Sequence record: PQ356293.1 | DNA from: Escherichia phage KKE5P | Strand: one strand, 5' to 3' | DNA length: 39,118 nt | Part shown: piece after piece, positions 1 through 39,118 of the stretch | Position numbering within the stretch: position 1 is the first letter of the stretch | Layout: each line of letters starts with the position of its first letter | The notes under the pieces: model-generated | Told to the model about the DNA's origin: nothing | The model's input: the letters and a program-made list of their open reading frames with translations, nothing else | Database searches by the model: none | Position numbers and translations under genes: made by a program

Positions 1-127
1 ATCCTCAAGAATCTGACGGGCCTTAGCGTGGTCACAGCAGCGGTGCCAAATCTCTTCCTCCCATGAGGCATCAAACTCAGCAGCACTCATCGCTTGGAAG
101 ACCAGCCAGTCTCCGTCCATCACGAGG
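1..127. repeat. Exact duplicate of 38992..39118 (window-end overlap from a circularised or concatemeric representation)
   Basis: Direct base-by-base comparison: window 1..127 matches 38992..39118; the repeat lies inside gene 6 coding sequence. Confidence 0.9.
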
Positions 128-189
128 ATACCTTTGTCGTCACAACCTTCGCGTAACTCGTAGAACTCCTTCAGCGTCATCAGGCTCAT
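1..189 (-). CDS. 6: Exonuclease gp6, N-terminal fragment (start codon 187..189; continues at window end)
   Basis: Minus-strand translation MSLMTLKEFYELREGCDDKGILVMDGDWLVFQ... is in frame with ORF 38278..39114 across the overlap; combined length 903 nt = 300 aa as in T7 gp6. Confidence 0.85.
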   Translation of the reverse strand, partial: MSLMTLKEFYELREGCDDKGILVMDGDWLVFQAMSAAEFDASWEEEIWHRCCDHAKARQILED

Positions 190-578
190 AGGGCCTCCTC
201 AGCTGTGCTCATGGCAACCGGAACGATATCCAGCAGCTTACGCTCAGGGTCTAAGGTTGGAGCAGCAGCGTGAACCCAAGTGGTCACAACGCGAGTCTCA
301 CGGCGTTCTTCGAGAACGTTAATCTCTTCACCGTAGGTCTCGAACCCATCGTATGCGGTCGTATAACCGTCAATGGTCAGACGCTTACCAACATACATCG
401 CCAGCACCACAGCCAGCTCGCGGTCATCGTCCATCTCATCTTCGGCTCGCTCAGCGGTAACGTCAAGGAACATCGTAGCGTCCACCATATCGTGCTTCAG
501 ACGACCACCTTCCTCGCACTCACCACATTCCATGATGTAGTGCCACAGTGACAAGTTGTCTTTCTTAGTGAGAATCAT
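186..578 (-). CDS. Hypothetical acidic protein, 130 aa (about 29 D/E vs 13 K/R); no T7 counterpart recognised
   Basis: ATG at 576..578 overlaps upstream stop as ATGA; its stop overlaps gene 6 start as ATGA; GGGGGTG SD-like upstream; sits in the gene 5.9 slot. Confidence 0.65.
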   Translation of the reverse strand: MILTKKDNLSLWHYIMECGECEEGGRLKHDMVDATMFLDVTAERAEDEMDDDRELAVVLAMYVGKRLTIDGYTTAYDGFETYGEEINVLEERRETRVVTTWVHAAAPTLDPERKLLDIVPVAMSTAEEAL

Positions 579-781
579 TCTGCACCCCCTTTAGCCACTA
601 CCAACACCTGAGTAAACTTACGGAACGTCTTAGTACCCCAATGGCTAACGCCCACCTGAACGCTCTTAGCAGTGATTCTCTCCACCTTCGTGGTCAGGAA
701 CTCAGCATACTGAGCACTGGCATACACAATTGTGTCACCAATCTCAATGGGTGTACCACAGTAATCTACAGGCTTACTCAT
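575..781 (-). CDS. Hypothetical protein, 68 aa (MSKPVDYCGTPIEIGDTIVYA...), in gene 5.9 position but not resembling T7 gp5.9
   Basis: ATG at 779..781 overlaps gp5.7 stop (ATGA); track ORF 575..835 trimmed to first ATG after the gp5.7 stop. Confidence 0.55.
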   Translation of the reverse strand: MSKPVDYCGTPIEIGDTIVYASAQYAEFLTTKVERITAKSVQVGVSHWGTKTFRKFTQVLVVAKGGAE

Positions 782-987
782 ACGCAACCTCCCATTCGTT
801 TCAGAAAGCGAACACCTTGGGACGTGATTTCCCAAGCGCCACCATTGCGCCCACTAGTGGTCAGGCACGATATGTGACCACGGGAAGCGGCCTCCGCTAC
901 GAGGCTCGCATTGTTCCGTACATAGTTGGACTGGAAAGTCTTAGGGCAACTTTTGATTGCTTGCAGCACTTTCAGGTAGTCAGACAT
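778..987 (-). CDS. 5.7: gp5.7, 69 aa
   Basis: Protein MSDYLKVLQAIKSCPKTFQSNYVRNN... recognised as T7 gp5.7; start overlaps gp5.5 stop. Confidence 0.85.
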   Translation of the reverse strand: MSDYLKVLQAIKSCPKTFQSNYVRNNASLVAEAASRGHISCLTTSGRNGGAWEITSQGVRFLKRMGGCV

Positions 988-1286
988 CAGAACACCTCCC
1001 GTACAGTTGCAGGAGAGAACTTGAAGCAGTCACCATCGGCGTACTCTTCCCTCATCTCCTTGATACCTTCACGCAGCGCCTGTTTGACTACGAACGCCAT
1101 CACGCCTTCCATACCGTTGGTCAGGAACTGCACCAGTATCTCACGCTGCTTATGGGACACACTTTCGTCCCCATCGCGAGCCATCTTAGCGATGCGCTTA
1201 ACATCTTCGAACAGAGCAGCTTCGACGTCGCTTGGCATTACAGCGGTAACGTTGAAGGACACTTTAAATTTCTTGGTCATAGCCAT
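987..1286 (-). CDS. 5.5: gp5.5 (H-NS-binding protein), 99 aa
   Basis: Starts MAMTKKFKVSF... after AAGGAG SD; track ORF 987..1343 trimmed to the ATG at 1284..1286. Confidence 0.85.
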   Translation of the reverse strand: MAMTKKFKVSFNVTAVMPSDVEAALFEDVKRIAKMARDGDESVSHKQREILVQFLTNGMEGVMAFVVKQALREGIKEMREEYADGDCFKFSPATVREVF

Positions 1287-1299
1287 AATAATTTCTCCT

Positions 1300-1605
1300 T
1301 TATTTCTTGACAAGTTTACGTTCTCTGTTTGTCTTAACAACATGGTCCCGCTTCGGTATACACTGTAGGTGCTCCACGTTGCAGCACCCTCTATTTAGGC
1401 ATAGATGGTCTATCTCGTAACCATCTGGTATAGGTCCTCGGTGTTGCTCCCACACCCATCGGTGGAACATGAAGTTCTTCTTCTCACCTTTACGAGAAGA
1501 CCCTACGCTGTACCGGAAGTATCCATCTTGGTTTCTCTTATGGGAAACGCATACGATACATCCGGTAGGCATCTTGTGAAACCGTAATGTAGCAACGCCT
1601 CCCAT
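1300..1605 (-). CDS. 5.3: gp5.3-position HNH-motif protein, about 101 aa
   Basis: GGAGGT SD then ATG at 1603..1605 just after gene 5 stop; HNH-like motif DGYEIDHLCLNRGCCNVEHL. Confidence 0.7.
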   Translation of the reverse strand: MGGVATLRFHKMPTGCIVCVSHKRNQDGYFRYSVGSSRKGEKKNFMFHRWVWEQHRGPIPDGYEIDHLCLNRGCCNVEHLQCIPKRDHVVKTNRERKLVKK

Positions 1606-1615
1606 AGTACCTCCA

Positions 1616-3730
1616 TTAATGGCATTCTTTCCAGTTGGCTCCCGTCTTACCTTCCGTGTCGAGTAAGCAGCGGAAGTTCCAATGGTCTCCAACCCAACGC
1701 ATCGCCTCCTGTGCAACTTCAATGACAGTCTTAGCGATTTCTTCTGTACGACACGCTACCTGAATTTCATCATGTATCCATGCCATGTACGCAAAGTCCC
1801 CATCCCAGCCGTGCTTCAAGCCTTTCTCTACGAGCATCTCTTCGGTCTTGATAATCCACAGTTTGCAGATAAGAGCACCAGCAGATTGCAGTAGTGTATT
1901 CAATGCAGCGTGAGGACTACGAACGTGTACCTTACGACCGTCCAGACCTTTAATCCAGCGGCGTTTCCACTTGACTCGCTGTTCGCCAGCTACCCACTGA
2001 GAGGACTCGACAAGTGTCTGTTGGATAGACTCACGGAGTGCTGCAATAGCTGGGGTGTTCTCAAGGAATTTCTTCTTGAGTTCCTTACCGCGTTCTTTAC
2101 CAGCGCCAACAATCTGTCCAATCTTCTCATCACCAGCACCATAAAGGAACCCATAGATGAACGTCTTGGCGTTATCACGGGTAGGCAATTCGGCAGCCAT
2201 CTGGTTCTTAGTGTGAATGTCACCATTAAGAATCTCGTGAGCGTACTCTCCGTCATCAAAGCGAGCCATGAAGTGGGCCAAGCAGCGTAGCTCCAGACCG
2301 GATGCGTCGATACCAGCCTGAATCCAAGGCTTACCAGTAATACCGTCTAGGTGATGTTCAGCGCCAAAAGCAGCGCGGCACTTATCACCATAAGGAGAAC
2401 GGACACCGGGCACCTGTGCGAGGTTAGGGAAAGCGTGAGTAGCGCGCCCAGTAACAGCGCCGTTGGGATTAACAGAACCATGAATTTTACCATCCTCAGC
2501 AACGTAACGAAGCCACGCCTTGTCTCCCTCAGCAGACTGTCCGATTCGCTTCTGAATCATCAGGTACTCTTTAATGAGGTCGATAGCAGCTTGCTTCTCA
2601 GGGTCATCTACACGTACTCCTTCGAGTACCTCATCGTCCACCACAGGAGCATTCTTATCGGTGAACTTAGTCGGGACCCATCCAGCCTCTTGGAGTTTCT
2701 TCTGAATGTGGTCACGAGACGATGGGTTAAACACTACGTGCTCTACCGGAGTATACGGAGCACCAGCAACGTACTCGCGGGTATCCAGTTCGCAAGGCTC
2801 TCGGCCTTCTCGCTGTGCCTTGTTCTTCGGCTTCTTAAAGATACCTCCGACTTTAGGTATCTTAACGCGAGGATACTTAGGAAGTGGTTTACCTGTCCTC
2901 GGATGGCAGAACATTTCGGTGCCACCTTTAGGCTGATACCATGTCCCGAACGTTTCGGTCAATTTACGTAGCAACTCAGAGCGGCGAGCAGCCAACTCTA
3001 CGTACAACTCTTCGATTGCTTTCGTGTCAAACGGGAATCCATTGCGCTCTTGCTTAGCGAGCAACCATGCAGCACGATGTTCAACGTCAACGGCCTCAAG
3101 GGATTCTGACCAGAACGTAGTGTAGCCTACATCCGTAAAGTCAATATCAGGATGGAAGTAGTGTTTGTCAGAGAGTAGCTTCTCAAGGAGAGCCTTAGTG
3201 ACCACAACGTCCTGAACGTTATATGCCATCATCTCTTCGTTGAAGTTCAACCACTCCATTCCGTCAACATATTCTTCACCCTGCTCTTCAAGCATACGCT
3301 TAAAGTCGTCCTTGTATTCACCCTTCATTTCTCCTAAGCGATAACCCCACGCCTCCAGAGCGTGAGACCCAAAGCGTTTCCCCGGCAGTTTACCGGAACG
3401 CAGAAGACCCATATCGGTGTCCTTTAGGTTGGAGTGAATCAGGCGTGACAGCACAAGTGTGTCAATACAGTTCTCACGAGGAAGGTGGAACTCTCGGTTC
3501 AATTGCAGCTTTGCCAGTTTGGTCAGTGCAGGAACGTCATACTTGTGACCGTTGTGGAACACAATAAGACCGCCTCGTGCAACCTCGGCTTCCAGCGCAT
3601 CCAGATACGCACCGAAGTCACTCGGACGGTAGCTTACGTACTCAGCGGTGGAGTAGTCGTAGATAACCCCGCAGTGGAACTTAGTGACGCTCTCTAAGAG
3701 GGCGTTAGCTTCGATGTCAGAAACGATCAT
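1616..3730 (-). CDS. 5: DNA polymerase gp5, 704 aa
   Basis: Full-length match from memory to T7 DNA polymerase ([32 protein letters not shown]...), same length. Confidence 0.98.
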
Positions 3731-3748
3731 ATTGATTTCTCCTATTGA

Positions 3749-4156
3749 TTATCGCGACTTAACAATCTCTTCATACGAGACAACCGTCAGTAAACCTGTG
3801 TGAATCGTGCTGGTCTTATCAGCAACGATTGCCCCTCGTGGAGTAACGCCTGTGATGTATGACACTTTTGCATATTTGCCACTCACTGAGCGGACGTAGC
3901 CATACCCACCAACAACTCCCATGTCAACCTTAACCCAATCACCGGCCTTGACGTGGGTCATAGTGTCCTTATCGAACACCTTGTGGCTCAGCTTGTTAAC
4001 TTCTGGTTTCTTCCAGCCAGTCTGTCGTGTCCAAGTCCAGCCCAAGTTCTTCAAGATGTGAACAGCGGAGCGAGTCTTAGCTTCATGGTACTTAACGTCC
4101 TCCAGTTCAGCTTCCAACTTAGCGATTTCTGCTTGGATAACTTTAGGGTCACGCAT
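3749..4156 (-). CDS. 4.7: gp4.7, 135 aa
   Basis: Starts MRDPKVIQAEIAKLEAELEDVKYHEAKTR immediately downstream of phi4.7; track ORF 3749..4240 trimmed. Confidence 0.8.
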   Translation of the reverse strand: MRDPKVIQAEIAKLEAELEDVKYHEAKTRSAVHILKNLGWTWTRQTGWKKPEVNKLSHKVFDKDTMTHVKAGDWVKVDMGVVGGYGYVRSVSGKYAKVSYITGVTPRGAIVADKTSTIHTGLLTVVSYEEIVKSR

Positions 4157-4162
4157 GATAGT

Positions 4163-4185
4163 ATCTCCTATAGTGAGTCGAATAG
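4163..4185 (-). promoter_or_regulatory. T7-RNAP promoter phi4.7 (class II, divergent -17..-13)
   Basis: Promoter-sense ctattcgactcactataggagat; core -12..+6 matches T7 consensus, 3 mismatches upstream. Confidence 0.6.
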
Positions 4186-4189
4186 TATT

Positions 4190-4245
4190 CATGAAGGCCA
4201 CCGCTTGGGCGACCTTGAGTATACCACTCTTAGCTATCACATCTT
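4190..4245 (-). promoter_or_regulatory. RNase III processing hairpin (R4.7-like)
   Basis: Imperfect inverted repeat ggccaccgcttgggcgaccttgagtataccac sharing the ggcc...gaccttgag motif of other sites in the window. Confidence 0.5.
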
Positions 4246-4500
4246 GTTGAGGATAGCCATAGCTTCATCTACGCGACCAGCTTCATGAATCGCTGTCACG
4301 GCAGCTTTGGTAAGCGCATTGACCAGACGCAGTGCTTGCTCATCTGTCAACGTCATACGCTGAGTGTGATTCTTATGGGACTTAGAGTCCTTCCAGCGGT
4401 AAACCATAGTCGCCTTGCCGTTGCGAACGTTGATGTGGACTCGACGGTTCCACTGGTCAGAGGTATCGGACAGACGGATAGTTTCAGCTACGTTAGACAT
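4237..4500 (-). CDS. 4.5: gp4.5, about 87 aa
   Basis: Starts MSNVAETIRLSDTSDQW after AGGAGA SD; track ORF 4237..4527 trimmed to ATG 4498..4500. Confidence 0.8.
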   Translation of the reverse strand: MSNVAETIRLSDTSDQWNRRVHINVRNGKATMVYRWKDSKSHKNHTQRMTLTDEQALRLVNALTKAAVTAIHEAGRVDEAMAILNKM

Positions 4501-4519
4501 AATGATTTCTCCTGTTTGA

Positions 4520-4732
4520 TTACTCAAAGAATTTGGAAAGCTGTTGAGCTTGAGTAGCTACACGGGCAGCTTCTGTAACCTTAGTGGATGCACTGTCGGC
4601 AAGTTCGTTGGAGCGAATCGCCAGAGCGCGTGACTGTGTGGCCTCTTTACGAGCCTCATCGTTCAGGCGTTTGGCTTCCACGTTGTACATACGAACCAGC
4701 AGTTGGCCTAATTTCTTAATCAGTTTGAACAT
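4520..4732 (-). CDS. 4.3: gp4.3, 70 aa
   Basis: MFKLIKKLGQLLVRMYNVEAKRLNDEARKE...; directly downstream of phi4.3. Confidence 0.8.
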   Translation of the reverse strand: MFKLIKKLGQLLVRMYNVEAKRLNDEARKEATQSRALAIRSNELADSASTKVTEAARVATQAQQLSKFFE

Positions 4733-4737
4733 TGTGT

Positions 4738-4760
4738 GTCTCCTTTAGTGAGTTGTATTA
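4738..4760 (-). promoter_or_regulatory. T7-RNAP promoter phi4.3
   Basis: Promoter-sense taatacaactcactaaaggagac. Confidence 0.8.
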
Positions 4761-4824
4761 ATTTCTGAATACGCAATAGGAGCACAGACACGAATCGTCC
4801 GGTCTGTGTCCATATGGGTTCACA

Positions 4825-6543
<1,719 letters not shown>

Positions 6544-6575
6544 TCAACATTGCGAACAAAGGGAAACCGTTGTGG

Positions 6576-6598
6576 TCTCCCTTTAGTGAGTTCAATTA
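6576..6598 (-). promoter_or_regulatory. T7-RNAP promoter phi3.8
   Basis: Promoter-sense taattgaactcactaaagggaga followed by ccacaacggtttccc leader also seen at phi10. Confidence 0.8.
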
Positions 6599-6599
6599 A

Positions 6600-7055
6600 T
6601 TATCCACGGTCAGAAGTGACCAGTTCACCCTTCTCCCACCAACGCTTAAGGTCGAACGATGGGCAAGCCTTGGGTGCGACATCGTGATGGGCTTTCAGTA
6701 CAGCGCCTTCGTACTTAGCCAGCAGTGTGACAAGCAGCGAGCGGAGGGATTGCATTTGGGCTGGCGTAAAGTTAGCGTCAAACTTACCTTTATCATCGAT
6801 ACCACCTACAAGGCAGACACCAATTGAGTTGTGGTTGTGGCCTTTAGCGTGAGAGCCTACAGCCATCTCATCTCGACCCGCCTCTACAGTGCCATCACGC
6901 TTGATGATAAAGTGATAGCCTACGTCCAACCAACCCTGCTCTTTGTGCCACTGGCGAATCTCACGTACACCTACGTTCTGGCTTGGCTTGGTTGCTGAGC
7001 AATGCACAAAGATTGCATCAGTAGATTCACGTTGTTTAAACTGTACACGAGACAT
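6600..7055 (-). CDS. 3.5: Lysozyme / N-acetylmuramoyl-L-alanine amidase gp3.5, 151 aa
   Basis: MSRVQFKQRESTDAIFVHCSATKPSQNVGVREIRQWHKEQGWLDVGYHFII... recognised as T7 lysozyme. Confidence 0.95.
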   Translation of the reverse strand: MSRVQFKQRESTDAIFVHCSATKPSQNVGVREIRQWHKEQGWLDVGYHFIIKRDGTVEAGRDEMAVGSHAKGHNHNSIGVCLVGGIDDKGKFDANFTPAQMQSLRSLLVTLLAKYEGAVLKAHHDVAPKACPSFDLKRWWEKGELVTSDRG

Positions 7056-7504
7056 TATTTATTTCCTCCTTTCCTTTTTAATCTATCAAAGGGGACCTCC
7101 TTCTTGGGTTCCTTTATCCACTCAGCAGGTATCAGTTTATCAGCGAACTTAATACCATGCTTTTCGCAGAACTCTCCATAAGACGTTGGAGAACCTTTGT
7201 ATAACTTAGTACGTGAGCTTGAGAAGACAATACGGATGTCTAGCTCGGGGTGCTGCTCTCTAATTAATAAGTGCTTCTTTCTATCATCGCTTTCCCACAG
7301 ACCCTTTGTCTCAACGAATATACCGTTGGGAAGTAAGAAGTCTGGAGTGTAAGTGTGATTGCTCGCCGGAATTACATAAGGCACTTTCCACTCTTCATAC
7401 TCGAATTTAATACCTTTTGATTCCAACTGCTTTGAAACCTTGTCCTCTAGGCCAGAGCGAAACGCTCCAACCTTTCGGATTCCTTTAGCGCCGTAACCTG
7501 CCAT
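7055..7504 (-). CDS. 3: Endonuclease I gp3, 149 aa
   Basis: MAGYGAKGIRKVGAFRSGLEDKVSKQLESKGIKFEYEEWKV...; track ORF 7055..7552 trimmed to ATG 7502..7504. Confidence 0.9.
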   Translation of the reverse strand: MAGYGAKGIRKVGAFRSGLEDKVSKQLESKGIKFEYEEWKVPYVIPASNHTYTPDFLLPNGIFVETKGLWESDDRKKHLLIREQHPELDIRIVFSSSRTKLYKGSPTSYGEFCEKHGIKFADKLIPAEWIKEPKKEVPFDRLKRKGGNK

Positions 7505-7904
7505 GTCGCCTCCCTTTGCGTATATCACAAATAGTCTGTTGGGAGACACCATAGGTGCGAGCTAAGGATACATTGGACTCGCTGGACTCCATGATTGCCA
7601 TTACGTCTTCGTCTGAAAGTTTATACCCCTTGTGTGAGCGACCCTTATTTACCATGTCGGCGGAGTTCTCTTTTGGAGTTCCTATGGATAGGTGTTCAGG
7701 GTTACAACATAATGGATTATCACAGGAGTGCAGGACGGTAGAACCTTTCGGAGCATTAGACATTACACGATGGCAGTAGACAACCTTTCCGGTATTGCTA
7801 CACCACACCTGCCCGTAACCTTTAGAGTTCTTCGCACCCTGCCACTCCCAACATCCAGCGGAAGTCACCCTGACTCTCTCAAGGATTTTCTCCCGCAGTT
7901 CCAC
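7485..7904 (-). CDS. 2.8: gp2.8, HNH-motif protein, 139 aa (apparent GTG start)
   Basis: First codon at 7902..7904 is GTG on the coding strand, GGAGA about 8 nt upstream; motif CHRVMSNAPKGSTVLHSCDNPLCCNPEHL. Confidence 0.75.
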   Translation of the reverse strand: MELREKILERVRVTSAGCWEWQGAKNSKGYGQVWCSNTGKVVYCHRVMSNAPKGSTVLHSCDNPLCCNPEHLSIGTPKENSADMVNKGRSHKGYKLSDEDVMAIMESSESNVSLARTYGVSQQTICDIRKGRRHGRLRR

Positions 7905-8606
7905 TTAGAAGTCTCCGTCTTCGTCTTCTTCTTCGTAGGACTCACTGTCGTCTTCGTCCCAGCTTTCTTCGTCGCGTGGTTTGCTCGCTTTGGCAGAACC
8001 AGAGGCAACATAGCCGCTCTCTTCAACTTCGTCAGCCCAATCGTCTTCACCACCACCAAAGGTAGCCAGTTCGACCAGCATTACGGATTCCAGTTGCAGC
8101 TTAACGCTTGCACCTACAGCGGTGTTCCACTTGTACGGAACCAGAGAGTACTTGACTTTCAGCTTAGAGCCGCCACCGATAATCGGAACGTCTTCAATCT
8201 TCTTACCTTTGGAGTCCACCACAACCAGATTGATGTGCTTGGTCTCTTTGGTCTTCTTGTCTTGGAAGGAAGCATAGCACTTGAACTTAAAGGTAGTCGT
8301 ACCGTCACCGTTATCGAAGAACGGCATGTCGCCTTCATACGGTTTCAGCGGTTTCTTACCACGAGCTACAGCAGGCGGGTTAGCTTCGTACTCCTCAACG
8401 GCAGCAGCATAAGCCTCTTCGTGACACTTCACGATTTCATCGACCATACGCTGGCAGCGCGGGTCTTTGTTGGGAATAGTCAGGTCAACTTTGTAGACAC
8501 CACGAGGGTTCCCGAAGCCACGCTCTTCGTTACCGTAGTCCGGCTTAGCGATGTAAGCGTAAGGTTCAGCAATACCCAGCGCAGAGGTGAAAATCTTCTT
8601 AGCCAT
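7905..8606 (-). CDS. 2.5: ssDNA-binding protein gp2.5, 233 aa
   Basis: MAKKIFTSALGIAEPYAYIAKPDYGNEERGFGNPRGVYKVDLTIPNKDP... with acidic C-terminal tail ending DGDF. Confidence 0.95.
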   Translation of the reverse strand: MAKKIFTSALGIAEPYAYIAKPDYGNEERGFGNPRGVYKVDLTIPNKDPRCQRMVDEIVKCHEEAYAAAVEEYEANPPAVARGKKPLKPYEGDMPFFDNGDGTTTFKFKCYASFQDKKTKETKHINLVVVDSKGKKIEDVPIIGGGSKLKVKYSLVPYKWNTAVGASVKLQLESVMLVELATFGGGEDDWADEVEESGYVASGSAKASKPRDEESWDEDDSESYEEEDEDGDF

Positions 8607-8656
8607 AATGTTAATCTCCTTTAGGTTTCGTTTGGTTTCTCAAAAGGGAGTCTTCC

Positions 8657-8676
8657 CTCCCTAATAGTGAGTCGTA

Positions 8677-8679
<3 letters not shown>
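8657..8679 (-). promoter_or_regulatory. T7-RNAP promoter phi2.5
   Basis: Promoter-sense taatacgactcactattagggag (T at -1 as in T7 phi2.5). Confidence 0.8.
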
Positions 8680-8984
<305 letters not shown>

Positions 8985-8995
<11 letters not shown>

Positions 8996-9302
8996 AGCAC
9001 TTGTCCTTATGTTTCTCGTACAGTTCGCCATAGAACCCAGCCTTCGCCATGTCCTTCTCTAAGTAAGCCAGTTCGGATTTCTTACCAGCCCGTAGGCGAT
9101 ACTTTAAGATGTTCCCAAAGCAATACCCCTTGAACTGCTCACGGGTCATCGAACGGGCAATCACTTCGATAGCCTCAATGTCGTCGAACAGGATGTAGTG
9201 GCTTGGAGTACGGACACCAGCTATATCTTGTGGTTTGTTGACTACAGGCTCACAGGTGTGTGGGTATCTGCCGTCATTCTCTAAACACGCCATGCAGACC
9301 AT
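8985..9302 (-). CDS. 1.7: gp1.7-like protein, shortened (105 aa vs about 196 aa in T7)
   Basis: N-terminal CxxC and C-terminal SHYILFDDIEAIEVIARSMTREQFKGYCFGNILKYRLRAGKKSELAYLEKD match T7 gp1.7 ends; middle region missing. Confidence 0.7.
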
Positions 9303-9562
9303 CAGAACACCTCCTTGATTCGTTTGAGTAACAGACGGACGAACGGGAAGTGGGTCACTTCCACGCTAAGAACCGGACGTTTCTTGTCTATTGCTTTCTC
9401 GAAGTCACCACGAGTGATGATGATGTGTACGCTCGGTGACAAAAGAACTGTGTCACCAATAAGAGGTAACTTAGCTCGGCGTTCGCTCGCACACACGATT
9501 GAACGGTCAGCACGGCGAACCGTGAAATTCTTAAGACTTTTGTTGAAATGCAGTCGAAACAT
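9302..9562 (-). CDS. 1.6: gp1.6, 86 aa
   Basis: [39 protein letters not shown]...; directly downstream of phi1.6. Confidence 0.8.
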
Positions 9563-9567
9563 ATAGT

Positions 9568-9590
9568 GTCTCCTTTAGTGAGTCGTATTA
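9568..9590 (-). promoter_or_regulatory. T7-RNAP promoter phi1.6
   Basis: Promoter-sense taatacgactcactaaaggagac. Confidence 0.85.
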
Positions 9591-9677
9591 AGCGTGACCA
9601 TCTGGCATATCATCATCGCTATAATGGAGCGCAAGGCATCCGACGATGATGATTAGTAGTGGCATTAAGTACATCAT
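9588..9677 (-). CDS. 1.5: gp1.5, 29 aa
   Basis: Hand translation MMYLMPLLIIIVGCLALHYSDDDMPDGHA between phi1.5 and phi1.6. Confidence 0.55.
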   Translation of the reverse strand: MMYLMPLLIIIVGCLALHYSDDDMPDGHA

Positions 9678-9684
9678 AAGGTGT

Positions 9685-9707
9685 ATCTCCTATAGTGAGT
9701 CGTATTA
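9685..9707 (-). promoter_or_regulatory. T7-RNAP promoter phi1.5
   Basis: Promoter-sense taatacgactcactataggagat. Confidence 0.85.
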
Positions 9708-9708
9708 A

Positions 9709-9737
9709 ACGCAGAAAGGCCCACCTTTCGGTGAGCC
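9709..9737 (-). terminator. Early terminator TE for host RNA polymerase
   Basis: Phage-sense hairpin ggcucaccgaaaggugggcc followed by uuucugcg, immediately after ligase stop. Confidence 0.7.
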
Positions 9738-9744
9738 AGTGTGA

Positions 9745-10836
9745 TTACATTTTCTCTTGAGGGTTGTCCTCGGTGCCACGGAACATTACGAACGATGGGT
9801 GACGCAGAGAACCATCGGGTGTTTCCTCCATGTAGCTGATTTGGCAAGCGTAGCTGTTGTACGGGTTGATGTCGTCCAGCGATTCCATACCGCACTCCTC
9901 GCGCTCAACGTCAGTCATGCAGTGGTTCCATACGTACATCCGTTCTTCGATAACCTTGGCGGTGAACTCGTCCATTAAGGCGCGAGAGATGTTTGTGGCG
10001 TTAACTACACGACCACTCTCAAGAAGCACCTCAAAACCAATCACTTTACCTTCATTAGCCAGACCTTTTGTACCCCATACCAGACCCTGAATGATTCCGT
10101 CAGCTTCGTTTTCAGGTTTCATTTTCCACCAGCCGGACTTCTTACCGCGCTTATAGATACACATCGGGTCTTTCACAATGAGACCCTCATGCCCTTCCGC
10201 TCGCTTCTGCTCGTACAGTTGCTGTAGTTCTACCATGTCGTAGACCTCGTAAGACTCAGCCGCTTGCCATTCGATTTCTGGAAAGTATTCCTGTAGCAGA
10301 GGCAGCATGTTCTTAACGTGTTCCTGCATGAGCAACGTCATGACATCGCAGTCTTCTCCAGACTCCACGAGGTGCAGTGGTAGGATAGCGTACAGTTTGA
10401 CTTGGAGTTTTGCGGCGTGTAAGTTGAACGGAACTTTATCTTTCTTACGGACTGGTTCAACGAATAACACTTCATGGAACTCTTGGTTCTTAGTGTCTGT
10501 CCATTTGGTGCGCAGTAGGCCAGACCCTGCGTTGAAGTCTACACCTTTGACCATGAGTTCCCCATCAAGCATAAAGCCATCCTTGTAGAAGCAACGGTCA
10601 TCGCTCAGTAAACGCTTCCAGCGAACATCGAATCCGTTTAAGTGCTCCAGTGCCGGAATCGTTTTAGATACACGAGAGAGCCAGCAACTGTTAGCAGTAT
10701 TGTCTACGCAGATGTTCCCACGCACACCATCGTACTTAATGTCAGCGATAAGATACCCAGCGTTATCCAGAGCTTTCTTAATGGAAGACTCTGCGAAAGA
10801 TGTTGCTTTAAACGGGTTGGTCTTAATGTTCATCAT
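9745..10836 (-). CDS. 1.3: ATP-dependent DNA ligase gp1.3, 363 aa
   Basis: MMNIKTNPFKATSFAESSIKKALDNAGYLIADIKYDGVRGNICVD... with KYDGVRG adenylation motif. Confidence 0.97.
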   Translation of the reverse strand: MMNIKTNPFKATSFAESSIKKALDNAGYLIADIKYDGVRGNICVDNTANSCWLSRVSKTIPALEHLNGFDVRWKRLLSDDRCFYKDGFMLDGELMVKGVDFNAGSGLLRTKWTDTKNQEFHEVLFVEPVRKKDKVPFNLHAAKLQVKLYAILPLHLVESGEDCDVMTLLMQEHVKNMLPLLQEYFPEIEWQAAESYEVYDMVELQQLYEQKRAEGHEGLIVKDPMCIYKRGKKSGWWKMKPENEADGIIQGLVWGTKGLANEGKVIGFEVLLESGRVVNATNISRALMDEFTAKVIEERMYVWNHCMTDVEREECGMESLDDINPYNSYACQISYMEETPDGSLRHPSFVMFRGTEDNPQEKM

Positions 10837-10859
10837 AGTGTTTATCTCCGTGTTTTGGT

Positions 10860-10897
10860 TAAATGACTAAGGCCACTCAATGAGCGACCTTAAGCAT
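10860..10897 (-). promoter_or_regulatory. RNase III processing hairpin (R1.3-like)
   Basis: taaggccactcaatgagcgaccttaag imperfect inverted repeat upstream of ligase. Confidence 0.5.
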
Positions 10898-10920
10898 TGT
10901 CCCTATACTGAGTCGTATTA
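10898..10920 (-). promoter_or_regulatory. T7-RNAP promoter phi1.3
   Basis: Promoter-sense taatacgactcagtatagggaca (characteristic G at -5). Confidence 0.85.
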
Positions 10921-11175
10921 CTTCCAGTCCTTCAACTGGTCGTACATATGGTTCAACCAAGCGGTTCCCATGTTGTACAATACGTCTTCATCGCGATGGA
11001 AGAATGTTCTGGAGTCAATCATGTTCCCAGTACGGTCTTCAATCCGAAGGTGCATGGTCTCCTTTATGTTTGGTGAACCTTCCTGCTCAACAACTATAAC
11101 AGCAAGGTCCAACTGGTAGAGCCTGTTGCAAGCAGCTTTGAGGTCATTCAGATTCCCACTGTATAAGCGTCCCAT
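10918..11175 (-). CDS. 1.2: gp1.2 (dGTPase inhibitor), 85 aa
   Basis: MGRLYSGNLNDLKAACNRLYQLDLAVIVVEQEGSPNIKETMHLRIEDRTGN... Confidence 0.9.
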   Translation of the reverse strand: MGRLYSGNLNDLKAACNRLYQLDLAVIVVEQEGSPNIKETMHLRIEDRTGNMIDSRTFFHRDEDVLYNMGTAWLNHMYDQLKDWK

Positions 11176-11176
11176 C

Positions 11177-11305
11177 TTACTGGCCCTCCCAGCTACGCTT
11201 ATGTGAGCGGTCGCGCTTGGTCTTATTCAACTTGCGACCTTTGGTTGCCTCGAAGTCATGAGCGTTACGGTTAGAACGTTTGGTCATCTTTTCGAAGTTA
11301 CGCAT
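11177..11305 (-). CDS. 1.1: gp1.1, 42 aa basic protein
   Basis: Hand translation MRNFEKMTKRSNRNAHDFEATKGRKLNKTKRDRSHKRSWEGQ. Confidence 0.65.
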   Translation of the reverse strand: MRNFEKMTKRSNRNAHDFEATKGRKLNKTKRDRSHKRSWEGQ

Positions 11306-11383
11306 ACTTAAAATCCTCTATTAGTAATTCTTTAATTTAAATCTCTAATTAACACTTAAGGGTCTTAAAGTTAAACCTTAAGG
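11306..11383 (-). other. AT-rich region adjacent to phi1.1A/phi1.1B (likely primary replication origin element)
   Basis: AT-rich stretch ttaaaatcctctattagtaattctttaatttaaatctctaattaa; by analogy to the T7 primary origin. Confidence 0.4.
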
Positions 11384-11406
11384 TTCTCCTATAGTGAGTC
11401 GTATTA
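11384..11406 (-). promoter_or_regulatory. T7-RNAP promoter phi1.1B
   Basis: Promoter-sense taatacgactcactataggagaa. Confidence 0.85.
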
Positions 11407-11458
11407 ACCGGAAGAAGGTCAACCATAAAGGCCACTCTTGCGAATGACCTTGAGTTTG
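11407..11458 (-). promoter_or_regulatory. RNase III processing hairpin (R1.1-like)
   Basis: accataaaggccactcttgcgaatgaccttgagtttg between the two 1.1 promoters. Confidence 0.55.
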
Positions 11459-11481
11459 TCCCTCTATAGTGAGTCGTATTA
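11459..11481 (-). promoter_or_regulatory. T7-RNAP promoter phi1.1A
   Basis: Promoter-sense taatacgactcactatagaggga. Confidence 0.85.
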
Positions 11482-11489
11482 ATTTGACG

Positions 11490-14141
11490 TTACGCGAACG
11501 CGAAGTCTGACTTAAGGATGTCTTGGAGGTTCAAGTTACCTTTAGCCGGAAGTGCTGGCATTTTGTCCAATTGAGACTCATGCAACTGGTCAGCGAACTG
11601 GTCGTAGAAGTCAGCCAGTACATCGCAGGACTCGTAGGTGTCAACCATAGTTTCGCGCACAGCTTTGAACAGGTTGGCAGCGTCAGCAGGAATTGTCCCG
11701 AAGGAGTCATGAATAAGTGCAAACGATTCGATTCCGTACTTCTCGTGTGCCCACACTACAGTCTTACGCAGGTGGCTACCATCTTGACTATGCACAAAGT
11801 TAGGAGCAATACCAGACTCCTGTTTGTGTGCGTCAATCTCGCTATCTTTGTTGGTGTTAATGGTCGGCTGTAGACGGAACTGACCGAGGAACATCAGGTT
11901 CAAGCGAGTCTGAATGGGCTTCTTGTATTCCTGCCACACAGGGAAACCATCAGGAGTTACCCAATGCACCGCGCAACGCTTGCGTAGAATCTCCCCAGTA
12001 TTCTTATCTTTGACCTCAGCAGCCAGCAGCTTAGCAGCAGACTTGAGCCAGTTCATTGCCTCCACAGCGGCTACCACAGTCACGCTCACAGATTCCCAAA
12101 TCAGTTTCGCCATGTATCCAGCAGCCTGATTCGGTTGCGTGAACATCAGACCCTTACCGGAATCGATGGCTGGCTGAATGGTATCTTCCAGCACTTGTTG
12201 GCGGAATCCGAACTCTTTGGAACCATAGGCCAGCGTCATGACTGAACGCTTAGTGACGCTACGAGTAACACCGTAAGCCAGCCACTGACCAGCCAGAGCC
12301 TTAGTGCCCAGCTTGACTTTCTCAGAGATTTCCCCAGTGTTCTCGTCGGTCACAGTAACTACTTCGTTGTCGGTCCCGTTGATTGCATCTGCTTGTAGAA
12401 TCTCATTGACTTTCTTAGCGACAATCCCGTAGATGTCCTGTACGGTTTCGCTAGGCAGTAAGTTAACTGCACGACCGCCCACCTCATCACGGAGCATCGC
12501 GGAGAAGTGTTGAATACCAGAGCAAGACCCGTCGAACGCCAGAGGCAGCGAGCAGTTGTAGCTCAGGCCGTGATGTTGCACCCCAGCGTACTCAAAGCAG
12601 AACGCAAGGAAGCAGAACGGAGAATCTTGCTCAGCCCACCAAGTGTTCTCAAGTGGAGACTTAGCGCAAGCCATGATGTTCTCGTGGTTGTCCTCAATGA
12701 ACTTGATGCGCTCAGGGAACGGAACCTTATCGACACCAGCGCAGTTTGCACCGTGGATTTTCAGCCAGTAGTAACCCTCCTTGCCGATTGGTTTACCTTT
12801 AGCCAGCGTCAGCAGACCCTTGGTCATGTCGTTACCTTGCGGGTTGAACATTGACACAGCATAAACACGACCGCGCCAGTCCATGTTGTAAGGGAACCAG
12901 ATGGCCTTATGGTTAGCGAACTTGTTGGCTTGCTCAAGCATGAACTCAAGGCTGATACGGCGAGACTTGCGTGCCTTGTCTTTGCGGTATACGGCAGCGG
13001 CAGCACGTTTCCAAGCGGTGAGCGCCTCAGGATTCGTGTCGATGTCTTCCGGTTTCATCGGGAGTTCTTCGCGTTCAATCGCTGGGATGTCTTCGACTGG
13101 GCAGTGCTTCCACTTGGTGATTACGTTGGCGACCGCTAGAACTTTCTTGTTGATTTTCCAAGCGGTGTTTTGCGCAATGTTAATCGCTTTGTACACCTCA
13201 GGCATGTAAACGTCTTCGTAGCGCATCAGTGCTTTCTTGCTGTGAGTGCGCACCAGCGCCAGAGGACGGCGACCGTTAGCCCAATATCCACCCCCAGTAA
13301 TACCAGTCCAAGGCTTAGGAGGAACTACGCAAGGTTGGAACATCGGAGAGATACCAGCCAGTGCCCCAGCGCGAGTAGCGATAGCCTCAGCGTATTCAGG
13401 CGCGAGTTCGATAGTCTCAGAGTCTTGGCCCACTACGCCAGCGTTTTGGCGGTGCAAGTTAACCATTCCGGTTGACTCAATGAGCATCTCAATGCAGCGC
13501 ACGCCTACGTGAATGGAGTCCTCCTTGTGCCACGAAGACCACGCCTCGCCACCCATCAGACCCTTAGAGAGCATATCAGCTTCGACAACCTGCATGAATG
13601 CTTTCTTGTAGACGTGTCCTACTCGCTTGTTGAGTTGTTCCTCAACGTTTTTCTTGAAGTGCTTAGCTTCAAGGTCACGGATTCGACCAAAGCGCGCCTC
13701 ATCCTCAATGGCCCGACCGATTGCGCTTGCTACAGCCTGAACGGTTGTATTGTCTGCACTGGTTAGACAAGCAAGGGTGGTCTTGATGGTGATGTACGCT
13801 ACCGCTTCCGGCTTGATTTCTTGCAGGAACTGGAAGGCTGTCGGGCGTTTGCCGCGCTTAGCTTTCACTTCCTCAAACCAATCGTTGATGCGTGCAATCA
13901 TCTTAGGGAGAAGGGTAGTAATGAGAGGCTTAGCGGCAGAGTTATCCGCAACCTCACCAGCTTTAAGTTGACGCTCAAACATCTTGCGGAAGCGTTCTTC
14001 ACCCATCTCGTAAGACTCATGCTCAAGGGCCAACTGTTCGCGAGCCAAACGCTCACCGTAGTGGTCAGCCAGAGTGTTGAACGGAATAGCAGCAAGTTCG
14101 ATGTCAGAGAAGTCGTTCTTAGCGATGTTAATCGTGTTCAT
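11490..14141 (-). CDS. 1: Single-subunit DNA-dependent RNA polymerase gp1, 883 aa
   Basis: Near-identical from memory to T7 RNAP along full length (MNTINIAKNDFSDIELAAIPFNTLADHYGERLAREQLALEHESYEMGE... to ...SDFAFA). Confidence 0.99.
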   Translation of the reverse strand: MNTINIAKNDFSDIELAAIPFNTLADHYGERLAREQLALEHESYEMGEERFRKMFERQLKAGEVADNSAAKPLITTLLPKMIARINDWFEEVKAKRGKRPTAFQFLQEIKPEAVAYITIKTTLACLTSADNTTVQAVASAIGRAIEDEARFGRIRDLEAKHFKKNVEEQLNKRVGHVYKKAFMQVVEADMLSKGLMGGEAWSSWHKEDSIHVGVRCIEMLIESTGMVNLHRQNAGVVGQDSETIELAPEYAEAIATRAGALAGISPMFQPCVVPPKPWTGITGGGYWANGRRPLALVRTHSKKALMRYEDVYMPEVYKAINIAQNTAWKINKKVLAVANVITKWKHCPVEDIPAIEREELPMKPEDIDTNPEALTAWKRAAAAVYRKDKARKSRRISLEFMLEQANKFANHKAIWFPYNMDWRGRVYAVSMFNPQGNDMTKGLLTLAKGKPIGKEGYYWLKIHGANCAGVDKVPFPERIKFIEDNHENIMACAKSPLENTWWAEQDSPFCFLAFCFEYAGVQHHGLSYNCSLPLAFDGSCSGIQHFSAMLRDEVGGRAVNLLPSETVQDIYGIVAKKVNEILQADAINGTDNEVVTVTDENTGEISEKVKLGTKALAGQWLAYGVTRSVTKRSVMTLAYGSKEFGFRQQVLEDTIQPAIDSGKGLMFTQPNQAAGYMAKLIWESVSVTVVAAVEAMNWLKSAAKLLAAEVKDKNTGEILRKRCAVHWVTPDGFPVWQEYKKPIQTRLNLMFLGQFRLQPTINTNKDSEIDAHKQESGIAPNFVHSQDGSHLRKTVVWAHEKYGIESFALIHDSFGTIPADAANLFKAVRETMVDTYESCDVLADFYDQFADQLHESQLDKMPALPAKGNLNLQDILKSDFAFA

Positions 14142-14159
14142 TTAGTGCCTCTTCCAATT

Positions 14160-14212
14160 AATAAATCGTATCTATTCAGGCCACCCGTAGATGACCTGTA
14201 AGATAAGACTAT
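14160..14212 (-). promoter_or_regulatory. RNase III processing hairpin (R1-like) upstream of gene 1
   Basis: Phage-sense ttatcttacaggtcatctacgggtggcctgaatag. Confidence 0.55.
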
Positions 14213-15291
14213 CAGCCCATAAACATTGCGTCAAGTTTCTTATCGATGTTAAGTGCGCGACCACCAGCGATAGCCATTCTGTCAACGTTGTGCCAATGCG
14301 CTGCAATTCGTTCCTCAAGAGCCTTAAAGTCCATAGCGAACATATTGTCGCAGAGCATAGCGATATTGGTCCATCCCATTACATTCACAGCCACCTCATG
14401 GTTACGAAGTTCTTGGCGCTCAGCCATGCGCAACTCAGCAAGCATTCTCTTGCGTTTCGCTTGGTGTGCTTTACGTGCCTTACGGTTACGGCGCTTTACT
14501 TTGCGTGCCTCCAATCGGCCCACATGACGTGCCTTACGTTCCTTAGCGCGGTCGATTACTTTCTGTCGTGCGGCCTCCTCGACTTCCCTAATGAGTTCCT
14601 CAGGGTCAATGCTGAATGCGCCACCGTCTTTCTTCTGAGAGAATGACACAGGGTCGGTAATGTACGGTACATCGTTATCATCGAACATGATGTTGCCACT
14701 GTGCATGTCAAACGATGCGATTCCCTCAAAGAACTTGCGGATTAGCTTGCAAGTCTCGACGAACTCGCCATCCCATCCAGTTAACCCATCGTGCGCACCT
14801 GATTTGTAGTCAATGATGTCTCTTGCAATCTCAGCATACTTCTCGTGAGTGTCATTACCCCACGATTCACAGTCGTTGAGCGCATCCAGCACCACCGTAT
14901 AGCATCCAGCGTGGCGCTGTACATCGTAGACGTTAGGGATACCAGCGCGACCCTGATACATGCGGCAGAATGCGGTATATGCAGCGCCTGAGTCCTCTTT
15001 CTTAAAGCCCACCTTAATCACTCTGTTAGGCAGCAGCGGGTGTCTATAAGCAGCCGAGAAGTGACCATTACCGAGCATCTTAAACCCTGCGTCAGCCGTG
15101 AGACACTTCAAGGTAGTCCACCAATCTTGGTGCTCAAGTGCCTGATTCAGTTCGGTTAACTCCCCATCGCATGTTTCGCTGTTGACCATCTCGACCAGCA
15201 AGTCGATGAGCATACCTTGGCGCTTGTTAAGTTCACAGATTGGCAGTGCTTTGATTGCGTCGATAGCGTTCATGATGTCGGTGATGTTCAC
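14212..15291 (-). CDS. 0.7: Protein kinase / host shut-off protein gp0.7, about 359 aa (apparent GTG start)
   Basis: (V)[49 protein letters not shown]...; T7-type start aligns to GTG at 15289..15291 with GGAGA upstream. Confidence 0.85.
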
Positions 15292-15310
15292 TTTGTGTAT
15301 TCTCCAAATG

Positions 15311-15448
15311 TTAGATGTTGTTGAGCTTGCGGTTAGTGCGTAGTTCACGCTTAAGGCGTTCGATTCGCTGTTTCATTGCGAACCCATCAGGCGTGCATAC
15401 AGTTGCCCCGTTGGGCGTGTGGATAGGCATAACGTAGTGTTTCAGCAT
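15311..15448 (-). CDS. Small early protein, 45 aa (gene 0.6-position)
   Basis: Hand translation [45 protein letters not shown]; assignment by position only. Confidence 0.45.
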
Positions 15449-15576
15449 TTGCGTAGTGCCCCCGTTACGATGCAAGCGACCAAGTAAGCGCCTACAGCCA
15501 CACCTAAAGCCTTCCCAAAGGATGCACCTACAGCTAGACCAAGAGCGGTTAGCAGACCGATAGTAAGCATAGACAT
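15442..15576 (-). CDS. Small hydrophobic early protein, 44 aa (gene 0.5-position)
   Basis: [44 protein letters not shown] after GAGGGA SD; track ORF 15442..15684 trimmed. Confidence 0.5.
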   Translation of the reverse strand: MSMLTIGLLTALGLAVGASFGKALGVAVGAYLVACIVTGALRKC

Positions 15577-15590
15577 TACTCCCTCGTAAG

Positions 15591-15647
15591 TAAAGTGATA
15601 ATCATAAAGGCCACTCATTAGGAGCGACCTTGAGTTTACCACTTGGT
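15591..15647 (-). promoter_or_regulatory. RNase III-type processing hairpin, copy A
   Basis: Contains agtgataatcataaaggccactc, a 23-nt string repeated exactly at 15889..15911. Confidence 0.5.
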
Positions 15648-15664
15648 AGACTTGAAGCCTGTTG

Positions 15665-15865
15665 TCAATCGTTCCAACCCGCACATGTTGCTTGGTGTAT
15701 CACACAGGCTTGATACTCCTCTTGCGCTAAAATCGGGTTCACCCAAAATGTGACCTGTTTGCCGTATCGCACAACGTAGGAGCATCCCATTGACCCGTGG
15801 TAATACTCACGCAGCGTTACAGTGCATTGGCCTTTGATTTTAGATGTTGCCAGAAGTTTACTCAT
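15665..15865 (-). CDS. Hypothetical early protein, 66 aa (MSKLLATSKIKGQCTVTLREYYHGSMGCSYVV...)
   Basis: ATG at 15863..15865; lies between two near-identical RNase III-type hairpins; track ORF 15665..15937 trimmed. Confidence 0.5.
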   Translation of the reverse strand: MSKLLATSKIKGQCTVTLREYYHGSMGCSYVVRYGKQVTFWVNPILAQEEYQACVIHQATCAGWND

Positions 15866-15886
15866 GGTGTTAGTCCTATAGCGTGT

Positions 15887-15940
15887 TAAGTGATAATCAT
15901 AAAGGCCACTCGCATGGAGCGACCTTGAGCCTATCACTCA
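15887..15940 (-). promoter_or_regulatory. RNase III-type processing hairpin, copy B
   Basis: gtgataatcataaaggccactcgcatggagcgaccttgagcctatcac; paralogous to copy A. Confidence 0.5.
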
Positions 15941-16086
15941 GCAGACTCCAAGGCAATAGCCTTGTTGTTTTCGTACAGTTCCTTGAGGTGTTCCATTGCG
16001 AGCGACCAGTTAAAGCCACAGCGCACCATATCGCTATAGAACAGTACAGTTTGAGCGGTCAGACCATATTGCACGTTGTTAGCCAT
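15934..16086 (-). CDS. 0.4: gp0.4, 50 aa
   Basis: Hand translation [50 protein letters not shown]; start overlaps ocr stop (TAATG). Confidence 0.65.
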   Translation of the reverse strand: MANNVQYGLTAQTVLFYSDMVRCGFNWSLAMEHLKELYENNKAIALESAE

Positions 16087-16490
16087 TACTCTTCATCCTC
16101 CTCATGGCCTTCCTCTTCCTCGACTTCCTCAGGGCACTCGTTCAGCAAGTCCTCGACTTCCTCGACTTCCTCAAGGTACTCGTTCAGCAAGTCCTCAGCG
16201 TCTTCCCAGAGGTCAATCGTGAGTTGCTCATAGATACGTGCTTGCAGGATACGGATTACGTCCTTGGTGTCCGGCATCAGACCAGAGTCTTCGAACTCAA
16301 GGTCAATGCCCTCGCTTGCCATTACATTGAAAACGTCACTGTAATAGTGCGGAACGGCGTTATCGGCAGCATCATGAATAGCATCGTGCAGGTCATCAGT
16401 GTCGCGGATGTCATCATAACGGATGTTTTCTTTCAGCATTTCGTAAGCGTGGTCGAAAACGTTGCGATAAGTCATGTTAGACATAGACAT
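16086..16490 (-). CDS. 0.3: Ocr, DNA-mimic anti-restriction protein gp0.3, 134 aa (extended acidic tail)
   Basis: [50 protein letters not shown]... matches T7 Ocr; about 17 aa longer at C-terminus. Confidence 0.9.
16121..16197. repeat. Tandem duplication (period 42 bp) inside the ocr 3' end
   Basis: cgacttcctcagggcactcgttcagcaagtcct at 16121..16153 recurs with two substitutions at 16163..16195. Confidence 0.8.
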
Positions 16491-16510
16491 TTGTGTTACC
16501 TCGTGCAGTT

Positions 16511-16560
16511 GTTAGTGAATATCATAAAGGGCACCTTGCGATACCCTTGAGTTATCCGCT
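16511..16560 (-). promoter_or_regulatory. RNase III processing hairpin (R0.3-like)
   Basis: gtgaatatcataaagggcaccttgcgatacccttgagttatc upstream of ocr. Confidence 0.5.
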
Positions 16561-16757
16561 AGTCATGCACTCAAGAGTTATTTACCAGATTGTTAAAGAA
16601 CTTTAGGCTACAGTTTCGTCGAGCCGAGGCTATTTCAGTGTTAGCCGTCACTTGCATTATAAGTGCGACAAGCTCTTTATTATCGTGGTCGCTTGTGCTT
16701 TCGCCATCTATCCACTATGTCGCGTTTTTACACCTACGACACTCGGTGTCTTTCATG

Positions 16758-16798
16758 TGGTACATCGTACCGTGTTTACTTCTTGTTGTCAACCGTTT
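16758..16798 (-). promoter_or_regulatory. Host sigma70 early promoter A3
   Basis: Phage-sense TTGACA (-35) and TACGAT (-10) with 17-bp spacer. Confidence 0.6.
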
Positions 16799-16867
16799 TG
16801 TTTCACCTTATGTGCCGTGGTGCGCTTAAGTCACCTAGAAGACACCGTTTGTCCGGCTGACGTTACG

Positions 16868-16908
16868 TTGTGTATCTTACTGCATGTTACTTCTTGTTGT
16901 CAATGCCT
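16868..16908 (-). promoter_or_regulatory. Host sigma70 early promoter A2
   Basis: Phage-sense TTGACA (-35) and TAAGAT (-10). Confidence 0.6.
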
Positions 16909-16994
16909 GTTTTTCGTATGACTTATCAGGCTGTCTACTTATCCGGTTGACTCCGGTATCTCAGGGAGTGGCTTTAAGGCCGTTGTCCCGTTGA

Positions 16995-17035
16995 CGTGAT
17001 GAATAGTAAACGGTAGGACTCTTTAAGTCAATACT
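16995..17035 (-). promoter_or_regulatory. Host sigma70 early promoter A1
   Basis: Phage-sense TTGACT (-35) and TACTAT (-10) with 17-bp spacer. Confidence 0.6.
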
Positions 17036-17085
17036 CTTTTTAAAATTCTTTAATTTCTCCCCCTTTAAGGCCTCTTTAAGTAGTC

Positions 17086-17108
17086 TCTCCCTATAGTGAG
17101 TTGTATTA
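17086..17108 (-). promoter_or_regulatory. T7-RNAP promoter phiOL
   Basis: Promoter-sense taatacaactcactatagggaga. Confidence 0.75.
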
Positions 17109-17109
17109 A

Positions 17110-17330
17110 AGACAATGATTAAAGGTGTCTCTTTATAGGTAACAACAAGGCGTCTTTAGGTATGGTCTTTAGGTATGGTCTTTAGGTGGAGTCTTTAGAA
17201 GATACTTTAAGATGGGGATTGACTGAATGGGTCTTTAGGTGTAGTCTTTAGGATGTAGGCGGTAGGAATGACTTTAGGAGGTGACTTTAGGAGGATACTT
17301 TAGGAGACTGAACAGATAGGGACACAGAGA
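17110..17330. repeat. Array of about 10 CCTAAAG (plus-strand CTTTAGG) heptamers at about 11-12 bp spacing, left-end side
   Basis: Repeated ctttagg in gtctttaggtatggtctttaggtatggtctttaggtggagtctttag... Confidence 0.7.
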
Positions 17331-17487
17331 GACACTCAAGGTAACACCCAAAGGGACAACTCAAGGTAAACCATAAGGCCATCCCAACCCTTAGGGAACC
17401 CTCAAGGTCAACTGAAAGTTGACTCAAGGTGATTGGCTGGGCTTAAGGGACCCCTATGGGGGAACTTTGGGTTCTTAAACTGTGAGA
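17328..17487. repeat. Probable direct terminal repeat (single collapsed copy); physical left end near 17487
   Basis: RC of 17480..17487 is TCTCACAG, the T7 left-terminal sequence; downstream about 85 percent similar to T7 bases 1-200 from memory; length by analogy. Confidence 0.5.
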
Positions 17488-17489
17488 TA

Positions 17490-17660
17490 GTCACTCAGAT
17501 TTTTATGGTATATTTTAAAGGGCCCTCTAGGAACTCCTCAGGCCCTCTCTAGGACCCTCTTTAGGTGACACTGATAGGATGGCCTATCTTTAGGTATAGA
17601 CCTTACGGATAGACCATTAGAGGCTCTTTATGGGTATACTTTAGGACTTGACTCTATAGG
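17490..17660. repeat. Heptamer-like repeats (ctttagg / ctctagg) on the right-end side of the terminal repeat
   Basis: ccctctaggaactcctcaggccctctctaggaccctctttaggtgacac... Confidence 0.55.
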
Positions 17661-17727
17661 GATGAAGTGGTGTGATGCAATCATACCGCTGAATCCCTCG
17701 GTGAGCCATCAGTCGGTCAGGAAGACC

Positions 17728-17877
17728 CTAATCACTACAAGTGAGTATAGAGCAAACGGTAGACTCCAGTGAACTGAGGTCTCCAGTAAGAGATGCGTAC
17801 CCAAGGGCAGCACAAAGTACCACAAGAAAGCGGTAGGTGACTCTATGCCGCAGTAGGTTCAACAATAAGCGGAACAT
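17728..17877 (-). CDS. 19.5: gp19.5, 49 aa
   Basis: Hand translation MFRLLLNLLRHRVTYRFLVVLCAALGYASLTGDLSSLESTVCSILTCSD. Confidence 0.6.
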   Translation of the reverse strand: MFRLLLNLLRHRVTYRFLVVLCAALGYASLTGDLSSLESTVCSILTCSD

Positions 17878-18031
17878 GAGTCTCCTCCCTTTATGTTGGA
17901 CTTTAAGTTAAGGTGATATTAATACAATATAATCACCATTCTTAGAGGACACTTTAGGTACACCACTATGCATACTTTATGCACTCTATAAGTATTCATT
18001 CAGTATCTATATAGTAACCTTTCGTCCCTCC

Positions 18032-18054
18032 TCTCCCTATAGTGAGTCGTATTA
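18032..18054 (-). promoter_or_regulatory. T7-RNAP promoter phiOR
   Basis: Promoter-sense taatacgactcactatagggaga (exact consensus). Confidence 0.85.
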
Positions 18055-18135
18055 ATTTATCGTGTCTTTTCAGTAACTTAAGGAACTGACCATCCATGGT
18101 CTATAATGCATCCCTATGCAGTCCTAATGCATAAA

Positions 18136-19896
18136 TCACCACTCAATGAAAGACGTACCGTAGCCCTCATCGTCCTCAGAGTACACATCAACTCCTCCTA
18201 CAGACATCTCAATGATATGCGTAGCGGCAACCGTAGGACGCATCATGTGTTCCTCAAGGAAGTCAGCAAGCACTTCACCTTCGACCTTAACGGAATCCAA
18301 CTGCATGGACTCACGGAGATACTCAATGCCTAACGCAAGGGCATCCAATCGGTCATCATGTGCCAGAGCGCCTTTCTCACGAGTGATACGGGTCATCTGG
18401 TAGAACAGTGAGTACTTAACGTCATGCTTACCGTCTACGTCACGAGCGGACTGATAGTCTGCCCTAATGACCTCATCACGAATGACAAGGCGGTGAGTCT
18501 GCATGACTGGCTCAAGGGTATCACAAATACGCATCTCCTTCATACCACGAGCACGAATCTCTTCCATCGCACAGTTGTGGTGTTTAAGGAGGATAGGACT
18601 GAATACCTTACCAAACATACCATCACCGAAGTTACTCTCGTAGACAACCGTCTGGACTCCCCATTGCTTAGCTTTCTTGGCGAGCGACTCAAGGGTCTTA
18701 TCGGAGTAACCATCACGGAAACCTCCAGCTTCCATTAGGTAGATGTAACCGTTGAGGGTGTACAGCACAGCGTAACCTGTTTCATCCTTACCACGACCAC
18801 TTGGGTCAATGACCAGAATCTTCTGTTGATACTGACCAGAGTTGTTGGAGCAGTCGTGATAGGTATGCAGGTCATCACCCTTAAGGCCCACGTTAGGAAG
18901 GTCCTCAATGATGTTCTGACGGTTCGGAAGCCACTGGTAATGCATTGGTGCCTTCTCTAAGTCTAAGGCCGCTACTATAGCGTCACGGAGCCTCAGAGGG
19001 TACTTCTCGGCATCACTCAGGTTCGGGTTAAGCATGAACTGTAGCGTAAAGCCAGCCTTACCGTATTCCAATTCACGCTCACGTAGGTCATCACGGTCGA
19101 ATCGCACAGGGTCTGTTGGAGTACCAGCCAGAGCCTCAGGATTCTCCTCGTACTCCGCACGGAGCATTGGTGCCAGACGCTGAGAGTAGTAGAGGTTCTC
19201 TTCGCGTGTCCTTGGGTATAGAGCAGGCCAGATGATAGTGGTGTACCCACGGTTATCTTCAAGTTCCTTATAGAGAGTCATCTCAGTCTGAGGTGTTCCA
19301 AGGTAGATAACACGAGAAGTTGGCAATGGTTTAAGTAACGCAGCGAACTCCTGAACGAGAGTCCATAGCTTCTCACGGGCACCCATAGTAGCACTGTTAG
19401 ACGGAATCTCAACGTCATCAGCGATGATAATGTCAGCACGGCTACCAGTTAACTGACCAGTGATACCTACCGATTTCACACTAGGAGAGTGGTCAGGCTT
19501 AGCTGGGCCAACGTCAAAGCTGATTACAGAGTCACGCTGTCCGGGTCTCGGCTTCAACTCACTGAGAAACGGTAGAAGGTCAATGATGTTCTTGATGAAG
19601 ATGGAGTTAGCGTCTGCACGTTCCTTAGAAGCTGATACGATAAGTATCTTCAACTGAGGGTCTCTCCATAAGGACCACACAACGAACGCACAAGTGATGA
19701 ACGACTTACCGATACCACGGAAAGCCTGTAGGATGAACTTCTTGTTGTCTCCATTCGCCAGACATCGGGCCATGTCAATTTGACACTTAGTCGGCGGCGG
19801 GAGAGCAAGAGCCTTCCACAATACGAACAGGAACGCCACGAAGTCGCCCTTTAGTTGCGCCACAACGAGCGCATTACGATTGGCCTGAGTAGACAC
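18136..19896 (-). CDS. 19: Terminase large subunit gp19, 586 aa (apparent GTG start)
   Basis: (M)[65 protein letters not shown]...; first codon at 19894..19896 is GTG after AAGGAGGT. Confidence 0.97.
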
Positions 19897-19905
19897 ATTA
19901 CCTCC

Positions 19906-20349
19906 TTACTTGATTTCCTGCTTGCGTTGTAGTTCACGAATAGTATCCTGTAACGCACGAATCCACGCGTCACCCTTCTGTGTCACTGCGATAATACGTT
20001 TAGCATCTCGGTCGTCAAGTTCGGCTCGACCATCAGGCTCGAATCCACACTGACCATCGGAGGTTCCGGTAGTCTTGATTCTGACGCGCAACCGCTTATT
20101 GTCGCTACGCAAATCAGAAATAATCCTATCAGTGCTCCCTTCCAGCGCGGCAAGGTCTTCTTGATACTTAGCCGATATTTCATTGATTGCTCTTTGAGTG
20201 CTCGCTGTAGCCTCAACTCTCTTAACGTACTCATTCTGTACCTCCTGTTTCCACTTGGCGTCCATTGAGTCTGACCCTAGATGCCATCCTAATCCGAATA
20301 GCATCCCAGCGAGAACCCAAGGGACTAGCTTACGTAAAAATTGCAGCAT
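19906..20349 (-). CDS. 18.5: gp18.5 inner-membrane spanin (Rz-like), 147 aa
   Basis: MLQFLRKLVPWVLAGMLFGLGWHLGSDSMDAKWKQEV... with N-terminal TM segment. Confidence 0.9.
   Translation of the reverse strand: MLQFLRKLVPWVLAGMLFGLGWHLGSDSMDAKWKQEVQNEYVKRVEATASTQRAINEISAKYQEDLAALEGSTDRIISDLRSDNKRLRVRIKTTGTSDGQCGFEPDGRAELDDRDAKRIIAVTQKGDAWIRALQDTIRELQRKQEIK
19983..20234 (-). CDS. 18.7: gp18.7 outer-membrane lipoprotein spanin (Rz1-like), embedded in 18.5 in another frame
   Basis: Lipobox-like TISGC and proline-rich tail; embedded +1 frame arrangement. Confidence 0.75.
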   Translation of the reverse strand: MSTLRELRLQRALKEQSMKYRLSIKKTLPRWKGALIGLFLICVATISGCASESRLPEPPMVSVDSSLMVEPNLTTEMLNVLSQ

Positions 20350-20404
20350 AATGCCTCCCGTTAACTTTCAGATTTCACGTAGGAGCATCTCGTGTAGACA
20401 ATGA

Positions 20405-20452
20405 CATCCATAAAGACCACTATAGGTAGTGGCCTTGAGTATATCACTGTAA
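20405..20452 (-). promoter_or_regulatory. RNase III processing hairpin (R18.5-like)
   Basis: ccataaagaccactataggtagtggccttgagtatatcactg. Confidence 0.55.
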
Positions 20453-20713
20453 AGTATAAACATCGTCATCAGTCAGACCATTCTCGCCGACTTTCTCTTT
20501 GTACTCTTCAAGAGCACCAGCAAGGCTGCCCAAGATGTTAACATCAGGCTGCAACTTACCAATCTGGAACTTGTGGCGGTCTAACAGTTTGTTGATGGCG
20601 TTGTAGAGTTGCGGGGTCCGACGCTCGTCGTTGGCTAAATCAGCAAGCATACGCTGAGCCATCGCAGTGTCCAACATCTCTAAGAACGCAATGAGGCTCT
20701 TATCTTTTTCCAT
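20444..20713 (-). CDS. 18: Terminase small subunit gp18, 89 aa
   Basis: MEKDKSLIAFLEMLDTAMAQRMLADLANDERRTPQLYNAINKLLDRHKFQ... Confidence 0.9.
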   Translation of the reverse strand: MEKDKSLIAFLEMLDTAMAQRMLADLANDERRTPQLYNAINKLLDRHKFQIGKLQPDVNILGSLAGALEEYKEKVGENGLTDDDVYTLQ

Positions 20714-20716
20714 ATA

Positions 20717-20920
20717 TCACTCCTTATTGGCTTTCTTCCAGTCAATAATCTTATCGACTACCTTGGCACCAATCTGAACCACTGTGTAGGCGATAGCTGC
20801 AACGTAGAACCACTCATTAAGACTCAGCCCGAAGAAAAGCCGAGCAGCGCCATCAGCCACACCCGTGCCAACAATAGGTGCAGCCTTGACTAACTCATTA
20901 TTAAAATCTAAAGACAGCAT
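20717..20920 (-). CDS. 17.5: Holin gp17.5, 67 aa
   Basis: MLSLDFNNELVKAAPIVGTGVADGAARLFFGLSLNEWFYVAAIAYTVVQIGAKVVDKIIDWKKANKE. Confidence 0.9.
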   Translation of the reverse strand: MLSLDFNNELVKAAPIVGTGVADGAARLFFGLSLNEWFYVAAIAYTVVQIGAKVVDKIIDWKKANKE

Positions 20921-20973
20921 GTATCGTCTCCTTTATTTAAAATATGGACATTCCGTTGTCCTGCTCGTGTTCC

Positions 20974-22851
20974 TTACGTTTGTGGGTAGTCACACACTAC
21001 GTCAATATAGTTGATTGCCTGTACTCCAGAACCTGTAGCCGCTACTAGTTTAACTTGATTCGCCGCAGGGAACTCTAAGGTGTACGACCAGTTAGCTAGA
21101 GTGATGTGCATTCGGTCAGCAGTGTTTGGCTGGAGGAACGGGCTACAACGGTATACCTGAGAGTTGGGGTTTTGGCTATCGGTGTGTGCGCCAATTACTA
21201 GCATCTTGTTGAGAATATCCTCAGAGCAAGTCACTGTTCTTCCAGTCGCAAGTTGTCCTTGAGACGTGCGGTCGCTAAACACTCGGCGAAGGAACTTCTG
21301 TCCAGACTTCTCGAGGTTCTCATTAGTAACCATACGTGTAAGTAGTTCGGTATAAACCTGCTCGACGCGAGAAGCCAACACAGCGGCATCCACTGAACCC
21401 GGATTGTTGACAACACCGTGAGTCCTGATAACCCAGACAATCACGATGCCATTCATACGGGCTTCATTAATGTCCTTCTTGTAGACGTCGTTCCACAGTG
21501 ACGCGTCGAAACCTAACTGAGCACCACCGGTATCGTTAGTTGCACCTTTGTTGGAGCGCCCAGCGTTGTAGAATGCACCAGAGGCACTGGAGGCCAGCTC
21601 ATTATCGGCAAGTGTAATCAGACCCTCAATGTTTGGTAGAGCTGACTTCTGAACGTCACCTACAGTAAACCCAGCGTCACCACGGAACACAGGAGCCTTA
21701 ATGGAACCCGCATAGACACCGTTTAGGTCTGGTACACGGAAAGTGGTCGTACCGTTACCTAAGGTATAGCAACCACGTTTACCGGGGTCAGCAAGCCATA
21801 CGTCGTCAGAGACAACCGGGAGGTGCCCTGCCAGTAACTCAGCGACTAGTGCAGGGAACTGGTTGCGGTTCAATAGTTGCCCGTCACCGTATACTGTACC
21901 CGGCTTAGCGTAAGTACGAGAGTTGTGAATCTCAAACTCACCAACCTGACGTACGGCCACGCCGTTAATCCGGTCAACCAGAGTGTTAAACTGAATTAGC
22001 TTATCGGATTCAGTCTTTGCACTACTTGCAGATGTCGCAGCGTTGCTCTCAGATACAGCGGCCTGTTGAGCAGACGTGTTGGCTGCATCGCGGTAACCCA
22101 GAGCATCATTGGCGTAATCACCAGCACGGTCAGCCTGTGCCTTAGCGTTCGCTACTTGTGCCTGAGAGTTACCCGCAGAGATTGCAGACGCATTAGCGCT
22201 TTCCTCAGAGGTCAACGCCCAATGCTTAGCGGAATACTGATTGGGGACCACGGGTGTACCTTTAGGGTTCTCAGCCCACTTCTTCGCCAACTGCTCGGAA
22301 GCCTTTGAGTTTGTCTCAGAGGTCTTAGCGTTATTCTCAGAAGTCTTCGCTTTGTTCGCACTATCGGCGGCACTACCAGACCAGCGATTCATCTGACCAA
22401 CCGTAACAGCGTCACCGGGGTCAATGCCATCCGCTACATTCACCACACGTCTACCACGCGCATCTAGATGACCATCGTTGTTTACACCTATAGTGTCAGA
22501 CGTTAAATCTCGCGCCTCTTCTGCCACATGCATAGTCTGAATCTGGGCCACGTTAAGGTCATACGCACGGAGGATAGAGCCATCTGTAAAGTCAACCAAT
22601 CGGTCGGTAGTGGATGTAACCCGCCGTACCTCGATGGTTTCATAGCTATCAGCCGGACCCCAAGCCTTAGTTAGGGATATGGTTGTTCGAGTAGCGAATC
22701 GGTAGTCTGCATTGATGGTAAGCACTTTACGGTCCTTACCAATAAGAGTTACCACTACGAACTTACGGGCCAGATACTCAAACGGGATATTAAAATCACG
22801 AGTTGAGCCATCTAACGGGTAAGTCAAAACGGTCTTAATTACGTTAGCCAT
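20974..22851 (-). CDS. 17: Tail fibre gp17, 625 aa (T7-like N-terminal domain, divergent shaft and distal domain)
   Basis: N-terminus MANVIKTVLTYPLDGSTRDFNIPFEYLARKFVVVTLIG... matches T7 gp17; beyond about residue 165 it differs from T7 as recalled. Confidence 0.9.
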   Translation of the reverse strand: MANVIKTVLTYPLDGSTRDFNIPFEYLARKFVVVTLIGKDRKVLTINADYRFATRTTISLTKAWGPADSYETIEVRRVTSTTDRLVDFTDGSILRAYDLNVAQIQTMHVAEEARDLTSDTIGVNNDGHLDARGRRVVNVADGIDPGDAVTVGQMNRWSGSAADSANKAKTSENNAKTSETNSKASEQLAKKWAENPKGTPVVPNQYSAKHWALTSEESANASAISAGNSQAQVANAKAQADRAGDYANDALGYRDAANTSAQQAAVSESNAATSASSAKTESDKLIQFNTLVDRINGVAVRQVGEFEIHNSRTYAKPGTVYGDGQLLNRNQFPALVAELLAGHLPVVSDDVWLADPGKRGCYTLGNGTTTFRVPDLNGVYAGSIKAPVFRGDAGFTVGDVQKSALPNIEGLITLADNELASSASGAFYNAGRSNKGATNDTGGAQLGFDASLWNDVYKKDINEARMNGIVIVWVIRTHGVVNNPGSVDAAVLASRVEQVYTELLTRMVTNENLEKSGQKFLRRVFSDRTSQGQLATGRTVTCSEDILNKMLVIGAHTDSQNPNSQVYRCSPFLQPNTADRMHITLANWSYTLEFPAANQVKLVAATGSGVQAINYIDVVCDYPQT

Positions 22852-22902
22852 TTTACCTCCTTAAGTAAATCTATGAGACTACAGGGAGAAGATTCTTTCG
22901 CC

Positions 22903-22925
22903 TCTCCCTATAGTGAGTCGTATTA
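22903..22925 (-). promoter_or_regulatory. T7-RNAP promoter phi17
   Basis: Promoter-sense taatacgactcactatagggaga overlapping gene 16 stop. Confidence 0.85.
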
Positions 22926-25900
22926 TTTCCGACGCTCCCTCAAGTTAACACCATTGGCCTCATAAATCTTAATCACAAGCTGTTGAGTTAGAGGGTCGTT
23001 AGGCACTAACTCTTTGGTCGAGTTCATTAAGCCAGTCATGAAGTCCTGCTCGGTTGCCTTGTTAGGTGAATTAACCACACCAGCAGCATTCATTAGGGTA
23101 GCCCCCACGTTAGCCACAAAGCCAGCAGAAGGCATCTGCTCCAGAAGGTTCGAACCCATAGCTCCCATTACCTCTCTTGAGGTGTACGGTTTGTTTGGGT
23201 CACGCTCCTTCATGGTGTCCTTAGGTAGAATCGTGGAGCGAACCATCTTGGAGGACTCGACCCCTAAGACACCGCCAATGAGGTCAGCCATAGCCAAAGG
23301 GGCACCTAATTGAGAACTACGAGACAACGAAGCGTGAGCAATCATGGTTGGGTCCAGTGCGCGCTCCAAGTATTCTTTACGTTGCTCCTTAGGCATCCCA
23401 TACGCTTTGACGTGTGCAGCCATAGCGTAGTAACCACCAGCGAGACCCATAGAGATGATACCAGTCAGCGCAGCGTCAATCGCTCGGTTGTTCTTGTAAC
23501 CATCATAGAAGGTTCGAATGAACTTAGAGTTAAGGGATTTAATGGTGAAAGACTTAAACTGCATCACCATCTTACCCAATGCCCCGAACGCATGGGAATC
23601 CTGTAAGGACACCTTATGCGGACGCAGCATTGCCTCATCAGCTACCTTGTCAGCCAGTCGCCATAAGTCCATAGCGCGAGGGTCCATAGAGAACGCTTGC
23701 TTATCCTTAACGGTAAACTTCCCGTCCTCGCCACGGACCATGTGTTCCTTGATGAGAGACTTAATGCCAGCCATCTGCTCAGGTGTCACAGAGGCACCAC
23801 GAAGGAATCCTTCTTTCTCCCAGCGGGTAGTCTTACCTGTTAGGGTGGCACTAATAACGTCCCCAAGCATACCTTGACGCGCAGCATCCAGAAGGTAGTT
23901 AGTGGTTCCGTTCAGCATCTTAGTCCACGGAGAGCGAGCAGCCAGTTCCTGTGTGGAATACTTCAAGGTCCCTACGATGTTCGCCACAGCGGGTCCGGTA
24001 TCAGTCGCTTCCCTTAGGCGCTGCACAATGTCAGCACGTTTAGGGCGAATCAACTGGTCCACCTCCTTCCCGAACAGAGACGCATGGAGTTCCTTGAGTT
24101 CCTTAGCGGAAACTGGTTTAGACTTGTAGAGTGTATCTCGCAGAATTGGGATACCGTGACCGAGAGCACGCACGTTACCTGTGGCAAACATCCCAGCAAT
24201 CTCAGTAAGGTTCTGAGCACCCATATAGGCGTTCTTAGCGAAGAACCCTAGGTCATTGATGGCTCGCATAGAGGTTTCCCACACAGTGTCCTGATTGCGT
24301 CTAGCACGACCAGTAAGAATCTTAACGGTATCCATTAGAGCATGAACCTCGCCAGTCTTCTTACCGTCACCCTCAGCTTTCGCTTTGAGAGCCAAAATCT
24401 CATCCTTAAGTTCCTTAGTGGTTTTACCAGTGGACCCCATGATGGCGATGTCACCATTAACACGGCGGTCATACGCTGGCATGATGCGGAACATATCGAA
24501 GTCCCTTAGGTCGTTCACTGAGAATTGCTGTCCGTCTGGCATAGTGATGGATAAGTCCGAATCGAACAAGTTGCGTGCCTCAAGGAATGAGTTGTTCTCG
24601 ATGCCCACTAAGCCCTCAATGTTCTCTTCGATTATGGAACTGTTGGTGAACTGGTCGGAATGGGAGATACCATACGCCTTATCCATAGCGTACTTCTCTA
24701 CCATCTCTGGCGTTACTTCCTTCACCCCATGCAATTCCTTAAGCATCTCATCGACTCTCGCCTTGACCTCAGGTCTGGAGACGTAGCTGTTCATCCATGA
24801 GCGAGCAATACCTTCCTGTAAACCTTCGGCACCGTAGCGTTGAACCATCAGCGCCTTAGCGTGTCGGTCATACACATGAGGAACGTAAGTACCTTTGTGA
24901 CGACTCTCAGGGAAGATACTAACAGCCTTCGTATTGCCGAAGATTGCTGGGTTCTCCATGAGTTCACGCTTGGTGTCAAAGTGACGCTTAATGATGTTCA
25001 TAACTACTCTCTCAGGCGGAGTGAGTGCATTCTGCAACTCTGGACGCTCAATGGCTAATGCCGCTCTACGATAGATAGTGTATCGAGCCTCTTCGCGAGA
25101 CATCTTAGCACCACCAGTAGAGAACTCAGGGTCTTTCATCGCGTCAGACATTGCTTTGTACAAGTCATTGTAAGTACGCTGGTCAGTACCGTGAAGCCGC
25201 TCGTGAATGTCAGAAGCTGTTGCACCGAACTTACCTGAGGAACCAGACTGCATACCAGTAGGAGAGCGAACGAGGTCGATAGCCACTCTACGGATGTCAG
25301 CATCGTCAGACCCCAAGGTCTTCAAGCCAATCTCGGTGAACCCAGCAAGTTTGATTCCTCGCGCAGCCTTCTCAGGGTCAACCTCAGAGAACTCTTTTAG
25401 AGTCTTAGGGTTGATTGGGTTGCTTGCACTTATAACGGAGCCATCATGCAGCACCACAGCGCCTTTCTCGGTCGGTAAGTCCTCATAAGGAATACCGTTA
25501 TGCTCACCTTCAAACTTCATGTTCTCAGTGTTCATCCGAGAGAGGTCCGTAGAGTTTGCGTTGCGTGCTGTCTCACGGGCTTCCATTCGCATCATAGGAC
25601 CAATGAACTCATTGTCAAACTCAGCTTCTGGTTTGCTACGTTTCAGTCCAGCAGCTACAGCGTCACTGATTGCGGACATACCAGCACCAAACATAAAGCC
25701 GCCTAAAGCAGCACCTGAGTAGTCAGCGTCACCACCCGCTATGGAGGTACGGAGACCTTCGGATGCAACGTTAAGCGCAGCACTCTCGGCACCAACTACA
25801 AGAGCCTTATTGACTAACTTAAAGCCCTTACCAGTTACACCGACCATAGGAACATAACTGAGTGGGTCCACGCCAGCACCAATAACTCCAGCACTAAGTT

Positions 25901-26879
25901 TGGCACCTAGACCAGCTTCGGCAGCGCGGGAGTCATTCTCAAAGTTCTCGTTGGCTAACTTAATGAGTTCGTCAAGATTCTCAGGGGAACCGCCAGTTAC
26001 CACGTTGATATACGCAGGGTTCTTAACCTCAGTTCGAATCTTCTCTAGCTCTTCTGGAGTCCAGGTGTGAGAGTTCCAGCGAGTCGGCGTAATGGTGTCT
26101 TTAAACACATCAAAACCATTATCGAGACGACCAGCACGGAAAGCCATACCAGCGACTGAGTTGGAGAGTTCAGCTTCGGCAGCGTCTTTGAATCCGAAGA
26201 AGGTTGAACGACTGTTGTATTCGTCAAGCGTTTCTCCGTGGGTCTCCCAAAAGTCCTTGGCGAATGGTTTCGCCGGAGCCTCCTGTTCGATACCCTTAAC
26301 GTCAAAACTTGTGGACTCAGGAAGTTCCTGTGTCACCTTCTGCTTATGACCAATTCCAGCCAGTCCTACCTCAGCCGGAATTCCTTTACCCTTTGGGGTG
26401 ATACCACCAAAAGTTTCCAACTGTCCAGCCATAGGTGACCGAGCGACATCCAGAAGGCTACGCATATAGTTGCGCCCCTCCTCAGAGATGGACGCGAAGT
26501 CTCCCTTAGAGTACGCCTCAAGTTGTGGATTACCCAAGCGTCCCTCGCCTTGGTTATACGCAAGGGCAGCTTTGAGTTCATCACCATCAAACTTACCAAC
26601 CAGATTCGCAAGGTGCTTAGCGGCAGCGTTGATAGCCAACTCAGGATTCAGTCGGTCATCGTCTGGACCATCGGTAACACGCAGACCCATTGCCTTAGCG
26701 GTTGCCTTGGTGAATTGCATCATACCCAACGGTCCAGTCTTAGATTTTGCTGTAGGTACAAAACGTGATTCCGTCCAAGCGACTTTACGTAAAAGGTCAT
26801 AAGAGACCCCGTTGGCATCAGCCGCCTTCTGGAACAGACCATCATAATCACTTGGTACGTTCTTATCGTACTTATCCAT
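22923..26879 (-). CDS. 16: Internal core protein gp16 with N-terminal lytic transglycosylase domain, 1318 aa
   Basis: MDKYDKNVPSDYDGLFQKAADANGVSYDLLRKVAWTESRF... nearly identical to T7 gp16 from memory. Confidence 0.98.
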   Translation of the reverse strand: MDKYDKNVPSDYDGLFQKAADANGVSYDLLRKVAWTESRFVPTAKSKTGPLGMMQFTKATAKAMGLRVTDGPDDDRLNPELAINAAAKHLANLVGKFDGDELKAALAYNQGEGRLGNPQLEAYSKGDFASISEEGRNYMRSLLDVARSPMAGQLETFGGITPKGKGIPAEVGLAGIGHKQKVTQELPESTSFDVKGIEQEAPAKPFAKDFWETHGETLDEYNSRSTFFGFKDAAEAELSNSVAGMAFRAGRLDNGFDVFKDTITPTRWNSHTWTPEELEKIRTEVKNPAYINVVTGGSPENLDELIKLANENFENDSRAAEAGLGAKLSAGVIGAGVDPLSYVPMVGVTGKGFKLVNKALVVGAESAALNVASEGLRTSIAGGDADYSGAALGGFMFGAGMSAISDAVAAGLKRSKPEAEFDNEFIGPMMRMEARETARNANSTDLSRMNTENMKFEGEHNGIPYEDLPTEKGAVVLHDGSVISASNPINPKTLKEFSEVDPEKAARGIKLAGFTEIGLKTLGSDDADIRRVAIDLVRSPTGMQSGSSGKFGATASDIHERLHGTDQRTYNDLYKAMSDAMKDPEFSTGGAKMSREEARYTIYRRAALAIERPELQNALTPPERVVMNIIKRHFDTKRELMENPAIFGNTKAVSIFPESRHKGTYVPHVYDRHAKALMVQRYGAEGLQEGIARSWMNSYVSRPEVKARVDEMLKELHGVKEVTPEMVEKYAMDKAYGISHSDQFTNSSIIEENIEGLVGIENNSFLEARNLFDSDLSITMPDGQQFSVNDLRDFDMFRIMPAYDRRVNGDIAIMGSTGKTTKELKDEILALKAKAEGDGKKTGEVHALMDTVKILTGRARRNQDTVWETSMRAINDLGFFAKNAYMGAQNLTEIAGMFATGNVRALGHGIPILRDTLYKSKPVSAKELKELHASLFGKEVDQLIRPKRADIVQRLREATDTGPAVANIVGTLKYSTQELAARSPWTKMLNGTTNYLLDAARQGMLGDVISATLTGKTTRWEKEGFLRGASVTPEQMAGIKSLIKEHMVRGEDGKFTVKDKQAFSMDPRAMDLWRLADKVADEAMLRPHKVSLQDSHAFGALGKMVMQFKSFTIKSLNSKFIRTFYDGYKNNRAIDAALTGIISMGLAGGYYAMAAHVKAYGMPKEQRKEYLERALDPTMIAHASLSRSSQLGAPLAMADLIGGVLGVESSKMVRSTILPKDTMKERDPNKPYTSREVMGAMGSNLLEQMPSAGFVANVGATLMNAAGVVNSPNKATEQDFMTGLMNSTKELVPNDPLTQQLVIKIYEANGVNLRERRK

Positions 26880-26905
26880 TTAGGGCCTCCTTATGTAGCC
26901 TTTAG

Positions 26906-29149
26906 TTACTCCTTACGTCCGTAGATGAACTTAGGAGTCTGTTTACGTTTCTCTCGGACTCGTTTAGCAGCAGCCTCACGGGCCTTCGTAGCGGCGACGA
27001 TAGGCGCTCGCTTGTTCACATCAGCCAGAGCCTTCTCACGAGATTTCTCTTCGAGTTTCTTCTGGTTATCGCTCCAGACCTTCGATAGCAACTCTTTGTC
27101 GTACCGGACCCGGACTTGACCAGTGGTATCCATAAGGTAAATGGAGTCACCTTGAGAGTACATGGTCAGTTGCTTGTTGGTTATCCACTGGTTGTTCGCG
27201 ATGATTCCCTTACGTGCTTCCTCAATAATATCACGACCTTGCTCCCATGATTTCGGGTCAGAGTTGACTTGCATCAGGTTCTTCGGAATTACACCAATGG
27301 TATCACCGTCAACATCGTCACCAGTGAACGTGTGGGTAGATTCCTTAAGGAACTTGGTCATCTGCTCCATAGCCATACTTTCGTTCCCTGAGCGATACTT
27401 AACGGAGTCATAAATCTTACGTGCGGACTCGCGCAGTGACGCTGGCATACGGGCAATCTCTGGAGCCTTAGACGCGTTCAGTGCGGACTCGAATGCTTTA
27501 TCGTCCTCAAAGCGTTGCTCTTTGGACCGCTTAACAGTCAGTCTGTCAGCATCAAGAATAACCTGAGGGTCAATGCCCTGCCTGTCCATCATGTCCATAG
27601 TCAGGAATAGCTCAGCTTGGTCTGGGTACAGCGCAGCAATCAACTGAGGGTCGGCATTGCGGATTCTACGTAGAGCATCCAGCGCTGGTGTTCGTTCAGG
27701 CAACTTACCGTTAATCACAGCGGCAGACCACTCTTGACTAGCGTCAGTCACCATAGTCCCGATTGCTGTACGGAATGCACCGTCCTTAGAGTCCGCTTGA
27801 AGGTATTTCAGCTTCATCATGTCCTTGGCGCTATCTGGAATGTCCATACGGTCAATCTCAGCGAGCTTCTGGTTGGCGTAGTTAACCATATCGCTATGCT
27901 TGAACTCACCAGTGTTCTCGTTGACTGGCATATCCTTAAAGTCCGTGGAGACCCACTCACCGTTGATTCGCTTCTGGAACTGCCTGTCGATTACGTCAAG
28001 TTTGTTCATAGACTTCATGGAGTCATCCAGAGCCTTGGCCTGAGCTTTCGTCCACGCGTTCATCTGGTTCTGAACTTGCTCCTGTGCGGAGATTAACCAT
28101 TGACGTTGCGGTGTCATCTGCTCATCAGGTTGCACCTTATCGAGTTCAGCCTTGATACCTTGAAGCATCTCCCACGCAGTACGAGGGTCCTCTTGGTTCA
28201 GCGCAGAGTTAATCTTCAAGCGGTACTGCTCGTTCAGCTTAGCGTCATTCTCAAACTGAGAACGTTGCGCTGTAACCATGAGAGCATTCCATTGTTCTTC
28301 GCCCATTAACTCTCGGTAAGTCGTAGTGGCTCCGTTAAGGGTTACCTTCTTGTCGCCGACTCGCATAAGGAAGTCAGCACCACCAGCACGGTTAGAAGCG
28401 TCACTGAACGCTTGGCTTATAAGCTGTGTGGCCTGAGCGTCCGATGGGATTGCCCCAGTAACCAGACCGTTGTCGATGTACTTCTCAAAGAAGTCAGCAG
28501 AGTCTTGGCGGCGAAGCATATCAGGGTCTTGAAGGACACCGTTGAGTTCCACTCTGCTGTTCATGATGGCACCCTTCTGAGCTTGCTGGCTCAAGAAGTT
28601 ATCATGTGCTCCATACAGCGAGACGTTACGCTCAGTAATGTCCCCATTGAACCCGCGCTGATAATCAACGTCATCAGGGTCAATCCCGAACTGCTCAGCG
28701 TATGCCTTAGCGCCCTCTTGAAGACGACTGTGACGGTACTGCTCCATCTCTTCACGAGTACGGAATACACCCTCTTTGACCTTCTGCATAACGTCATCGT
28801 CAACAAGGTACGCAGCGTTACGACCAGTCTTGACTCGTAGCGCTTCCATAGCGTATGGGTCATCCTGATACAGAAGGGTTCCGTTGTTGAGAGCTTCTCG
28901 GCGTTGCTCAGGGGTCAACTTACGGATAATCTCGTTAGAGCGTTCATCGGCTAGGTCGCGTGCTCGTTTCTCCTTAGCAGTATACATATCGGCACCAGCC
29001 TTAGCGAACAGACCAATGGTGTCTAATAGGCTGGACTTTGGTTGCTCAGCCTGAGTGGTTGCTGCACGATAACCCATACCACCAGTCCCGCCTCGTAACC
29101 GCGAGAGTCCCGGTTGTGCCGCTTGAAGGGCAGATTCAATCTTACTCAT
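26906..29149 (-). CDS. 15: Internal core protein gp15, 747 aa
   Basis: Length and sequence match T7 gp15 from memory. Confidence 0.97.
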   Translation of the reverse strand: MSKIESALQAAQPGLSRLRGGTGGMGYRAATTQAEQPKSSLLDTIGLFAKAGADMYTAKEKRARDLADERSNEIIRKLTPEQRREALNNGTLLYQDDPYAMEALRVKTGRNAAYLVDDDVMQKVKEGVFRTREEMEQYRHSRLQEGAKAYAEQFGIDPDDVDYQRGFNGDITERNVSLYGAHDNFLSQQAQKGAIMNSRVELNGVLQDPDMLRRQDSADFFEKYIDNGLVTGAIPSDAQATQLISQAFSDASNRAGGADFLMRVGDKKVTLNGATTTYRELMGEEQWNALMVTAQRSQFENDAKLNEQYRLKINSALNQEDPRTAWEMLQGIKAELDKVQPDEQMTPQRQWLISAQEQVQNQMNAWTKAQAKALDDSMKSMNKLDVIDRQFQKRINGEWVSTDFKDMPVNENTGEFKHSDMVNYANQKLAEIDRMDIPDSAKDMMKLKYLQADSKDGAFRTAIGTMVTDASQEWSAAVINGKLPERTPALDALRRIRNADPQLIAALYPDQAELFLTMDMMDRQGIDPQVILDADRLTVKRSKEQRFEDDKAFESALNASKAPEIARMPASLRESARKIYDSVKYRSGNESMAMEQMTKFLKESTHTFTGDDVDGDTIGVIPKNLMQVNSDPKSWEQGRDIIEEARKGIIANNQWITNKQLTMYSQGDSIYLMDTTGQVRVRYDKELLSKVWSDNQKKLEEKSREKALADVNKRAPIVAATKAREAAAKRVREKRKQTPKFIYGRKE

Positions 29150-29155
29150 AGTTCA

Positions 29156-29746
29156 TTACCTCCCCGTCTTGGTTCCTTTAGCGGCAACAATAGGTGCCTT
29201 ATTTGTTGACTTAGAATCGAACGCCCCAGATGCGTAAGAACTCGCAGCGGCAGACCCCATGATAGCCAGAGGGTCAAGAACCATCTGTAGCTTACTCTTC
29301 TGTTTCTGTTCGCCCTTGTAGATTTCGTCAATCTGGCTTGCAGCACTTTGAGTGCCACCAAGTTGCTGTGCGAAGATTGCTTGGTAGTCACGGCGATAGT
29401 TCTCAGTTACCATGTTGGCTTCCCGAATGAACTGACCCTCCGTGACCCGCTTAATGCGGTCCATTGAGGCACCTTCGAGCATACTCTCTCCGATAGCCGC
29501 TCGGATTGACCCCATAGCCTGAACCTTCTGCATGTTCTGAGAGGTCAACTCAGAGGACGCTTCCTCAAGGCGACTTCGAGCTTGCAACGATAGGTCAGCA
29601 TTCTGGATGTTCGTCTGCTTCATGATTTCCATAGCTTGACGACGACCCGCAGAGGTCTGAGCGGCAATCATTTTGGCCTGAGTGTTCTGACCACTAATAG
29701 CCTGAGCCCCAGCCAATGCGATTGGAATTGCAGCCATCCAACACAT
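29156..29746 (-). CDS. 14: Internal core protein gp14, 196 aa
   Basis: MCWMAAIPIALAGAQAISGQNTQAKMIAAQTSAGRRQAMEIMK... Confidence 0.95.
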   Translation of the reverse strand: MCWMAAIPIALAGAQAISGQNTQAKMIAAQTSAGRRQAMEIMKQTNIQNADLSLQARSRLEEASSELTSQNMQKVQAMGSIRAAIGESMLEGASMDRIKRVTEGQFIREANMVTENYRRDYQAIFAQQLGGTQSAASQIDEIYKGEQKQKSKLQMVLDPLAIMGSAAASSYASGAFDSKSTNKAPIVAAKGTKTGR

Positions 29747-29750
29747 ATGG

Positions 29751-30167
29751 TTATCCTCCTTTCGTTATTGTGAATAGTTGAAATTGACCATCTAATGTGT
29801 ACTCTTCGTGGAATACCGCACCGATAGTCTTGAGGAAACGAATGTGGGACGTATTGCCTACCCATACGTAATTCCAAAGAGTATCATACTTCTCAAGCAT
29901 CTTATCGCGATACTCCATGATTAACTTACGGAACTCTCGCTTAGCTTTTCCACTAAGTCGCCACACTTGGTCACTCGTAACGAACCAGCACTGGTCCCCG
30001 CAGTTACCGCCGATAGCTAGAGGGAACCCATGTAGGCTCAACGTGACACACTCGGAAGCATCAGGGAATCTCGGCTCAATACCAGCAGCCTTAGCTTCAA
30101 GAATGTCATGGTGAGCCGGAGTGAATACCTCAAAGTCTGTACTTTTAGTAGGTCTTATAATCATCAT
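29751..30167 (-). CDS. 13: gp13 virion assembly protein, 138 aa
   Basis: MMIIRPTKSTDFEVFTPAHHDILEAKAAGIEPRFPDASECV... Confidence 0.9.
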   Translation of the reverse strand: MMIIRPTKSTDFEVFTPAHHDILEAKAAGIEPRFPDASECVTLSLHGFPLAIGGNCGDQCWFVTSDQVWRLSGKAKREFRKLIMEYRDKMLEKYDTLWNYVWVGNTSHIRFLKTIGAVFHEEYTLDGQFQLFTITKGG

Positions 30168-30194
30168 AAGAAAACCCTCCCGTAGTCGTATTGT

Positions 30195-30217
30195 TCTCCC
30201 TATAGTGAGTCGTATTA
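30195..30217 (-). promoter_or_regulatory. T7-RNAP promoter phi13 within R13-like inverted repeat
   Basis: Promoter-sense taatacgactcactatagggaga flanked by gttctccct / agggagaac. Confidence 0.85.
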
Positions 30218-30247
30218 ATTTCGAGCCACCACAGGGAGAACATTCAA

Positions 30248-32635
30248 TTAAATACCGGAACTTCTCCGTAAGTAGTTACCTTCCCAGCCACATCCAATGA
30301 TGTTCAGCGGGGTAGTCTCATCAGACAAGACGGACACTGTATTGTACTTGGCGTTACCAACCACAGGGAATCGGTATTGTCCGGTCCCTAAGTTCAATCG
30401 CCCAGCCCTCAGAGTGTTAGAGCCTAAGCGAGCACCAGCCATTGTGTACTTCCAGTTGGACGATTGGTTCTCAACATAAATAGTGAACGCCCCAGAGTTC
30501 TCATAGTTCACCCACGCTCGGCGTAACTGCAAGCGCCCAATGTCTTCCGTGGAGGTAGACCCATCGTCGGCAGTTTGCTTGATGAGGAACTTAGAGAACT
30601 CGTAGACGAAGTTGATGTTGAATCCAATGTACACCATTCGACCCTCCAAGTTACCGTCGAGTCTCAACCAAGGGTCGCTTTGCCACCCATCCGAAGGTTG
30701 CTCAAATACAGTTATCTTGCCGTCAGGCTCCAGTACAGTGATTTTACCCCTCCCGAAGTTTGCACCATCATAGATTGTTGGTAGGTGAACCGAGGTAGTG
30801 AAGGTGTCATCGTTGTATGTTCCACTGGGAATCGTATAGCGAATCTTCATGTCCATAAAGGCACGATACGGTTCGCCTTGTAAGTCAATGGCGTTCTTAG
30901 TGAAAGAGACTTTAGCTAGGAACGTATTGAACTCATTGCGCAGAATCACATACATGTCCGAGTTGATACTCTGGCAAGCTAGAACCTGCACGTTTTCCCC
31001 AAAGTCCCAATGAGACCACGACTGTTGTCTTAACTCTTCGTTCAGATACAGGAATTTGTACATGAAGATTTTACTAGGGTCCCCGTGAGATAGTACAGAA
31101 CAGAAGTTTTCCGTACCACTACCGCAAATACTAAACACACCATTTGGGATGTAGTTAGGAACGTGTGCTGTGATGTCCTCCGCGTTCTTAACGGAACTGA
31201 CATCCTGCACAGCGTAGTATCTGTGGATGGACGTGTAGCTGGACCTCGGACTAGCAAAGTAGACATTACGCCCGATACCATAAGGTCTCGCTCGGTCCTG
31301 TACGTCAAACTGAGTCGTTAGGTTCAACTCAACCGACTTCGACGTGAGAGTACCAGAAGCGGTCAGGACGAATTGTGCTTCATCGGACCAGATGAGTAAC
31401 TCTTCTGAGAACGGAACGGCGTACTTGAGGACTGCTATTCGGTTGGTACTCACAGCTACGTCTATAGGGTCGTCATCACTAAGGTTCGCAACGGACGCAG
31501 GGTAGAAGTTGAAGTATTTGGCTGTACGACTCAATACGATGTTCTCCCCACTAAGGAATCCTAAGCGGTTACGGAAGAAGAACACATCGTTAATACTTGA
31601 GTCAACAAAAGAAGGCCAAGGGTTGGTGTCAGTGTCACCACAAGACTTAGGAGACCACTCAAGCCACTTGAAGTCGAAATTACCGTCAGAGGCTCGCACA
31701 AGAGCGTGTGGCATAGTTTCCCATAGGACTTGGCTATCAGTGTTCCAACCCAAAGTCTCAGCCCAAACTTTCCTCTCAGCGTCATACTTAACATAATACT
31801 GGTCGGCAGACCTAGAGGCGTCCCCTACGATTTTCACCATGTAGCCGTTAGGGGCATTAGGTGGCAACTTAGAGAACGACTGAGCGTAGTGGGTCACAGG
31901 GTTAATCAACTGGTCTGCGTATCCATCTTTAGTCGTGAAGGAGTCAATCTGTTGACCACTAGGTGCGGTAACGTGTATGAACCCTTGCCCCACAGCTACA
32001 TCCCATCCAGACAAGTTAGTTCGCATCTTCTTGGCTAACTCTTCGGCTAACCACTGGGCATCCGTATTGTTCACGTGTGCCGGTTGACTACCATCTGGGA
32101 TTTTATACTTCGCAACATCTTTACCGTTAATGTGTACAATTAGTTCCCTACCATACTGACCACCACGAACGTTAATCAACCCGTCTTGCTTAGGGTTGTA
32201 ATTCGGTAAGTTGACAGACGTTGTGTCCTTCTGTACAACAACGTTGCGGTTAACGATGAACGTATAATCTGCTACAGTAACCATTCGCAGGTCGCTACGT
32301 GGGTTAGCGGTCTTGATGTAGTCGGAACCGTTAGGATACCTAACTTGCTTCTCGTTCCCAGCGAGGTCGAACACTCGGATATCACTACCAGTGAACACAG
32401 CATAATACTGCTCGCTTTCATCACGATTAATCAGGTGGATGTACGGAGCTTGGCCTAACGCATCACTGTCTCCAAGTGTCTTAAGGAAAACCATTGGTGG
32501 ACGCTTTTGGAGGCCCTCGGTCTCCGAAGACCAACCGTTAACTTGGCGTGACCCTTGGTCTGGATAACGAAGGATGTCAGGCTGTTGGCTGATACCACCC
32601 TTCAAGTTCTTGATTGATTGGCTAATGAGTGCCAT
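30248..32635 (-). CDS. 12: Tail tubular protein B gp12, 795 aa
   Basis: MALISQSIKNLKGGISQQPDILRYPDQGSRQVNGWSSETEGLQKRPP... Confidence 0.97.
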   Translation of the reverse strand: MALISQSIKNLKGGISQQPDILRYPDQGSRQVNGWSSETEGLQKRPPMVFLKTLGDSDALGQAPYIHLINRDESEQYYAVFTGSDIRVFDLAGNEKQVRYPNGSDYIKTANPRSDLRMVTVADYTFIVNRNVVVQKDTTSVNLPNYNPKQDGLINVRGGQYGRELIVHINGKDVAKYKIPDGSQPAHVNNTDAQWLAEELAKKMRTNLSGWDVAVGQGFIHVTAPSGQQIDSFTTKDGYADQLINPVTHYAQSFSKLPPNAPNGYMVKIVGDASRSADQYYVKYDAERKVWAETLGWNTDSQVLWETMPHALVRASDGNFDFKWLEWSPKSCGDTDTNPWPSFVDSSINDVFFFRNRLGFLSGENIVLSRTAKYFNFYPASVANLSDDDPIDVAVSTNRIAVLKYAVPFSEELLIWSDEAQFVLTASGTLTSKSVELNLTTQFDVQDRARPYGIGRNVYFASPRSSYTSIHRYYAVQDVSSVKNAEDITAHVPNYIPNGVFSICGSGTENFCSVLSHGDPSKIFMYKFLYLNEELRQQSWSHWDFGENVQVLACQSINSDMYVILRNEFNTFLAKVSFTKNAIDLQGEPYRAFMDMKIRYTIPSGTYNDDTFTTSVHLPTIYDGANFGRGKITVLEPDGKITVFEQPSDGWQSDPWLRLDGNLEGRMVYIGFNINFVYEFSKFLIKQTADDGSTSTEDIGRLQLRRAWVNYENSGAFTIYVENQSSNWKYTMAGARLGSNTLRAGRLNLGTGQYRFPVVGNAKYNTVSVLSDETTPLNIIGCGWEGNYLRRSSGI

Positions 32636-32658
32636 TAGAGCCTCCTTATTTATTACTA

Positions 32659-33249
32659 TTAGCGAGTCAGTAGACCAGAAGTGAACGCATCGCCATCCAG
32701 CATATTGTACCCACCGTAGTCCACTTCGTACTCCATGCAGAGACGTCGAGCCTCATCTTCCTCTTCTTGGAGTACACCCTCTACTTCTGGTGCCCCAAAG
32801 AATCGGTTGTTGAACTGACGGGAAGCCTTAGTGACAATCCAGTAACGGAAGCACTCAGGCATCTCGTCGTAGTCTCGGAGACGAATAATGTTCACGGTAA
32901 TACCCGACTCAAAGCGGTCTGATTGACTCGTTCGGTCATACACATAGCCACCTCGGTTAACGTAGATGGATTGACCGGAAGTAGCCATTAGTGATAAATA
33001 ATCATCACTGTATACAATCAGGTTGGAGTAAACATCAGGCAATAGCGTTACGCCTTCCTCAATGTTGAACGTCCACCCACGAGACTGAATCTGTCTGTTA
33101 ATCTTGTTGAGAATACGACGAGCGTTCGCTACATCCGCGTTAGCATCACCTTCCAGCGTTGATACCGGAGGTTCTCCGATAGATGCCAGAATGTCGTTCA
33201 CAGCGGATAACTCAGCGGCAGTCTCAACGTTCATATCGTATGAGCGCAT
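32659..33249 (-). CDS. 11: Tail tubular protein A gp11, 196 aa
   Basis: [66 protein letters not shown]... Confidence 0.95.
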
Positions 33250-33264
33250 ATAGTTCCTCCTTTA

Positions 33265-33315
33265 AGCAAAAAAACCCCTCAAGACCCGTTTAGAGGCCCC
33301 AAGGGGTTATGCTAG
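33265..33315 (-). terminator. T7-RNAP late terminator Tphi
   Basis: Phage-sense ctagcataaccccttggggcctctaaacgggtcttgaggggttttttg. Confidence 0.85.
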
Positions 33316-34505
33316 TTATTGCTCAGCGGCGGCGGCAGCCAACTCAGCTTCCTTTCGGGCTTTGTTAGCAGCGCGTGTGCGTGCGGCCTTCTGTGCTGGC
33401 GTTAAGGTTTCTTCGGTTGAAGTAACACTCACCTCTTCGGGACTAGCAGCGACCGTTGAGGCCACTCCCAGCATTACTCCCCCGCGAAAACCACCGCACC
33501 AGCAGCTTCTGGGCGCAGACCACCGTGGCCCATCGCGTACTTAGCGATAATCTGGTCCGCTTGGAAGTTAGCGCGGCGAGCACGCTCAAGAGCCAAGTCA
33601 CGCAGCTTCACAGTACCTACCGCAGATCGGTGCATGAACAGGCCGATAACGTTGTCCTTAGCAACCTTGTCATTACCACTAGCGGTGGCAGGGAAGGCGT
33701 GCTTCTGGCCCTCCGTATCCTCACGGGTAGTACCAGCGCCACCAGCGGTGAGGTGTGGGACCTCTACAACCTCAAAGCCCATAACGTTGCGGATAGAACC
33801 CTTCTCAGGGTCAATCAGAGCAGCGTAGTTTGCAGCGTTCGGCATCAGTGCTGCCAGAATCGCAGAGTAGCTATCTGGGTCACAGTAGAACACACGGTCA
33901 GCAGCCGGAACGTAGTTCTTGGTCAGGGCAGCGCGAGCCTTGGTCAGAGCCGCGATAATCTCCTTACCCAGAGCTACTTGGTCGGCAATTGCAGCCTTGG
34001 CCTGAGTGGTCTCAATAACAGTGGCAGAGCCTAGACCAGAAATGTTCTCATTAGTGGTGCTCGCCAAGTTGCACAGTCCGGCAATCTCAGCCAGAACCGC
34101 ACCATCAGCAGCCATCGCCAGAGATTCACCTAACTGAGAGGTGTACTCAGAGCGAACGTCGTAGTGGTTCATCGCGTCCTCAATGTCGTAAATCAGAACG
34201 TCAGCCGTCAGGAGACCATCAATGGTGATTACCTTCTCGGTGTGTTTGATGTCTTTACGTTTATCGTCGAGGTTCTCACCCGGAGCCAGATACGCTGCCT
34301 GAGTACGACCCAGCACAGGGAACTGAGCGGATTTACCACTGGAGATGGAACGAACCATGTGGCGAGAAGTGGTCACAGAGGTACGTGCGAATGCGGTCAG
34401 AACTTCGCCACCGAATACTTTCAGGAACAGCGCCAGTTTGTCGGAACCGCTCGCACCTTTACCTTGGTTAGTACCCAGTTGCTGTCCACCAGTCATGTTA
34501 GCCAT
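33316..34505 (-). CDS. 10B: Minor capsid protein gp10B via -1 frameshift near 33486..33492
   Basis: GGTTTTC about 10 nt before 10A stop; -1 frame continues GVMLGVASTVAASPEEVSV...AAAAAEQ to stop at 33316..33318. Confidence 0.55.
33474..34505 (-). CDS. 10A: Major capsid protein gp10A, 343 aa
   Basis: MANMTGGQQLGTNQGKGASGSDKLALFLKVFGGEVLTAFARTSVTTSRHMVRSISSGKSAQFPVLGRTQAAY... Confidence 0.99.
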   Translation of the reverse strand: MANMTGGQQLGTNQGKGASGSDKLALFLKVFGGEVLTAFARTSVTTSRHMVRSISSGKSAQFPVLGRTQAAYLAPGENLDDKRKDIKHTEKVITIDGLLTADVLIYDIEDAMNHYDVRSEYTSQLGESLAMAADGAVLAEIAGLCNLASTTNENISGLGSATVIETTQAKAAIADQVALGKEIIAALTKARAALTKNYVPAADRVFYCDPDSYSAILAALMPNAANYAALIDPEKGSIRNVMGFEVVEVPHLTAGGAGTTREDTEGQKHAFPATASGNDKVAKDNVIGLFMHRSAVGTVKLRDLALERARRANFQADQIIAKYAMGHGGLRPEAAGAVVFAGE

Positions 34506-34563
34506 ATGTATGTCTCCTTCTTAAAGTTAAACAAGAATGATTTCTAGAGGGAAACCGTTGTGG

Positions 34564-34586
34564 TCTCCCTATAGTGAGTCGTATTA
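34564..34586 (-). promoter_or_regulatory. T7-RNAP promoter phi10
   Basis: Promoter-sense taatacgactcactatagggaga followed by ccacaacggtttccctctagaaat...aaggagacatacatATG. Confidence 0.9.
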
Positions 34587-34598
34587 ATTTAGAGTCTA

Positions 34599-35522
34599 TC
34601 AGAAGTTCGAATCGATTACTTTCTGTTCGACTTGACGACGATAGTTGGCATCCGTGCGATACCGAGGGTCACTCATAGCTTTAATCATCTCGCTACGGTC
34701 CGCAAATCCCTCACGCTTGGTAGCCTGAGGTTTAGCCGGAATAGCACGATTGGTCACACTACGAGTTGGCTTACGACCAAACGCCTTAGCGCGAGACTCA
34801 CCAGCCAAGTTGATGATGGCCTTAACGGTCGCTAAGTCACGATTGGTCAACGCATTGTCCAGCGACTGTGCAGCTTCAGGGTTGTGCGTCTCAAGGTGAT
34901 TGTACAGCGCGTCAAAACGTTCACGACCACCAGCGTACTCAATGACACTGTTTACGTACTGCTCCACCAGAGCCTCTTGACCGCGAATGTACGAGTCAAT
35001 GAAAGCCTTCGTGTAGCCAATTTCAGCCAGCTTAGCGTAGGACTCAGCGGACAACTCTTCGTTCTCCTCGTACTCACGCTGGATAGCCTCAATTGTCTCA
35101 GCACTCATGCCACGCTCGGCAGCAATGTTAATCATCTCTTGGAAGCCCTCTTCGTGCTCACCAAGTTGCTCAGAGGCGGCTACCAGTTCTTCTGGAGTCT
35201 CACCCAGTGGGGTAAACTCTTCGGAACCCTCGGTGTCATCAAGGTCTTCTTCTCCAGCGTCCACATCGGTCGGCTCAGAGCCATCGCCAATGCGAACCTG
35301 AATGCGACCCTCGTCGTCCTCTTGACCGAATGGGTCAGCGTTGTCATACAGGTCACGTTCAGTTTCCGCTTCGTCGGACGCTAACTCGATTGCATCATCG
35401 CCATCACGGGCAGCAACATCAAGAGCCAGCATATTCTGCTCATGTTCCTCAACGGAACCACCAGACATCACAGCGGAGTTCACGCCAAAAGATGCATATA
35501 CGTCTGCATTAGATTCAGCCAT
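34599..35522 (-). CDS. 9: Scaffolding protein gp9, 307 aa
   Basis: MAESNADVYASFGVNSAVMSGGSVEEHEQNMLALDVAARDGDDAIELASDEAETERDLYD... Confidence 0.95.
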   Translation of the reverse strand: MAESNADVYASFGVNSAVMSGGSVEEHEQNMLALDVAARDGDDAIELASDEAETERDLYDNADPFGQEDDEGRIQVRIGDGSEPTDVDAGEEDLDDTEGSEEFTPLGETPEELVAASEQLGEHEEGFQEMINIAAERGMSAETIEAIQREYEENEELSAESYAKLAEIGYTKAFIDSYIRGQEALVEQYVNSVIEYAGGRERFDALYNHLETHNPEAAQSLDNALTNRDLATVKAIINLAGESRAKAFGRKPTRSVTNRAIPAKPQATKREGFADRSEMIKAMSDPRYRTDANYRRQVEQKVIDSNF

Positions 35523-35601
35523 TATTATTGTCTCCTTAAAGTTGAACTACAGGAAGACCGAGGACTCCAACCTCTTGTCACCGCTCATTTCAAAGATGAG
35601 G

Positions 35602-35624
35602 TCTCCCTATAGTGAGTCGTATTA
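35602..35624 (-). promoter_or_regulatory. T7-RNAP promoter phi9
   Basis: Promoter-sense taatacgactcactatagggaga overlapping gene 8 stop. Confidence 0.85.
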
Positions 35625-37232
35625 AATGCCCGGCTGTAAACCTACGGAATCAGCGGCAGCAGCCATAGCCTCAGGAGAAGCTGTAGCCTGTGCAGCCATA
35701 CCTTGACCAAGCGCAGCAGCACCATTGTCCATACCCATTTGCATAGCCTGTTGTGCCATCTGCTGTTGCTTCTGTTCTTCGGTGAGAAGAATGCCAGAAG
35801 TATCAATACCGATAGCGTTGGCAATGCGCAACTTAATCATCGCAAGGTTAATATCAGGGTCATCCCTCATCGGCGCTAGTGCAGCCCACGCAGCAACACA
35901 CCGCTCCAGCTTATCAAGGTCTTGTCCTCGACCGATTGCTTCCAGACCTGTACTAATGGTTGGCTCTACAGCTTCCTTAGGTAACTCAGGAATCTGTTGC
36001 GTGGCTTGTAGTTGCTTCAAGAGCACTCGTACCAGAGGCAATTGTAATTCTTGAGAAAGGATGGAGTAGACACCACCTAAAGTATCTTCAAGTTCAGAAG
36101 CGACATACCGAATCTCTTCGGCGGTCACACGTTCCCCTGTACGCTGAACCGCAGAGTTCAACATAAAGGCAAACGAAAGGCGAGCCTCAATAGCGTCACT
36201 GACGGCCTTGGCTACAGTAAAGTCTGCTTGCTTCTCCAGTTGGAGGAACGAGATGTCTTCTGGGCGACCAGTAACGAAGTCCCCAGTCTGAGCCTTGGTC
36301 AGTCGGCGTGGCTGGGTAATACCAGCAGGGTTCACTAAGCCGATAACCTTAGAGCTAATCATTGACATCTTAACGATAGCCTCTTGGAGATTCTCAAGGG
36401 ACCGTAAGTCACCCAAGTATTCCTCAATGTACGAACGACCATAGGATTCGCCGTCCAGACGAACCATCCGAATCGGGATGTACGGACAAGCCTCTTTAGG
36501 GTAAGTTCCATCGGAGCCTTGTACCTCCATGCCCTCGACCTCTTCGTATCGGAGGTATTCACCAGAGTCCTCATCCAGATAGATGTGAGTGTACACGTCG
36601 ACGGTCTCATCAGCTTTCTTCTCACCACCTTGACCTTCTACAGCCTTACGGATGTCCTCAGGGAGAGCGCCAAAAGCTATCTGGTCACGAGTCACCATTT
36701 GCAGAACGTTGCCGAATGCGTCTCGTTGGACCACATAAGAAGACAATCGGTACAGCTTCATGGGATTGTAGTTTGACCCTTCTGGTTCCGGTAGGTACAG
36801 CAGGACGTTACCCGCTACGACTAACTGCTTGAGAGCCTCAAAGAGAGTCACTCGGTAACTGTTAGACTCAATGTAGTTCATGATGATACGCTCTACCATC
36901 GATAGACCCTCATCAACCTTAGCGAGTCCATCGGGGTCGTTCAGTAACTGTTTTGCCTCATACTCAGAGATGGTCAGCTTCATCCACGTTTGCATCGGGA
37001 AGAGGGCCAACATGAGCTTAGAGGCCAAGTTATTGAGACCGCGAGCACCCACAGCTTGCCACGGAGTCGTGTAGTCTGTGGATGAGTTATCGGAATCCTT
37101 AGGGAAGAGGGACGGAATGGTGTACTGAGCGCAGTTTTGAGCACGAGTCTCGTAAGGAGCGCGGTCGTTCTTCAATCGGTCATAAACGGACTTCGCGCCT
37201 TCCTCGGCTAGACCTGTACGCTTCTCAGCCAT
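35622..37232 (-). CDS. 8: Portal (head-tail connector) protein gp8, 536 aa
   Basis: MAEKRTGLAEEGAKSVYDRLKNDRAPYETRAQNCAQYTIPSLFPKDSDNSSTDYTTPWQAVGARG... Confidence 0.98.
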   Translation of the reverse strand: MAEKRTGLAEEGAKSVYDRLKNDRAPYETRAQNCAQYTIPSLFPKDSDNSSTDYTTPWQAVGARGLNNLASKLMLALFPMQTWMKLTISEYEAKQLLNDPDGLAKVDEGLSMVERIIMNYIESNSYRVTLFEALKQLVVAGNVLLYLPEPEGSNYNPMKLYRLSSYVVQRDAFGNVLQMVTRDQIAFGALPEDIRKAVEGQGGEKKADETVDVYTHIYLDEDSGEYLRYEEVEGMEVQGSDGTYPKEACPYIPIRMVRLDGESYGRSYIEEYLGDLRSLENLQEAIVKMSMISSKVIGLVNPAGITQPRRLTKAQTGDFVTGRPEDISFLQLEKQADFTVAKAVSDAIEARLSFAFMLNSAVQRTGERVTAEEIRYVASELEDTLGGVYSILSQELQLPLVRVLLKQLQATQQIPELPKEAVEPTISTGLEAIGRGQDLDKLERCVAAWAALAPMRDDPDINLAMIKLRIANAIGIDTSGILLTEEQKQQQMAQQAMQMGMDNGAAALGQGMAAQATASPEAMAAAADSVGLQPGI

Positions 37233-37246
37233 GTGTCACCTCCTGT

Positions 37247-37543
37247 TTAAATGTTGATGCCGCCACCAGCGCTACGAGCCACACTCAAGGACTTCTTACC
37301 GCCAGCGCGAGCTTTCTTACGTCCGCTTTCGGTCTGTGCTTCGTCCTCAGTGGAAACCTCTTTCTCTGGTACGTCAACAATCTGTGCAGCAGGAGTGGCC
37401 TGTGCTTGAGGGACCTCTACAACCTGAGCGCCACCATCTGCACCTACTGCACCAGCAAGACCCTTAGCTACCTGCTTTACTGGCTTGGTGACCTGTTTTA
37501 CCACTTTCTTTACGGCCTTCTTGATTTTCTTAAATAAACCCAT
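37247..37543 (-). CDS. 7.3: gp7.3 tail-associated protein, 98 aa
   Basis: MGLFKKIKKAVKKVVKQVTKPVKQVAKGLAGAVGADGGA...SVARSAGGGINI. Confidence 0.85.
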   Translation of the reverse strand: MGLFKKIKKAVKKVVKQVTKPVKQVAKGLAGAVGADGGAQVVEVPQAQATPAAQIVDVPEKEVSTEDEAQTESGRKKARAGGKKSLSVARSAGGGINI

Positions 37544-37569
37544 GAGTTATACCTCCTCTTAGATGGTTA

Positions 37570-37821
37570 TCACTTCTTGCCAAAAGCTGATTTGCGAATG
37601 GCAGACTTCGTGCGGCTTGATGCTTGATACTTCTCCACAGAGTTGTCCCTGTCTACTTTTAAGGACTTGCGCCCAGACATCTCAGAACCTTCTGTCTCCA
37701 TATCGTCACTCGAACCGCCGAACTCAACACTTGACACCTCCTGAGTCAGTGGTGCAGGTTCTACCGCACGTACCTGATTCGTGTCAATCTTTGGCGTCTT
37801 AATCTTTGGTGAGAAACACAT
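37570..37821 (-). CDS. 6.7: gp6.7, 83 aa
   Basis: MCFSPKIKTPKIDTNQVRAVEPAPLTQEVSSVEFGGSSDDMETEGSEMSGRKSLKV...; track ORF trimmed to ATG 37819..37821. Confidence 0.85.
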   Translation of the reverse strand: MCFSPKIKTPKIDTNQVRAVEPAPLTQEVSSVEFGGSSDDMETEGSEMSGRKSLKVDRDNSVEKYQASSRTKSAIRKSAFGKK

Positions 37822-37825
37822 AAGG

Positions 37826-38080
37826 TCAATCCTCCCCATCGTCTCTTAGTTGTTCCTTGCGCAACTCAATCTCGTCAATGATGTTAGAGGCATACTGTAG
37901 GCCCTGAATGAAACCCAAGATGTGAGCTTCACTACAGCCACTAGCACGCATAAATCCTATATGACCAGACGCTTCGAGGTACGCGTGGTTGAATCGAACC
38001 TGTAGATACTCAGCGGTTGCACGAGGTACATCTGGAATATCGTTAGGGTTCTTAAGTAAATGGTTAATAGGTGTTAACAT
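37826..38080 (-). CDS. 6.5: gp6.5, 84 aa
   Basis: [57 protein letters not shown]...; track ORF trimmed. Confidence 0.85.
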
Positions 38081-38095
38081 AATACGATTCCTCTT

Positions 38096-38190
38096 AGAGT
38101 TAAATCTTAAAGTAATAATCATAAAGGCCCCTATCTCCCTATAGTGAGTCGTATTAATTTAGGGACCTTGAGTTTATCACTTAGAGTCTT
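38096..38190 (-). promoter_or_regulatory. RNase III-type imperfect hairpin bracketing phi6.5 (R6.5-like)
   Basis: gtaataatcataaaggcccct ... agggaccttgagtttatcac flank the promoter. Confidence 0.45.
38127..38149 (-). promoter_or_regulatory. T7-RNAP promoter phi6.5
   Basis: Promoter-sense taatacgactcactatagggaga (exact consensus). Confidence 0.85.
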
Positions 38191-38290
38191 GTAACGCCTT
38201 GATTATTCGGGCTAAGTCCCAAAGGCCCCACGCAATGAGGCACATTCCGAGGGCACAAAGACCAATGCCAATATATGCTACGGCCTCCAC
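38177..38290 (-). CDS. 6.3: gp6.3, 37 aa (apparent GTG start overlapping gene 6 end)
   Basis: Hand translation (M)EAVAYIGIGLCALGMCLIAWGLWDLARIIKALQDSK; AAGGAG 8 nt upstream. Confidence 0.5.
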   Translation of the reverse strand: MEAVAYIGIGLCALGMCLIAWGLWDLARIIKALQDSK

Positions 38291-39118
38291 AGGTAAATCT
38301 CCTTGTCAATAAAGTTGTACTCATTGAACCGCAGGATGCGCGCCATCTGGCCTTGCTTGATAACATCCTCTTCGGTCATGCCAGCCTTAGCACCAATGGA
38401 CTTAATGCAGTCCCAGAGCGTCTCATGTGGCTCAGGGTCGCGTTTAACCCACTTAGTGACCTCTTGCCCTTTGTTCTTCCCAGACTTAAGCACAGAGGTC
38501 TTAGGCTCGGTAATGAACGGGTTATTCAGGAAGTCCTCGGCAGTATCACCCCACCCCGCAATCCCTGAGTAACCATCGGTGATGTCACCCTTGATTGTCT
38601 GGAATAGATGCCACCAGTCAGCGGACTCTTCGGTCTGAGTCAGGATGTTACCAGTTGTACACCACAGGAAGTCGCAGTTAGGGATGGTCTTAAAGTCCTT
38701 ATCGCACGAGATGATTACAGCCTTACGAGCACCGAATGCAGACGGATTGGAAGCAATTACTCCCATAACGTCATCACCCTCAAGCATAGGCTCACGGATG
38801 CAATAGAACTCTTCGCGCTCAAAGAGGGCCTCAAGGAACTCAAAGTAACCTACAGGTTTCTTGGTGGCCTTACGGTTAGCCTTGTAGTTCGGGTCCACCA
38901 GTTCTTTGCGCCAGTTAACGCTATCTGTGAACGCAAGGACAATCGGAGCACCTACCCAAGCCTTCTTGCGGGTCTCATAGGACTTGATGGAATCCTCAAG
39001 AATCTGACGGGCCTTAGCGTGGTCACAGCAGCGGTGCCAAATCTCTTCCTCCCATGAGGCATCAAACTCAGCAGCACTCATCGCTTGGAAGACCAGCCAG
39101 TCTCCGTCCATCACGAGG
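38278..39118 (-). CDS. 6: Exonuclease gp6, C-terminal 280 codons (N-terminus runs off window end; see 1..189)
   Basis: ...MDGDWLVFQAMSAAEFDASWEEEIWHRCCDHAKARQILEDSIKSYETRKKAW... matches T7 gp6 to the C-terminus. Confidence 0.95.
   Translation of the reverse strand, partial: LVMDGDWLVFQAMSAAEFDASWEEEIWHRCCDHAKARQILEDSIKSYETRKKAWVGAPIVLAFTDSVNWRKELVDPNYKANRKATKKPVGYFEFLEALFEREEFYCIREPMLEGDDVMGVIASNPSAFGARKAVIISCDKDFKTIPNCDFLWCTTGNILTQTEESADWWHLFQTIKGDITDGYSGIAGWGDTAEDFLNNPFITEPKTSVLKSGKNKGQEVTKWVKRDPEPHETLWDCIKSIGAKAGMTEEDVIKQGQMARILRFNEYNFIDKEIYLWRP

What the first reader, a model, noticed from the sequence alone, without database searches (positions are those of the whole stretch)
186..781. 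Two translationally coupled non-T7 ORFs (68 aa and acidic 130 aa) in the gp5.9 anti-RecBCD slot
In T7 as I recall it, the only gene between 5.7 and 6 is 5.9, a roughly 52-aa acidic DNA-mimic inhibitor of RecBCD. Here that interval is about 590 bp and holds two ORFs that I do not recognise: a 68-aa near-neutral protein and a 130-aa strongly acidic protein with one CxxC (ECGEC). All four junctions in the run 5.5, 5.7, ORF68, ORF130, gene 6 are ATGA-type start/stop overlaps, so the pair is built into the class II operon and probably co-translated. Acidity plus position suggest a replacement or expanded host-nuclease or defence inhibitor, but that is inference only.
Basis: partly seen in the sequence, partly recalled or inferred. 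Interest (0 to 1): 0.75.

Follow-up and report, generated by a model that had tools for sequence, protein, structure and literature searches.

The report
Two swapped-in genes replace T7 gp5.9
In this T7-like phage the small anti-RecBCD gene 5.9 is missing, and its place holds two unrelated, horizontally exchanged genes of unknown function (a Tudor-like 68-aa protein and an acidic 130-aa protein) that are plausible but unproven replacement host-inhibitor genes.

Summary
On the minus strand, gene 5.7 (778-987) is followed by ORF68 (575-781), ORF130 (186-578) and gene 6 (from 189). Three junctions are ATGA overlaps; the 5.5/5.7 junction is TGATG. No gp5.9 homologue exists anywhere in the genome.

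Neither ORF is unique:
- **ORF68** belongs to phrog_2251/DUF7205, a Tudor/SH3-like beta-barrel family. It has at least 106 phage records at this position, including phage K11.
- **ORF130** (pI 4.4, net -16) belongs to a small phage-only family, 97.7% identical to Foetvirus SRT7 gp21. It has no Pfam match and no PDB fold relative.

The 5.7-6 interval is a hypervariable hotspot: 96 loci gave 14 arrangements, from empty to two genes.

- ORF130 is a discrete exchanged cassette: 94% nucleotide identity to SRT7, against 71-75% in the flanking genes.
- Its superfamily never co-occurs with gp5.9 (0 of 14 loci).
- ORF68 relatives occur alone, next to gp5.9, or naturally fused to gp5.9's acidic C-terminal half.
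- The CxxC is not conserved.

Best reading: ORF130 is a non-homologous stand-in for gp5.9, and ORF68 is an accessory module linked to such inhibitors. This rests on inference only; no homology or fold match supports it. Moderately interesting and testable.

The parts
575..781 (-). ORF68: 68 aa, pI 8.85, predicted five-strand Tudor/SH3-like beta-barrel; member of phrog_2251 / DUF7205
   Evidence: The ORF is listed. phrog_2251 scores 5.6e-12. tblastn finds 106 phage records, all below 60% identity and mostly directly upstream of gene 6. The closest relative is P0011, 78% identical, which carries a precomputed PF23835 label. The AlphaFold2 model has pLDDT 89.7 and is all-beta. The best Foldseek PDB hits are Tudor domains, with E 0.03 and TM 0.55-0.63.
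186..578 (-). ORF130: 130 aa, pI 4.38, net charge -16; alpha/beta core (residues 1-90) plus a conserved C-terminal tail (91-130) with no predicted secondary structure; phage-only family (phrog_19215)
   Evidence: The ORF is listed. phrog_19215 scores 1.7e-12 and phrog_4382 scores 7.9e-4. It is 97.7% identical to SRT7 gp21 and the P1723 homologue. Ten clusters were found among 5.8 billion proteins, and six remote representatives among 1.84 billion. The AlphaFold2 model has pLDDT 82. There is no PDB fold match, best E 0.7, and no PDB sequence match. BFVD hits are all uncharacterised phage proteins.
778..781 (-). ATGA overlap: gp5.7 stop / ORF68 start; Shine-Dalgarno GGGAGG at 793-788
   Evidence: Read from the sequence; coordinates.
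575..578 (-). ATGA overlap: ORF68 stop / ORF130 start; G-rich Shine-Dalgarno at 589-585
   Evidence: Read from the sequence; coordinates.
186..189 (-). ATGA overlap: ORF130 stop / gene 6 start; Shine-Dalgarno GAGGAGG at 200-194
   Evidence: Read from the sequence. The gene 6 product, reconstructed across the circular junction, is 300 aa.
778..987 (-). gene 5.7 (69 aa), the upstream anchor of the variable slot
   Evidence: phrog_1334 scores 7.5e-40. Relatives in IMG/VR are 77-96% identical.
987..1286 (-). gene 5.5 (99 aa); its stop overlaps the 5.7 start by 1 nt (TGATG at 989-985)
   Evidence: Pfam Phage_T7_55 scores 1.6e-36. The junction was read.
1..189 (-). 5' part of gene 6 (5'-3' exonuclease), the downstream anchor of the slot; continues at 38278-39118
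   Evidence: The first 127 nt of the window repeat its last 127 nt.

Best explanation
The interval holds two separate accessory-gene cassettes. They sit in a hypervariable hotspot of T7-like phages, between gene 5.7 and the gene 6 exonuclease. In T7 this hotspot holds the RecBCD inhibitor gp5.9.

**Shown**
- Both are real, conserved, translationally coupled genes within the 5.5-6 gene run. No consensus T7 promoter lies inside that run.
- gp5.9 is absent from the genome.
- ORF130 was exchanged horizontally as a discrete gene-sized unit.
- ORF68 is an extra insertion relative to the nearest ORF130-bearing relative.

**Inferred**
- ORF130 is a non-homologous functional stand-in for gp5.9. It would be an acidic protein that binds and blocks a host DNA-processing or defence machine. 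RecBCD is the best single guess; MukBEF, the other published gp5.9 target, is an alternative.
- It would act through its acidic alpha/beta core and its conserved, probably partner-induced, C-terminal tail.
- ORF68 would be a small Tudor-like binding or adaptor module that works alongside such inhibitors. In some phages its family replaces the N-terminal brace of gp5.9 in a single fused polypeptide.
- Turnover in the slot would be driven by host immune systems that sense gp5.9 or RecBCD inhibition.
For: **Position and loss of gp5.9**
- establish the layout and the absence of gp5.9.

**Hotspot**
- 96 loci anchored on gp5.7 and gp6 have slot lengths from about -45 to 589 nt and 14 different contents.
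- Among the 80 gp5.7-anchored IMG/VR loci: gp5.9 alone 28, empty 18, DUF7205 11, a basic 60-aa protein 10, an acidic 97-aa protein 5.

**Displacement**
- ORF130-superfamily genes include the 127-aa acidic phrog_4382 group, linked through P0017 at 35% identity, E 4e-16, and through the ORF130 phrog_4382 hit.
- They occupy the slot in 14 loci and never together with gp5.9. 35 of the other 82 loci carry gp5.9.
- SRT7 also lacks gp5.9 genome-wide.

**Conserved acidity**
- pI 4.2-5.3 and net -7 to -18 in all 16 family representatives.

**Cassette exchange**
- ORF130 is 93.8% nucleotide-identical to SRT7. Gene 5.7 is 75% and gene 6 is 71-73%.
- The same pattern holds against L010.

**ORF68 link to gp5.9**
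- Three protein clusters (P0026, P0032, P0034) are fusions.
- Residues ~6-65 match phrog_2251. Residues 63-101 match Pfam Phage_T7_Gp5_9 at 48-55 bits, above the 24.5-bit cutoff.
- P0032 is found at the same slot in four separately assembled contigs shown, out of six on record.
- The fusion order, DUF7205 then acidic part, matches the ORF68 then ORF130 order here and in L008.

**Literature**
- gp5.9 is an acidic dimeric coiled-coil DNA mimic. Its N-terminal beta-strand contacts RecB and RecC (PMC9836394).
- It also inhibits MukBEF (PMC7617805).
- gp5.9 or RecBCD inhibition triggers retron Ec48, P2 OLD and type III Sir2-HerA (10.1101/2020.06.21.156273; 10.64898/2026.07.10.737580; PMC13434337).
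Against: - There is no sequence or fold similarity between ORF130 or ORF68 and gp5.9, Gam, Abc2, Ocr or any solved DNA mimic.
- Acidity is common among small phage early proteins.
- 18 of 80 related phages have an empty slot, and others carry basic proteins or an HNH endonuclease there. The slot therefore does not dictate function.
- Mutual exclusivity rests on few, phylogenetically related loci. Part of the sample was fetched through ORF130 itself.
- Remote ORF130 homologues sit among nucleotide-metabolism and lysis genes: NUDIX/endolysin in T4-like phages, and DHFR/ThyA in a 51-kb phage. None sits next to a recombination gene.
- The superfamily-wide invariant residues (G19, K28, G71; H29 and G78 nearly so) could instead mark a ligand or catalytic site.
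- ORF68 relatives occur alone in K11-type phages, so they do not need an acidic partner.
Confidence: 0.35

Rival explanations
1. ORF130 is a counter-defence or host-takeover protein with a target unrelated to RecBCD. Examples would be an inhibitor of another nuclease or defence effector, or a sponge for an immune signalling nucleotide. It sits in the slot only because the slot tolerates insertions.
For: The slot accepts many unrelated genes, including an HNH endonuclease and a zinc-ribbon peptide. The family has conserved aromatic and basic residues (W12, H13, Y14, K28, H29, Y72, Y76, F79) that could bind a ligand. Remote homologues in T4-like and other phages are not next to recombination genes. 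No similarity to known RecBCD inhibitors was found.
Against: No match to any PADLOC, Pfam or NCBIfam model, and none to solved sponge proteins; Tad2 appears only at E 2.9. This reading does not explain the mutual exclusivity with gp5.9 or the conserved strong acidity.
Confidence: 0.3
2. ORF68 and ORF130 form a two-protein complex, basic beta-barrel plus acidic partner, and act only together. ORF68 would serve as an adaptor, chaperone or neutraliser of ORF130.
For: The two genes are adjacent and joined by an ATGA overlap. The same pair in the same order occurs in a second, divergent phage, L008: 78% and about 56% amino-acid identity, with the backbone at 72-77% nucleotide identity. The charges are opposite. 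The DUF7205 family is covalently fused to an acidic partner in other phages.
Against: ORF130 occurs without ORF68 in 9 loci. These include L009, whose gene 5 and gene 6 are 91-93% identical to the window. ORF68 relatives occur alone in K11-type phages or with gp5.9. Only 2 of the 96 loci in the survey (window and L008) carry the pair.
Confidence: 0.12
3. The two proteins have housekeeping roles in phage DNA metabolism or gene regulation, not in host inhibition. Examples would be modulating the gene 6 exonuclease, replication or host RNA polymerase, as neighbouring gp5.5 and gp5.7 act on H-NS and sigma-S RNA polymerase.
For: They lie within the DNA-metabolism gene run, between 5.7 and 6. Tudor/KOW/CarD-like barrels often bind nucleic acid or RNA polymerase; the matches here are weak. 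Remote ORF130 homologues lie among nucleotide-metabolism genes.
Against: Both genes are dispensable at family level, since the slot is empty in 18 of 80 relatives. ORF130 is exchanged horizontally as a single gene. Both patterns are typical of accessory conflict genes rather than core functions.
Confidence: 0.15

Closest known systems
T7 gp5.9 (Pfam PF25708, RecBCD and MukBEF inhibitor, DNA mimic)
   Same: Same genomic position between 5.7 and 6, and the same translational coupling. ORF130 shares the strong acidity (pI 4.4 against about 4.0-4.1). ORF130 superfamily members and gp5.9 replace one another in the slot. The ORF68 family is found adjacent to gp5.9 and fused to it.
   Different: No sequence similarity. 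gp5.9 is a 52-61 aa parallel coiled-coil dimer. ORF130 is a 130-aa alpha/beta protein with a tail lacking predicted structure, and ORF68 is an all-beta barrel. Binding to RecBCD is untested.
Escherichia phage SRT7 gp21 / P1723 ZD95_27 (Foetvirus; phrog_19215)
   Same: 97.7% amino-acid and 93.8% nucleotide identity to ORF130. Same position directly upstream of gene 6.
   Different: In SRT7 and P1723 it follows 5.7 directly, with no ORF68. The backbone genes are only 61-75% identical. The function is unknown; the P1723 label 'sugar ABC transporter substrate-binding protein' has no support here.
Klebsiella phage K11 unnamed ORF between 5.7 and 6 (ASC_0027; phrog_2251 / DUF7205)
   Same: Same family as ORF68 (52% identity in the alignment), same length, and same position immediately upstream of gene 6.
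   Different: In K11 it is the only gene in the slot. In JSS2 and KA1-1 it follows gp5.9. Here it precedes ORF130. Its function has not been characterised.
Accessory-gene hotspots next to phage recombination genes (lambda gam/red region, P22 abc1/abc2, HK75 gp33/Oad2)
   Same: A modular, fast-turnover locus next to the phage's own recombination nuclease. Such loci carry RecBCD inhibitors and other anti-immunity genes (10.64898/2026.07.10.737580; 10.1101/2023.04.06.535777).
   Different: A different phage group and unrelated proteins. The T7-family slot holds only 0-2 very small genes, joined to their neighbours by overlapping stop and start codons.

Membership tests
gp5.9 RecBCD inhibitor (Pfam PF25708 Phage_T7_Gp5_9) | Sequence match to the family profile | tested here: not met
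   No Pfam hit at E <= 1 for ORF68 or ORF130. My own 35-sequence gp5.9 profile finds nothing in the whole window, best E 1.5. tblastn gives E > 0.7.
gp5.9 RecBCD inhibitor (Pfam PF25708 Phage_T7_Gp5_9) | Short (about 50-60 aa) parallel coiled-coil dimer with an N-terminal beta brace (PMC9836394) | tested here: not met
   The ORF130 model is beta-alpha-beta-beta-alpha-alpha-beta-beta-beta plus an unstructured tail. The ORF68 model has five beta strands.
gp5.9 RecBCD inhibitor (Pfam PF25708 Phage_T7_Gp5_9) | Highly acidic (pI about 4) | tested here: met
   ORF130 has pI 4.38 and net -16. ORF68 does not meet this (pI 8.85).
gp5.9 RecBCD inhibitor (Pfam PF25708 Phage_T7_Gp5_9) | Binds RecBCD and blocks DNA binding | not testable with these tools
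   Needs biochemistry or complex prediction. No multimer prediction tool was available.
phrog_2251 / Pfam DUF7205 (for ORF68) | Profile match | tested here: met
   phrog_2251 scores 5.6e-12 over residues 6-65. All 26 homologues, including P0011 at 78% identity, carry a precomputed PF23835.2 label. The older PF23835.1 model in the local Pfam copy does not reach threshold for ORF68, so membership rests on PHROG and on the homologues' labels.
phrog_2251 / Pfam DUF7205 (for ORF68) | Location between 5.7 (or 5.9) and gene 6 in Studiervirinae | tested here: met
phrog_19215 / SRT7 gp21 family (for ORF130) | Profile match and close homologues at the same locus | tested here: met
   phrog_19215 scores 1.7e-12. 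ORF130 is 97.7% identical to SRT7 and P1723. Homologues lie between 5.7 and 6 in L001, L002, L004, L005, L008, L009 and L010.
DNA-mimic proteins (functional class: Ocr, Gam, ArdA, Arn, Ugi, gp5.9) | Structural similarity to a known mimic | tested here: not met
DNA-mimic proteins (functional class: Ocr, Gam, ArdA, Arn, Ugi, gp5.9) | Surface carboxylates spaced like DNA phosphates | not testable with these tools
Only the net charge and its spread along the sequence could be computed.
Tudor / SH3-like small beta-barrel fold (for ORF68) | Five-strand barrel superposable on Tudor domains | tested here: inconclusive
   The top Foldseek hits are all Tudor domains, with probability about 1.0 and TM 0.55-0.63, but E is only 0.03-0.1. 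Sequence hints to Phage_ProQ_C_like, Spt5 KOW, FXR2 Tudor and CarD are below threshold.
   ORF130 has only two Cys. C21 is replaced by V in P0007 and P0008. Both Cys are absent in remote homologues.

The most novel reading that the evidence does not exclude
The ORF130 superfamily (phrog_19215 plus phrog_4382) is a previously unrecognised fold class of RecBCD or MukBEF inhibitor. T7-like phages swap it in for gp5.9 to escape immune systems that sense gp5.9 directly. DUF7205 is a portable Tudor-like targeting module that can work in trans or fused to the acidic mimic. If so, the 5.7-6 slot is a compact natural library of alternative inhibitors of one host hub.
Probability: 0.22. Interest if true: 0.7.

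Novelty: new variant of a known kind. Interest (0 to 1): 0.45.

Why it matters
RecBCD is a hub of phage-host conflict. It degrades phage DNA, phages inhibit it, and several immune systems fire when it is inhibited or when gp5.9 is present.

A second, structurally unrelated protein family filling the gp5.9 position would show how phages change inhibitor to evade trigger-sensing immunity. It would also add a new inhibitor scaffold. The natural fusion of a Tudor-like domain to gp5.9 gives a concrete, testable lead on an uncharacterised family found in more than 100 Klebsiella, Salmonella and E. coli phages used in therapy work.

If the inference is wrong, the result is still a clear map of a small accessory-gene hotspot in the best-studied phage family.

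Tried and rejected
**Profile and sequence searches**
- Pfam, NCBIfam and PADLOC gave nothing for either ORF.
- PDB sequence-profile searches gave nothing significant.

**Fold searches**
- Foldseek of the ORF130 model against PDB gave no hit better than E 0.7.
- BFVD returned only uncharacterised phage proteins.

**Collection searches**
- tblastn against 72,556 plasmids found no match for either protein.
- An IMG/VR scan with the ORF130 alignment found only SRT7.

**Literature**
- 'DUF7205' returned 0 papers. 'SRT7' returned only taxonomy and host-prediction mentions.
- The accessory-gene screen preprint does not cover this locus.

**Ideas considered and rejected**
- A zinc-binding role for ECGEC: rejected because the motif is not conserved.
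- ORF68 and ORF130 as an obligate operon pair: rejected because both occur alone.
- Antisense ORFs on the plus strand (270-551, 730-1368): they lie opposite genes with strong homology and are most likely spurious. I did not test them further.
- A structured RNA or internal promoter or terminator: no Rfam match, and sigma-70 and terminator scans were at chance level.

**Method note**
- My first slot-ORF classifier mis-called T7 gp5.9, because gp5.9 overlaps gene 6 by about 20 nt. It was corrected.
Full report
**1. What is there**

The window is a T7-like (Teseptimavirus-type) genome, about 91% identical to several E. coli, Shigella and Salmonella phages. It is presented as the reverse complement, so the genes of interest read on the minus strand. 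Its first 127 nt repeat its last 127 nt. It is therefore a circularised assembly of a 38,991-bp genome, and gene 6 is split across the window ends.

Downstream of the DNA polymerase gene (1616-3730) and an HNH endonuclease ORF lie, in order:
- gene 5.5 (987-1286; Pfam Phage_T7_55, 1.6e-36)
- gene 5.7 (778-987)
- ORF68 (575-781)
- ORF130 (186-578)
- gene 6 (start at 189)

Three junctions are 4-nt ATGA overlaps; the 5.5/5.7 junction is a 1-nt TGATG overlap. Each start has a Shine-Dalgarno sequence 4-6 nt upstream. No consensus T7 promoter lies in the 5.5-6 run. The nearest ones in the direction of transcription are at 10898-10920 upstream and at 38134-38156 downstream of gene 6. There is no Rfam match, and sigma-70 and terminator signals are at chance level.

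**2. The genes are real**

Differences from homologues concentrate at third codon positions. ORF130 against SRT7 gives 5/3/16 by codon position, and against L004 gives 26/21/60. ORF68 against L008 gives 13/14/29. Both proteins gave confident AlphaFold2 models.

**3. gp5.9 is missing**

T7 itself (L021) has only the 52-aa gp5.9 in this interval. In the window no gp5.9 relative exists on either strand. tblastn with three gp5.9 sequences gives E > 0.7. A profile built from 35 gp5.9 sequences gives a best E of 1.5. The same holds for the whole SRT7 genome.

**4. ORF130**

ORF130 is 130 aa, with 29 D+E against 13 K+R and pI 4.38. Pfam, NCBIfam and PADLOC give nothing. It matches phrog_19215 (1.7e-12) and, weakly, phrog_4382; both are of unknown function.

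Distribution:
- It is 97.7% identical to gp21 of Foetvirus SRT7 and to the homologue in P1723. In both phages the gene lies directly between 5.7 and 6.
- A search of 5.8 billion proteins found only 10 clusters, at 58-96% identity.
- An exhaustive profile search of 1.84 billion representatives added six remote relatives.
- All close homologues whose contigs I read lie between 5.7 and 6 of T7-like contigs.
- Remote relatives lie between a NUDIX gene and the endolysin gene in T4-like Proteus phages, and between DHFR and thymidylate synthase in a 51-kb phage.

Structure and conservation:
- The model (pLDDT 82) has a beta-alpha-beta-beta-alpha-alpha-beta-beta-beta core in residues 1-90. Residues 91-130 form a tail without predicted secondary structure. 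That tail is nevertheless well conserved among the T7-like members (W101, A104, E112, K114, L116).
- Residues invariant across the superfamily are G19, K28 and G71, with H29 and G78 nearly invariant. The CxxC is not conserved.
- Foldseek finds no PDB relative, best E 0.7. In BFVD it finds only uncharacterised proteins of large myoviruses.
- Acidity is conserved in every family member.

**5. ORF68**

ORF68 is 68 aa with pI 8.85. It matches phrog_2251 at 5.6e-12. tblastn finds 106 phage records, all below 60% identity. Most are Klebsiella Przondovirus, and nearly all lie immediately upstream of the exonuclease gene.

Arrangements seen:
- In K11 it is the unnamed ORF between 5.7 and 6.
- In Salmonella phage JSS2 and Klebsiella phage KA1-1 the order is 5.7, 5.9, ORF68-like, 6.

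A profile search returned 26 clusters, all carrying a precomputed DUF7205 (PF23835.2) label. The model (pLDDT 89.7) is a five-strand beta-barrel. Its best PDB matches are Tudor domains, with TM 0.55-0.63 and E 0.03-0.1. Weak sequence hints point the same way: Phage_ProQ_C_like, Spt5 KOW, FXR2 Tudor and CarD.

**6. A natural fusion links the ORF68 family to gp5.9**

Three clusters (P0026, P0032, P0034; 103-104 aa) combine an N-terminal ORF68-like domain with the acidic C-terminal half of gp5.9.
- The N-terminal domain matches phrog_2251 at 2.2e-12 over residues 6-65.
- The C-terminal part matches Pfam Phage_T7_Gp5_9 at 48-55 bits, against a cutoff of 24.5, over residues 63-101.
- P0032 is on record in six contigs. 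The four I read are from separate assemblies, and all place it between 5.7 and 6.

The barrel replaces the N-terminal segment of gp5.9. In the RecBCD complex that segment forms the beta brace and contacts RecB and RecC (PMC9836394). The fusion order, barrel then acidic part, is the order of ORF68 then ORF130 in this window.

**7. The slot is a hotspot**

I anchored 96 loci on gp5.7 and gp6. Eighty came from an IMG/VR scan with gp5.7; the rest were fetched for this work. I tiled the ORFs between the anchors. Slot length runs from about -45 to 589 nt, and the window has the longest slot.

Contents of the 80 gp5.7-anchored loci:

| Slot content | Loci |
|---|---|
| gp5.9 alone | 28 |
| empty (5.7 coupled directly to 6) | 18 |
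| DUF7205 alone | 11 |
| basic 60-aa protein (phrog_12303) alone | 10 |
| acidic 97-aa protein (phrog_18166) | 5 |
| ORF130 | 2 |
| acidic 127-aa protein (phrog_4382), with or without the 60-aa protein | 3 |
| HNH endonuclease | 1 |
| 40-aa zinc-ribbon peptide | 1 |
| 60-aa protein plus gp5.9 | 1 |

The 127-aa protein is 35% identical (E 4e-16) to P0017, a remote member of the ORF130 superfamily. It belongs to the phrog that ORF130 hits weakly.

ORF130-superfamily genes therefore occupy 14 loci, never with gp5.9. Of the other 82 loci, 35 have gp5.9. DUF7205 does co-occur with gp5.9: two loci adjacent, four fused. The sample is neither independent nor unbiased, so this is suggestive only.

The DUF7205 | ORF130 pair is found only in the window and in L008. 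L008 is a divergent T7-like contig with 78% and about 56% protein identity.

**8. Horizontal exchange**

| Segment, window against SRT7 | Nucleotide identity |
|---|---|
| ORF130 | 93.8% over 389 nt, no gaps |
| gene 5.7 | 75% |
| gene 5.5 | 61% |
| gene 6 | 71-73% |

ORF68 is a clean 203-nt insertion relative to SRT7. The same contrast is seen against L010. L009 has gene 5 and gene 6 at 91-93% identity to the window. It carries ORF130 (90%) but no ORF68. ORF130 and ORF68 are therefore separate modules, with breakpoints at the overlapping stop/start junctions.

**9. Interpretation**

Shown:
- two real coupled genes
- no gp5.9
- a hotspot
- cassette exchange
- fusion of the ORF68 family with gp5.9

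Inferred:
- ORF130 substitutes functionally for gp5.9 as an acidic inhibitor of a host DNA-handling machine. RecBCD is the first candidate and MukBEF the second (PMC9836394; PMC7617805).
- ORF68 is an accessory binding module.

A rationale for the turnover comes from published work. gp5.9 itself activates type III Sir2-HerA (PMC13434337). RecBCD inhibition triggers retron Ec48 and P2 OLD (10.1101/2020.06.21.156273; 10.64898/2026.07.10.737580).

Evidence against is substantial:
- No homology or fold match to any known inhibitor.
- Many relatives have an empty slot.
- Remote homologues sit in unrelated contexts.
- A conserved K-H and glycine motif could mark a ligand or catalytic site.

I put 0.35 on the gp5.9-substitute reading, 0.30 on a different counter-defence target, 0.15 on a non-defence role, and 0.12 on an obligate ORF68-ORF130 complex.

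**10. Novelty**

Both families are already deposited as hypothetical proteins and are catalogued in PHROGs (and in Pfam as a DUF for ORF68). The genes as such are not new, and no literature on either family was found. Three things appear new:
- the slot-wide picture
- the displacement pattern between gp5.9 and ORF130
- the DUF7205-gp5.9 fusion

If the inference holds, this is a new variant of a known kind of system: a phage inhibitor of a host DNA-processing hub.

Noticed in passing
window 1-127 and 38992-39118: The first 127 nt are identical to the last 127 nt. The window is therefore a circularised assembly of a 38,991-bp genome, and gene 6 (300 aa) is split across the ends.
   Followed up: yes
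window 1300-1722 (-): An HNH endonuclease-like ORF lies between the DNA polymerase gene and gene 5.5, in the position of T7 gene 5.3. As listed from a TTG start, it overlaps the 3' end of gene 5 (1616-1722). This neighbouring interval also varies between relatives: an HNH gene plus a PD-(D/E)XK gene in L004, and nothing in L005.
   Followed up: partly
L012-L015 (NCBI metagenome assemblies GCA_0244497xx/4499xx), gene at L012:2501-2815: A natural fusion protein (P0032, 104 aa) joins a DUF7205 barrel to the gp5.9 C-terminal half. Two further fusion clusters exist (P0026, P0034). PHROGs also has a 139-position 'host RecBCD nuclease inhibitor' profile (phrog_4790) with the gp5.9 motif at its C-terminal end, which hints at other N-terminally extended gp5.9 proteins.
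   Followed up: partly
L057, L070, L094 (IMG/VR T7-like contigs), slot between 5.7 and 6: A 127-aa acidic protein (phrog_4382) is a distant relative of ORF130. Its C-terminal helix (residues 88-111) hits phrog_6163 at 3.2e-5. The gp5.9 part of the P0032 fusion also hits phrog_6163, at 1.3e-7. This may mean that ORF130-type cores and gp5.9-type helices share a segment.
   Followed up: no
L048, L066, L087, L092, L093 and L044, L054, L056 etc. (IMG/VR contigs): Two further uncharacterised slot families were found. One is an acidic 97-aa protein (phrog_18166, pI 4.2, with a weak hit to a PHROG labelled 'ribonucleotide reductase'). The other is a basic 60-aa protein (phrog_12303, pI 9.1). The 60-aa protein can accompany gp5.9 or the 127-aa protein.
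   Followed up: partly
L002:2501-2893 (Escherichia phage P1723, ZD95_27): The ORF130 homologue is annotated in GenBank as 'putative sugar ABC transporter substrate-binding protein'. Nothing in the profile or fold searches supports this label, so it looks like a mis-annotation.
   Followed up: partly
window, minus strand: 10898, 11384, 11459, 17086, 18032, 22903, 30195, 34564, 35602, 38134: Ten T7-consensus promoter matches with at most 3 mismatches, six of them perfect; 0 are expected by chance. The phage polymerase should therefore share T7 promoter specificity.
   Followed up: no
window 270-551 (+) and 730-1368 (+): Long antisense ORFs (93 aa and 212 aa) lie opposite ORF130 and opposite 5.7/5.5. 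They are most likely spurious, given the strong coding evidence on the minus strand. I did not test them.
   Followed up: no

Follow-up and report, generated by a model that had tools for sequence, protein, structure and literature searches.

Results

Four genes of KKE5P begin on GTG

The window, that is, the whole stretch of 39,118 nt that was analysed, is the complete genome of the T7-like phage KKE5P (genus Teseptimavirus), with its genes on the minus strand. Within it, the genes for a protein kinase (0.7), an HNH endonuclease (2.8), the large terminase subunit (19) and a 37-residue protein (6.3) each begin on a GTG codon, read as CAC on the plus strand at all four positions. The preliminary description had put the starts at these codons on the strength of alignment with T7, and tblastn bears this out: residue 1 of each T7 protein falls on the GTG (gp0.7 residues 1–359 align to 15291..14215, gp2.8 residues 1–128 from 7904 onward, gp19 residues 1–586 to 19896..18139 and gp6.3 residues 1–37 to 38290..38180). 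The features of the four initiation regions are as follows; spacers are the bases between the stated motif and the GTG, and energies refer to predicted pairing with the anti-Shine-Dalgarno (anti-SD) sequence.

15289–15291, minus strand: GTG start of gene 0.7 (protein kinase, 359 aa, CDS 14212..15291), at residue 1 of T7 gp0.7; ATG in T7, the same GTG in NC_048004
15302–15305, minus strand: GGAG Shine-Dalgarno (SD) sequence of gene 0.7; 10-nt spacer, -6.4 kcal/mol; present in all nine GTG carriers
15271–15273, minus strand: in-frame ATG at codon 7 of gene 0.7, an alternative start candidate without an SD (-1.5 kcal/mol); kept in all GTG carriers
7902–7904, minus strand: GTG start of gene 2.8 (HNH endonuclease, 139 aa, CDS 7485..7904); abuts the TAA of gene 2.5 (7905–7907); equivalent to T7 position 9857
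7913–7916, minus strand: GGAG SD of gene 2.8; 8-nt spacer (ACTTCTAA), -6.6 kcal/mol; within the codons for the acidic C-terminus of gp2.5
7502–7504, minus strand: ATG start of gene 3 (endonuclease I); a separate GGGAGG SD for it (7509–7514) lies within the 3′ end of gene 2.8
19894–19896, minus strand: GTG start of gene 19 (terminase large subunit, 586 aa, CDS 18136..19896); equivalent to T7 position 37370
19900–19907, minus strand: AAGGAGGT SD of gene 19; 3-nt spacer (4 nt after the GGAGG core), -13.4 kcal/mol; overlaps the gene 18.5 stop codon (19906–19908)
38288–38290, minus strand: GTG start of gene 6.3 (37-aa DUF5516 protein, CDS 38177..38290); overlaps the end of gene 6, whose stop is at 38278–38280; equivalent to T7 position 18394
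38299–38304, minus strand: AAGGAG SD of gene 6.3; 8-nt spacer, -8.5 kcal/mol; inside the gene 6 coding sequence

An SD-like sequence, as had been claimed for each GTG, does lie about 4–10 nt upstream of all four. Relative to background 20-nt windows, for which the mean pairing energy is -3.1 kcal/mol, the proportion that pairs as strongly is 9.6% for gene 0.7, 7.7% for gene 2.8, 3.6% for gene 6.3 and 0.1% for gene 19. An in-frame ATG farther upstream with a better placed SD would speak against these starts, but none of the four genes has an ATG in frame between its GTG and the nearest stop codon on the 5′ side, which lies 1 codon upstream in gene 2.8, 4 in gene 19, 6 in gene 6.3 and 28 in gene 0.7.

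Other candidate starts were also scored. The sole upstream candidate for gene 0.7, a GTG at 15346–15348, has no SD (-0.6 kcal/mol). The downstream in-frame starts of genes 0.7, 19 and 6.3 pair at -4.4 kcal/mol or weaker, below the claimed GTGs, and two internal GTGs of gene 2.8 reach -5.0 and -5.1 kcal/mol, compared with -6.6 kcal/mol at the claimed start.

To speak of "several" GTG-start genes is accurate: they number 4 of 47 mapped genes (8.5%), a count that leaves out the doubtful internal ORF 19.2 (GTG at 19248–19250, and GTG in T7 too), and all the other mapped genes begin with ATG. Measured against the approximately 14% of E. coli genes that start on GUG, the genome shows no enrichment of GTG starts (binomial P(X>=4) = 0.91). 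Likewise, the notion that GTG genes carry stronger SDs than ATG genes is unsupported (Mann-Whitney P = 0.48, n = 4 versus 43); gene 19 alone among them has an exceptionally strong one.

The genome and its assembly

KKE5P has the gene order of T7 and high identity to it genome-wide, as expected of a member of the Teseptimavirus genus. Syntenic minus-strand matches were found by tblastn for 48 of the 56 T7 proteins queried, most of them at 85–99% amino acid identity, and nucleotide identity to T7 and to vB_EcoP_IME390 is 92–93% across about 90% of a 25-kb query. With T7 proteins as queries, no KKE5P orthologue was found for genes 1.4, 3.8, 5.3, 5.9, 7 and 7.7. The tail-fibre protein gp17 (20921–22851, minus strand) matches that of T7 over residues 1–297 only, at 56% identity, and its C-terminal receptor-binding part is unrelated, which suggests that KKE5P recognises another receptor on its host.

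The two ends of the sequence (1–127 and 38992–39118) are an exact 127-nt direct duplicate, probably a k-mer overlap left when the assembly was circularised. Gene 6 holds the break of this circularly permuted sequence, whose non-redundant length is 38,991 nt. The left end (1–766) and the right end (39100–39937) of T7 both map to 17318–17487 (minus strand), with an overlap of about 170 bp. Hence, the direct terminal repeat (about 170 bp) has been collapsed to a single copy, and the physical genome ends lie in that stretch.

Start codons shared with T7

Reading the start codon of every annotated CDS of the T7 reference (NC_001604) shows that T7 itself uses GTG for genes 2.8, 6.3, 7.7, 17.5, 19 and 19.2, and ATG for gene 0.7. 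The T7 genes 2.8, 6.3 and 19 (CDS 9857.., 18394.. and 37370..) have their GTG at the same aligned residue as their KKE5P counterparts. The proposal that the KKE5P codons are single-base differences from ATG-start relatives thus applies to gene 0.7, where T7 has ATG (A to G), but does not hold against T7 for the other three. The alternative proposal, that the GTG starts are native, is supported for all four, three being those of T7 itself and the fourth being present in 8 of 13 close relatives. The KKE5P GTG starts are therefore already known in substance: three are annotated T7 starts and the fourth is a common variant in the genus. The reverse of the gene 0.7 situation is seen in the holin gene 17.5, which is ATG in KKE5P (20918–20920, minus strand) and GTG in T7.

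Two versions of the gene 0.7 initiation region

The gp0.7 survey covered 78 homologous IMG/VR loci, including 13 close relatives (>=79% amino acid identity). Every one of the 78 carries a start codon where the alignment places residue 1, ATG in 70 and GTG in 8; the GTG-type loci all fall among the 13 close relatives, and the 65 more distant homologues all have ATG. The codon is tied to its upstream sequence. GTG carriers always have GGAG, in the form tGGAGAAyrcacaaa or tGGAGAATATGCAA (-6.4 kcal/mol), and ATG carriers have aAAGGAcaca (-5.3 kcal/mol) or cAGGAcaca (-4.0 kcal/mol). T7 and four other close relatives are of the latter kind, with aaAGGAcaca...ATG (CAGGA in one of them, L012). There are, in other words, two versions of the region, tGGAGAATACACAAAGTG and AAAGGACACAATGCAATG.

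GTG carriers differ from one another by up to 22% in gene 0.7 (78–97% identity), and a neighbour-joining gene tree mixes them with ATG carriers. The GTG version is therefore old and maintained, and it has probably been exchanged by recombination. One of its carriers is an isolate, Salmonella phage 3A_8767 (NC_048004, CDS 7275..8354), in which gene 0.7 has the GTG start and an identical ggagaatacacaaaGTGaacatcacc; its RefSeq record annotates GTG for genes 0.7, 6.3 and 19. The gene 0.7 site of KKE5P is accordingly one of two long-standing versions in the genus: GGAG, 9–10 nt and GTG, found in KKE5P and most of its close relatives, as opposed to AAGGA, about 9 nt and ATG, found in T7.

The spacer differs in length by one base in two relatives, which shows that the bases ahead of the GTG do not encode protein. 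A link between the GTG version and a different upstream gene arrangement, with translational coupling, was considered and rejected: both versions have a short ORF that ends about 20–50 nt upstream. In one close relative (L007, IMGVR_UViG_3300045988_000519) the GTG-start gene 0.7 is shortened to 108 codons by a premature stop.

Genes 6.3 and 19

Gene 6.3 could be located in 15 close relatives, and all 15 have gacaaGGAGatttacctGTG, with GTG and the same SD; a more distant clade has ATG. The product matches Pfam DUF5516 from residue 1 (E = 7e-17). The GTG shares its first G with a CTG (Leu) codon of gene 6, where that G is in third position. With ATG the codon would read CTA, still Leu, and the overlap therefore leaves gene 6.3 free to use ATG.

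Among the 13 closest relatives, nine have GTG for gene 19, one (L089) has ATG at the same position and three lack the GTG and have a new ATG four codons upstream. The recombinant T7 "DNA maturase B" of PDB 4bij aligns over residues 1–476 to residues 1–476 of the GTG-defined gp19, with the same first residue. An out-of-frame ATG overlaps the GTG (aATGTG) and opens a 15-codon ORF (19851–19898, minus strand), as it does in T7; this arrangement is not conserved, since two relatives read caacGTG.

Farther away, terminase genes of the T3-like clade have mostly ATG. In about 45 KP32-like loci (L114–L160), no in-frame ATG precedes the point where the alignment begins; what stands there instead is a TTG directly behind AAGGAGGTG. 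In KP32 itself (L241, NC_013647, 38784–38910), this TTG overlaps the spanin stop codon as TTGA, and the 42 codons that follow it align one-to-one with the N-terminus of the T7 and KKE5P proteins, whereas RefSeq starts the gene at a downstream ATG. On this alignment, the KP32-like terminase gene probably starts on TTG and the RefSeq start for KP32 is probably mis-annotated. Across the T7 group, the start codon of the terminase gene differs by clade, being GTG, apparently TTG, or ATG.

HNH genes at the ribosome-binding sites of their neighbours

Among KKE5P and 16 close relatives (loci L162–L177), gene 2.8 is found only in T7 and KKE5P, always between genes 2.5 and 3 and with sharp boundaries. 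Its product has a Pfam HNH_3 match (score 26.7 bits, cut-off 24.8; E = 4e-6) and is 50% identical to T7 gp7.7; a 2025 preprint names genes 2.8, 3.8 and 7.7 as the three homing endonucleases of T7. An HNH motif and sporadic presence at a fixed site are what would be expected of a homing-type HNH endonuclease, which gene 2.8 is predicted to encode.

In 14 of the other close relatives, gene 3 (endonuclease I) begins immediately behind the gene 2.5 stop codon, as GTG GCT GGC..., and RefSeq annotates this GTG as the gene 3 start in relatives without gene 2.8. Alignment gives the junction as TAA-GTGG-CTGGCGCATAC in these relatives and as TAA-GTGG-(about 400 nt of gene 2.8, ending in GGGAGGCGACATGG)-CAGGTTAC in T7 and KKE5P. 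One and the same SD and GTG thus serve gene 2.8 where it is present and gene 3 where it is not. The insert (7485–7924, minus strand) stands exactly after TAAGTGG and provides gene 3 with another SD (GGGAGG) and an ATG, both found only in genomes with gene 2.8. More distant clades read TAATGG or TAAATGG at the junction. Furthermore, genomes that carry gene 2.8 and genomes that lack it differ strongly in the 5′ part of gene 3, as might be expected from co-conversion during homing.

The other HNH gene of T7 that bears on this pattern, gene 7.7 (L001, 19834–20245), is absent from the corresponding place in KKE5P (37232–37260, minus strand). Its insertion point in T7 is immediately behind the AGGAGGT used by gene 8 in KKE5P, and the gene begins GTGGAA, like its paralogue 2.8. 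Genes 2.8 and 7.7 therefore each lie exactly between the SD of an essential neighbour and the coding sequence of that neighbour (gene 3 and gene 8, respectively), and each would seem to take over the neighbour's SD and to supply a replacement SD and ATG. The gene 3 GTG in relatives without gene 2.8 (TAA-GTG-GCT...) could have been left behind when an HNH gene was gained and lost at a TGG microhomology; it may be either the target of insertion or the scar of HNH loss.

KKE5P has a further HNH ORF between genes 5 and 5.5 (1300–1605, minus strand), at the place of T7 gene 5.3, that encodes 101 aa and matches Pfam HNH_3 (E = 4e-19). It was considered as another GTG start and set aside: it uses an ATG (1603–1605) behind GGAGG.

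Discussion

The four codons are, with a probability of about 0.9, genuine GUG initiation codons inherited within the T7 lineage. If so, the 30S ribosomal subunit would be placed by the upstream SD and initiator fMet-tRNA would pair with the GUG, and each protein would begin with methionine all the same. In E. coli, GUG and UUG initiate at 10–100% of the efficiency of AUG, with methionine at the N-terminus of the product, which makes it plausible that GTG serves to regulate expression level, as the preliminary description had proposed. GUG being less efficient than AUG in that host, a lower output may be expected of the four GTG genes. The codon would then probably restrain the synthesis of proteins that are needed in small amounts or are harmful in excess, namely the host-shutoff kinase, a homing-type HNH nuclease, the 37-aa protein and the catalytic terminase subunit, the last of these from a weak codon combined with a very strong SD. 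In the searchable literature, we found no start-site mapping by N-terminal sequencing or ribosome profiling for KKE5P or T7-like phages and no directly usable statements on T7 GTG starts, and the model of Jack et al. 2019 explicitly leaves differences in initiation rate out.

It is worth considering that the identity of the start codon may be functionally neutral, with GTG and ATG interchanging by drift and with expression set by the SD and local context. The exchanges between KKE5P and T7 go in both directions, genes 0.7 and 17.5 having flipped in opposite senses; a close relative has ATG at the very position of the gene 19 GTG; carriers of the two codons are mixed on the gene 0.7 tree; and SD strength does not differ significantly between GTG and ATG genes. 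The reciprocal flips and the SD comparison make near-neutral drift a serious alternative to a translational throttle. Against it speak, nonetheless, the invariance of GTG in gene 6.3 among close relatives and the strict pairing of GTG with GGAG, and of ATG with AAGGA or CAGGA, in gene 0.7, which suggests linked versions of a whole region. So does the combination of a weak start and a very strong SD in the terminase gene of the T7-like clade (GTG), and of the KP32-like clade as well if its TTG is correctly assigned. We give drift appreciable weight, although it is not the reading that we would choose.

Two further readings can be imagined. If the gene 3 GTG is such a scar, start-codon identity in the T7-like phages would be partly a by-product of homing-endonuclease traffic; and the weak terminase codon (GTG, or TTG if the assigned start is right) with its strong SD would suggest a selected throttle on the packaging ATPase. 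We put these forward tentatively and consider them less likely than not.

For gene 0.7 there is the narrower question of whether translation truly starts at the in-frame ATG of codon 7, the GTG being merely an upstream codon in the same frame. That ATG is found in all nine GTG-type sequences, and some minor or secondary use of it is possible. As the principal start it is improbable: the conserved GGAG would be 28 nt off, an SD of its own is missing, a start codon at the GTG position is common to every homologue surveyed, and distant relatives have no methionine at position 7. Moreover, the ATG-type relative L012 has ACG at codon 7, and RefSeq places the start of gene 0.7 in NC_048004 at the GTG. 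The weakest reading, that the gene 0.7 GTG arose through an error of sequencing or assembly, or through a deleterious mutation of ATG private to KKE5P, might appeal to its single-base difference from T7 and to a metagenome-style assembly with a 127-nt duplicated end, but it is effectively refuted by the same GTG and GGAG in eight independent genomes (78–97% identical in gene 0.7), one of them an isolate with a RefSeq record.

Inheritance of genuine GUG starts thus remains the reading that we favour, and it is of use chiefly for annotation. Gene callers and curators should keep these GTG starts, and the annotation of KP32-type terminases is worth reconsidering, given that insistence on ATG drops 42 conserved N-terminal codons. 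The start codon and SD of gene 0.7, as two linked versions, can be compared to ask how T7-like phages set the dose of their host-shutoff kinase. That HNH genes sit precisely where genes 3 and 8 have their ribosome-binding sites raises the idea that mobile nuclease genes may borrow translation signals. Our understanding of T7 biology is unchanged by these observations; the HNH placement and the terminase start codons are modest leads.

It is informative to set the four starts beside what is already known. The four GTG starts are real but ordinary. The closest comparison is T7, in which the 20 nt upstream of the GTG are identical to those of KKE5P for genes 2.8 and 6.3 and one base off for gene 19. 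The junctions are shared as well: the TAA-GTG after gene 2.5, the overlap of gene 6.3 with the end of gene 6 and the SD lying over the gene 18.5 stop codon. The coding differences are scattered substitutions, with amino acid identities of 94.5% (2.8), 76% (6.3) and 98% (19). Across the Studiervirinae more broadly, the terminase genes of KP32-like (Przondovirus) and T3-like phages resemble that of KKE5P in having a strong SD right before the start. Finally, the KKE5P starts resemble GUG initiation in E. coli in general, which depends on the SD, uses fMet-tRNA and is less efficient than initiation on AUG. There is nothing distinctive in KKE5P by this comparison, and its GTG frequency of 8.5% is, if anything, lower than that of the host.

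What the first reader, a model, noticed from the sequence alone, without database searches (positions are those of the whole stretch)
15588..15940. Extra 66-aa early ORF bracketed by two near-identical RNase III-type hairpins
Between gene 0.4 and the 0.5-position ORF there are two hairpins sharing an exact 23-nt string (agtgataatcataaaggccactc at 15594..15616 and 15889..15911) plus similar downstream arms (...ggagcgaccttgag...). They flank a 66-aa ORF (MSKLLATSKIKGQCTVTLREYYHGSMGCSYVV...). T7 as I recall has a single R0.5 site here. The layout looks like a small gene cassette acquired or duplicated with its own mRNA processing site.
Basis: partly seen in the sequence, partly recalled or inferred. 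Interest (0 to 1): 0.5.

Follow-up and report, generated by a model that had tools for sequence, protein, structure and literature searches.

The report
Gene 0.45 between two RNase III hairpins
The extra small gene is the already named gene 0.45 of T3-type phages sitting in a T7-type early operon between two copies of the phage's standard RNase III processing hairpin, a layout at least 13 sequenced phages share, so it is ordinary, though it shows clearly how these hairpins act as seams where small early genes are swapped.

Summary
The window is a T7-type phage genome with its genes on the minus strand. The exact 23-mer occurs only at 15594 and 15889. Both copies lie in 59-nt hairpins (15942..15884 and 15647..15589) that fold like T7 RNase III sites and are the two best matches in the window to a covariance model of that hairpin family.

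The 66-aa ORF (15865..15665) is gene 0.45, named in phiYeO3-12 and phiSG-JL2, which also annotate a "putative RNase III site R0.45" upstream of it. It is under strong purifying selection (median dN/dS 0.085). Its function is unknown.

The layout ocr-0.4-R-0.45-R-0.5 already exists in at least 13 GenBank phages.

Hairpin B carries a decayed copy of the 3' tail of gene 0.4, which shows that "0.4 tail + R0.5" was duplicated when a T3-type R0.45-0.45 segment was joined in. Three independent gains or replacements among relatives end exactly at hairpins, so the hairpins are also seams of modular exchange.

RNase III cleavage itself is inferred by homology and was not tested. Verdict: a new member of a known kind, of low to moderate interest.

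The parts
16764..17031 (-). Three sigma-70 promoter-like sites at the positions of the T7 early promoters A1, A2 and A3. They would start the early transcript that contains everything listed below.
   Evidence: TTGACT-17-TACTAT at 17031..17003, TTGACA-18-TAAGAT at 16903..16874, and TTGACA-17-TACGAT at 16792..16764, all on the minus strand.
16509..16564 (-). R0.3-type RNase III hairpin upstream of gene 0.3.
   Evidence: Model R1 scores 58.1 bits. The sequence is nearly identical to T7 R0.3.
16086..16490 (-). Gene 0.3 (Ocr DNA mimic), 134 aa.
   Evidence: Pfam PF08684 ocr, E 9.8e-62. It is 94% identical to T7 gp0.3 over the aligned part.
15934..16086 (-). Gene 0.4, 50 aa. Its last codons and its TGA stop lie in the 5' arm of hairpin A.
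   Evidence: PHROG 7202, E 1.8e-33. It is 96% identical to T7 gp0.4. The sequence is shown.
15884..15942 (-). Hairpin A, an R0.45-type RNase III site. The stem spans about 15940..15887. The loop CAUGC and the 3' flank match phiYeO3-12 R0.45, and the 5' arm is the T7-type 0.4 tail. The predicted single cut lies between 15899 and 15898.
   Evidence: Fold. Model R1 scores 69.3 bits, E 9.5e-17. Alignment to named sites. The cut position is inferred from the T7 R0.5 site and was not tested.
15874..15877 (-). Shine-Dalgarno-like AGGA, 8 nt upstream of the 0.45 ATG.
   Evidence: Sequence. The same ATAGGACTAACACC-ATG context is present in phiYeO3-12 and the other relatives. Serratia phage Pila annotates a ribosome-binding site there.
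15665..15865 (-). Gene 0.45, 66 aa plus stop codon. Function unknown.
   Evidence: PHROG 6500, E 4.2e-42. tblastn finds it in 158 phage records, and phiSG-JL2 names it gp0.45. It is 88% identical to phiYeO3-12 gp0.45. Median dN/dS is 0.085. The AlphaFold2 model has mean pLDDT 87.6.
15648..15664 (-). 17-nt spacer CAACAGGCTTCAAGTCT. It is a deletion derivative of a longer spacer, and its 3' part is a decayed copy of the 3' tail of gene 0.4.
   Evidence: One search compares it with the 39-40-nt spacers of L005, C2, 04922B, HZ2R8 and CICC 80001. In one search, 9 of the 13 nt immediately upstream of the hairpin match between the two copies in the window, and 12/13 in C2, against 0-6/13 for controls.
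15589..15647 (-). Hairpin B, an R0.5-type RNase III site. The stem spans about 15644..15593, the loop is CUAAU, and the 3' flank is that of T7 R0.5. The predicted single cut lies between 15604 and 15603.
   Evidence: Fold. Model R1 scores 71.5 bits, E 2.2e-17, the best hit in the window. Alignment.
15442..15576 (-). Gene 0.5, 44 aa, the first gene of the next processed mRNA.
   Evidence: PHROG 16572, E 4.7e-26. It is 79% identical to T7 gp0.5.

Best explanation
This is a gene-0.45 module inside the host-transcribed early operon of a T7-type phage. E. coli RNA polymerase starting at the A promoters would read through R0.3, ocr, 0.4, hairpin A, 0.45, hairpin B, 0.5, 0.6 and 0.7 into gene 1. Hairpins A and B are members of the T7-group RNase III processing-site family, homologous to R0.45 and R0.5. 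By homology, RNase III should cut each one once, on the 3' side of the internal loop (CCUUUAU|GAUUAUC). That would release a roughly 295-nt monocistronic 0.45 mRNA (15898..15604) with a 33-nt leader and a protective 3' hairpin, leave the 0.3-0.4 mRNA ending in hairpin A, and start the 0.5 mRNA just after hairpin B. This phage would then have six early processing sites where T7 has five. The likely origin is that a T3/phiYeO3-12-type segment (R0.45, 0.45 and about 18 nt downstream) was joined to a T7-type early region. The left joint lies inside the homologous hairpin. The right joint is an illegitimate junction into the 3' tail of gene 0.4, which duplicated '0.4 tail + R0.5'. In the window the spacer relic has since lost 22 nt. 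The module has spread and been rearranged among T7-group phages by recombination within the hairpins. Shown here: the sequence homologies, the folds, family covariation, purifying selection on 0.45, the relic, and junctions at hairpins. Inferred: actual RNase III cleavage and its exact position, and the order of the recombination events. The function of gp0.45 remains unknown.
For: Anatomy and fold. The hairpin family has 19 base pairs, 93.9% of cells paired, 15 of 19 pairs with compensatory changes, and 0 of 500 shuffles reaching the observed values. A and B are the top two hits of the model in the window, and all strong hits lie on the sense strand. Named homologues: phiYeO3-12 'putative RNase III site R0.45' plus gene 0.45, phiSG-JL2 likewise, and T3 R0.5. 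Promoters lie upstream, and the scan finds no promoter-like site between 15250 and 16760 and no terminator-like site on the sense strand. Coding status: 158 phage records, median dN/dS 0.085. Mosaic boundaries against T7 and phiYeO3-12. Relic of the 0.4 tail and of T3-type sequence downstream of 0.45. The same layout is in Pila, C2, vB_YpYeO9, 3A_8767, CICC 80001, 04922B and others. [quoted passage not shown]
Against: No cleavage data exist for this phage or for any R0.45 site; the phiYeO3-12 and phiSG-JL2 annotations both say 'putative'. Rfam has no model for these sites and returned nothing. The exact cut position rests on my recollection of the T7 R0.5 coordinate (1468, Dunn and Studier 1983), because the T7 records available here do not list RNase III sites. 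Not every boundary of the 0.45 module lies in a hairpin: against phiCFP-1 and IMG/VR contig 3300045988_000519, homology starts at the 0.45 ATG. The single-origin story for the relic is the most economical reading and is not proven.
Confidence: 0.82

Rival explanations
1. As well as being processing sites, the hairpins are the working recombination substrates of a cassette-shuffling system in T7-group early regions, comparable to the PeSL cassettes of T4-type phages. Short conserved hairpin DNA would provide the homology for swapping, inserting and reordering small early genes, possibly through excised circles. This adds to the main explanation and does not replace it.
For: ESh2 and the window are unrelated between R0.3 and hairpin A (SAMase against ocr-0.4). 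Their homology starts exactly at the 5' edge of hairpin A and runs 2773 nt at 90.7%. EFA-2 carries an extra 'ORF X + hairpin' inserted at hairpin B. X and 0.45 occur in both orders, each time with a hairpin at every junction: EG1 and WW2 against EFA-2. Loop variants (CUAGC, CAUGC, AAUAU, CUAAU) assort independently of the flanking arms, which themselves track the neighbouring genes. An unrelated low-GC contig has 7 such hairpins in 2 kb separating very small ORFs. PeSL precedent: PMC2839356.
Against: Hairpins sit in every intergenic gap here, so boundaries near them are partly expected. Some boundaries lie elsewhere. The right-hand joint of the original 0.45 acquisition was illegitimate and not within a hairpin. 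I made no genome-wide statistical test of breakpoint enrichment, and there is no evidence for circles. My sample is about 25 early regions.
Confidence: 0.4
2. The two hairpins result from a recent tandem duplication in this genome, or from an assembly artefact, and the ORF between them is incidental.
For: There is an exact 23-nt repeat with 295-nt spacing.
Against: The same two-hairpin layout occurs in at least 13 independently sequenced phages with diverged sequences. The two copies differ in loop, 5' arm and 3' flank. The 23-mer is a family-wide conserved string. The ORF is conserved under purifying selection.
Confidence: 0.02
3. The hairpins are intrinsic transcription terminators or attenuators that limit read-through into or out of 0.45, and are not RNase III sites.
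For: They are stable GC-containing stem-loops in intergenic positions.
Against: No U-tract follows either stem; the following sequences are CACUUAACACGC and CACUUUACUUACGAGGG. The terminator scan finds nothing on the minus strand here. The conserved part is the internal loop, which is invariant in all 39 aligned family members, and that is the hallmark of the T7 RNase III sites. Essential genes 0.7 and 1 lie downstream in the same transcription unit.
Confidence: 0.04
4. The 66-aa ORF is not a functional gene, and only the hairpins matter.
For: There is no Pfam, PADLOC or PDB sequence match. Several deposited genomes leave it unannotated: C2, vB_YpYeO9 and ESh2.
Against: Median dN/dS is 0.085 over 222 pairs with dS above 0.1. 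There are 23 full-length ungapped copies among the loci examined, with a conserved Shine-Dalgarno sequence and ATG. The structure model is confident. The HMM search finds 30 proteins in all at E <= 0.001, nearly all 63-90 aa, and the 20 retrieved show a conserved C-terminal motif.
Confidence: 0.03

Closest known systems
phiYeO3-12 and phiSG-JL2 'putative RNase III site R0.45' plus gene 0.45 (T3-type phages, Teetrevirus)
   Same: The protein is orthologous: 66 aa and 88% identical. Hairpin A has the same upper stem, the same loop CAUGC and the same 3' flank with AGGA-N8-ATG. The homologous DNA block runs from the hairpin to the stop codon at 88.9%.
   Different: In those phages the module follows the SAMase gene and is followed directly by T3-type gene 0.6 with no second hairpin. 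Here it sits in a T7-type backbone after ocr-0.4 and is followed by a second hairpin and T7-type gene 0.5.
T7 RNase III site R0.5, between genes 0.4 and 0.5
   Same: Hairpin B shares the upper stem, the internal loop, the 3' arm and the 3' flank up to the 0.5 start codon. Hairpin A shares the 5' arm, which is the end of gene 0.4.
   Different: T7 has one copy and no 0.45. Here the site is split into two copies, and the 5' flank of copy B is a non-coding relic of the 0.4 tail.
Deposited T7-group phages with the same layout: Serratia phage Pila, Salmonella phages C2 and 3A_8767, Yersinia phage vB_YpYeO9, Escherichia phages CICC 80001 and 04922B
   Same: The gene and hairpin order is R0.3, ocr, 0.4, R, 0.45, R, 0.5, 0.6, 0.7.
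   Different: They are 82-92% identical to the window over this segment. The spacer after 0.45 ranges from 0 to 40 nt. None of the fetched same-layout records annotates the hairpins, and some do not annotate the ORF.
PeSL (promoter-early stem-loop) regulatory cassettes of T4-type phages (Arbiol et al. 2010, PMC2839356)
   Same: Short conserved regulatory repeats flank small non-essential ORFs of unknown function, and gains, losses and replacements between related phages end at the repeats.
   Different: PeSLs are a promoter plus a terminator, and mini-circles have been shown for them. The repeats here are RNase III processing hairpins without promoter or terminator features, and no circles are known.

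Membership tests
T7-group RNase III processing sites (R0.3 / R0.45 / R0.5 type) | An irregular hairpin of about two helical turns: a lower stem, an asymmetric internal loop and an upper stem. | tested here: met
   both have a 9-10-bp lower stem, a 4/5-nt internal loop, a 10-bp upper stem and a 5-nt loop. T7 R0.5 and phiYeO3-12 R0.45, folded the same way, give the same architecture.
T7-group RNase III processing sites (R0.3 / R0.45 / R0.5 type) | The conserved internal-loop and stem-junction sequence CUCAAGG ... CCUUUAUGA. | tested here: met
   These columns are invariant in 39 diverse family members, and the motif is present in both A and B. The model scores are 69.3 and 71.5 bits.
T7-group RNase III processing sites (R0.3 / R0.45 / R0.5 type) | The structure is maintained by compensatory change across the family. 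| tested here: met
   15 of 19 pairs change on both sides, 93.9% of cells are paired against 30-51% for slid controls, and 0 of 500 shuffles reach the observed values. This is family-level evidence. A and B themselves differ in the lower stem through G-U and A-U changes that keep the pairing.
T7-group RNase III processing sites (R0.3 / R0.45 / R0.5 type) | An intergenic position on the sense strand of a polycistronic transcript. | tested here: met
   all strong hits lie on the minus (sense) strand. A sits between 0.4 and 0.45, B between 0.45 and 0.5, and both are downstream of the A promoters.
T7-group RNase III processing sites (R0.3 / R0.45 / R0.5 type) | [quoted passage not shown] | not testable with these tools
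   This needs in vitro cleavage or end-mapping in rnc+ and rnc- hosts. The R0.45 annotations in the public records are themselves 'putative'.
T7-group RNase III processing sites (R0.3 / R0.45 / R0.5 type) | Absence of antideterminant base pairs in the proximal and distal boxes (PMC1540722). | not tested
   The upper stem is identical to that of T7 R0.5, so the boxes in it should be acceptable. I did not score them explicitly.
Gene 0.45 family (PHROG 6500) | Sequence homology over the full length. | tested here: met
   PHROG 6500, E 4.2e-42, residues 1-66 of 66. It is 64-97% identical to the database members found.
Gene 0.45 family (PHROG 6500) | An early-region position downstream of 0.3 and upstream of 0.5, 0.6 or 0.7. 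| tested here: met
   One search shows this in all 26 early regions compared that carry the gene.
Gene 0.45 family (PHROG 6500) | A known biochemical function. | not testable with these tools
PeSL-like mobile regulatory cassettes (T4-type phages) | The repeats are a promoter plus a terminator. | tested here: not met
   The scan finds no promoter-like site and no sense-strand terminator-like site at or between the hairpins. No U-tract follows either stem.
PeSL-like mobile regulatory cassettes (T4-type phages) | Insertion, deletion and replacement boundaries between related phages fall in the repeats. | tested here: inconclusive
   Three clear cases do and two boundaries do not. I made no genome-wide enrichment test.
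PeSL-like mobile regulatory cassettes (T4-type phages) | Excised mini-circles formed by recombination between neighbouring repeats. | not testable with these tools
   This needs outward-facing PCR or read-level data from infected cells.

The most novel reading that the evidence does not exclude
The RNase III hairpins of T7-group phages have a second role at the DNA level. They would be the portable homology (about 55 bp) through which small early genes (0.45, ORF X, ocr-0.4, SAMase and others) are inserted, replaced and reordered, making the early region a hairpin-punctuated cassette array comparable to the PeSL system of T4-type phages. Within-genome homogenisation of the copies would be a side effect.
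Probability: 0.4. Interest if true: 0.45.

Novelty: new member of a known kind. Interest (0 to 1): 0.2.

Why it matters
For annotation, the finding is settled: the ORF is gene 0.45 and the hairpins are R0.45-type and R0.5-type processing sites, so this phage should make six early mRNAs where T7 makes five. Two things are worth keeping. First, the relic of the 0.4 tail behind 0.45 is a clean molecular fossil of how a T3-type gene entered a T7-type operon. Second, the hairpins recur as the seams of gene swaps in this anti-host, anti-defence part of the genome. Neither point is surprising to specialists in T7 biology. Both could help people who engineer T7-like phages or who look for new early (host-takeover) genes, since the hairpins mark module boundaries. 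gp0.45 belongs to a family of small, conserved phage proteins; its close homologues are in 158 phage records and structural look-alikes occur in diverse phages. No function is known for any of them.

Tried and rejected

I considered zinc binding by the four cysteines of gp0.45. Only C54 is invariant among close homologues. The wider family keeps a C-x2-H-x3-C-A-G motif but no consistent fourth ligand. I left this as an unproven idea.

I tried to verify the T7 R0.5 cleavage coordinate from the T7 records. Neither NC_001604 nor V01146 as held here lists RNase III sites.

Literature searches for gp0.45 and R0.45 found only one table entry, in PMC4925675, and nothing on R0.45. I found no paper describing hairpin-bounded cassette exchange in T7-like phages, but the search was limited.

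In EG1 and WW2 the spacer after 0.45 resembles both the tail of ORF X and T3-type sequence downstream of 0.45, and I could not decide between these.

Full report
**What the window is.** The window is a complete or nearly complete T7-type phage genome (Teseptimavirus-like) read on the antisense strand. The 883-aa single-subunit RNA polymerase lies at 14141..11490 on the minus strand. The nearest deposited genomes (04922B, C2, 3A_8767, T7) are about 91% identical over aligned parts. In gene orientation the early region reads as follows:
- promoter-like sites at the A1-A3 positions, 17031..16764
- an R0.3 hairpin, 16564..16509
- gene 0.3 (ocr), 16490..16086
- gene 0.4, 16086..15934
- hairpin A
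- the 66-aa ORF, 15865..15665
- hairpin B
- gene 0.5, 15576..15442
- gene 0.6, the 0.7 kinase and gene 1.

**Checking the observation.**
- The 23-mer is found only at 15594 and 15889.
- The repeat extends to 68 nt at 81% identity.
- Both copies fold as RNA into a lower stem, an asymmetric internal loop, a 10-bp upper stem and a 5-nt loop, more stably than shuffled sequence (z -3.0 and -4.5).
- A chance origin is excluded: by my arithmetic about 1e-5 such exact pairs are expected in 39 kb.
- The 23-nt identity is not a sign of recent duplication. In mRNA sense, GAGTGGCCTTTATGATTATCACT is the conserved 3' half of this class of site. It is identical in T7 R0.5 and in phiYeO3-12 R0.45, and it occurs 44 times in 31 fetched loci.

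**What the hairpins are.** I collected 121 distinct hairpins of this type from T7-group contigs and aligned 39 diverse ones.
- The internal-loop region CUCAAGG...CCUUUAUGA is invariant.
- The two stems vary with compensation: 15 of 19 pairs change on both sides, 93.9% of cells are paired against 30-51% when partners are slid, and 0 of 500 shuffles reach the observed values.
- A covariance model built from this alignment finds seven strong hits in the window, all on the sense strand. Hairpin B (71.5 bits) and hairpin A (69.3 bits) are the best two.
- This is the known family of T7 RNase III processing sites. T3, phiYeO3-12 and phiSG-JL2 annotate them as stem-loops R0.3, R0.45, R0.5 and R1.
- In T7 the early precursor RNA is cut at five such sites (PMC4858673).
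- Internal loops restrict the cut to one strand, leaving a 3' hairpin that protects the upstream mRNA (PMC1540722).

**What the ORF is.** It is gene 0.45.
- It matches PHROG 6500 over its full length (E 4.2e-42).
- It is 88% identical to phiYeO3-12 gp0.45.
- tblastn finds it in 158 phage records. Most are T3-type phages of Klebsiella, Yersinia, Salmonella and Citrobacter, where it follows the SAMase gene.
- Among 23 full-length copies, the median dN/dS is 0.085 over 222 pairs with dS above 0.1, so it is a real gene under purifying selection.
- An exhaustive HMM search finds 30 proteins in all at E <= 0.001, nearly all 63-90 aa. The 20 I retrieved share a C-x2-H-x3-C-A-G motif at the C-terminus. 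One of them lies in a phage contig that is not T7-like.

**Comparison with T7 and T3-type phages.** T7 has one hairpin (R0.5) between 0.4 and 0.5 and no 0.45.
- T7 aligns to the window from 16599 to 15885, ending at the 3' end of hairpin A, and again from 15643 to 15315, starting at hairpin B. The single T7 R0.5 therefore matches both copies.
- phiYeO3-12 aligns from hairpin A to the 0.45 stop codon, 15938..15669, at 88.9%.
- Hairpin A has a T7-type 5' arm, which is the end of gene 0.4 including its stop codon. Its loop (CAUGC) and 3' flank are phiYeO3-12-type.
- Hairpin B has the T7 R0.5 3' flank leading into gene 0.5.

**How the duplication arose.** The sequence between the 0.45 stop codon and hairpin B is informative.
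- In L005, C2, 04922B, HZ2R8, CICC 80001 and vB_YpYeO9 this spacer is 39-40 nt long.
- Its first ~18 nt (TAACGCTATTTG.AC) match what follows 0.45 in T3-type contigs L007 and L012.
- Its last ~24 nt are a decayed copy of the 3' end of gene 0.4: ACTGGACATAGCCTTCGAGTCT against ACAAGGCAATAGCCTTGGAGTCT.
- At the register fixed by the hairpin, the 13 nt upstream of the two copies match 12/13 in C2, 11/13 in HZ2R8 and 9/13 in the window. Controls using the R0.3 flank match 0-6/13.
- Hairpin B is therefore a duplicated "0.4 tail + R0.5". The right-hand joint of the acquisition was an illegitimate junction between T3-type DNA just past 0.45 and the tail of gene 0.4. The left-hand joint lies within the homologous hairpin.
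- The window's 17-nt spacer (CAAC + AGGCTTCAAGTCT) is a 22-nt deletion derivative. In Pila and 3A_8767 the spacer is gone altogether.

**How common the layout is.** The order ocr-0.4-R-0.45-R-0.5 occurs in Pila, C2, vB_YpYeO9, 3A_8767, CICC 80001, 04922B and an IMG/VR contig. A 401-nt query spanning both hairpins is covered through the start of gene 0.5 in at least 13 distinct GenBank phages. None of the same-layout records I fetched annotates the hairpins. Several leave the ORF unannotated or call an N-terminally extended form.

**The hairpins as seams.** Variants among relatives point to modular exchange at the hairpins.
- EG1 and WW2 have 0.4-R-X-R-0.45-R-0.5.
- EFA-2 has R-0.45-R-X-R-0.5, the opposite order of X and 0.45.
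- ESh2 has R-SAMase-R-0.45-R-0.5.
- P694 has R-SAMase-R-ocr-0.4-R-0.45.
- Between ESh2 and the window, homology is absent across SAMase against ocr-0.4. It starts exactly at the 5' edge of hairpin A, continues 2773 nt at 90.7%, and resumes upstream at R0.3.
- EFA-2 differs from the window by an "X + hairpin" unit inserted at hairpin B.
- Loop variants assort independently of the arms, while the arms follow the neighbouring genes.

These patterns fit recombination within the hairpins, much as described for PeSL repeats in T4-type phages (PMC2839356). The evidence comes from about 25 early regions. Hairpins occupy most intergenic gaps anyway, and two boundaries of the 0.45 block lie at its ATG and not in a hairpin. 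I therefore rate this additional role at about 0.4.

**Mechanism, with its status.** Shown here: the hairpins belong by sequence, structure and position to the T7 RNase III site family; 0.45 is a conserved coding gene; the early promoters lie upstream; and the scan finds no promoter-like site and no sense-strand terminator-like site around the module. Inferred: RNase III cuts once in each hairpin at CCUUUAU|GAUUAUC, between 15899 and 15898 and between 15604 and 15603. That would give a 295-nt 0.45 mRNA with a 33-nt leader containing AGGA-N8-AUG and a 3'-terminal hairpin. The exact cut position rests on my memory of the T7 R0.5 coordinate, because the T7 records at hand do not list these sites.

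**Verdict.** Both the gene and the site type are already named, and the combined layout already exists in deposited genomes. This is a new member of a known kind, of low to moderate interest. The relic-based reconstruction and the hairpin-seam pattern are modest additions.

Noticed in passing
window 16115-16198 (within gene 0.3, minus strand): A 42-nt tandem duplication at 90% identity lengthens the acidic C-terminal part of Ocr, repeating the motif EEVE(E/D)LLNE. The protein is 134 aa, against 117 aa for the T7 CDS 925-1278. phiCFP-1 also has a 405-nt ocr gene.
   Followed up: partly
window 15937..15665 (minus strand): A 90-aa ORF with a GTG start reads through hairpin A into 0.45. Public databases hold 80-93-aa versions of this protein (P0003-P0006), probably N-terminal over-extensions that begin inside the hairpin. 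WW2 similarly annotates an ORF that runs through the hairpin into gene 0.5.
   Followed up: partly
L061 450-2420 (IMGVR_UViG_3300032274_000058, minus strand): A low-GC T7-like contig carries seven R-type hairpins within 2 kb. They separate single ORFs or small groups of ORFs of 41-73 aa, an extreme form of the hairpin-punctuated early region.
   Followed up: partly
L148 2132-2842 (Yersinia phage vB_YenP_WW2): All three neighbouring hairpins share an extra C in the otherwise invariant internal loop (CCTTTCATGA). The cause could be copy-to-copy homogenisation within one genome or a systematic sequencing error. Yanou, ESh2 and EFA-2 each have one hairpin with a related change.
   Followed up: no
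L146 1441-1725; also L011, L148, L145, L004, L010: ORF X (94 aa, MRLNKETAVAMRSAIESRAAH...) is another small early gene that occurs as a hairpin-flanked unit at different positions: after 0.4, after 0.45, or before an ocr-like gene. It has no PADLOC match and no known function.
   Followed up: partly
L012 / L025 (Escherichia phage P694): This genome carries both a SAMase gene and an ocr gene in tandem, separated by an R hairpin. These are two different anti-restriction genes that are usually alternatives.
   Followed up: no
proteins P0018-P0042: The distant relatives of gp0.45 that I retrieved are mostly 63-88 aa (one is 120 aa) and share a C-terminal C-x2-H-x3-C-A-G motif on the predicted helix. 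This could be a metal-binding or redox site. One of them is encoded in a phage with an Sf6-type terminase, so the family is not limited to T7-like phages.
   Followed up: partly
window 17147-17304: An array of short direct repeats (units ending GTCTTTAGG, at 13-nt and about 52-nt spacing) lies upstream of the A1-like promoter. From memory, it resembles the repeat arrays next to the T7 terminal repeat. The window appears to be circularly permuted.
   Followed up: no
window 38110-38182 and 14178-14197: The model hit at 38182..38110 is 73 nt long, so the hairpin seems to carry an insertion. The hairpin at the R1 position upstream of gene 1 scores only 14.8 bits, so that site is much more diverged than R0.3, R0.45 and R0.5.
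   Followed up: no
L145 (MT350293.1, 'Enterococcus phage EFA-2'): A genome labelled as an Enterococcus faecalis phage is a typical T7-group enterobacterial phage, 92-94% identical to the window in this region. The host label looks doubtful.
   Followed up: no

What the first reader, a model, noticed from the sequence alone, without database searches (positions are those of the whole stretch)
16086..16200. 42-bp tandem duplication lengthens the acidic C-terminal tail of Ocr
Two near-identical copies of cgacttcctca(g/a)gg(c/t)actcgttcagcaagtcct lie 42 bp apart in frame, so the protein ends ...[36 protein letters not shown] (134 aa; T7 Ocr is 117 aa as I recall). The tail is part of the DNA-mimic surface, so the extra acidic repeat could change inhibition of type I restriction or BREX-type systems. 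It could also be a replication-slippage variant or an assembly error in a repeat.
Basis: seen in the sequence. Interest (0 to 1): 0.5.

Follow-up and report, generated by a model that had tools for sequence, protein, structure and literature searches.

The report
In-frame tandem duplication in Ocr tail
A T7-like phage carries an otherwise normal copy of the well-known anti-restriction protein Ocr, with the last 14 residues of its final helix repeated once by DNA slippage at a known hot-spot motif. The allele is real and was not found in any other sequence I searched, but it affects a part of the protein that experiments show is largely dispensable.

Summary
On the minus strand, 16086-16490 encodes a 134-aa Ocr (Pfam ocr, 206 bits; E 2e-66 to T7 Ocr, PDB 1S7Z). 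Its 3' end holds a period-42, in-frame tandem repeat at 16115-16196. Forty nt are in register, with 2 internal mismatches and a 2-nt junction. Dinucleotide shuffles reach at most 27/40 against the observed 38/40.

Every other Ocr examined has a single copy: 120 listed homologs, 189 phage records, 18 IMG/VR loci and 10 contigs encoding an identical gp0.4. The nearest relatives are exactly 42 nt shorter (120 aa).

The junction lies on GGAAGTCGAGGA. This is the direct repeat behind T7's classic H1 (0.3-0.7) deletion, so slipped-strand mispairing is the likely origin. The most economical route is a 33-nt step plus a 9-nt step.

Copy 2 has since changed Tyr to Cys and Leu to Pro. AlphaFold ends helix D just before that Pro.

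Published truncations (Ocr99, Ocr109), a C-terminal Strep tag and 110-aa Ocr versions keep anti-EcoKI or anti-BREX activity. A 121-aa C-terminal fusion weakens only the anti-BREX activity. The duplication is therefore most likely a neutral or mildly modulating allele. An assembly artefact is unlikely, but cannot be tested without reads.

The parts
16086..16490 (-). Gene 0.3 (ocr) CDS, 134 codons plus stop. The stop TAA (16086-16088) overlaps the ATG of gene 0.4 by one base (TAATG).
   Evidence: ORF list. Pfam PF08684 ocr, E 9.8e-62, 206 bits against a cut-off of 25, covering residues 3-103. E 2e-66 to T7 Ocr chains 1s7z and 2y7c. The AF2 model matches Ocr chains in 8 PDB entries with TM (normalised to target) 0.89-0.95.
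16157..16196 (-). Repeat copy 1 (N-proximal), 40 nt, GAGGACTTGCTGAACGAGTACCTTGAGGAAGTCGAGGAAG. It encodes E99-E111 ([13 protein letters not shown]) and the first base of the V112 codon. Its sequence matches the single copy of the relatives.
   Evidence: Identical to the single-copy sequence of Escherichia phage 64795_ec1 and one synonymous base from Salmonella phage C2.
16155..16156 (-). 2-nt junction 'TC' (coding strand) between the two 40-nt segments. It completes codon V112 (GTC).
   Evidence: Codon-level comparison of the window with 18 + 2 + 10 relatives.
16115..16154 (-). Repeat copy 2 (C-proximal), 40 nt. It encodes E113-E125 ([13 protein letters not shown]) and the first base of the E126 codon. 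Two nonsynonymous transitions relative to copy 1: TAC>TGC (Y>C, codon 119, base 16135) and CTT>CCT (L>P, codon 120, base 16132).
   Evidence: AF2 ends helix D at residue 117, just before C119-P120.
16089..16114 (-). Remaining acidic tail, EEGHEEDEE (residues 126-134). It corresponds to the EEDYEEDEE-type tail of 120-aa relatives.
16150..16170 (-). Two overlapping copies of the 12-nt motif GGAAGTCGAGGA (16159-16170 and 16150-16161) at the repeat junction. They form a 9-nt tandem (TCCTCGACT x 2.6 on the + strand, 16150-16172).
   Evidence: the DNA search, TRF.
16117..16128 (-). Third copy of GGAAGTCGAGGA, at the end of repeat copy 2. This is the position the single motif occupies in single-copy alleles.
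14576..14587 (-). The same 12-nt motif inside gene 0.7 (protein kinase, ...[10 protein letters not shown]...). It is the partner repeat of the T7 H1-type 0.3-0.7 deletion. It is not part of the duplication, but it shows that the motif is the known slippage substrate.
   Evidence: PMC7261183 section 16 gives 12-bp direct repeats AGGAAGTCGAGG. PMC8923235 lists homology GAGGAAGTCG at T7 position 1,253.
15934..16086 (-). Gene 0.4 (50 aa), immediately downstream. Its arrangement relative to ocr is unchanged by the duplication.
   Evidence: The identical protein is followed upstream by a 116-122-aa ocr in 10 other contigs.

Best explanation
This is a genuine natural allele of gene 0.3 (ocr) in a T7-like phage. 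The window is a complete, circularly permuted genome lying on the minus strand.

Origin (inferred). Slipped-strand mispairing on the GAGGA / GGAAGTCGAGGA microhomologies at the 3' end of ocr re-copied the end of helix D. The most economical path from a relative-like 120-aa ancestor (...[22 protein letters not shown]) has two steps. First, a 33-nt duplication between the GAGGA of 'GCT GAGGAC' and the GAGGA of 'GTC GAGGAA'. Second, a 9-nt duplication of GAGGAAGTC in the first copy. Together they give the observed 42-nt period. Copy 2 then acquired Tyr>Cys and Leu>Pro.

Shown. The protein keeps every feature of Ocr up to residue 112. It then carries a second, degenerate helix-end segment and the usual poly-Glu tail. 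D+E rises from 34 (T7) to 44 per monomer.

Inferred function. Copy 1 keeps the structural role of the helix-D end. Copy 2, broken by Pro120, joins a longer flexible acidic tail of roughly 28 residues beyond residue 106, compared with about 11 in T7. The protein most likely still works as a dimeric DNA mimic that blocks type I R-M and BREX methyltransferases. The extension is probably neutral or mildly modulating, because this part of Ocr is experimentally dispensable and naturally variable in length.
For: Repeat anatomy and significance.

Ocr identity: Pfam, PDB sequence match, fold match to 8 Ocr chains. Only 6 substitutions against T7 Ocr in the first 110 residues. Conserved position upstream of 0.4 with the TAATG overlap.

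Single-copy relatives exactly 42 nt shorter: the 127-nt query spans 85 nt in Salmonella phage C2, PSP2-22, 64795_ec1 and EFA-2.

Slippage substrate: GGAAGTCGAGGA occurs 3 times in the tail and once in gene 0.7, against 0 expected by chance. The same repeat is reported to flank the recurrent T7 H1 deletion and is attributed there to polymerase slippage (PMC7261183; PMC8923235). Natural Ocr-gp0.7 fusions break at the same LEE(V) motif in Yersinia phages YpP-Y and phiA1122 (P0004, P0008).

Tolerance of tail changes: Ocr99 and Ocr109 truncations remain active against EcoKI (PMC3439906). C-terminally Strep-tagged Ocr is functional against EcoKI and BREX, and 110-aa Ocr versions overcome BREX (PMC7261183). 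Natural tails vary over 108-129 aa, and one 158-aa homolog (P0070) has a tail insertion.

Structure: AF2 places helix D at 78-117 and gives pLDDT about 50 after residue 120. Solved Ocr chains are usually modelled only to about residue 104-110 (target_len).
Against: There is no read-level evidence, so heterogeneity or artefact cannot be excluded.

The two-step (33 + 9) path is a parsimony inference; the order and number of events are unknown.

Neutrality is inferred from T7 truncation and tag experiments, not from an extension of this kind. A 121-aa C-terminal fusion did reduce anti-BREX activity about 10-fold relative to wild type while leaving anti-EcoKI activity intact (PMC7261183), so C-terminal additions are not always silent.

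Both post-duplication changes are nonsynonymous, and one is a helix-breaking Pro. That could hint at selection, although 2 of 2 is not statistically meaningful.

The AF2 control predicts the tail of a 120-aa allele as helix to the very end, whereas most solved chains stop at about 104-110 modelled residues. AF2 therefore says little about tail order.
Confidence: 0.75

Rival explanations
1. The longer, proline-kinked acidic tail is an adaptive change selected because it alters which host systems Ocr blocks or triggers. For example, it might engage BrxX/PglX better, or reduce recognition by Ocr-sensing systems such as PARIS (AriA).
For: C-terminal additions can affect BREX and type I R-M differently: the 0.3-0.7 fusion is fully active against EcoKI but only partly active against BREX (PMC7261183). 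In the two E. coli BrxX-Ocr cryo-EM entries the Ocr chain is modelled over 116-117 residues, against 104-110 elsewhere (target_len), so the tail may become ordered on BrxX. PARIS senses small, negatively charged proteins (PMC10802454). Both substitutions in copy 2 are nonsynonymous. The allele adds 8 acidic residues per monomer in the duplicated segment, giving 44 D+E against 34 in T7.
Against: No other Ocr among those examined has it, so there is no sign of recurrence or spread. The last 7 residues are dispensable for anti-BREX, and residues 99-116 for anti-EcoKI. Two substitutions carry no statistical weight. No functional data exist for any extended-tail Ocr.
Confidence: 0.12
2. The duplication is an assembly, amplification or consensus artefact, or a minority variant in the sequenced population. 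The dominant phage genome would then have a single copy.
For: The exact protein is absent from a collection of about 15 billion sequences, and the junction is absent from IMG/VR, JGI metagenomes and GTDB genomes apart from chance hits. The allele therefore rests on this one sequence. The region is repetitive (GAG/GAA-rich).
Against: The copies differ at two positions, which a mis-join of identical reads would not produce. The repeat (84 nt in all) is shorter than typical reads, and assemblers usually collapse such repeats rather than expand them (general knowledge). The frame and the TAATG overlap with gene 0.4 are preserved. The junction lies on a documented biological slippage motif. No other such repeat occurs in the window.
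Confidence: 0.08
3. The allele is a damaged Ocr on its way to loss. On this reading the duplication plus the Leu>Pro and Tyr>Cys changes destabilise helix D or the dimer.
For: Earlier work links some C-terminal deletions with structural destabilisation and loss of activity (summarised in the introduction of PMC3439906). Ocr is dispensable on hosts without type I R-M or BREX, and the region is often deleted in the laboratory.
Against: The ORF is intact and in frame. Copy 1 retains the nearly invariant Y105 and the conserved L106, so the bundle-packing end of helix D is unaltered. AF2 gives pLDDT of 94 or more for residues 11-60 and 81-110, with a fold matching solved Ocr at rmsd 1.1-1.8 A. The dimer-interface residues F54 and A58 are conserved (alignment; mutant named in PMC7261183).
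Confidence: 0.05

Closest known systems
T7 Ocr (gp0.3; PDB 1S7Z, Pfam PF08684), a DNA-mimic inhibitor of type I R-M and BREX methyltransferases
   Same: There are 6 substitutions in the first 110 residues. The Pfam match is full length. The predicted helices are the same and the fold match has rmsd 1.1-1.8 A. The protein is acidic (44 D+E, 7 K+R). The genome position is the same, as is the TAATG overlap with gene 0.4.
   Different: 134 aa against 117 aa. Residues E99-V112 are repeated as E113-E126, with Y>C and L>P. The tail ends EEGHEEDEE instead of EEYEEDEE.
T7 H1 deletion / '0.3-0.7 fusion' (Studier; Isaev et al. 2020, PMC7261183), and the natural Ocr-gp0.7 fusions of Yersinia phages phiA1122 and YpP-Y
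   Same: The rearrangement uses the same short direct repeat at the 3' end of ocr (AGGAAGTCGAGG / GGAAGTCGAGGA) and is attributed to polymerase slippage. It stays in frame and leaves the Ocr core intact.
   Different: Those are about 1.4-1.5-kb deletions between the ocr and 0.7 copies of the motif, and they remove genes 0.4-0.6. Here the outcome is a local 42-nt gain within ocr, with no gene lost.
Ordinary tail-length polymorphism of Ocr homologs (EEVEE[E/D/S/Y/G]n, 108-129 aa), and the 158-aa homolog P0070 with a tail insertion
   Same: The C-terminal end is the most length-variable part of the family, and it changes in multiples of 3 nt within GAG/GAA runs.
   Different: The usual variants add or remove a few Glu/Asp codons after LEEVEE. 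None of the 120 listed homologs repeats the helical DLLNEYL segment: best internal 10-mer match is at most 6/10, against 8/10 here. The P0070 insertion is unrelated sequence, not a repeat.
Engineered Ocr tail variants: Ocr99, Ocr109 (Roberts et al. 2012, PMC3439906) and C-terminally Strep-tagged Ocr (PMC7261183)
   Same: They alter the same region (residues 99 to the end) and provide the only functional data on it.
   Different: They are truncations or a short neutral tag. No one has tested a duplication of the helix end or a longer acidic tail.

Membership tests
Ocr (Pfam PF08684, T7 gp0.3-type DNA mimic) | Sequence match to the family profile above the curated threshold | tested here: met
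   206.2 bits against a gathering score of 25, E 9.8e-62, profile positions 1-101 of 101.
Ocr (Pfam PF08684, T7 gp0.3-type DNA mimic) | Homology and fold identity with the solved T7 Ocr structure (helices A-D) | tested here: met
   phmmer E 2e-66 to 1s7z and 2y7c. AF2 model has mean pLDDT 86.8 with helices 8-25, 31-45, 50-58 and 78-117. Foldseek matches 1s7z, 6r9b, 7eew, 8q56, 8v45, 8zek and 9ex7 at probability 1.00, TMt 0.89-0.95.
Ocr (Pfam PF08684, T7 gp0.3-type DNA mimic) | Extreme acidity (T7: 34 Asp/Glu and 6 basic residues per monomer) | tested here: met
   44 D+E, 7 K+R, calculated pI about 4.05. The T7 figures are given in the PMC4872106 abstract.
Ocr (Pfam PF08684, T7 gp0.3-type DNA mimic) | Dimer-interface residues conserved (F54/A58 counting Met1; the F54D/A58E mutant is the published interface mutant) | tested here: met
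   Both residues are identical in the alignment to T7 Ocr. F54 is invariant and A58 nearly invariant in 67 homologs. The mutant is named in PMC7261183. Dimerisation itself was not tested.
Ocr (Pfam PF08684, T7 gp0.3-type DNA mimic) | First early gene of a T7-like genome, directly followed by gene 0.4 | tested here: met
   Minus-strand gene order is ocr - 0.4 - small ORFs - 0.7 kinase - RNA polymerase. The order is the same in 10 contigs with an identical gp0.4.
Ocr (Pfam PF08684, T7 gp0.3-type DNA mimic) | Inhibits type I R-M (and BREX) by occupying the DNA-binding groove | not testable with these tools
   Needs efficiency-of-plating or binding assays. Inferred from about 94% identity to T7 Ocr over the core.
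Slipped-strand (microhomology-mediated) tandem duplication | Head-to-tail direct copies with no intervening foreign sequence | tested here: met
   Period 42, 2.0 copies, 0% indels. Two 40-nt segments are separated by 2 nt.
Slipped-strand (microhomology-mediated) tandem duplication | Short direct repeats (microhomology) at the boundaries in the inferred ancestor | tested here: met
   In single-copy relatives, GAGGA precedes the unit (GCT GAGGAC) and follows it (GTC GAGGAA). The 12-nt motif GGAAGTCGAGGA lies at the junction.
Slipped-strand (microhomology-mediated) tandem duplication | A single slippage event reproduces the observed sequence exactly | tested here: not met
   A one-step 42-nt duplication of a relative-like ancestor predicts a different junction or copy end. 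The observed sequence needs 33 nt + 9 nt, or 40 nt + a 2-nt filler, plus two later substitutions. This lowers the claim of 'one clean event', not the slippage mechanism itself.
Slipped-strand (microhomology-mediated) tandem duplication | Supported by reads or an independent isolate | not testable with these tools
   No reads are available. The exact protein and the junction are absent from all collections searched.

The most novel reading that the evidence does not exclude
The duplicated, proline-terminated helix end plus the longer acidic tail could be a selected innovation that changes Ocr's specificity among host defences. It might strengthen or extend contacts with BREX BrxX/PglX, where the T7 tail appears ordered in two cryo-EM models. 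Alternatively it might let the phage keep anti-restriction activity while escaping Ocr-triggered systems such as PARIS.
Probability: 0.1. Interest if true: 0.5.

Novelty: new member of a known kind. Interest (0 to 1): 0.2.

Why it matters
Ocr is the textbook DNA-mimic anti-restriction protein. It is now known both to inhibit BREX and to trigger PARIS. A natural allele with a repeated helix end and a tail about 2.5 times longer is a ready-made reagent for asking whether the dispensable C-terminus tunes target range. It also shows that the slippage motif behind the H1 deletion can produce gains as well as losses. On present evidence it is most likely a neutral length variant, so its practical importance is modest. 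It should be annotated as ocr, and the extra 14 residues should not be read as a new function.

Tried and rejected
(1) A gapped pattern, CTGAACGAG N{18,48} CTGAACGAG, in IMG/VR was far too unspecific.

(2) The exact junction, a copy-2-specific 24-mer and a degenerate junction pattern were scanned in IMG/VR, JGI metagenomes and GTDB genomes. Only chance matches were found, none encoding an Ocr relative.

(3) The exact-sequence look-up found no such protein in the collection.

(4) AlphaFold was used to ask whether the duplication lengthens helix D. The 134-aa model ends the helix at 117. The 120-aa control is predicted helical to residue 119, although solved chains usually stop at about 104-110. 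AF2 therefore cannot settle whether the tail is ordered; only the helix break at Pro120 is taken from it.

(5) Rfam on 14000-18200 found no RNA family, so an RNA-level role for the repeat has no support.

(6) The antisense ORFs over the repeat (16104-16550 +, 15883-16233 +) were treated as by-products of the strongly matching minus-strand ocr frame.

(7) A literature search for T7 tandem duplications at short repeats gave nothing specific. The useful sources were the BREX-Ocr paper and the T7 heat-adaptation paper.

(8) A one-step 42-nt duplication model was rejected on codon-level comparison with relatives.

Full report
**What is there.** Window 16086-16490 on the minus strand is an ORF of 134 codons.
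- It matches Pfam 'ocr' (PF08684) end to end: 206 bits against a cut-off of 25.
- It matches the solved T7 Ocr chains 1s7z and 2y7c with E about 2e-66.
- Only 6 of its first 110 residues differ from T7 Ocr.
- Its stop codon overlaps the start of gene 0.4 (TAATG). The same ocr-end = 0.4-start arrangement is seen in 10 other contigs that encode an identical gp0.4.
- The window as a whole is a complete T7-like genome on the minus strand, circularly permuted. Over the structural half it is at most about 94% identical to any deposited phage, and about 90% over the early region. The phage itself is therefore not in the reference collection.

**The repeat.**
- TRF reports a period-42, two-copy array at 16115-16196 with 95% matches and no indels. 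It is the top-scoring tandem repeat in the window. The repeat finder gives the same pair.
- On the coding strand the two 40-nt segments (GAGGAC...GAGGAAG) are separated by 'TC'.
- They differ at two bases: TAC>TGC and CTT>CCT in the C-proximal copy.
- The protein therefore reads [14 protein letters not shown] | [14 protein letters not shown], followed by EGHEEDEE.
- The best 40-nt self-match at offsets 10-200 anywhere in the window is this one (38/40). One hundred dinucleotide shuffles reach at most 27/40.

**Is it seen elsewhere?** No, in every collection I could search.
- Among the 120 best of 357 homologs from a 5.8-billion-cluster protein set, lengths are 108-129 aa. The exceptions are two Ocr-gp0.7 fusions (228 and 140 aa) and one 158-aa protein with an unrelated tail insertion. 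All have a single DLLNEYL-type segment.
- A scan for internal repeats gives at most 6/10 identities in the homologs, against 8/10 at offset 14 here.
- The exact protein is not among about 15 billion sequences.
- All 18 IMG/VR loci are single-copy.
- In the phage collection, 189 records match the 127-nt tail query. The best ones span exactly 85 nt, which is 42 nt fewer.
- Salmonella phage C2 and Escherichia phage 64795_ec1 encode 120-aa Ocr proteins whose single copy matches copy 1.
- Ten contigs encoding an identical gp0.4 carry 116-122-aa Ocr proteins that differ only in the poly-Glu stretch.
- Junction-specific patterns found only chance matches in IMG/VR, JGI metagenomes and GTDB genomes.

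**How it arose (inference).**
- In single-copy relatives the sequence is GCT GAGGAC TTG CTG AAC GAG TAC CTT GAGGAAGTC GAGGAA GAG....
- A one-step 42-nt duplication does not reproduce the window's sequence.
- The simplest route has two steps: a 33-nt duplication between the two GAGGA microhomologies, then a 9-nt duplication of GAGGAAGTC in the first copy. Forty nt plus a 2-nt filler is the alternative.
- The junction lies on GGAAGTCGAGGA. This motif now occurs three times in the ocr tail and once in gene 0.7, against none expected by chance.
- It is the direct repeat reported to flank T7's recurrent H1 deletion, which fuses 0.3 to 0.7. That deletion is attributed to polymerase slippage (PMC7261183 section 16). 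PMC8923235 lists the homology GAGGAAGTCG at T7 position 1,253.
- Natural fusions in Yersinia phages YpP-Y and phiA1122 break at the same LEE(V) motif. The matching microhomologies are present in this window.
- The duplication is thus the gain-of-sequence counterpart of a well-known slippage event.

**What it does to the protein.**
- Copy 1 keeps the nearly invariant Y105 and the conserved L106, so the folded end of helix D should be intact.
- AlphaFold (67-sequence alignment, mean pLDDT 86.8) predicts the four Ocr helices. Helix D runs 78-117 and stops just before C119-P120, with pLDDT about 50 beyond residue 120.
- The model superposes on eight solved Ocr chains at rmsd 1.1-1.8 A.
- A control 120-aa allele is predicted helical to residue 119. 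Most solved Ocr chains are modelled for only 104-110 residues: free Ocr 106, RNAP complex 104-105, AriA complex 106, Salmonella PglX 108, Vibrio MTase 110. The two E. coli BrxX complexes reach 116-117. AlphaFold is therefore not a reliable guide to tail order. I take from it only that Pro120 is a plausible helix terminator.
- The net effect is a longer acidic appendage at each tip of the dimer. That is roughly 28 residues beyond position 106 instead of about 11, with 44 rather than 34 Asp+Glu per monomer.

**Functional expectation.**
- Deleting residues 99-116 or 109-116 leaves inhibition of EcoKI essentially intact. That region mimics DNA flanking the target and contributes little; the critical charge block is residues 59-91 (PMC3439906).
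- C-terminally Strep-tagged Ocr works against both EcoKI and BREX. Versions with 110 Ocr residues overcome BREX, so the last seven residues are dispensable there too (PMC7261183).
- The one hint that C-terminal additions can matter is the 0.3-0.7 fusion (110 aa of Ocr plus 121 aa of gp0.7). It is fully active against EcoKI but about 10-fold less effective than wild type against BREX.
- BrxX contacts described for Ocr involve Tyr/Glu pairs and E67 (PMC11842806); no tail residue is named there.
- I therefore judge the allele most likely functional and near-neutral. An adaptive shift in BREX or PARIS interactions is possible but has no evidence here.

**Artefact?** This cannot be tested without reads. 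Four points argue against it:
- The copies differ at two positions.
- The frame and the coupling to gene 0.4 are preserved.
- The whole array (84 nt) is shorter than typical reads.
- The junction sits on a documented biological slippage motif.

**Verdict.** This is a real, apparently unique, slippage-derived in-frame duplication in a canonical ocr gene. It is a new allele of a known protein, of modest interest. Its mechanistic alternative (slippage) is the best explanation. Its functional suggestion is weakened by published evidence that the tail is dispensable.

Noticed in passing
window 1-39118 (whole): The window is a complete T7-like (Studiervirinae, Teseptimavirus-like) genome on the minus strand and circularly permuted. 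The early region runs 17.4 kb down to 1, and the rest continues from 39118 down to about 17.5 kb. The best deposited relatives are about 94% identical over the structural half (PHB20, IME390) and about 90% over the early region, so it is probably an undescribed species-level lineage.
   Followed up: partly
window 14576-14587 and 16117-16170 (minus strand): The 12-nt H1-deletion motif GGAAGTCGAGGA is present once in gene 0.7 and, because of the duplication, three times in ocr. CTTGAGGAA is also shared between ocr (16175) and gene 0.7 (14319), matching the phiA1122-type fusion joint. This phage may be especially prone to 0.3-0.7 deletions.
   Followed up: partly
window 15590-15657 and 15885-15952: A 68-nt direct repeat (81% identical, 295 nt apart) flanks a small ORF between genes 0.4 and 0.5/0.6. 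The ORF is 66 aa from its ATG and lies inside the 15665-15937 minus-strand ORF. Genes of 66 aa in the corresponding position are called in related contigs L199-L201 and L205. It looks like an inserted or duplicated module carrying its own copy of an intergenic element.
   Followed up: no
window 17147-17304: Arrays of a 13-nt unit (GTCTTTAGGTATG / TGACTTTAGGAGG; five 27-nt family members) lie upstream of the early region, near where the physical genome ends and the collapsed terminal repeat are expected. From memory they resemble the short repeat arrays next to the T7 terminal repeats; this was not tested.
   Followed up: no
window 16089-16135 (ocr tail, minus strand): Relative to the consensus of close relatives, the tail carries four nonsynonymous transitions, all A>G or T>C on the coding strand: Y>C and L>P in copy 2, and D>G and Y>H in ...EEGHEE.... 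A further synonymous change makes the His codon CAT rather than CAC. This could be chance under relaxed constraint, or a mutational signature. It is unexplained.
   Followed up: no
proteins P0070, P0004, P0008: P0070 is a 158-aa Ocr homolog from a 3.6-kb contig with an insertion of about 38 aa of non-repeat sequence inside the acidic tail. P0004 (Yersinia phage YpP-Y, 228 aa) and P0008 (phiA1122, 140 aa) are natural in-frame Ocr-gp0.7 C-terminus fusions. All three show that the Ocr C-terminus tolerates large changes in nature.
   Followed up: partly
PDB entries 9ex7_C and 8zek_B compared with 1s7z, 6r9b, 8v45, 8q56 and 7eew: The Ocr chain is modelled over 116-117 residues in the two E. coli BrxX complexes, but over only 104-110 residues in free Ocr and in the RNAP, AriA, Salmonella PglX and Vibrio MTase complexes. 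The C-terminal tail may become ordered specifically on E. coli BrxX. I inferred this from the listed chain lengths only and did not inspect coordinates.
   Followed up: no
window 14212-15348 (minus strand): The mechanical ORF for the gene 0.7 kinase is 378 aa from an upstream GTG, whereas related contigs aa. The real start is probably the GTG at codon 20 (VNITDIMN..., about 15291), which from memory aligns with T7's MNITDIMN. That would make GTG the start codon here.
   Followed up: no

What the first reader, a model, noticed from the sequence alone, without database searches (positions are those of the whole stretch)
17110..17660. Physical genome ends and concatemer-junction repeats lie mid-window
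Around 17480..17487 the minus strand reads TCTCACAG followed by sequence about 85 percent similar to the T7 left terminal repeat as recalled, with CCTAAAG heptamer arrays on both sides. The terminal repeat appears once, so the linear ends were collapsed into a circle or concatemer junction. Annotation and any packaging inference should use about 17487 as the genome boundary, not the window edges.
Basis: partly seen in the sequence, partly recalled or inferred. Interest (0 to 1): 0.4.

Follow-up and report, generated by a model that had tools for sequence, protein, structure and literature searches.

The report
Collapsed T7-type terminal repeat mid-contig
The window is a complete T7-like phage genome that the assembler closed into a circle and cut open at an arbitrary point, so the phage's true linear ends and its single collapsed 170-bp terminal repeat sit mid-window; this is an ordinary, well-known situation.

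Summary

- **Layout.** On the minus strand, the T7 right end (36345-39937) aligns to window 20919..17318. The T7 left end (1-766) aligns to 17487..16741. The two share one 170-bp segment, 17487..17318, which is a single terminal-repeat (TR) copy in the concatemer-junction arrangement.
- **Left boundary.** TCTCACAG occurs once in the window, at 17487..17480 (-).
- **TR identity.** The TR is 84% identical to the T7 TR and 87-90% identical to those of 13a, pO111 and PHB19.
- **Right boundary.** The TR is therefore 170 bp, as in phage 13a.
- **Pause signal.** ATCTGTT, the T7 RNA polymerase class II pause signal, follows directly at 17317..17311. It is the only copy on the coding strand, as in T7.
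- **Heptamers.** CCTAAAG arrays flank the TR: 8 exact copies on the left-end side and 3 on the right-end side.
- **Window edges.** They are artificial. Bases 1-127 equal 38992-39118 and lie inside gene 6.
- **Length.** The predicted virion DNA is 39,161 bp.

The physical ends are inferred from homology and were not measured. This is a new member of a known kind, of low interest.

The parts
17318..17487 (-). Single copy of the direct terminal repeat (170 bp). The genome's left end is base 17487, reading towards lower coordinates. The right end is base 17318.
   Evidence: It aligns to T7 1-160 and to T7 39778-39937. Identity is 84.3% to T7, 87.3% to 13a (TR 170 bp), 89.1% to pO111 and 89.7% to PHB19. 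The record ends of T7, 13a, pO111 and SYGE1 coincide with these two bases.
17480..17487 (-). TCTCACAG, the conserved first eight bases of the T7-type left end.
   Evidence: Unique in the window. Identical to the first bases of T7 and 13a.
17311..17317 (-). ATCTGTT, the class II pause/termination signal for T7 RNA polymerase at the concatemer junction (CJ). It lies immediately after the last base of the repeat.
   Evidence: It is the only ATCTGTT on the coding strand of the window. T7 likewise has a single one, at position 161. GTGTCCCT|ATCTGTT is also conserved in T3 at 231|232 and in 6 of 7 collapsed viral contigs. Motif and role are described in bioRxiv 10.1101/2021.01.11.426313 and PMC3276506.
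17131..17304 (-). Heptamer array on the left-end side: 8 exact CCTAAAG plus CTTAAAG, TCTAAAG and TATAAAG, many at 13-nt spacing.
   Evidence: Aligns with the T7 and 13a arrays at about 170-340.
17559..17645 (-). Heptamer array on the right-end side: 3 exact CCTAAAG plus CATAAAG.
   Evidence: Aligns with T7 39671-39706 and its neighbourhood.
17488..17558 (-). Unique right-end sequence that abuts the repeat (...TTTAAAATATACCATAAAAATCTGAGTGACTA). It is nearly invariant among relatives.
   Evidence: The 29-mer spanning this segment and TCTCACAG is found exactly in 16 viral contigs.
17658..17698 (-). Imperfect inverted repeat (19-nt arms, 3-nt loop) with its centre about 190 bp left of the repeat. 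Candidate for the hairpin-forming site described for T7 concatemer processing.
   Evidence: I1. DNA fold -10.5 kcal/mol, z = -2.2. Identical sequence in T7 at 39568-39608. The link to the published hairpin rests on my recollection of Chung, Nardone and Hinkle 1990 and was not verified here.
17728..17877 (-). Gene 19.5, the last gene before the right end.
   Evidence: 49 of 50 codons identical to T7 gp19.5.
18032..18054 (-). phiOR, a T7-type promoter reading towards the right end and across the junction in concatemers.
   Evidence: Exact 23-nt T7 consensus. T7 phiOR +1 (39229) maps to 18037.
17086..17108 (-). phiOL, a T7-type promoter next to the left end.
   Evidence: One mismatch to the consensus. 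T7 phiOL +1 (405) maps to 17091.
16764..17031 (-). Early host-polymerase promoters A1, A2 and A3 (17031-17003, 16903-16874, 16792-16764).
   Evidence: Sigma-70 scan. T7 A1 +1 maps to 16995 and A3 +1 to 16756.
18136..19896 (-). Gene 19, large terminase subunit (trans-acting).
   Evidence: 586 aa, 98.5% identical to T7 gp19.
20444..20713 (-). Gene 18, small terminase subunit (trans-acting).
   Evidence: 89 aa, 89.9% identical to T7 gp18.
11490..14141 (-). Gene 1, T7-type RNA polymerase, which pauses at the CJ signal.
   Evidence: 883 aa, 99.0% identical to T7 RNAP. Residues 165-185 are identical.
1..127 (.). Assembler overlap. Bases 1-127 are identical to 38992-39118 and mark the artificial opening point of a circular contig inside gene 6.
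   Evidence: Both copies map to the same T7 coordinates, 17566-17692.

Best explanation
The window is the whole genome of a T7-like phage (genus Teseptimavirus). It is given as the reverse complement and opened at an arbitrary point inside gene 6.

The virion DNA is linear, with a 170-bp direct terminal repeat at each end. Because the two copies are identical, the assembler merged them. The contig therefore closed into a circle of 38,991 unique bases, printed with a 127-nt overlap.

As a result, the right-end unique sequence, one repeat copy and the left-end unique sequence lie side by side at about 17700..17100. This is the same arrangement as a concatemer junction in replicating DNA.

The true left end is base 17487 (minus strand, TCTCACAG...). 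The true right end is base 17318 (...GTGTCCCT). The predicted virion length is 38,991 + 170 = 39,161 bp.

The mechanism is inferred from T7.
1. Replication gives head-to-tail concatemers joined through one repeat copy.
2. Phage RNA polymerase, transcribing rightward (for example from phiOR) with lysozyme bound, pauses at ATCTGTT just past the repeat.
3. The paused complex recruits terminase gp18/gp19.
4. The junction is cut at both borders of the repeat, and the repeat is duplicated by DNA synthesis, so every packaged genome carries two copies.

The sequence layout is shown here. The physical ends and the processing steps are inferred.
For: - Collinearity: T7 36345-39937 matches window 20919..17318, and T7 1-766 matches 17487..16741. 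The two alignments overlap on one 170-bp segment (alignments).
- End points: the record ends of T7, 13a, pO111 and SYGE1 coincide with 17487 or 17318. In vB_YpYeO9 the match to window 17317 starts at record base 149, just after a 148-bp repeat.
- Boundary motif: GTGTCCCT|ATCTGTT is shared with T7 (160|161), 13a (TR annotated 1-170, 'concatemeric junction' 169-177) and T3 (231|232).
- The repeat occurs once. The window termini are an exact 127-nt overlap inside single-copy gene 6.
- Positive control: the T7 assembly OZ035731 has exactly the collapsed junction mid-record.
- In IMG/VR, 7 of 16 contigs with the junction 29-mer continue past the repeat. In 6 of those, CCCT|ATCTGTT lies 144-174 nt after TCTCACAG.
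- Trans-acting proteins are present and nearly identical to those of T7: gp19 98.5%, gp18 89.9%, RNAP 99.0%, lysozyme 146 of 151 residues.
- Literature: short-read assemblers place or delete these repeats mid-contig, and concatemers hold one copy (PMC10438801). [quoted passage not shown] ATCTGTT is the class II signal.
Against: - No reads, coverage profile or virion DNA were available, so the physical ends are inferred from homology alone.
- The repeat is only 84-90% identical to any repeat with determined ends. It carries a 12-nt insertion relative to T7 and four changes in its first 25 nt, so a shift of a cut site by a few bases cannot be excluded.
- The same contig would arise from intracellular concatemeric DNA.
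Confidence: 0.9

Rival explanations
1. The contig was assembled from replicating intracellular DNA, for example in a metagenome or an infected culture. The junction would then be a real concatemer junction molecule and not two virion ends merged by the assembler.
For: A concatemer junction and a collapsed repeat have identical sequence, and the layout at 17700..17100 fits both. The source of the window is unknown.
Against: It changes nothing about where the ends are or how they work, because the virion would still be cut at 17487 and 17318. Collapse of virion repeats by short-read assemblers is documented and common (PMC10438801; OZ035731).
Confidence: 0.15
2. The ends of this phage are not at the homologous positions. 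The terminal repeat would then be shorter or longer than 170 bp, for example the 160 bp assumed by the first reader with its boundary near 17328.
For: Repeat length varies among relatives: 144-174 nt in viral contigs, 148, 160, 170 and 173 bp in isolates and 231 bp in T3. The repeat here differs from T7 by a 12-nt insertion.
Against: In every relative with deposited ends, the length varies through internal insertions and deletions, while the two boundary motifs stay fixed: TCTCACAG first...CCCT last, followed by ATCTGTT. Both motifs are intact here. A boundary at 17328 would fall inside the conserved GTGTCTCTCTGTGTCCCT.
Confidence: 0.07
3. The genome is truly circular or circularly permuted (headful packaging), with no fixed ends.
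For: The contig closes on itself with a 127-nt overlap.
Against: The overlap lies inside single-copy gene 6 and has the form of a k-mer join. The terminase is 98.5% identical to T7 gp19, and all cis elements of the T7 junction are present in order. T7-group phages package unit-length DNA with fixed ends (PMC10438801).
Confidence: 0.01

Closest known systems
Terminal repeat and concatemer junction of Escherichia phage T7 (NC_001604; TR 160 bp)
   Same: The order of elements is the same: gene 19, phiOR, gene 19.5, heptamer array, TR, ATCTGTT pause signal, heptamer array, phiOL, A1-A3. The first eight bases (TCTCACAG) and the last bases (GTGTCCCT) of the repeat are the same. ATCTGTT is unique on the coding strand directly after the repeat in both.
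   Different: The repeat is 170 bp instead of 160 bp, through a 12-nt insertion, and 84.3% identical. The three CCTAAAG copies inside the T7 repeat are all changed here (CCCAAAG, CCTTAAG, CCTTGAG). The left-side heptamer array is shorter by one 14-nt block.
Terminal repeat of Escherichia phage 13a (EU734174; TR 170 bp, annotated 'concatemeric junction' 169-177)
   Same: Same repeat length (170 bp), same insertion relative to T7, same boundaries. 87.3% identical.
   Different: Sequence differences are spread through the repeat. 13a has one more heptamer unit after the repeat.
Escherichia phages pO111 (OR204652) and vB_EcoP_PHB19 (MN481365)
   Same: They have the closest repeat sequences found, 89.1% and 89.7% identical over 173 bp. 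The pO111 record ends exactly at the base homologous to 17318.
   Different: Still about 10% divergent. PHB19 carries the repeat inside the record (350-522), so it is another collapsed or permuted assembly.
Circularly closed short-read assemblies of T7-like phages, e.g. OZ035731 (T7, 39,778 bp), Salmonella phage C2, CICC 80001
   Same: One repeat copy flanked by right-end and left-end unique DNA in the middle of the record. The artefact is described in PMC10438801.
   Different: None in kind. This window additionally keeps the 127-nt assembler overlap at its edges.

Membership tests
T7-type direct terminal repeat / concatemer junction (Teseptimavirus) | One side of the repeat is homologous to the unique right end, and the other side to the unique left end, of phages whose ends were determined. 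| tested here: met
   T7 36345-39937 aligns to 20919..17318 and T7 1-766 to 17487..16741. Three-way alignments with T7 and 13a.
T7-type direct terminal repeat / concatemer junction (Teseptimavirus) | Conserved end motifs: the repeat starts with TCTCACAG and ends with ...GTCCCT. | tested here: met
   17487..17480 is TCTCACAG and 17325..17318 is GTGTCCCT. Both are identical to the T7 termini, and the record ends of 13a, pO111 and SYGE1 fall at the same bases.
T7-type direct terminal repeat / concatemer junction (Teseptimavirus) | The class II RNA polymerase pause signal ATCTGTT lies immediately after the repeat in the junction. | tested here: met
   17317..17311. It is the only copy on the coding strand, as in T7 at 161, and it is also found in T3 at 232.
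T7-type direct terminal repeat / concatemer junction (Teseptimavirus) | Arrays of CCTAAAG-type heptamers flank the repeat on both sides. | tested here: met
   8 exact copies at 17304..17154 and 3 at 17645..17559. The window holds 23 copies against 4.4 expected.
T7-type direct terminal repeat / concatemer junction (Teseptimavirus) | T7-type packaging and processing proteins are encoded: gp18, gp19, single-subunit RNA polymerase and lysozyme. | tested here: met
   Identity to the T7 proteins is 89.9%, 98.5%, 99.0% and 146 of 151 residues.
T7-type direct terminal repeat / concatemer junction (Teseptimavirus) | The repeat is physically present at both ends of linear virion DNA (fixed termini, doubled read coverage). 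| not testable with these tools
   No reads or virion DNA were available. This is inferred from homology only.
T7-type direct terminal repeat / concatemer junction (Teseptimavirus) | RNA polymerase actually pauses at the junction and terminase cuts there. | not testable with these tools
   This needs in vitro transcription and packaging assays. Only the sequence signals are shown.
Circular contig produced by a de Bruijn-graph assembler | The first and last k bases of the contig overlap exactly, the overlapped stretch is single-copy in relatives, and gene order continues across the join. | tested here: met
   The overlap is exactly 127 nt and not 128. Both copies map to T7 17566-17692 inside gene 6, and collinearity continues across the join.

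The most novel reading that the evidence does not exclude
The repeat of this phage is a natural variant. All three CCTAAAG heptamers found inside the T7 repeat are lost, and the first 25 bases are as close to T3 as to T7, while the terminase is 98.5% T7-like. If its ends are formed normally, the heptamers inside the repeat and the exact sequence just inside the left end are dispensable for recognition by T7 terminase. If they are not, the cut sites or the packaging specificity have shifted.
Probability: 0.1. Interest if true: 0.25.

Novelty: new member of a known kind. Interest (0 to 1): 0.1.

Why it matters
The value is practical and not conceptual.

- The genome should be reoriented (reverse complement) and should start at 17487.
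- The 127-nt edge overlap should be removed, and a second 170-bp repeat copy should be added at the right end. That gives a 39,161-bp linear genome.
- The 127-nt overlap must not be mistaken for the phage's terminal repeat.
- No gene should be called across 17318-17487.
- The packaging class should be recorded as T7-type short direct terminal repeats.

The phage has no relative at 95% identity or more in the phage collection, so it is probably a new species. Its ends work like those of T7.

Tried and rejected
- An exact 41-mer from the start of the repeat found nothing in IMG/VR, so the source contig and identical relatives were not located. A more conserved 29-mer across the right-unique/repeat border gave 16 contigs, and those were used instead.
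- Literature searches for the heptamer CCTAAAG found no paper in the held library that prints it. The names and functions of the flanking arrays therefore rest on the T7 and 13a alignments and on my general knowledge.
- Searches failed on input format and gave no data.
- My first coordinates for gene 19.5 were one base off and gave a nonsense translation. This was corrected.
- I considered that the 127-nt terminal duplication might be a real repeat. It was rejected because both copies map to one single-copy stretch of gene 6.
- I considered a truly circular or headful-packaged genome. It was rejected on the terminase identity and the complete set of T7 junction elements.
- The inverted repeat at 17658-17698 folds only modestly better than shuffles (z = -2.2). 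It lies in a stretch that is conserved throughout, so conservation alone does not single it out. Its link to the published T7 hairpin intermediate is my recollection and was not tested.

Full report
**What is in the sequence**

Read on the minus strand, the region runs through the following elements in order:
- the stop of a 586-aa ORF (18136)
- a perfect T7-type promoter (18054..18032)
- a 49-codon ORF (17877..17728)
- a short array of CCTAAAG heptamers (17645..17559)
- a 70-nt conserved stretch ending ...AAAATCTGAGTGACTA
- TCTCACAG at 17487..17480
- 170 nt ending ...GTGTCTCTCTGTGTCCCT at 17318
- ATCTGTT at 17317..17311
- a longer heptamer array (17304..17131)
- a second T7-type promoter (17108..17086)
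- three sigma-70 promoters (17031-17003, 16903-16874, 16792-16764)

TCTCACAG occurs only once in the window. CCTAAAG occurs 23 times against 4.4 +/- 2.0 in shuffles. Eleven of the 20 minus-strand copies fall in about 250 nt flanking the 170-nt segment, where 0.13 are expected (P about 1e-19).

**What it is**

The whole window is collinear with phage T7 in reverse-complement orientation.
- T7 36345-39937, the right end including the right terminal repeat, aligns to window 20919..17318.
- T7 1-766, the left end including the left terminal repeat, aligns to 17487..16741.
- The two alignments share exactly 17487..17318.

So the window holds one repeat copy, with right-end unique DNA on one side and left-end unique DNA on the other. 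This is the arrangement of a concatemer junction. No second copy exists. Three-way alignments with the T7 and 13a ends show the same picture base by base.

Identity of the 170-nt segment to other repeats:

| Phage repeat | Identity |
|---|---|
| T7 | 84.3% (145 of 172 columns) |
| 13a | 87.3% |
| pO111 | 89.1% |
| PHB19 | 89.7% |

**Where the ends are**

The deposited ends of T7 and 13a (left) begin at the base homologous to 17487. The deposited right ends of T7, 13a, pO111 and SYGE1 all stop at ...CCCT, homologous to 17318. In vB_YpYeO9 the match to window 17317 begins at record base 149, just after a 148-bp repeat.

Phage 13a has the same 12-nt insertion relative to T7. Its repeat is 170 bp at both ends.

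In T3, a different genus with a 231-bp repeat, the boundary is again GTGTCCCT|ATCTGTT.

Among 16 IMG/VR contigs that contain the 29-mer spanning the right-unique/repeat border, 7 continue into left-end DNA. In 6 of those, CCCT|ATCTGTT lies 144-174 nt after TCTCACAG.

Repeat length therefore varies through internal insertions and deletions, while both boundary motifs stay fixed. By homology the repeat here is 17487..17318, or 170 bp.

**Why the ends are mid-window**

Window bases 1-127 are identical to 38992-39118. The identity stops at exactly 127. Both copies map to the same single-copy stretch of T7 gene 6, 17566-17692. This is the signature of a circular path in a de Bruijn-graph assembly printed with a k-mer overlap. 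That k = 127 is a usual largest k-mer is my own knowledge.

The unique circle is 38,991 bp. Adding the second repeat copy gives a predicted virion DNA of 39,161 bp.

A direct control exists. The GenBank T7 assembly OZ035731 (39,778 bp) contains, at 3255-3414, exactly T7 right-unique + one repeat + left-unique, a 960 of 960 base match to that construct. Thirty-five phage records carry at least 80% of the 801-nt junction query in one place; among those listed, most hold it in the middle of the record.

PMC10438801 describes the same behaviour for T7-like phages. [quoted passage not shown]

**How it most likely works**

This part is inferred from T7. The trans-acting proteins are present and almost identical to those of T7:

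| Protein | Identity to T7 |
|---|---|
| gp19, large terminase | 98.5% |
| gp18, small terminase | 89.9% |
| RNA polymerase | 99.0% (residues 165-185 identical) |
| Lysozyme | 146 of 151 residues |

The cis elements keep the T7 order and spacing. [quoted passage not shown] It is found here once on the coding strand, directly after the repeat and preceded by T, exactly as in T7.

[quoted passage not shown] Plasmids need a T7 origin, the pac site and the terminal repeat to be packaged (PMC13236587, citing Chung and Hinkle 1990). The repeat must be duplicated during processing. Models invoke nicking plus strand displacement or a hairpin intermediate (PMC4281155).

An imperfect inverted repeat at 17698..17658 is identical to T7 39568-39608, with its centre 190 bp left of the repeat. 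From memory, this is about where the T7 hairpin end was mapped. I could not verify that here.

**What is shown and what is inferred**

- Shown: the sequence layout, the single repeat copy, the homology of both boundaries to determined ends, the artificial window edges, and the presence of all known cis and trans components.
- Inferred: that virion DNA of this phage really ends at 17487 and 17318, and that pausing, cutting and repeat duplication occur as in T7.

**Rivals**

- The contig could derive from intracellular concatemers. This gives the same sequence and does not change where the ends are.
- The cut sites could be shifted by a few bases. This is unlikely because both boundary motifs are intact.
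- A truly circular or headful-packaged genome is contradicted by the gene 6 position of the overlap and by the T7 terminase and junction elements.

**Comparison and novelty**

This is a T7-type terminal repeat and concatemer junction in every testable respect. The phage itself has no relative at 95% identity or more in the phage collection. The best matches are 94.0% over 91% of the late half and 91.8% over 91% of the early half. It is probably a new Teseptimavirus species.

Its repeat is a new sequence variant: 170 bp, no exact CCTAAAG inside, and a T3-like flavour in the first 25 nt. It is a new member of a known kind. The value is practical (correct reorientation, removal of the 127-nt overlap, restoration of the second repeat copy), and the interest is low.

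Noticed in passing
window 1-127 and 38992-39118: There is an exact 127-nt duplication at the two window edges, inside gene 6 (exonuclease). It is an assembler overlap that completeness tools could misread as the phage's direct terminal repeat. The real repeat is at 17318-17487.
   Followed up: yes
window 16086-16490 (-), tandem repeat 16115-16198: The Ocr-like gene 0.3 product is 134 aa against 117 aa in T7. A 42-nt tandem duplication adds 17 residues ([17 protein letters not shown]-like) to the acidic C-terminal tail. The rest is 110 of 117 identical.
   Followed up: partly
window 20974-22851 (-): The tail fibre gp17 is 625 aa against 553 aa in T7, with only 233 identical residues. Window 20919-22394 has no DNA match to T7, so the receptor-binding part has been exchanged and the host range probably differs.
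   Followed up: no
window 17318-17487 (-): The repeat contains no exact CCTAAAG, whereas the T7 repeat has three. The homologous sites read CCCAAAG, CCTTAAG and CCTTGAG. ACCTTGAG occurs four times. The first 25 nt differ from T3 at 3 positions and from T7 at 4.
   Followed up: partly
window 17658-17698 (-): An imperfect inverted repeat (19-nt arms, 3-nt loop, DNA fold z = -2.2) is identical to T7 39568-39608, with its centre 190 bp left of the repeat. It is a possible hairpin site in concatemer processing.
   Followed up: partly
window 15590-15657 and 15885-15952: A 68-nt direct repeat (81% identical) lies in the early region between the 0.3-like and 0.7-like genes. It may represent repeated RNase III-site-like or intergenic elements.
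   Followed up: no
L002 (EU734174 phage 13a, 38678-38841): The GenBank record annotates the right terminal repeat of 13a as 164 bp. The sequence is in fact repeated over 170 bp (38672-38841), matching the left annotation 1-170.
   Followed up: yes
L012 (IMGVR_UViG_2706796247_000001, phage CICC 80001): This collapsed-junction contig has TCTCACAG but no ATCTGTT within 400 nt after it. The six other collapsed contigs all have it.
   Followed up: no
whole window: No phage record reaches 95% identity over either half of the genome. The best are 94.0% (IME390, late half) and 91.8% (vB_YpYeO9, early half). This is probably a new Teseptimavirus species.
   Followed up: partly

What the first reader, a model, noticed from the sequence alone, without database searches (positions are those of the whole stretch)
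20974..22356. Chimeric tail fibre: T7-like N-terminal anchor with a longer, divergent shaft and distal domain
The first about 165 residues of gp17 match T7 gp17 (tail-attachment domain). The remainder (KTSETN-type coiled-coil shaft, then ...YTLGNGTTTFRVPDLNGVYAGS... to ...VVCDYPQT) does not match the T7 distal domain as I recall it, and the protein is 625 aa against about 553 aa. This is the classic host-range module swap and implies a different receptor from T7.
Basis: partly seen in the sequence, partly recalled or inferred. Interest (0 to 1): 0.6.

Follow-up and report, generated by a model that had tools for sequence, protein, structure and literature searches.

The report
Mosaic T7-like phage tail fibre
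A T7-type phage carries a tail-fibre gene whose outer three quarters were exchanged by recombination with a different phage genus, an ordinary kind of host-range swap, though the imported part combines a T4-gp12-like domain with a tip predicted to fold like T7's own.

Summary
Window 20974-22851 (minus strand) is an intact 625-aa gene 17, with a perfect T7 phi17 promoter and ribosome-binding site upstream. Residues 1-~150 are the T7 anchor domain (PF03906, E 5e-65). Beyond about residue 314 there is no sequence similarity to T7, T3 or 04922B gp17.

DNA identity shows a clean cassette. T7-like similarity (91-96%) stops at window 22394 and resumes at 20919. In between, the window is 91-99% identical to Foetvirus phages P1723 and SRT7, whose backbones are otherwise too diverged for a high-identity match.

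The fibre is not new. P1723 gp17 (GenBank MT465573) is 90% identical over its full length. Yersinia phages WX1 and WX2 have 60%-identical versions.

- Residues ~295-485 are a T4-Gp12-like collar/head domain, shared with T5-like LtfA/LtfB and Wifcevirus "T-shaped" fibres.
- An invariant 32-residue junction precedes at least three interchangeable tip types.

The receptor is unknown, and a receptor different from T7's is not shown. This is a new member of a known kind, of low to moderate interest.

The parts
22903..22925 (-). phi17 class III T7 RNA polymerase promoter, TAATACGACTCACTATAGGGAGA, overlapping the end of gene 16
   Evidence: Exact 23/23 match; 10 such sites in the window, all on the minus strand, against 0 expected. 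Sequence read.
22855..22863 (-). Ribosome-binding site TAAGGAGGT, 4 nt upstream of the ATG
   Evidence: Read directly from the sequence.
20974..22851 (-). Gene 17, tail fibre protein, 625 aa plus stop codon
   Evidence: ORF. PF03906. Annotated homologues: P1723 90%, SRT7 76.5%, WX1 60%.
22402..22851 (-). N-terminal tail-attachment (anchor) domain, aa 1-150, T7 type
   Evidence: PF03906 E 5e-65. Near-identity to solved T7 gp17 N-terminal chains 7boz, 8e4g and 8dsp. 94% aa identity to WX1 against 78% to P1723 over aa 1-50. DNA is 95-96% T7-like for the first 100 nt, then 76-86%.
21970..22401 (-). Alanine/serine-rich coiled-coil shaft, aa ~151-294, P1723/SRT7 type; the 5' recombination boundary lies at its start (window ~22380-22400)
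   Evidence: Weak YadA_stalk hit over aa 135-176. 88-94% aa identity to P1723/SRT7. blastn similarity to T7 ends at 22394. Fine alignment.
21397..21969 (-). Gp12-like collar plus head domain, aa ~295-485, containing the FRVPDLNG collar motif and an ~85-aa insertion that returns to the collar sheet
21343..21438 (-). Invariant junction VWVIRTHGVVNNPGSVDAAVLASRVEQVYTEL, aa 472-503: last collar strand plus the start of a long helix; the exchange point for tips
   Evidence: Almost invariant in 18 fibres whose flanks differ by 40-60%. It is followed by three different tip types. The window-SRT7 identity drop coincides with it.
20977..21294 (-). Distal tip, aa 520-625, predicted beta-sandwich preceded by helix aa 489-516; tip type A, ending IDVVCDYPQT
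20920..22393 (-). Extent of the cassette with no T7-like DNA similarity; donor or partner lineage is Foetvirus P1723/SRT7
   Evidence: blastn to T7 covers 22394-25850 and 19185-20919 only. Sliding identity to P1723 is 0.86-0.99 inside the cassette and 0.53-0.72 outside. The 3' boundary lies ~15-30 nt after the stop codon.

Best explanation
This is the functional tail-fibre gene (gene 17) of a Teseptimavirus-type phage, and it is a natural recombinant.

The anchor domain (aa 1-~150) matches the phage's own T7-type tail proteins. Everything from about aa 155 to the stop codon belongs to a fibre type otherwise known from Foetvirus phages P1723 and SRT7.

Inferred mode of action. The gene is transcribed late from phi17. 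The protein trimerises without a separate or intramolecular chaperone. Six trimers dock by the N-terminal domain at the adaptor/nozzle (gp11/gp12) interface, as in T7. The distal part presents two candidate receptor-binding modules in one chain. The first is a T4-Gp12-like collar/head domain (aa ~295-485). After a conserved trimerising helix comes the second, a small beta-sandwich tip (aa 520-625) of the T7 gp17 tip fold. Reversible binding to a surface glycan, most likely LPS core and/or O-antigen, positions the tail for irreversible attachment.

The conserved 32-residue junction lets tips be exchanged independently of the Gp12-like domain.

Shown: the gene anatomy, the recombination boundaries, the homologies and the predicted folds. 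Inferred: trimer geometry, which module binds, and the receptor.
For: - Intact ORF with a perfect phi17 promoter and RBS.
- Canonical 16-17-17.5-18-18.5-19 gene order with no assembly gene.
- T7-type anchor, and structural genes 94% identical to Teseptimavirus phages over 99% of 16 kb.
- Sharp identity switches at both ends of the cassette.
- 93.7% aa identity to P1723 over aa 166-625.
- Gp12-like domain: plus the description of homologous "Gp12-like RBD1" in Wifcevirus, Tequintavirus and Gordonclarkvirinae fibres (PMC11990801). The Bas99 match lies at aa 269-507 of its 777-aa fibre.
- Tip loops vary more than strands across 11 family members (entropy 1.30 against 0.96).
- Three tip types follow the invariant junction.
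Against: - No experimental data exist for this fibre type. No paper on the P1723 or SRT7 receptor was found.
- The structures are monomer predictions. The Gp12-like head insertion is modelled at pLDDT below 50, so the trimer geometry and the dual-RBD idea are untested.
- Profile-profile comparison gives no sequence support for homology of the tip with T7's (hhalign probability 2%), so the shared fold could be convergent.
- The direction of transfer is not determined. WX1-type relatives on T7-like backbones carry the same architecture at 50-60% identity.
Confidence: 0.85

Rival explanations
1. The distal part is ordinary T7 or T3 gp17 that has drifted by point substitutions. This is vertical divergence with no module exchange.
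For: The tip's predicted fold is the T7 tip fold. The shaft keeps weak coiled-coil similarity to T7 up to aa 314.
Against: - No BLASTP or hhalign similarity beyond aa 314.
- The domain order differs, with a Gp12-like domain where T7 has its beta-shaft and pyramid.
- DNA identity to T7 falls from >90% to background within ~50 nt at both ends, while identity to P1723 rises to 91-99%.
Confidence: 0.02
2. The transfer went the other way. This fibre architecture is native to a sub-lineage of T7-like (Teseptimavirus-related) phages, and Foetvirus P1723/SRT7 acquired the cassette from a relative of the window phage.
For: Yersinia phages WX1 and WX2, and several ~39-40 kb metagenomic T7-like contigs, carry the same architecture at 49-60% identity with T7-type anchors and flanks. 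The family is therefore old and diverse on T7-like backbones, while only SRT7 and P1723 represent it in Foetvirus.
Against: Among Teseptimavirus genomes in the phage collection, nearly all have T7-type or other distal parts, and only 5 records cover at least 80% of the distal query. The evidence does not polarise the event. The mosaic nature of the gene is unaffected either way.
Confidence: 0.3
3. The chimera is an assembly artefact that joins reads from two co-occurring phages.
For: The origin of the window is unknown. Exactly this protein is not on record in the 153-billion-gene index. The window is circularly permuted like an assembler output.
Against: - The reading frame is intact across both junctions.
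- The cassette is 91-99% identical to P1723, not 100%, and within it nt 1300-1500 matches SRT7 better than P1723. It is therefore a distinct allele.
- The 5' junction lies at the natural domain boundary, and the 3' junction lies in the intergenic spacer.
- Independent phages (WX1, WX2, P0002-P0008) have the same T7-anchor-plus-cassette architecture.
Confidence: 0.03
4. The distal part is an enzymatic tailspike or depolymerase rather than a binding fibre.
For: Many Autographiviridae carry tailspikes on the same PF03906 anchor (PDB hits 8x8m, 9m4c and 9m4d).
Against: - No beta-helix, pectate-lyase, SGNH or other catalytic family in Pfam or PHROGs.
- The distal globular parts are only ~190 and ~106 aa.
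- The best folds are gp12-like and T7-tip-like binding domains.
Confidence: 0.03

Closest known systems
Escherichia phage P1723 gp17 (QKM75972.1, MT465573; genus Foetvirus) and SRT7 gp5 (AXC34569.1)
   Same: Same length (625 aa) and the same domain order. P1723 is 90% identical overall and 93.7% over aa 166-625. The cassette DNA is 91-99% identical. SRT7 is the same up to aa ~505.
   Different: The anchor domain is Foetvirus type in both (74-82% aa identity to the window over aa 1-150). The window's anchor is T7 type. SRT7 carries a different tip, type B, which is only a remote homologue (hhalign probability 98%, 25% identity). The genome backbones belong to different genera.
T7 gp17 (553 aa; solved structures 4a0t/4a0u for residues 371-553 and 7boz/7ey7 for the N-terminus)
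   Different: No sequence similarity after aa ~314. A Gp12-like collar/head domain sits in the middle of the protein, and no match to T7's pyramid domain was found by sequence. The window protein is 72 aa longer. Tip identity is only 15-18%.
"T-shaped" dual-RBD tail fibres of Wifcevirus (Bas99 Gp114), Tequintavirus (IrisVonRoten, DT57C LtfA/LtfB) and Gordonclarkvirinae (Humolli et al. 2025, PMC11990801)
   Same: The Gp12-like RBD1 is homologous (~40% identity, E 1e-29 to 1e-32). In both, the chain continues beyond RBD1 into a second distal module.
   Different: Their second module is a T5-like RBD2 with an autocleaving Peptidase_S74 chaperone. Here it is a T7-fold tip with no chaperone domain. 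The anchor is podoviral T7 type. The T-shape itself was not tested here.
T4 gp12 short tail fibre (1h6w/5lye, 1ocy)
   Different: Identity is 13%. No HxH metal-binding motif is visible in aa 386-470. In gp12 the chain ends after returning to the collar, whereas here it continues into a helix and tip.
Yersinia phages vB_YenP_WX1 and WX2 gp17
   Same: The same four-module architecture on a T7-like backbone, with a tip of the same type A ending IDVVCDYPQS.
   Different: Only 50.8% identical over the distal 460 aa. The shaft is shorter (602 aa in total) and the Gp12-like head has a different insertion. The recorded host is Yersinia enterocolitica.

Membership tests
T7 gp17-type tail fibre/tailspike anchor (Pfam PF03906 Phage_T7_tail) | N-terminal ~150-aa domain matching PF03906 above the gathering score | tested here: met
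   218.4 bits against a cut-off of 25.2, E 5e-65, aa 1-155. Near-identity to solved T7 gp17 N-terminal chains.
T7 gp17-type tail fibre | Gene located between gene 16 and gene 17.5 (holin), behind a class III promoter | tested here: met
   Gene 16 (1318 aa) lies upstream. The 67-aa holin, small terminase, Rz/Rz1 and large terminase lie downstream. phi17 is an exact match.
T7 gp17-type tail fibre | C-terminal tip domain: beta-sandwich following a short helix, as in 4a0t residues ~450-553 | tested here: met
T7 gp17-type tail fibre | Sequence homology to T7 or T3 gp17 across the shaft, pyramid and tip (aa ~270-553) | tested here: not met
   BLASTP gives no alignment beyond aa 314 for T7, T3 or 04922B. 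blastn similarity ends at gene 17 nt 458.
Gp12-like receptor-binding domain (Pfam Collar PF07484; InterPro SSF88874) | Collar motif matching PF07484 at the gathering score | tested here: met
   26.6 bits against a cut-off of 24 for aa 295-489. 22.5 bits, below the cut-off, when the whole protein is scored. The match is marginal.
Gp12-like receptor-binding domain | Fold similarity to the T4 gp12 collar/head | tested here: inconclusive
Gp12-like receptor-binding domain | HxH metal-binding motif in the head (a T4 gp12 feature recalled from the literature, not checked here against a gp12 sequence) | tested here: not met
   No HxH in aa 386-470 of the translation.
T-shaped dual-RBD tail fibres (PMC11990801) | RBD1 homologous to the Gp12-like RBD1 of Bas99, Bas32 and Bas87 | tested here: met
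   tblastn to the Bas99 fibre at 39.4% identity, E 1e-29, mapping to aa 269-507 of the 777-aa protein.
T-shaped dual-RBD tail fibres (PMC11990801) | T5-like RBD2 followed by a C-terminal intramolecular chaperone (Peptidase_S74, PF13884) | tested here: not met
   No PF13884 in the window protein at E up to 10, whereas Bas99 has it at aa 669-721. The tip matches T7 gp17, not T5 pb1.
T-shaped dual-RBD tail fibres (PMC11990801) | T-shaped trimer geometry | not testable with these tools
   Only single-chain prediction was available.
Tailspike depolymerases on a T7-type anchor | Catalytic beta-helix or esterase domain | tested here: not met
   No such family in Pfam or PHROGs. The fold matches are binding domains.

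The most novel reading that the evidence does not exclude
This would be a second, independent design of a tail fibre with two receptor-binding modules in one polypeptide, here in a T7-like podovirus. A Gp12-like module is fused through an invariant 32-residue adaptor helix to a chaperone-free T7-fold tip. Each module would recognise a different glycan, for example O-antigen and LPS core. Tips of at least three types would be exchanged at the adaptor independently of the Gp12-like module.
Probability: 0.3. Interest if true: 0.55.

Novelty: new member of a known kind. Interest (0 to 1): 0.3.

Why it matters
Mosaic gp17 genes are the textbook route by which T7-like phages change host range, so the swap itself is expected.

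Three points have some practical value:
- The cassette is an inter-genus exchange (Teseptimavirus and Foetvirus) with mapped boundaries at the anchor/shaft border and just after the stop codon. These are the same places engineers cut when re-targeting T7.
- The invariant junction VWVIRTHGVVNNPGSVDAAVLASRVEQVYTEL marks a natural splice point at which three tip types are already found. It could be used for tip grafting.
- The fibre type (P1723, SRT7, WX1, WX2 and this phage) has no characterised receptor. It combines a Gp12-like module with a T7-fold tip, which makes it a compact, chaperone-free test case for whether two binding modules in one fibre broaden host range.

Tried and rejected
- The word-indexed search of 5.8 billion proteins with the tip alone (aa 500-625) found nothing. 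The exhaustive HMMER search then found only P1723 and one WX1-like cluster.
- Pfam and PHROGs gave no family for the tip.
- hhalign of the tip family against T7, T3 and 04922B tips gave probability 2%. The T7 relation therefore rests on predicted structure only.
- 8hqz (DT57C LtfA) looked like a solved template for the middle domain, but only its N-terminus is modelled in that entry (PMC10713586).
- An exact-sequence look-up of the window protein found no record. P0037 turned out to be P1723 itself.
- Literature searches for SRT7, Foetvirus, P1723 and WX1 found no receptor or host-range genetics.
- The vB_EcoP_S37A paper (PMC13611991) describes a different phage of 38,725 bp with a tailspike-like gp17.
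- The short plus-strand ORFs inside the region (80 aa or less) have no support and were disregarded.
- GC content gives no signal for the cassette.

Full report
**What is there**

The window is a complete, circularly permuted T7-like genome read in reverse. All long ORFs are on the minus strand, as are ten T7-consensus promoters against zero expected by chance. The ORF at 20974-22851 (minus strand) encodes 625 aa. It lies between gene 16 (1318 aa) and the 67-aa holin, small terminase, Rz/Rz1 and large terminase, which is the canonical gene 17 position. A perfect phi17 promoter lies at 22903-22925. A TAAGGAGGT ribosome-binding site lies 4 nt before the ATG. The range 20974-22356 corresponds to residues 166-625 plus the stop codon.

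**Checking the observation**

Residues 1-155 match PF03906 (E 5e-65). They are almost identical to the solved T7 gp17 N-terminal chains. T7 gp17 is 553 aa and T3 gp17 is 558 aa.

BLASTP against T7, T3 and the nearest backbone relative 04922B aligns only residues 1-314 or fewer. After ~150 that alignment is just alanine/serine-rich coiled coil. Nothing beyond 314 is significant.

**Is it a swap?**

The backbone is Teseptimavirus. The first 25 kb is 90.9% identical to phage 04922B. The structural genes 6-16 are ~94% identical over 99% of their length to many Teseptimavirus phages.

- Sliding-window DNA identity shows gene 16 and the first 100 nt of gene 17 at 93-96% to T7 and 04922B.
- Gene 17 nt 100-450 is at 76-86% to T7-like phages, so the anchor allele is itself somewhat divergent.
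- From about nt 470 to the stop codon, identity to T7 is at background, while identity to Foetvirus phages P1723 and SRT7 is 91-99%.
- T7/WX1-like identity returns in the spacer, 15-30 nt after the stop codon.
- blastn puts the edges of T7 similarity at window 22394 and 20919.
- Outside the cassette, P1723 is only 53-72% identical in the same alignments.
- Within the cassette, nt 1300-1500 matches SRT7 (94-98%) better than P1723 (83-92%). The last 380 nt matches P1723 (95-97%) and not SRT7 (32-53%).

The gene is therefore a multi-parent mosaic. The direction of the inter-genus transfer cannot be decided. Yersinia phages WX1 and WX2, and several 39-40 kb metagenomic T7-like contigs, carry the same architecture at 49-60% identity on T7-like backbones.

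**Anatomy of the distal part**

*(a) Shaft.* Residues ~151-294 form a coiled-coil shaft.

- The region passes the Pfam Collar threshold when scored alone (26.6 bits against 24).
- It matches DT57C LtfA residues 579-787 (E 2.6e-27).
- It is ~40% identical to the fibres of Wifcevirus, T5-like phages, PY54 and others.
- IMG/VR holds 64 loci, on contigs from ~5 to 118 kb, that share only this domain.
- The Bas99 match maps to aa 269-507 of its 777-aa fibre. This fibre has been described as a T-shaped fibre with a "Gp12-like RBD1" followed by a T5-like RBD2 and an intramolecular chaperone (PMC11990801).
- In the monomer model, an ~85-residue insertion leaves and returns to the collar sheet. It is modelled at pLDDT below 50. 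I take that to be what an interwoven trimeric head would look like in a monomer prediction, but this is inference.

*(c) Junction.* The 32-residue stretch VWVIRTHGVVNNPGSVDAAVLASRVEQVYTEL (aa 472-503) is almost invariant across 18 fibres whose flanks differ by 40-60%. Three tip types follow it:
- Type A: the window, P1723, WX1, and P0002-P0008, P0010 and P0011.
- Type B: SRT7, a remote homologue of type A (hhalign probability 98%).
- Type C: P0001, P0009, P0012 and P0013, unrelated to type A.

*(d) Tip.* Helix aa 489-516 and a beta-sandwich at aa 520-625 form the tip.
- It has no Pfam or PHROG family.
- It has only two clusters, P1723 and WX1-like, among 1.84 billion representatives.
- It is nevertheless predicted confidently, at pLDDT 84.6.
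- Profile-profile comparison sees no sequence relation (probability 2%).
- Across the eleven type-A tips, loops are more variable than strands (entropy 1.30 against 0.96). This fits loop-mediated binding as in T7, but only weakly.

**How it most likely works**

Shown: the gene is intact and carries late-expression signals. The anchor matches the phage's own tail genes. No assembly or chaperone gene or domain is present.

Inferred from established knowledge of T7 gp17 and the solved T7 tail structures: six homotrimers dock through the N-terminal domain at the gp11/gp12 interface, and the distal modules bind a surface glycan reversibly. Two candidate binding modules are present, the Gp12-like head and the T7-fold tip.

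The receptor is unknown. P1723 is recorded on E. coli K-12 MG1655. Studiervirinae infecting K-12 depend on the LPS core (PMC11990801). Gp12-like RBDs have been linked to the LPS core and to O-antigens. A close SRT7 relative infects Kluyvera, and WX1 infects Yersinia. A receptor class different from T7's is therefore possible but not demonstrated.

**Comparison and novelty**

Chimeric gp17 genes with a conserved anchor and exchanged distal parts are well known. Essentially this protein is already deposited: P1723 is 90% identical over its full length and 93.7% over the distal 460 aa, and is annotated only as a tail fibre.

The window adds a new combination, a T7-type anchor and backbone with a P1723-type cassette. 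It is a new member of a known kind.

The less ordinary aspect is the architecture of the fibre family: a Gp12-like module plus a T7-fold tip joined by an invariant adaptor. I found no description of it in the searchable literature. It fails the membership test for the published T-shaped fibres because it lacks the T5-like RBD2 and Peptidase_S74 chaperone, but it may work analogously.

**Verdict**

Interest is low to moderate at 0.3. There is a 0.3 chance that the family is a genuine second type of dual-RBD fibre, which would merit about 0.55.

Noticed in passing
window 1-39118: The window is a whole T7-like genome, reverse-oriented and circularly permuted. Gene 19 ends at 18136, and the early region follows at lower coordinates. 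There are ten T7-consensus promoters, all on the minus strand. It is ~91-94% identical to known Teseptimavirus genomes, so it is probably a new species under the 95% rule.
   Followed up: partly
window 22402-22750 (gene 17 nt ~100-450): The anchor-domain DNA is only 76-86% identical to any T7-like phage, while the flanking gene 16 and the first 100 nt of gene 17 are 93-96% identical. The protein stays ~94% identical to T7 and WX1. The anchor allele is therefore itself a divergent or mosaic segment under strong purifying selection.
   Followed up: partly
L001 2675-2917 (P1723 MT465573 34551-34793): P1723 has an 80-aa ORF with a PF03906 hit just upstream of its gene 17. It is a truncated duplicate of the gene 17 5' end (72% nt identity to window 22626-22915). 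It may be a scar of a past recombination at this locus.
   Followed up: no
L006 20825-21208 (04922B, OP331230): The nearest backbone relative, 04922B, has an extra 127-aa hypothetical ORF between gene 17 and the holin gene. It may be a fibre assembly protein for its different distal domain. The window has only a 53-nt spacer there.
   Followed up: no
H60 / P0003 (Yersinia phage vB_YenP_WX2, OP219460 25512-26816): The WX2 gp17 homologue (602 aa, PF03906) is labelled "type II holin" in GenBank and UniRef. This is an annotation error.
   Followed up: no
window 17001-18000: This is the lowest-GC kilobase of the window (42.5%) and has positive GC skew. It lies downstream of gene 19, between promoter-like sites at 18032-18054 and 17086-17108. 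It is presumably the genome-end, terminal-repeat or early-promoter region.
   Followed up: no
P0001, P0009, P0012, P0013 (metagenomic gp17 homologues): These fibres share the Gp12-like domain and the invariant junction but end in a third, shorter tip ("...TSTGIYNVTFTSPL...NGFYVVKRNSAG..."). That tip is unrelated to the window's and was not characterised.
   Followed up: partly

What the first reader, a model, noticed from the sequence alone, without database searches (positions are those of the whole stretch)
33478..33495. Conserved -1 frameshift site for capsid 10B
GGTTTTC lies about 10 nt before the 10A stop, and the -1 frame continues for about 52 codons to a stop just inside Tphi. This matches the T7 mechanism for making the minor capsid protein 10B.
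Basis: partly seen in the sequence, partly recalled or inferred. Interest (0 to 1): 0.2.

Follow-up and report, generated by a model that had tools for sequence, protein, structure and literature searches.

The report
T7-type capsid gene frameshift site
This is the well-known slippery spot at the end of a T7-like phage's capsid gene, where a minority of ribosomes slip back one base and make a longer minor capsid protein (10B); it is real here, but ordinary.

Summary
The window is a reverse-complemented, circularly permuted genome of a T7 relative, about 92-93% identical to T7 and IME390. Gene 10A lies at 33474..34505 on the minus strand. G GTT TTC sits at 33492..33486 in the T7 phase, 9 nt before the 10A stop. 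The -1 frame then stays open for 56 further codons to TAA at 33318..33316, which is 7 nt upstream of the Tphi hairpin, not inside it. Predicted 10B is 396 aa against 343 aa for 10A, the same +53 as in T7.

The heptamer alone is not enriched. The combination is far beyond chance:
- From the heptamer through Tphi, 220/233 nt match T7, and the tail is 51/56 aa identical.
- pN/pS is 0.29 in the -1 frame against 1.1-1.3 in the other two frames.
- An in-phase NGTTTTC with a -1 tail of at least 44 codons occurs in 84 of 94 distinct related loci from several genera.
- Most of those loci have no ATG from which the tail could be made separately.

Frameshifting at this site is published for T7 and, by mass spectrometry, for Kvp1. 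A strong hairpin is predicted 5 nt downstream of the heptamer, but its role is untested. Verdict: supported, already known, low interest.

The parts
33474..34505 (-). Gene 10A, major capsid protein, 343 aa, zero frame, stop TAA at 33476..33474
   Evidence: ORF list. Pfam Gp10A-like PF21703, E 3.8e-113, residues 61-339. PDB T7 10A 2xvr, E 7e-202. 318 residues identical to T7 10A.
33486..33492 (-). Shift site G_GUU_UUC (Val339-Phe340 of 10A), non-canonical because GUU re-pairs to GGU with a central mismatch
   Evidence: Sequence and phase. Identical to T7. An in-phase NGTTTTC with a -1 tail of at least 44 codons is found in 84 of 94 distinct related loci. The Val codon is GTT in 83/88 sequences, while most other Val codons vary.
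33316..33486 (-). 10B-specific part in the -1 frame: 56 sense codons (RGGVMLGV...AAAAAEQ) plus TAA at 33318..33316; predicted 10B = 340 + 56 = 396 aa
   Evidence: Translation. 51/56 aa identical to the T7 10B tail. PHROG 12582, E 4.5e-29. pN/pS 0.29 in this frame against 1.31 and 1.12 in the other two.
33414..33484 (-). Predicted two-tier RNA hairpin starting 5 nt 3' of the heptamer (core 33480..33419); the 10A stop and the TAATG lie in its 5' arm. Candidate local stimulator (inferred).
   Evidence: MFE folds of the window and of T7 give the same architecture. The 75 nt after the heptamer fold to -29.3 kcal/mol, which is in the lowest 1.1% of 277 windows across genes 8-12. In 17 Teseptimavirus sequences 98.5% of cells are paired, but there is no statistically supported covariation.
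33268..33308 (-). Tphi, the T7 RNA polymerase terminator: hairpin 33308..33273, U-run 33274..33268; the CCCC at 33306..33303 begins 180 nt 3' of the heptamer
   Evidence: Terminator scan. Identical to T7 Tphi except for one extra T. The CCCC of the T7 terminator is reported to be involved in gene 10 frameshifting (PMC5009743).
34564..34586 (-). phi10 promoter (perfect T7 class III consensus) driving the gene 10 mRNA
   Evidence: Zero-mismatch match to TAATACGACTCACTATAGGGAGA. Corresponds to phi10 in T7 and 13a.

Best explanation
This is a programmed -1 ribosomal frameshift that makes the minor capsid protein 10B, orthologous to the one in T7 gene 10. Ribosomes translating the phi10 mRNA reach G_GUU_UUC with tRNA-Val on GUU and tRNA-Phe on UUC. 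A minority slip one base 5' to GGU_UUU, then read CGC (Arg) and 55 more codons in the -1 frame, and stop at TAA 7 nt before the Tphi hairpin. The product is a 396-aa protein identical to 10A through Phe340. It carries a 56-aa tail that a low-weight single-sequence model predicts as a flexible Ser/Thr/Glu-rich linker followed by a basic, Ala-rich helix. Non-slipping ribosomes add Ala-Gly-Glu and terminate, giving the 343-aa 10A.

Shown here: the anatomy, the orthology, the coding constraint on the -1 frame, and conservation across genera. Inferred from T7 and Kvp1 literature: that the shift actually occurs, and that it is a minority event (about 10% in T7). Inferred from folding only: that the stable hairpin 5 nt downstream helps pause the ribosome. 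The reported contribution of the distant Tphi CCCC cannot be assessed here.
For: - Anatomy.
- Orthology to T7: gene 10 region 91% identical; T7 record annotates 10B as a two-piece join; heptamer through Tphi 220/233 nt identical and tail 51/56 aa identical.
- Coding constraint in close relatives: variable columns by -1-frame codon position are 8/6/15; pN/pS is 0.29 against 1.31 and 1.12 in the other frames.
- Breadth: an in-phase NGTTTTC plus a tail of at least 44 codons in 84 of 94 distinct loci from Teseptimavirus, Berlinvirus, Helsettvirus, Kayfunavirus, Przondovirus and Ningirsuvirus. The heptamer-to-stop distance varies only in steps of 3 (6-18 nt). The motif TP.QKAA occurs in 45 tails.
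- No ATG near the 10A stop in 66 of 89 loci, so the tail must be made as a fusion.
- DNA and protein similarity of distant relatives stops exactly at the heptamer and at Phe340.
- Chance control: only 1.3% of positions have at least 58 open -1 codons.
- Hairpin.
- Literature: about 10% shift in T7 (PMC1635266); 53-aa extension and 10B dispensable (PMC11482910); G_GU-type heptamer and terminator CCCC effect (PMC5009743); MS proof of the shift at TTTTCA in Kvp1 (PMC2579914).
Against: - There are no protein data for this phage.
- The heptamer is non-canonical (GUU to GGU mispairs centrally) and is not enriched in the genome.
- Relatives with A or C as the first base keep intact tails (L018, L032, L031, L011). 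Tandem re-pairing of the P-site tRNA may therefore not be what matters, and the exact slippage mode is uncertain.
- The three codons after the heptamer differ from T7 (GCG GGG GAG against AAA GTG GAG), so efficiency could differ.
- The hairpin has no statistically supported covariation in this clade.
- No conserved G-run partner for the Tphi CCCC was seen across relatives (sequences).
- 10B is dispensable in T7, and one relative (L085) has a premature stop in the tail.
Confidence: 0.9

Rival explanations
1. The 52-codon ORF (33474..33316, -) is a separate small gene. It would be translated from the ATG that overlaps the 10A stop (TAATG), by termination-reinitiation or from the GGAG just upstream, giving a free peptide of about 5 kDa rather than a 10A fusion.
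For: The ATG is present and overlaps the stop, and GGGGGAG lies just 5' of it. Many GenBank records annotate exactly this ORF as a separate 'head protein' or 'capsid and scaffold protein'. PHROG 12582 is built from such 52-aa entries.
Against: The ATG is missing in 66 of 89 relatives that keep the tail, including the Teseptimavirus L005, which reads TAACA. Conservation of the tail starts at the heptamer, not at the ATG. The GGAG is only 2 nt from the ATG, which by general knowledge is too close for a normal Shine-Dalgarno. T7 and Kvp1 make the fused protein (PMC1635266, PMC2579914). A low level of reinitiation in addition to frameshifting is not excluded.
Confidence: 0.04
2. The open -1 frame and the heptamer are inherited sequence with no present function in this phage. 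Any shifted product would be noise.
For: The heptamer is not enriched. 10B is dispensable for T7 growth in the laboratory (PMC11482910). One relative carries a premature stop in the tail (L085).
Against: pN/pS is 0.29 in the -1 frame only. The tail stays open in 84 of 94 distinct loci across genera. The GTT codon is kept. Only 1.3% of positions have such a long open -1 frame.
Confidence: 0.03
3. The longer protein arises from transcriptional slippage of the phage RNA polymerase on the T4 run, which would give mRNAs with one base fewer, rather than from ribosomal slippage.
For: A run of T is present. Transcriptional slippage produces two-product genes in some phages and bacteria (topic of the review PMC5009743).
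Against: By general knowledge, a run of four T is far shorter than the homopolymers that support polymerase slippage. The T7 shift is treated as ribosomal in the literature (PMC5009743). T3-type relatives use C_CCA_AAG, a classical ribosomal tandem-slippage heptamer, at the same place.
Confidence: 0.02

Closest known systems
Bacteriophage T7 gene 10A/10B -1 programmed ribosomal frameshift (Dunn & Studier 1983; Condron, Atkins & Gesteland 1991, cited via PMC1635266 and PMC5009743)
   Same: Same heptamer G_GUU_UUC, same phase and same 9-nt distance to the 10A stop. The 10A stop overlaps an ATG as TAATG in both. The tail adds 53 residues over 10A in both. The tail is 51/56 aa identical, and the 10B stop sits directly before an essentially identical Tphi.
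   Different: The three zero-frame codons after the heptamer are GCG GGG GAG here (10A ends ...VVFAGE) and AAA GTG GAG in T7 (...VVFKVE). 10B is 396 aa here and 398 aa in T7, because 10A is 2 aa shorter. Tphi has one extra T. There is no experimental evidence for this phage.
Kluyvera phage Kvp1 gene 10 frameshift (PMC2579914)
   Same: [quoted passage not shown] The Berlinvirus-type loci here share the heptamer and the ...LTPQQKAARTRAANKA... motif. It gives MS evidence that this heptamer works outside T7.
   Different: Different genus. The linker part of the tail is unrelated, and the downstream hairpin has a different sequence.
T3 / phiYeO3-12 type gene 10 frameshift
   Same: A -1 shift a few codons before the end of the orthologous capsid gene yields a minor capsid protein (PMC5009743, PMC2579914).
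   Different: The shift site is the canonical C_CCA_AAG at a Lys codon. The tail is an Ig-like Big_2 domain of 86-96 aa (Pfam E 1.3e-15). The window has neither.
E. coli dnaX -1 frameshift (mechanistic analogue only)
   Same: A bacterial-ribosome -1 shift on a heptamer followed after a short spacer by a stable hairpin (general knowledge; dnaX hairpin cited in PMC1635266 and PMC5009743). The window has a predicted strong hairpin 5 nt after the heptamer.
   Different: dnaX uses A_AAA_AAG with an upstream Shine-Dalgarno stimulator and shifts at about 50% into a quick stop. Here the heptamer is weaker, no upstream stimulator was identified, and the shift extends the protein.

Membership tests
T7-type gene 10A/10B -1 programmed frameshift | Host gene is the T7-type (Gp10A-like, HK97-fold) major capsid protein gene under a late T7 promoter | tested here: met
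   Pfam PF21703, E 3.8e-113. PDB 2xvr T7 10A, E 7e-202. Perfect phi10 promoter at 34586..34564.
T7-type gene 10A/10B -1 programmed frameshift | Heptamer G_GUU_UUC in that phase, a few codons before the 10A stop | tested here: met
   33492..33486 (-); the first G is a third codon position; 9 nt to TAA. Identical to T7.
T7-type gene 10A/10B -1 programmed frameshift | The -1 frame is open from the heptamer to just before the Tphi terminator, adding about 53 residues | tested here: met
   56 new codons; stop at 33318..33316; hairpin from 33308. 10B is 396 aa and 10A is 343 aa.
T7-type gene 10A/10B -1 programmed frameshift | Tail homologous to the T7 10B tail and under purifying selection in the -1 frame | tested here: met
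   51/56 identical to T7. PHROG 12582, E 4.5e-29. pN/pS 0.29 against 1.31 and 1.12.
T7-type gene 10A/10B -1 programmed frameshift | Distal 3' element: terminator hairpin with CCCC in its 5' arm, reported to be involved in T7 frameshifting | tested here: met
   The sequence is present and identical: CCCC at 33306..33303, beginning 180 nt 3' of the heptamer. Its function is not testable here. The T7 claim is taken from PMC5009743.
T7-type gene 10A/10B -1 programmed frameshift | A fused 10A-tail protein is actually made, as a minority product (about 10% in T7), and enters the capsid | not testable with these tools
   Needs SDS-PAGE and MS of virions. Evidence exists only for T7 (PMC1635266) and Kvp1 (PMC2579914).
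Canonical tandem-slippage site X_XXY_YYZ | Both P-site and A-site tRNAs can re-pair at their first two anticodon positions after a -1 shift | tested here: not met
   A scan for X_XXY_YYZ in the last 120 nt of 10A found none in the window. GUU to GGU mispairs at the middle base. The same holds in T7, which the review lists as an intermediate 'G_GU' type (PMC5009743).
T3-type gene 10 frameshift with Ig-like tail | C_CCA_AAG site and a Big_2 Ig-like extension | tested here: not met
   No CCCAAAG at the end of 10A. The tail gives no Pfam hit, whereas the T3-type tail hits Big_2.
Hairpin-stimulated bacterial -1 frameshift | A stable, evolutionarily supported stem-loop 5-8 nt 3' of the slippery site | tested here: inconclusive
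   A stable hairpin with a 5-nt spacer is predicted in the window, in T7 and in most clades. In the window's clade 98.5% of cells pair, but shuffles do as well. Compensatory changes occur at two pairs, but only in the Przondovirus clade.

The most novel reading that the evidence does not exclude
The frameshift stimulator in T7-like phages may be, at least in part, a local two-tier hairpin that starts 5 nt after the heptamer and contains the 10A stop codon. That would differ from relying only on the puzzling distant CCCC of the terminator, which reviews still list as unexplained. Hairpins with this spacing and unrelated sequences are predicted in Teseptimavirus, Berlinvirus, Helsettvirus and Przondovirus. 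One clade shows compensatory changes that even alter the encoded amino acids. Shift-site types (G_GUU_UUC, C_CCA_AAG, A_AAG-type) and tail types (basic helix, Big_2, a 98-aa domain) appear to be mixed and matched across the subfamily.
Probability: 0.35. Interest if true: 0.3.

Novelty: already known. Interest (0 to 1): 0.1.

Why it matters
For this genome it is mainly an annotation point. Gene 10 should be annotated with a second, joined CDS (10B, 396 aa), and not with a free-standing 52-codon 'head protein' gene as many database records of relatives do. For phage display or engineering of this phage, the 10B tail marks the place where capsid fusions are tolerated in T7. The comparative by-product is that the site, and a hairpin 5 nt after it, are conserved across several genera of Studiervirinae. 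That could help settle the stimulator question left open for T7, but it adds nothing surprising about the window itself.

Tried and rejected
- Heptamer frequency as evidence: rejected, with 3 copies found against 4.7 expected.
- Rfam: no family hit on the whole window at gathering thresholds, and none on 33200..33600 at E up to 1.
- Covariation test of the local hairpin in 17 Teseptimavirus sequences: fully compatible but not better than shuffles, because all changes pass through G-U pairs. It is not counted as proof.
- Search by eye for a conserved G-run near the shift site that could pair with the terminator CCCC: present in the window, T7, 13a and some others, but absent in L005, L019/L020, L022 and L029. 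Dropped.
- Phe codon choice (TTC in all sequences) as evidence: rejected, because another Phe codon in the gene is also always TTC.
- The primary T7 papers (PMC209055, PMC328964) are not held. Statements about T7 rest on papers that cite them.
- The single-sequence AlphaFold model of the 52-aa tail (coil 1-25, helix 26-51, mean pLDDT 78.5) is low-weight, and no fold search was attempted.
- Solved structures contain only 10A-length chains, so the tail has no structural precedent to compare with.

Full report
**What is there.** The finding's coordinates lie at the 3' end of a 343-codon ORF on the minus strand, 33474..34505. Read on that strand, the sequence is ...GCG GTG GTT TTC GCG GGG GAG TAA TGC TGG.... 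The heptamer G GTT TTC occupies 33492..33486. Its first G is the third base of a codon, so the phase is G_GUU_UUC. Nine nucleotides separate it from the stop TAA at 33476..33474.

Starting at GGT, the -1 frame reads GFRGGVMLGVASTVAASPEEVSVTSTEETLTPAQKAARTRAANKARKEAELAAAAAEQ and stops at TAA 33318..33316. A slip after Phe340 would therefore add 56 residues and give a 396-aa protein, against 343 aa for the zero-frame product. The difference is +53.

An intrinsic-terminator-like hairpin lies at 33308..33273 and is followed by seven T. The next gene starts at 33249. The -1 stop is 7 nt upstream of the hairpin, not inside it. The '52 codons' is the count from the 10A stop, not from the slip site.

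**Identity of the genome.** The ORF is a T7-type major capsid protein: Pfam Gp10A-like E 3.8e-113 and PDB T7 10A E 7e-202. The gene 10 region is 96% identical to 'Enterococcus phage EFA-2' and 91% identical to T7. Twenty-five kilobases of the window match IME390 at 93% and T7 at 92% over about 90% of their length. Ten T7-type promoters, all on the minus strand, include a perfect phi10 at 34586..34564. Gene order shows that the window is a whole, circularly permuted, reverse-complemented genome of a T7 relative.

**Is it more than chance?** The heptamer alone is not: there are 3 copies against 4.7 expected. A second in-phase copy in gene 12 (32492) is followed by only 3 open -1 codons, which serves as a useful negative control. 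However, only 1.3% of codon positions in this genome's genes have 58 or more open -1 codons, and the median is 6. The whole arrangement is also orthologous to T7. From the heptamer through the terminator, 220 of 233 nt are identical, and the tail is 51/56 aa identical. The T7 reference record annotates 10B as a two-piece join over the same positions.

**Comparative evidence.** I collected 97 related loci from GenBank phages and IMG/VR; with the window, these make 94 distinct sequences.
- In 84 of them an in-phase NGTTTTC is followed by a -1 tail of at least 44 codons. Four use the T3-type C_CCA_AAG, one has a truncated tail, and five were at first scored as lacking a site.
- The distance from the heptamer to the 10A stop varies from 6 to 18 nt, always in steps of three.
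- Nucleotide similarity of distant genera stops at query position 215, the C of the heptamer. Protein similarity stops at residue 340, the Phe.
- Among ten distinct close relatives, variable columns fall 8/6/15 on codon positions 1/2/3 of the -1 frame. pN/pS is 0.29 in that frame against 1.31 and 1.12 in the other two.
- The motif TP.QKAA recurs in 45 tails from Teseptimavirus, Berlinvirus, Helsettvirus, Kayfunavirus and part of Przondovirus.
- The Val codon of the heptamer is GTT in 83 of 88 sequences, whereas most other Val codons in the same stretch vary freely.
- The Phe codon is uninformative, because another Phe codon in the gene is also always TTC.

**Rival: a separate small gene.** The 10A stop overlaps an ATG (TAATG). 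Many database records annotate the 52-codon ORF as its own 'head protein', and PHROG 12582 is that entity. However, 66 of the 89 loci with a tail have no ATG near the 10A stop. That includes L005, a member of the same genus (TAACA). Conservation of the tail begins at the heptamer. The tail therefore has to be made as a fusion. Transcriptional slippage on four T is implausible on general grounds. In addition, the T3-type relatives carry a classical ribosomal heptamer at the same place.

**Literature.**
- In T7 the -1 shift gives 10B in about 10% of translations (PMC1635266).
- The extension is 53 aa, and 10B is dispensable (PMC11482910; PMC5592923).
- The heptamer is listed as a 'G_GU' intermediate between hexanucleotide and full X_XXY_YYZ sites. 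[quoted passage not shown]
- Mass spectrometry showed the shift at TTTTCA in Kvp1 (PMC2579914).
- The T7 tail is not Ig-like whereas the T3 tail is (PMC5009743). This is confirmed here by a Big_2 hit for the T3-type tail and no hit for the window's tail.
- The two primary 1991 papers are not in the held library.

**How it most likely works.** tRNA-Val on GUU and tRNA-Phe on UUC slip to GGU_UUU, and the next codon read is CGC. Relatives with A or C as the first base (L018, L032, L031, L011) keep intact tails. P-site re-pairing may therefore matter little, and slippage of tRNA-Phe on U_UUC may be the essential event. This is inference.

Downstream, both the window and T7 fold into the same two-tier hairpin. 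It has an outer stem GGAGUAAUGC/GUGUUACUUC and an inner stem GUGGCC/GGUCGC, and it begins 5 nt after the heptamer. The 75 nt after the heptamer fold to -29.3 kcal/mol, which is in the lowest 1.1% of 277 windows across genes 8-12.

In 17 Teseptimavirus sequences 98.5% of cells are paired. Two wobble pairs become Watson-Crick from either side (U-G to U-A or C-G). Shuffled controls do equally well, so this is compatibility and not proof.

Other clades have unrelated sequences but again a strong hairpin, mostly with a 5-nt spacer. In the Przondovirus clade with a 98-aa tail, two pairs show compensatory changes (A-U/G-C and C-G/U-A) that also change amino acids. I therefore regard a local hairpin stimulator as plausible but unproven. 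The Tphi CCCC is present here at 33306..33303, but I found no conserved partner for it.

**The tail.** A single-sequence AlphaFold model predicts a coil for residues 1-25 and a helix for residues 26-51, with mean pLDDT 78.5. Solved T7-family capsid structures contain only 10A-length chains. The function of 10B remains unknown.

**Verdict.** This is the textbook T7 10A/10B frameshift in a new T7 relative. It is already known and of low interest. The practical point is that gene 10 should carry a joined 10B CDS rather than a separate 52-codon gene.

Noticed in passing
L016 (Leclercia phage 10164RH), L091 (IMGVR_UViG_3300013307_000032), L017 (Pseudomonas phage Nouni), end of the capsid gene in each: These loci lack GTTTTC but still have a tail in the -1 frame behind an A_AAG-type sequence (GCA AAG, GUA AAG, GAA AAG). 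L016 and L091 carry the T7-type ELTPAQKAA.TRA.NKA tail. Nouni carries an Ig-like tail that is annotated as a separate gene. Shift-site type and tail type seem to be mixed and matched in Studiervirinae.
   Followed up: partly
L014 (Vibrio phage JSF37, ICP3-like) and L010 (Pseudomonas phage PPPL-1), end of the capsid gene: JSF37 has a tail of about 30 aa fused in the zero frame (ending ...APASTRAKRSA), so every subunit would carry it. PPPL-1 has G GTC TTC and no tail at all.
   Followed up: no
L085 (IMGVR_UViG_2700988866_000001), -1 frame after the heptamer: A TAG stops the 10B tail after 21 codons although the downstream tail sequence is still recognisable. This is a natural truncation, in line with 10B being dispensable.
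   Followed up: no
L018 (CICC 80001) and L032: AGTTTTC; L031 and L011: CGTTTTC: The first base of the heptamer is not conserved in these phages, yet the tails are intact. This argues that re-pairing of the P-site tRNA is not required.
   Followed up: partly
Przondovirus-type loci L043-L096, about 27-69 nt after the heptamer (alignment A2): A very stable hairpin lies inside the 98-aa tail coding region. Two of its pairs show compensatory changes (A-U/G-C and C-G/U-A) that also change the encoded residues (T/V/A and S/P).
   Followed up: partly
window 32486..32492 (-), inside gene 12: A second G_GUU_UUC lies in the same phase. The -1 frame closes after 3 codons, so a slip here would only truncate gp12.
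   Followed up: yes
GenBank records of relatives, e.g. L002 (EFA-2) 1347..1505, L004 727..864, L006 727..852: The 10B tail is widely annotated as a free-standing 'head protein', 'capsid and scaffold protein' or 'hypothetical protein' ORF. PHROG 12582 (52 positions) is built from these. This is a systematic annotation artefact.
   Followed up: partly
window 20974..22851 (-), tail fibre gene, 625 aa: Only Escherichia phage P1723 matches the full length (88.5%). Most other Teseptimaviruses match only the first 458 nt. The receptor-binding part is therefore divergent or mosaic.
   Followed up: partly
H1 / L002, MT350293.1 'Enterococcus phage EFA-2': The closest database relative of the gene 10 region (96%) is a T7-like genome recorded with Enterococcus faecalis as host. 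That is unexpected for a Studiervirinae phage carrying T7 promoter and terminator sequences, and it may be a host mislabel or a contaminant.
   Followed up: no
whole window: The window is a complete T7-like genome in reverse complement and circularly permuted: the late genes 19 to 6 and the early genes 1 to 5 are joined around 14.6-18.1 kb. There are ten T7-type promoters, all on the minus strand, and no Rfam hits.
   Followed up: partly
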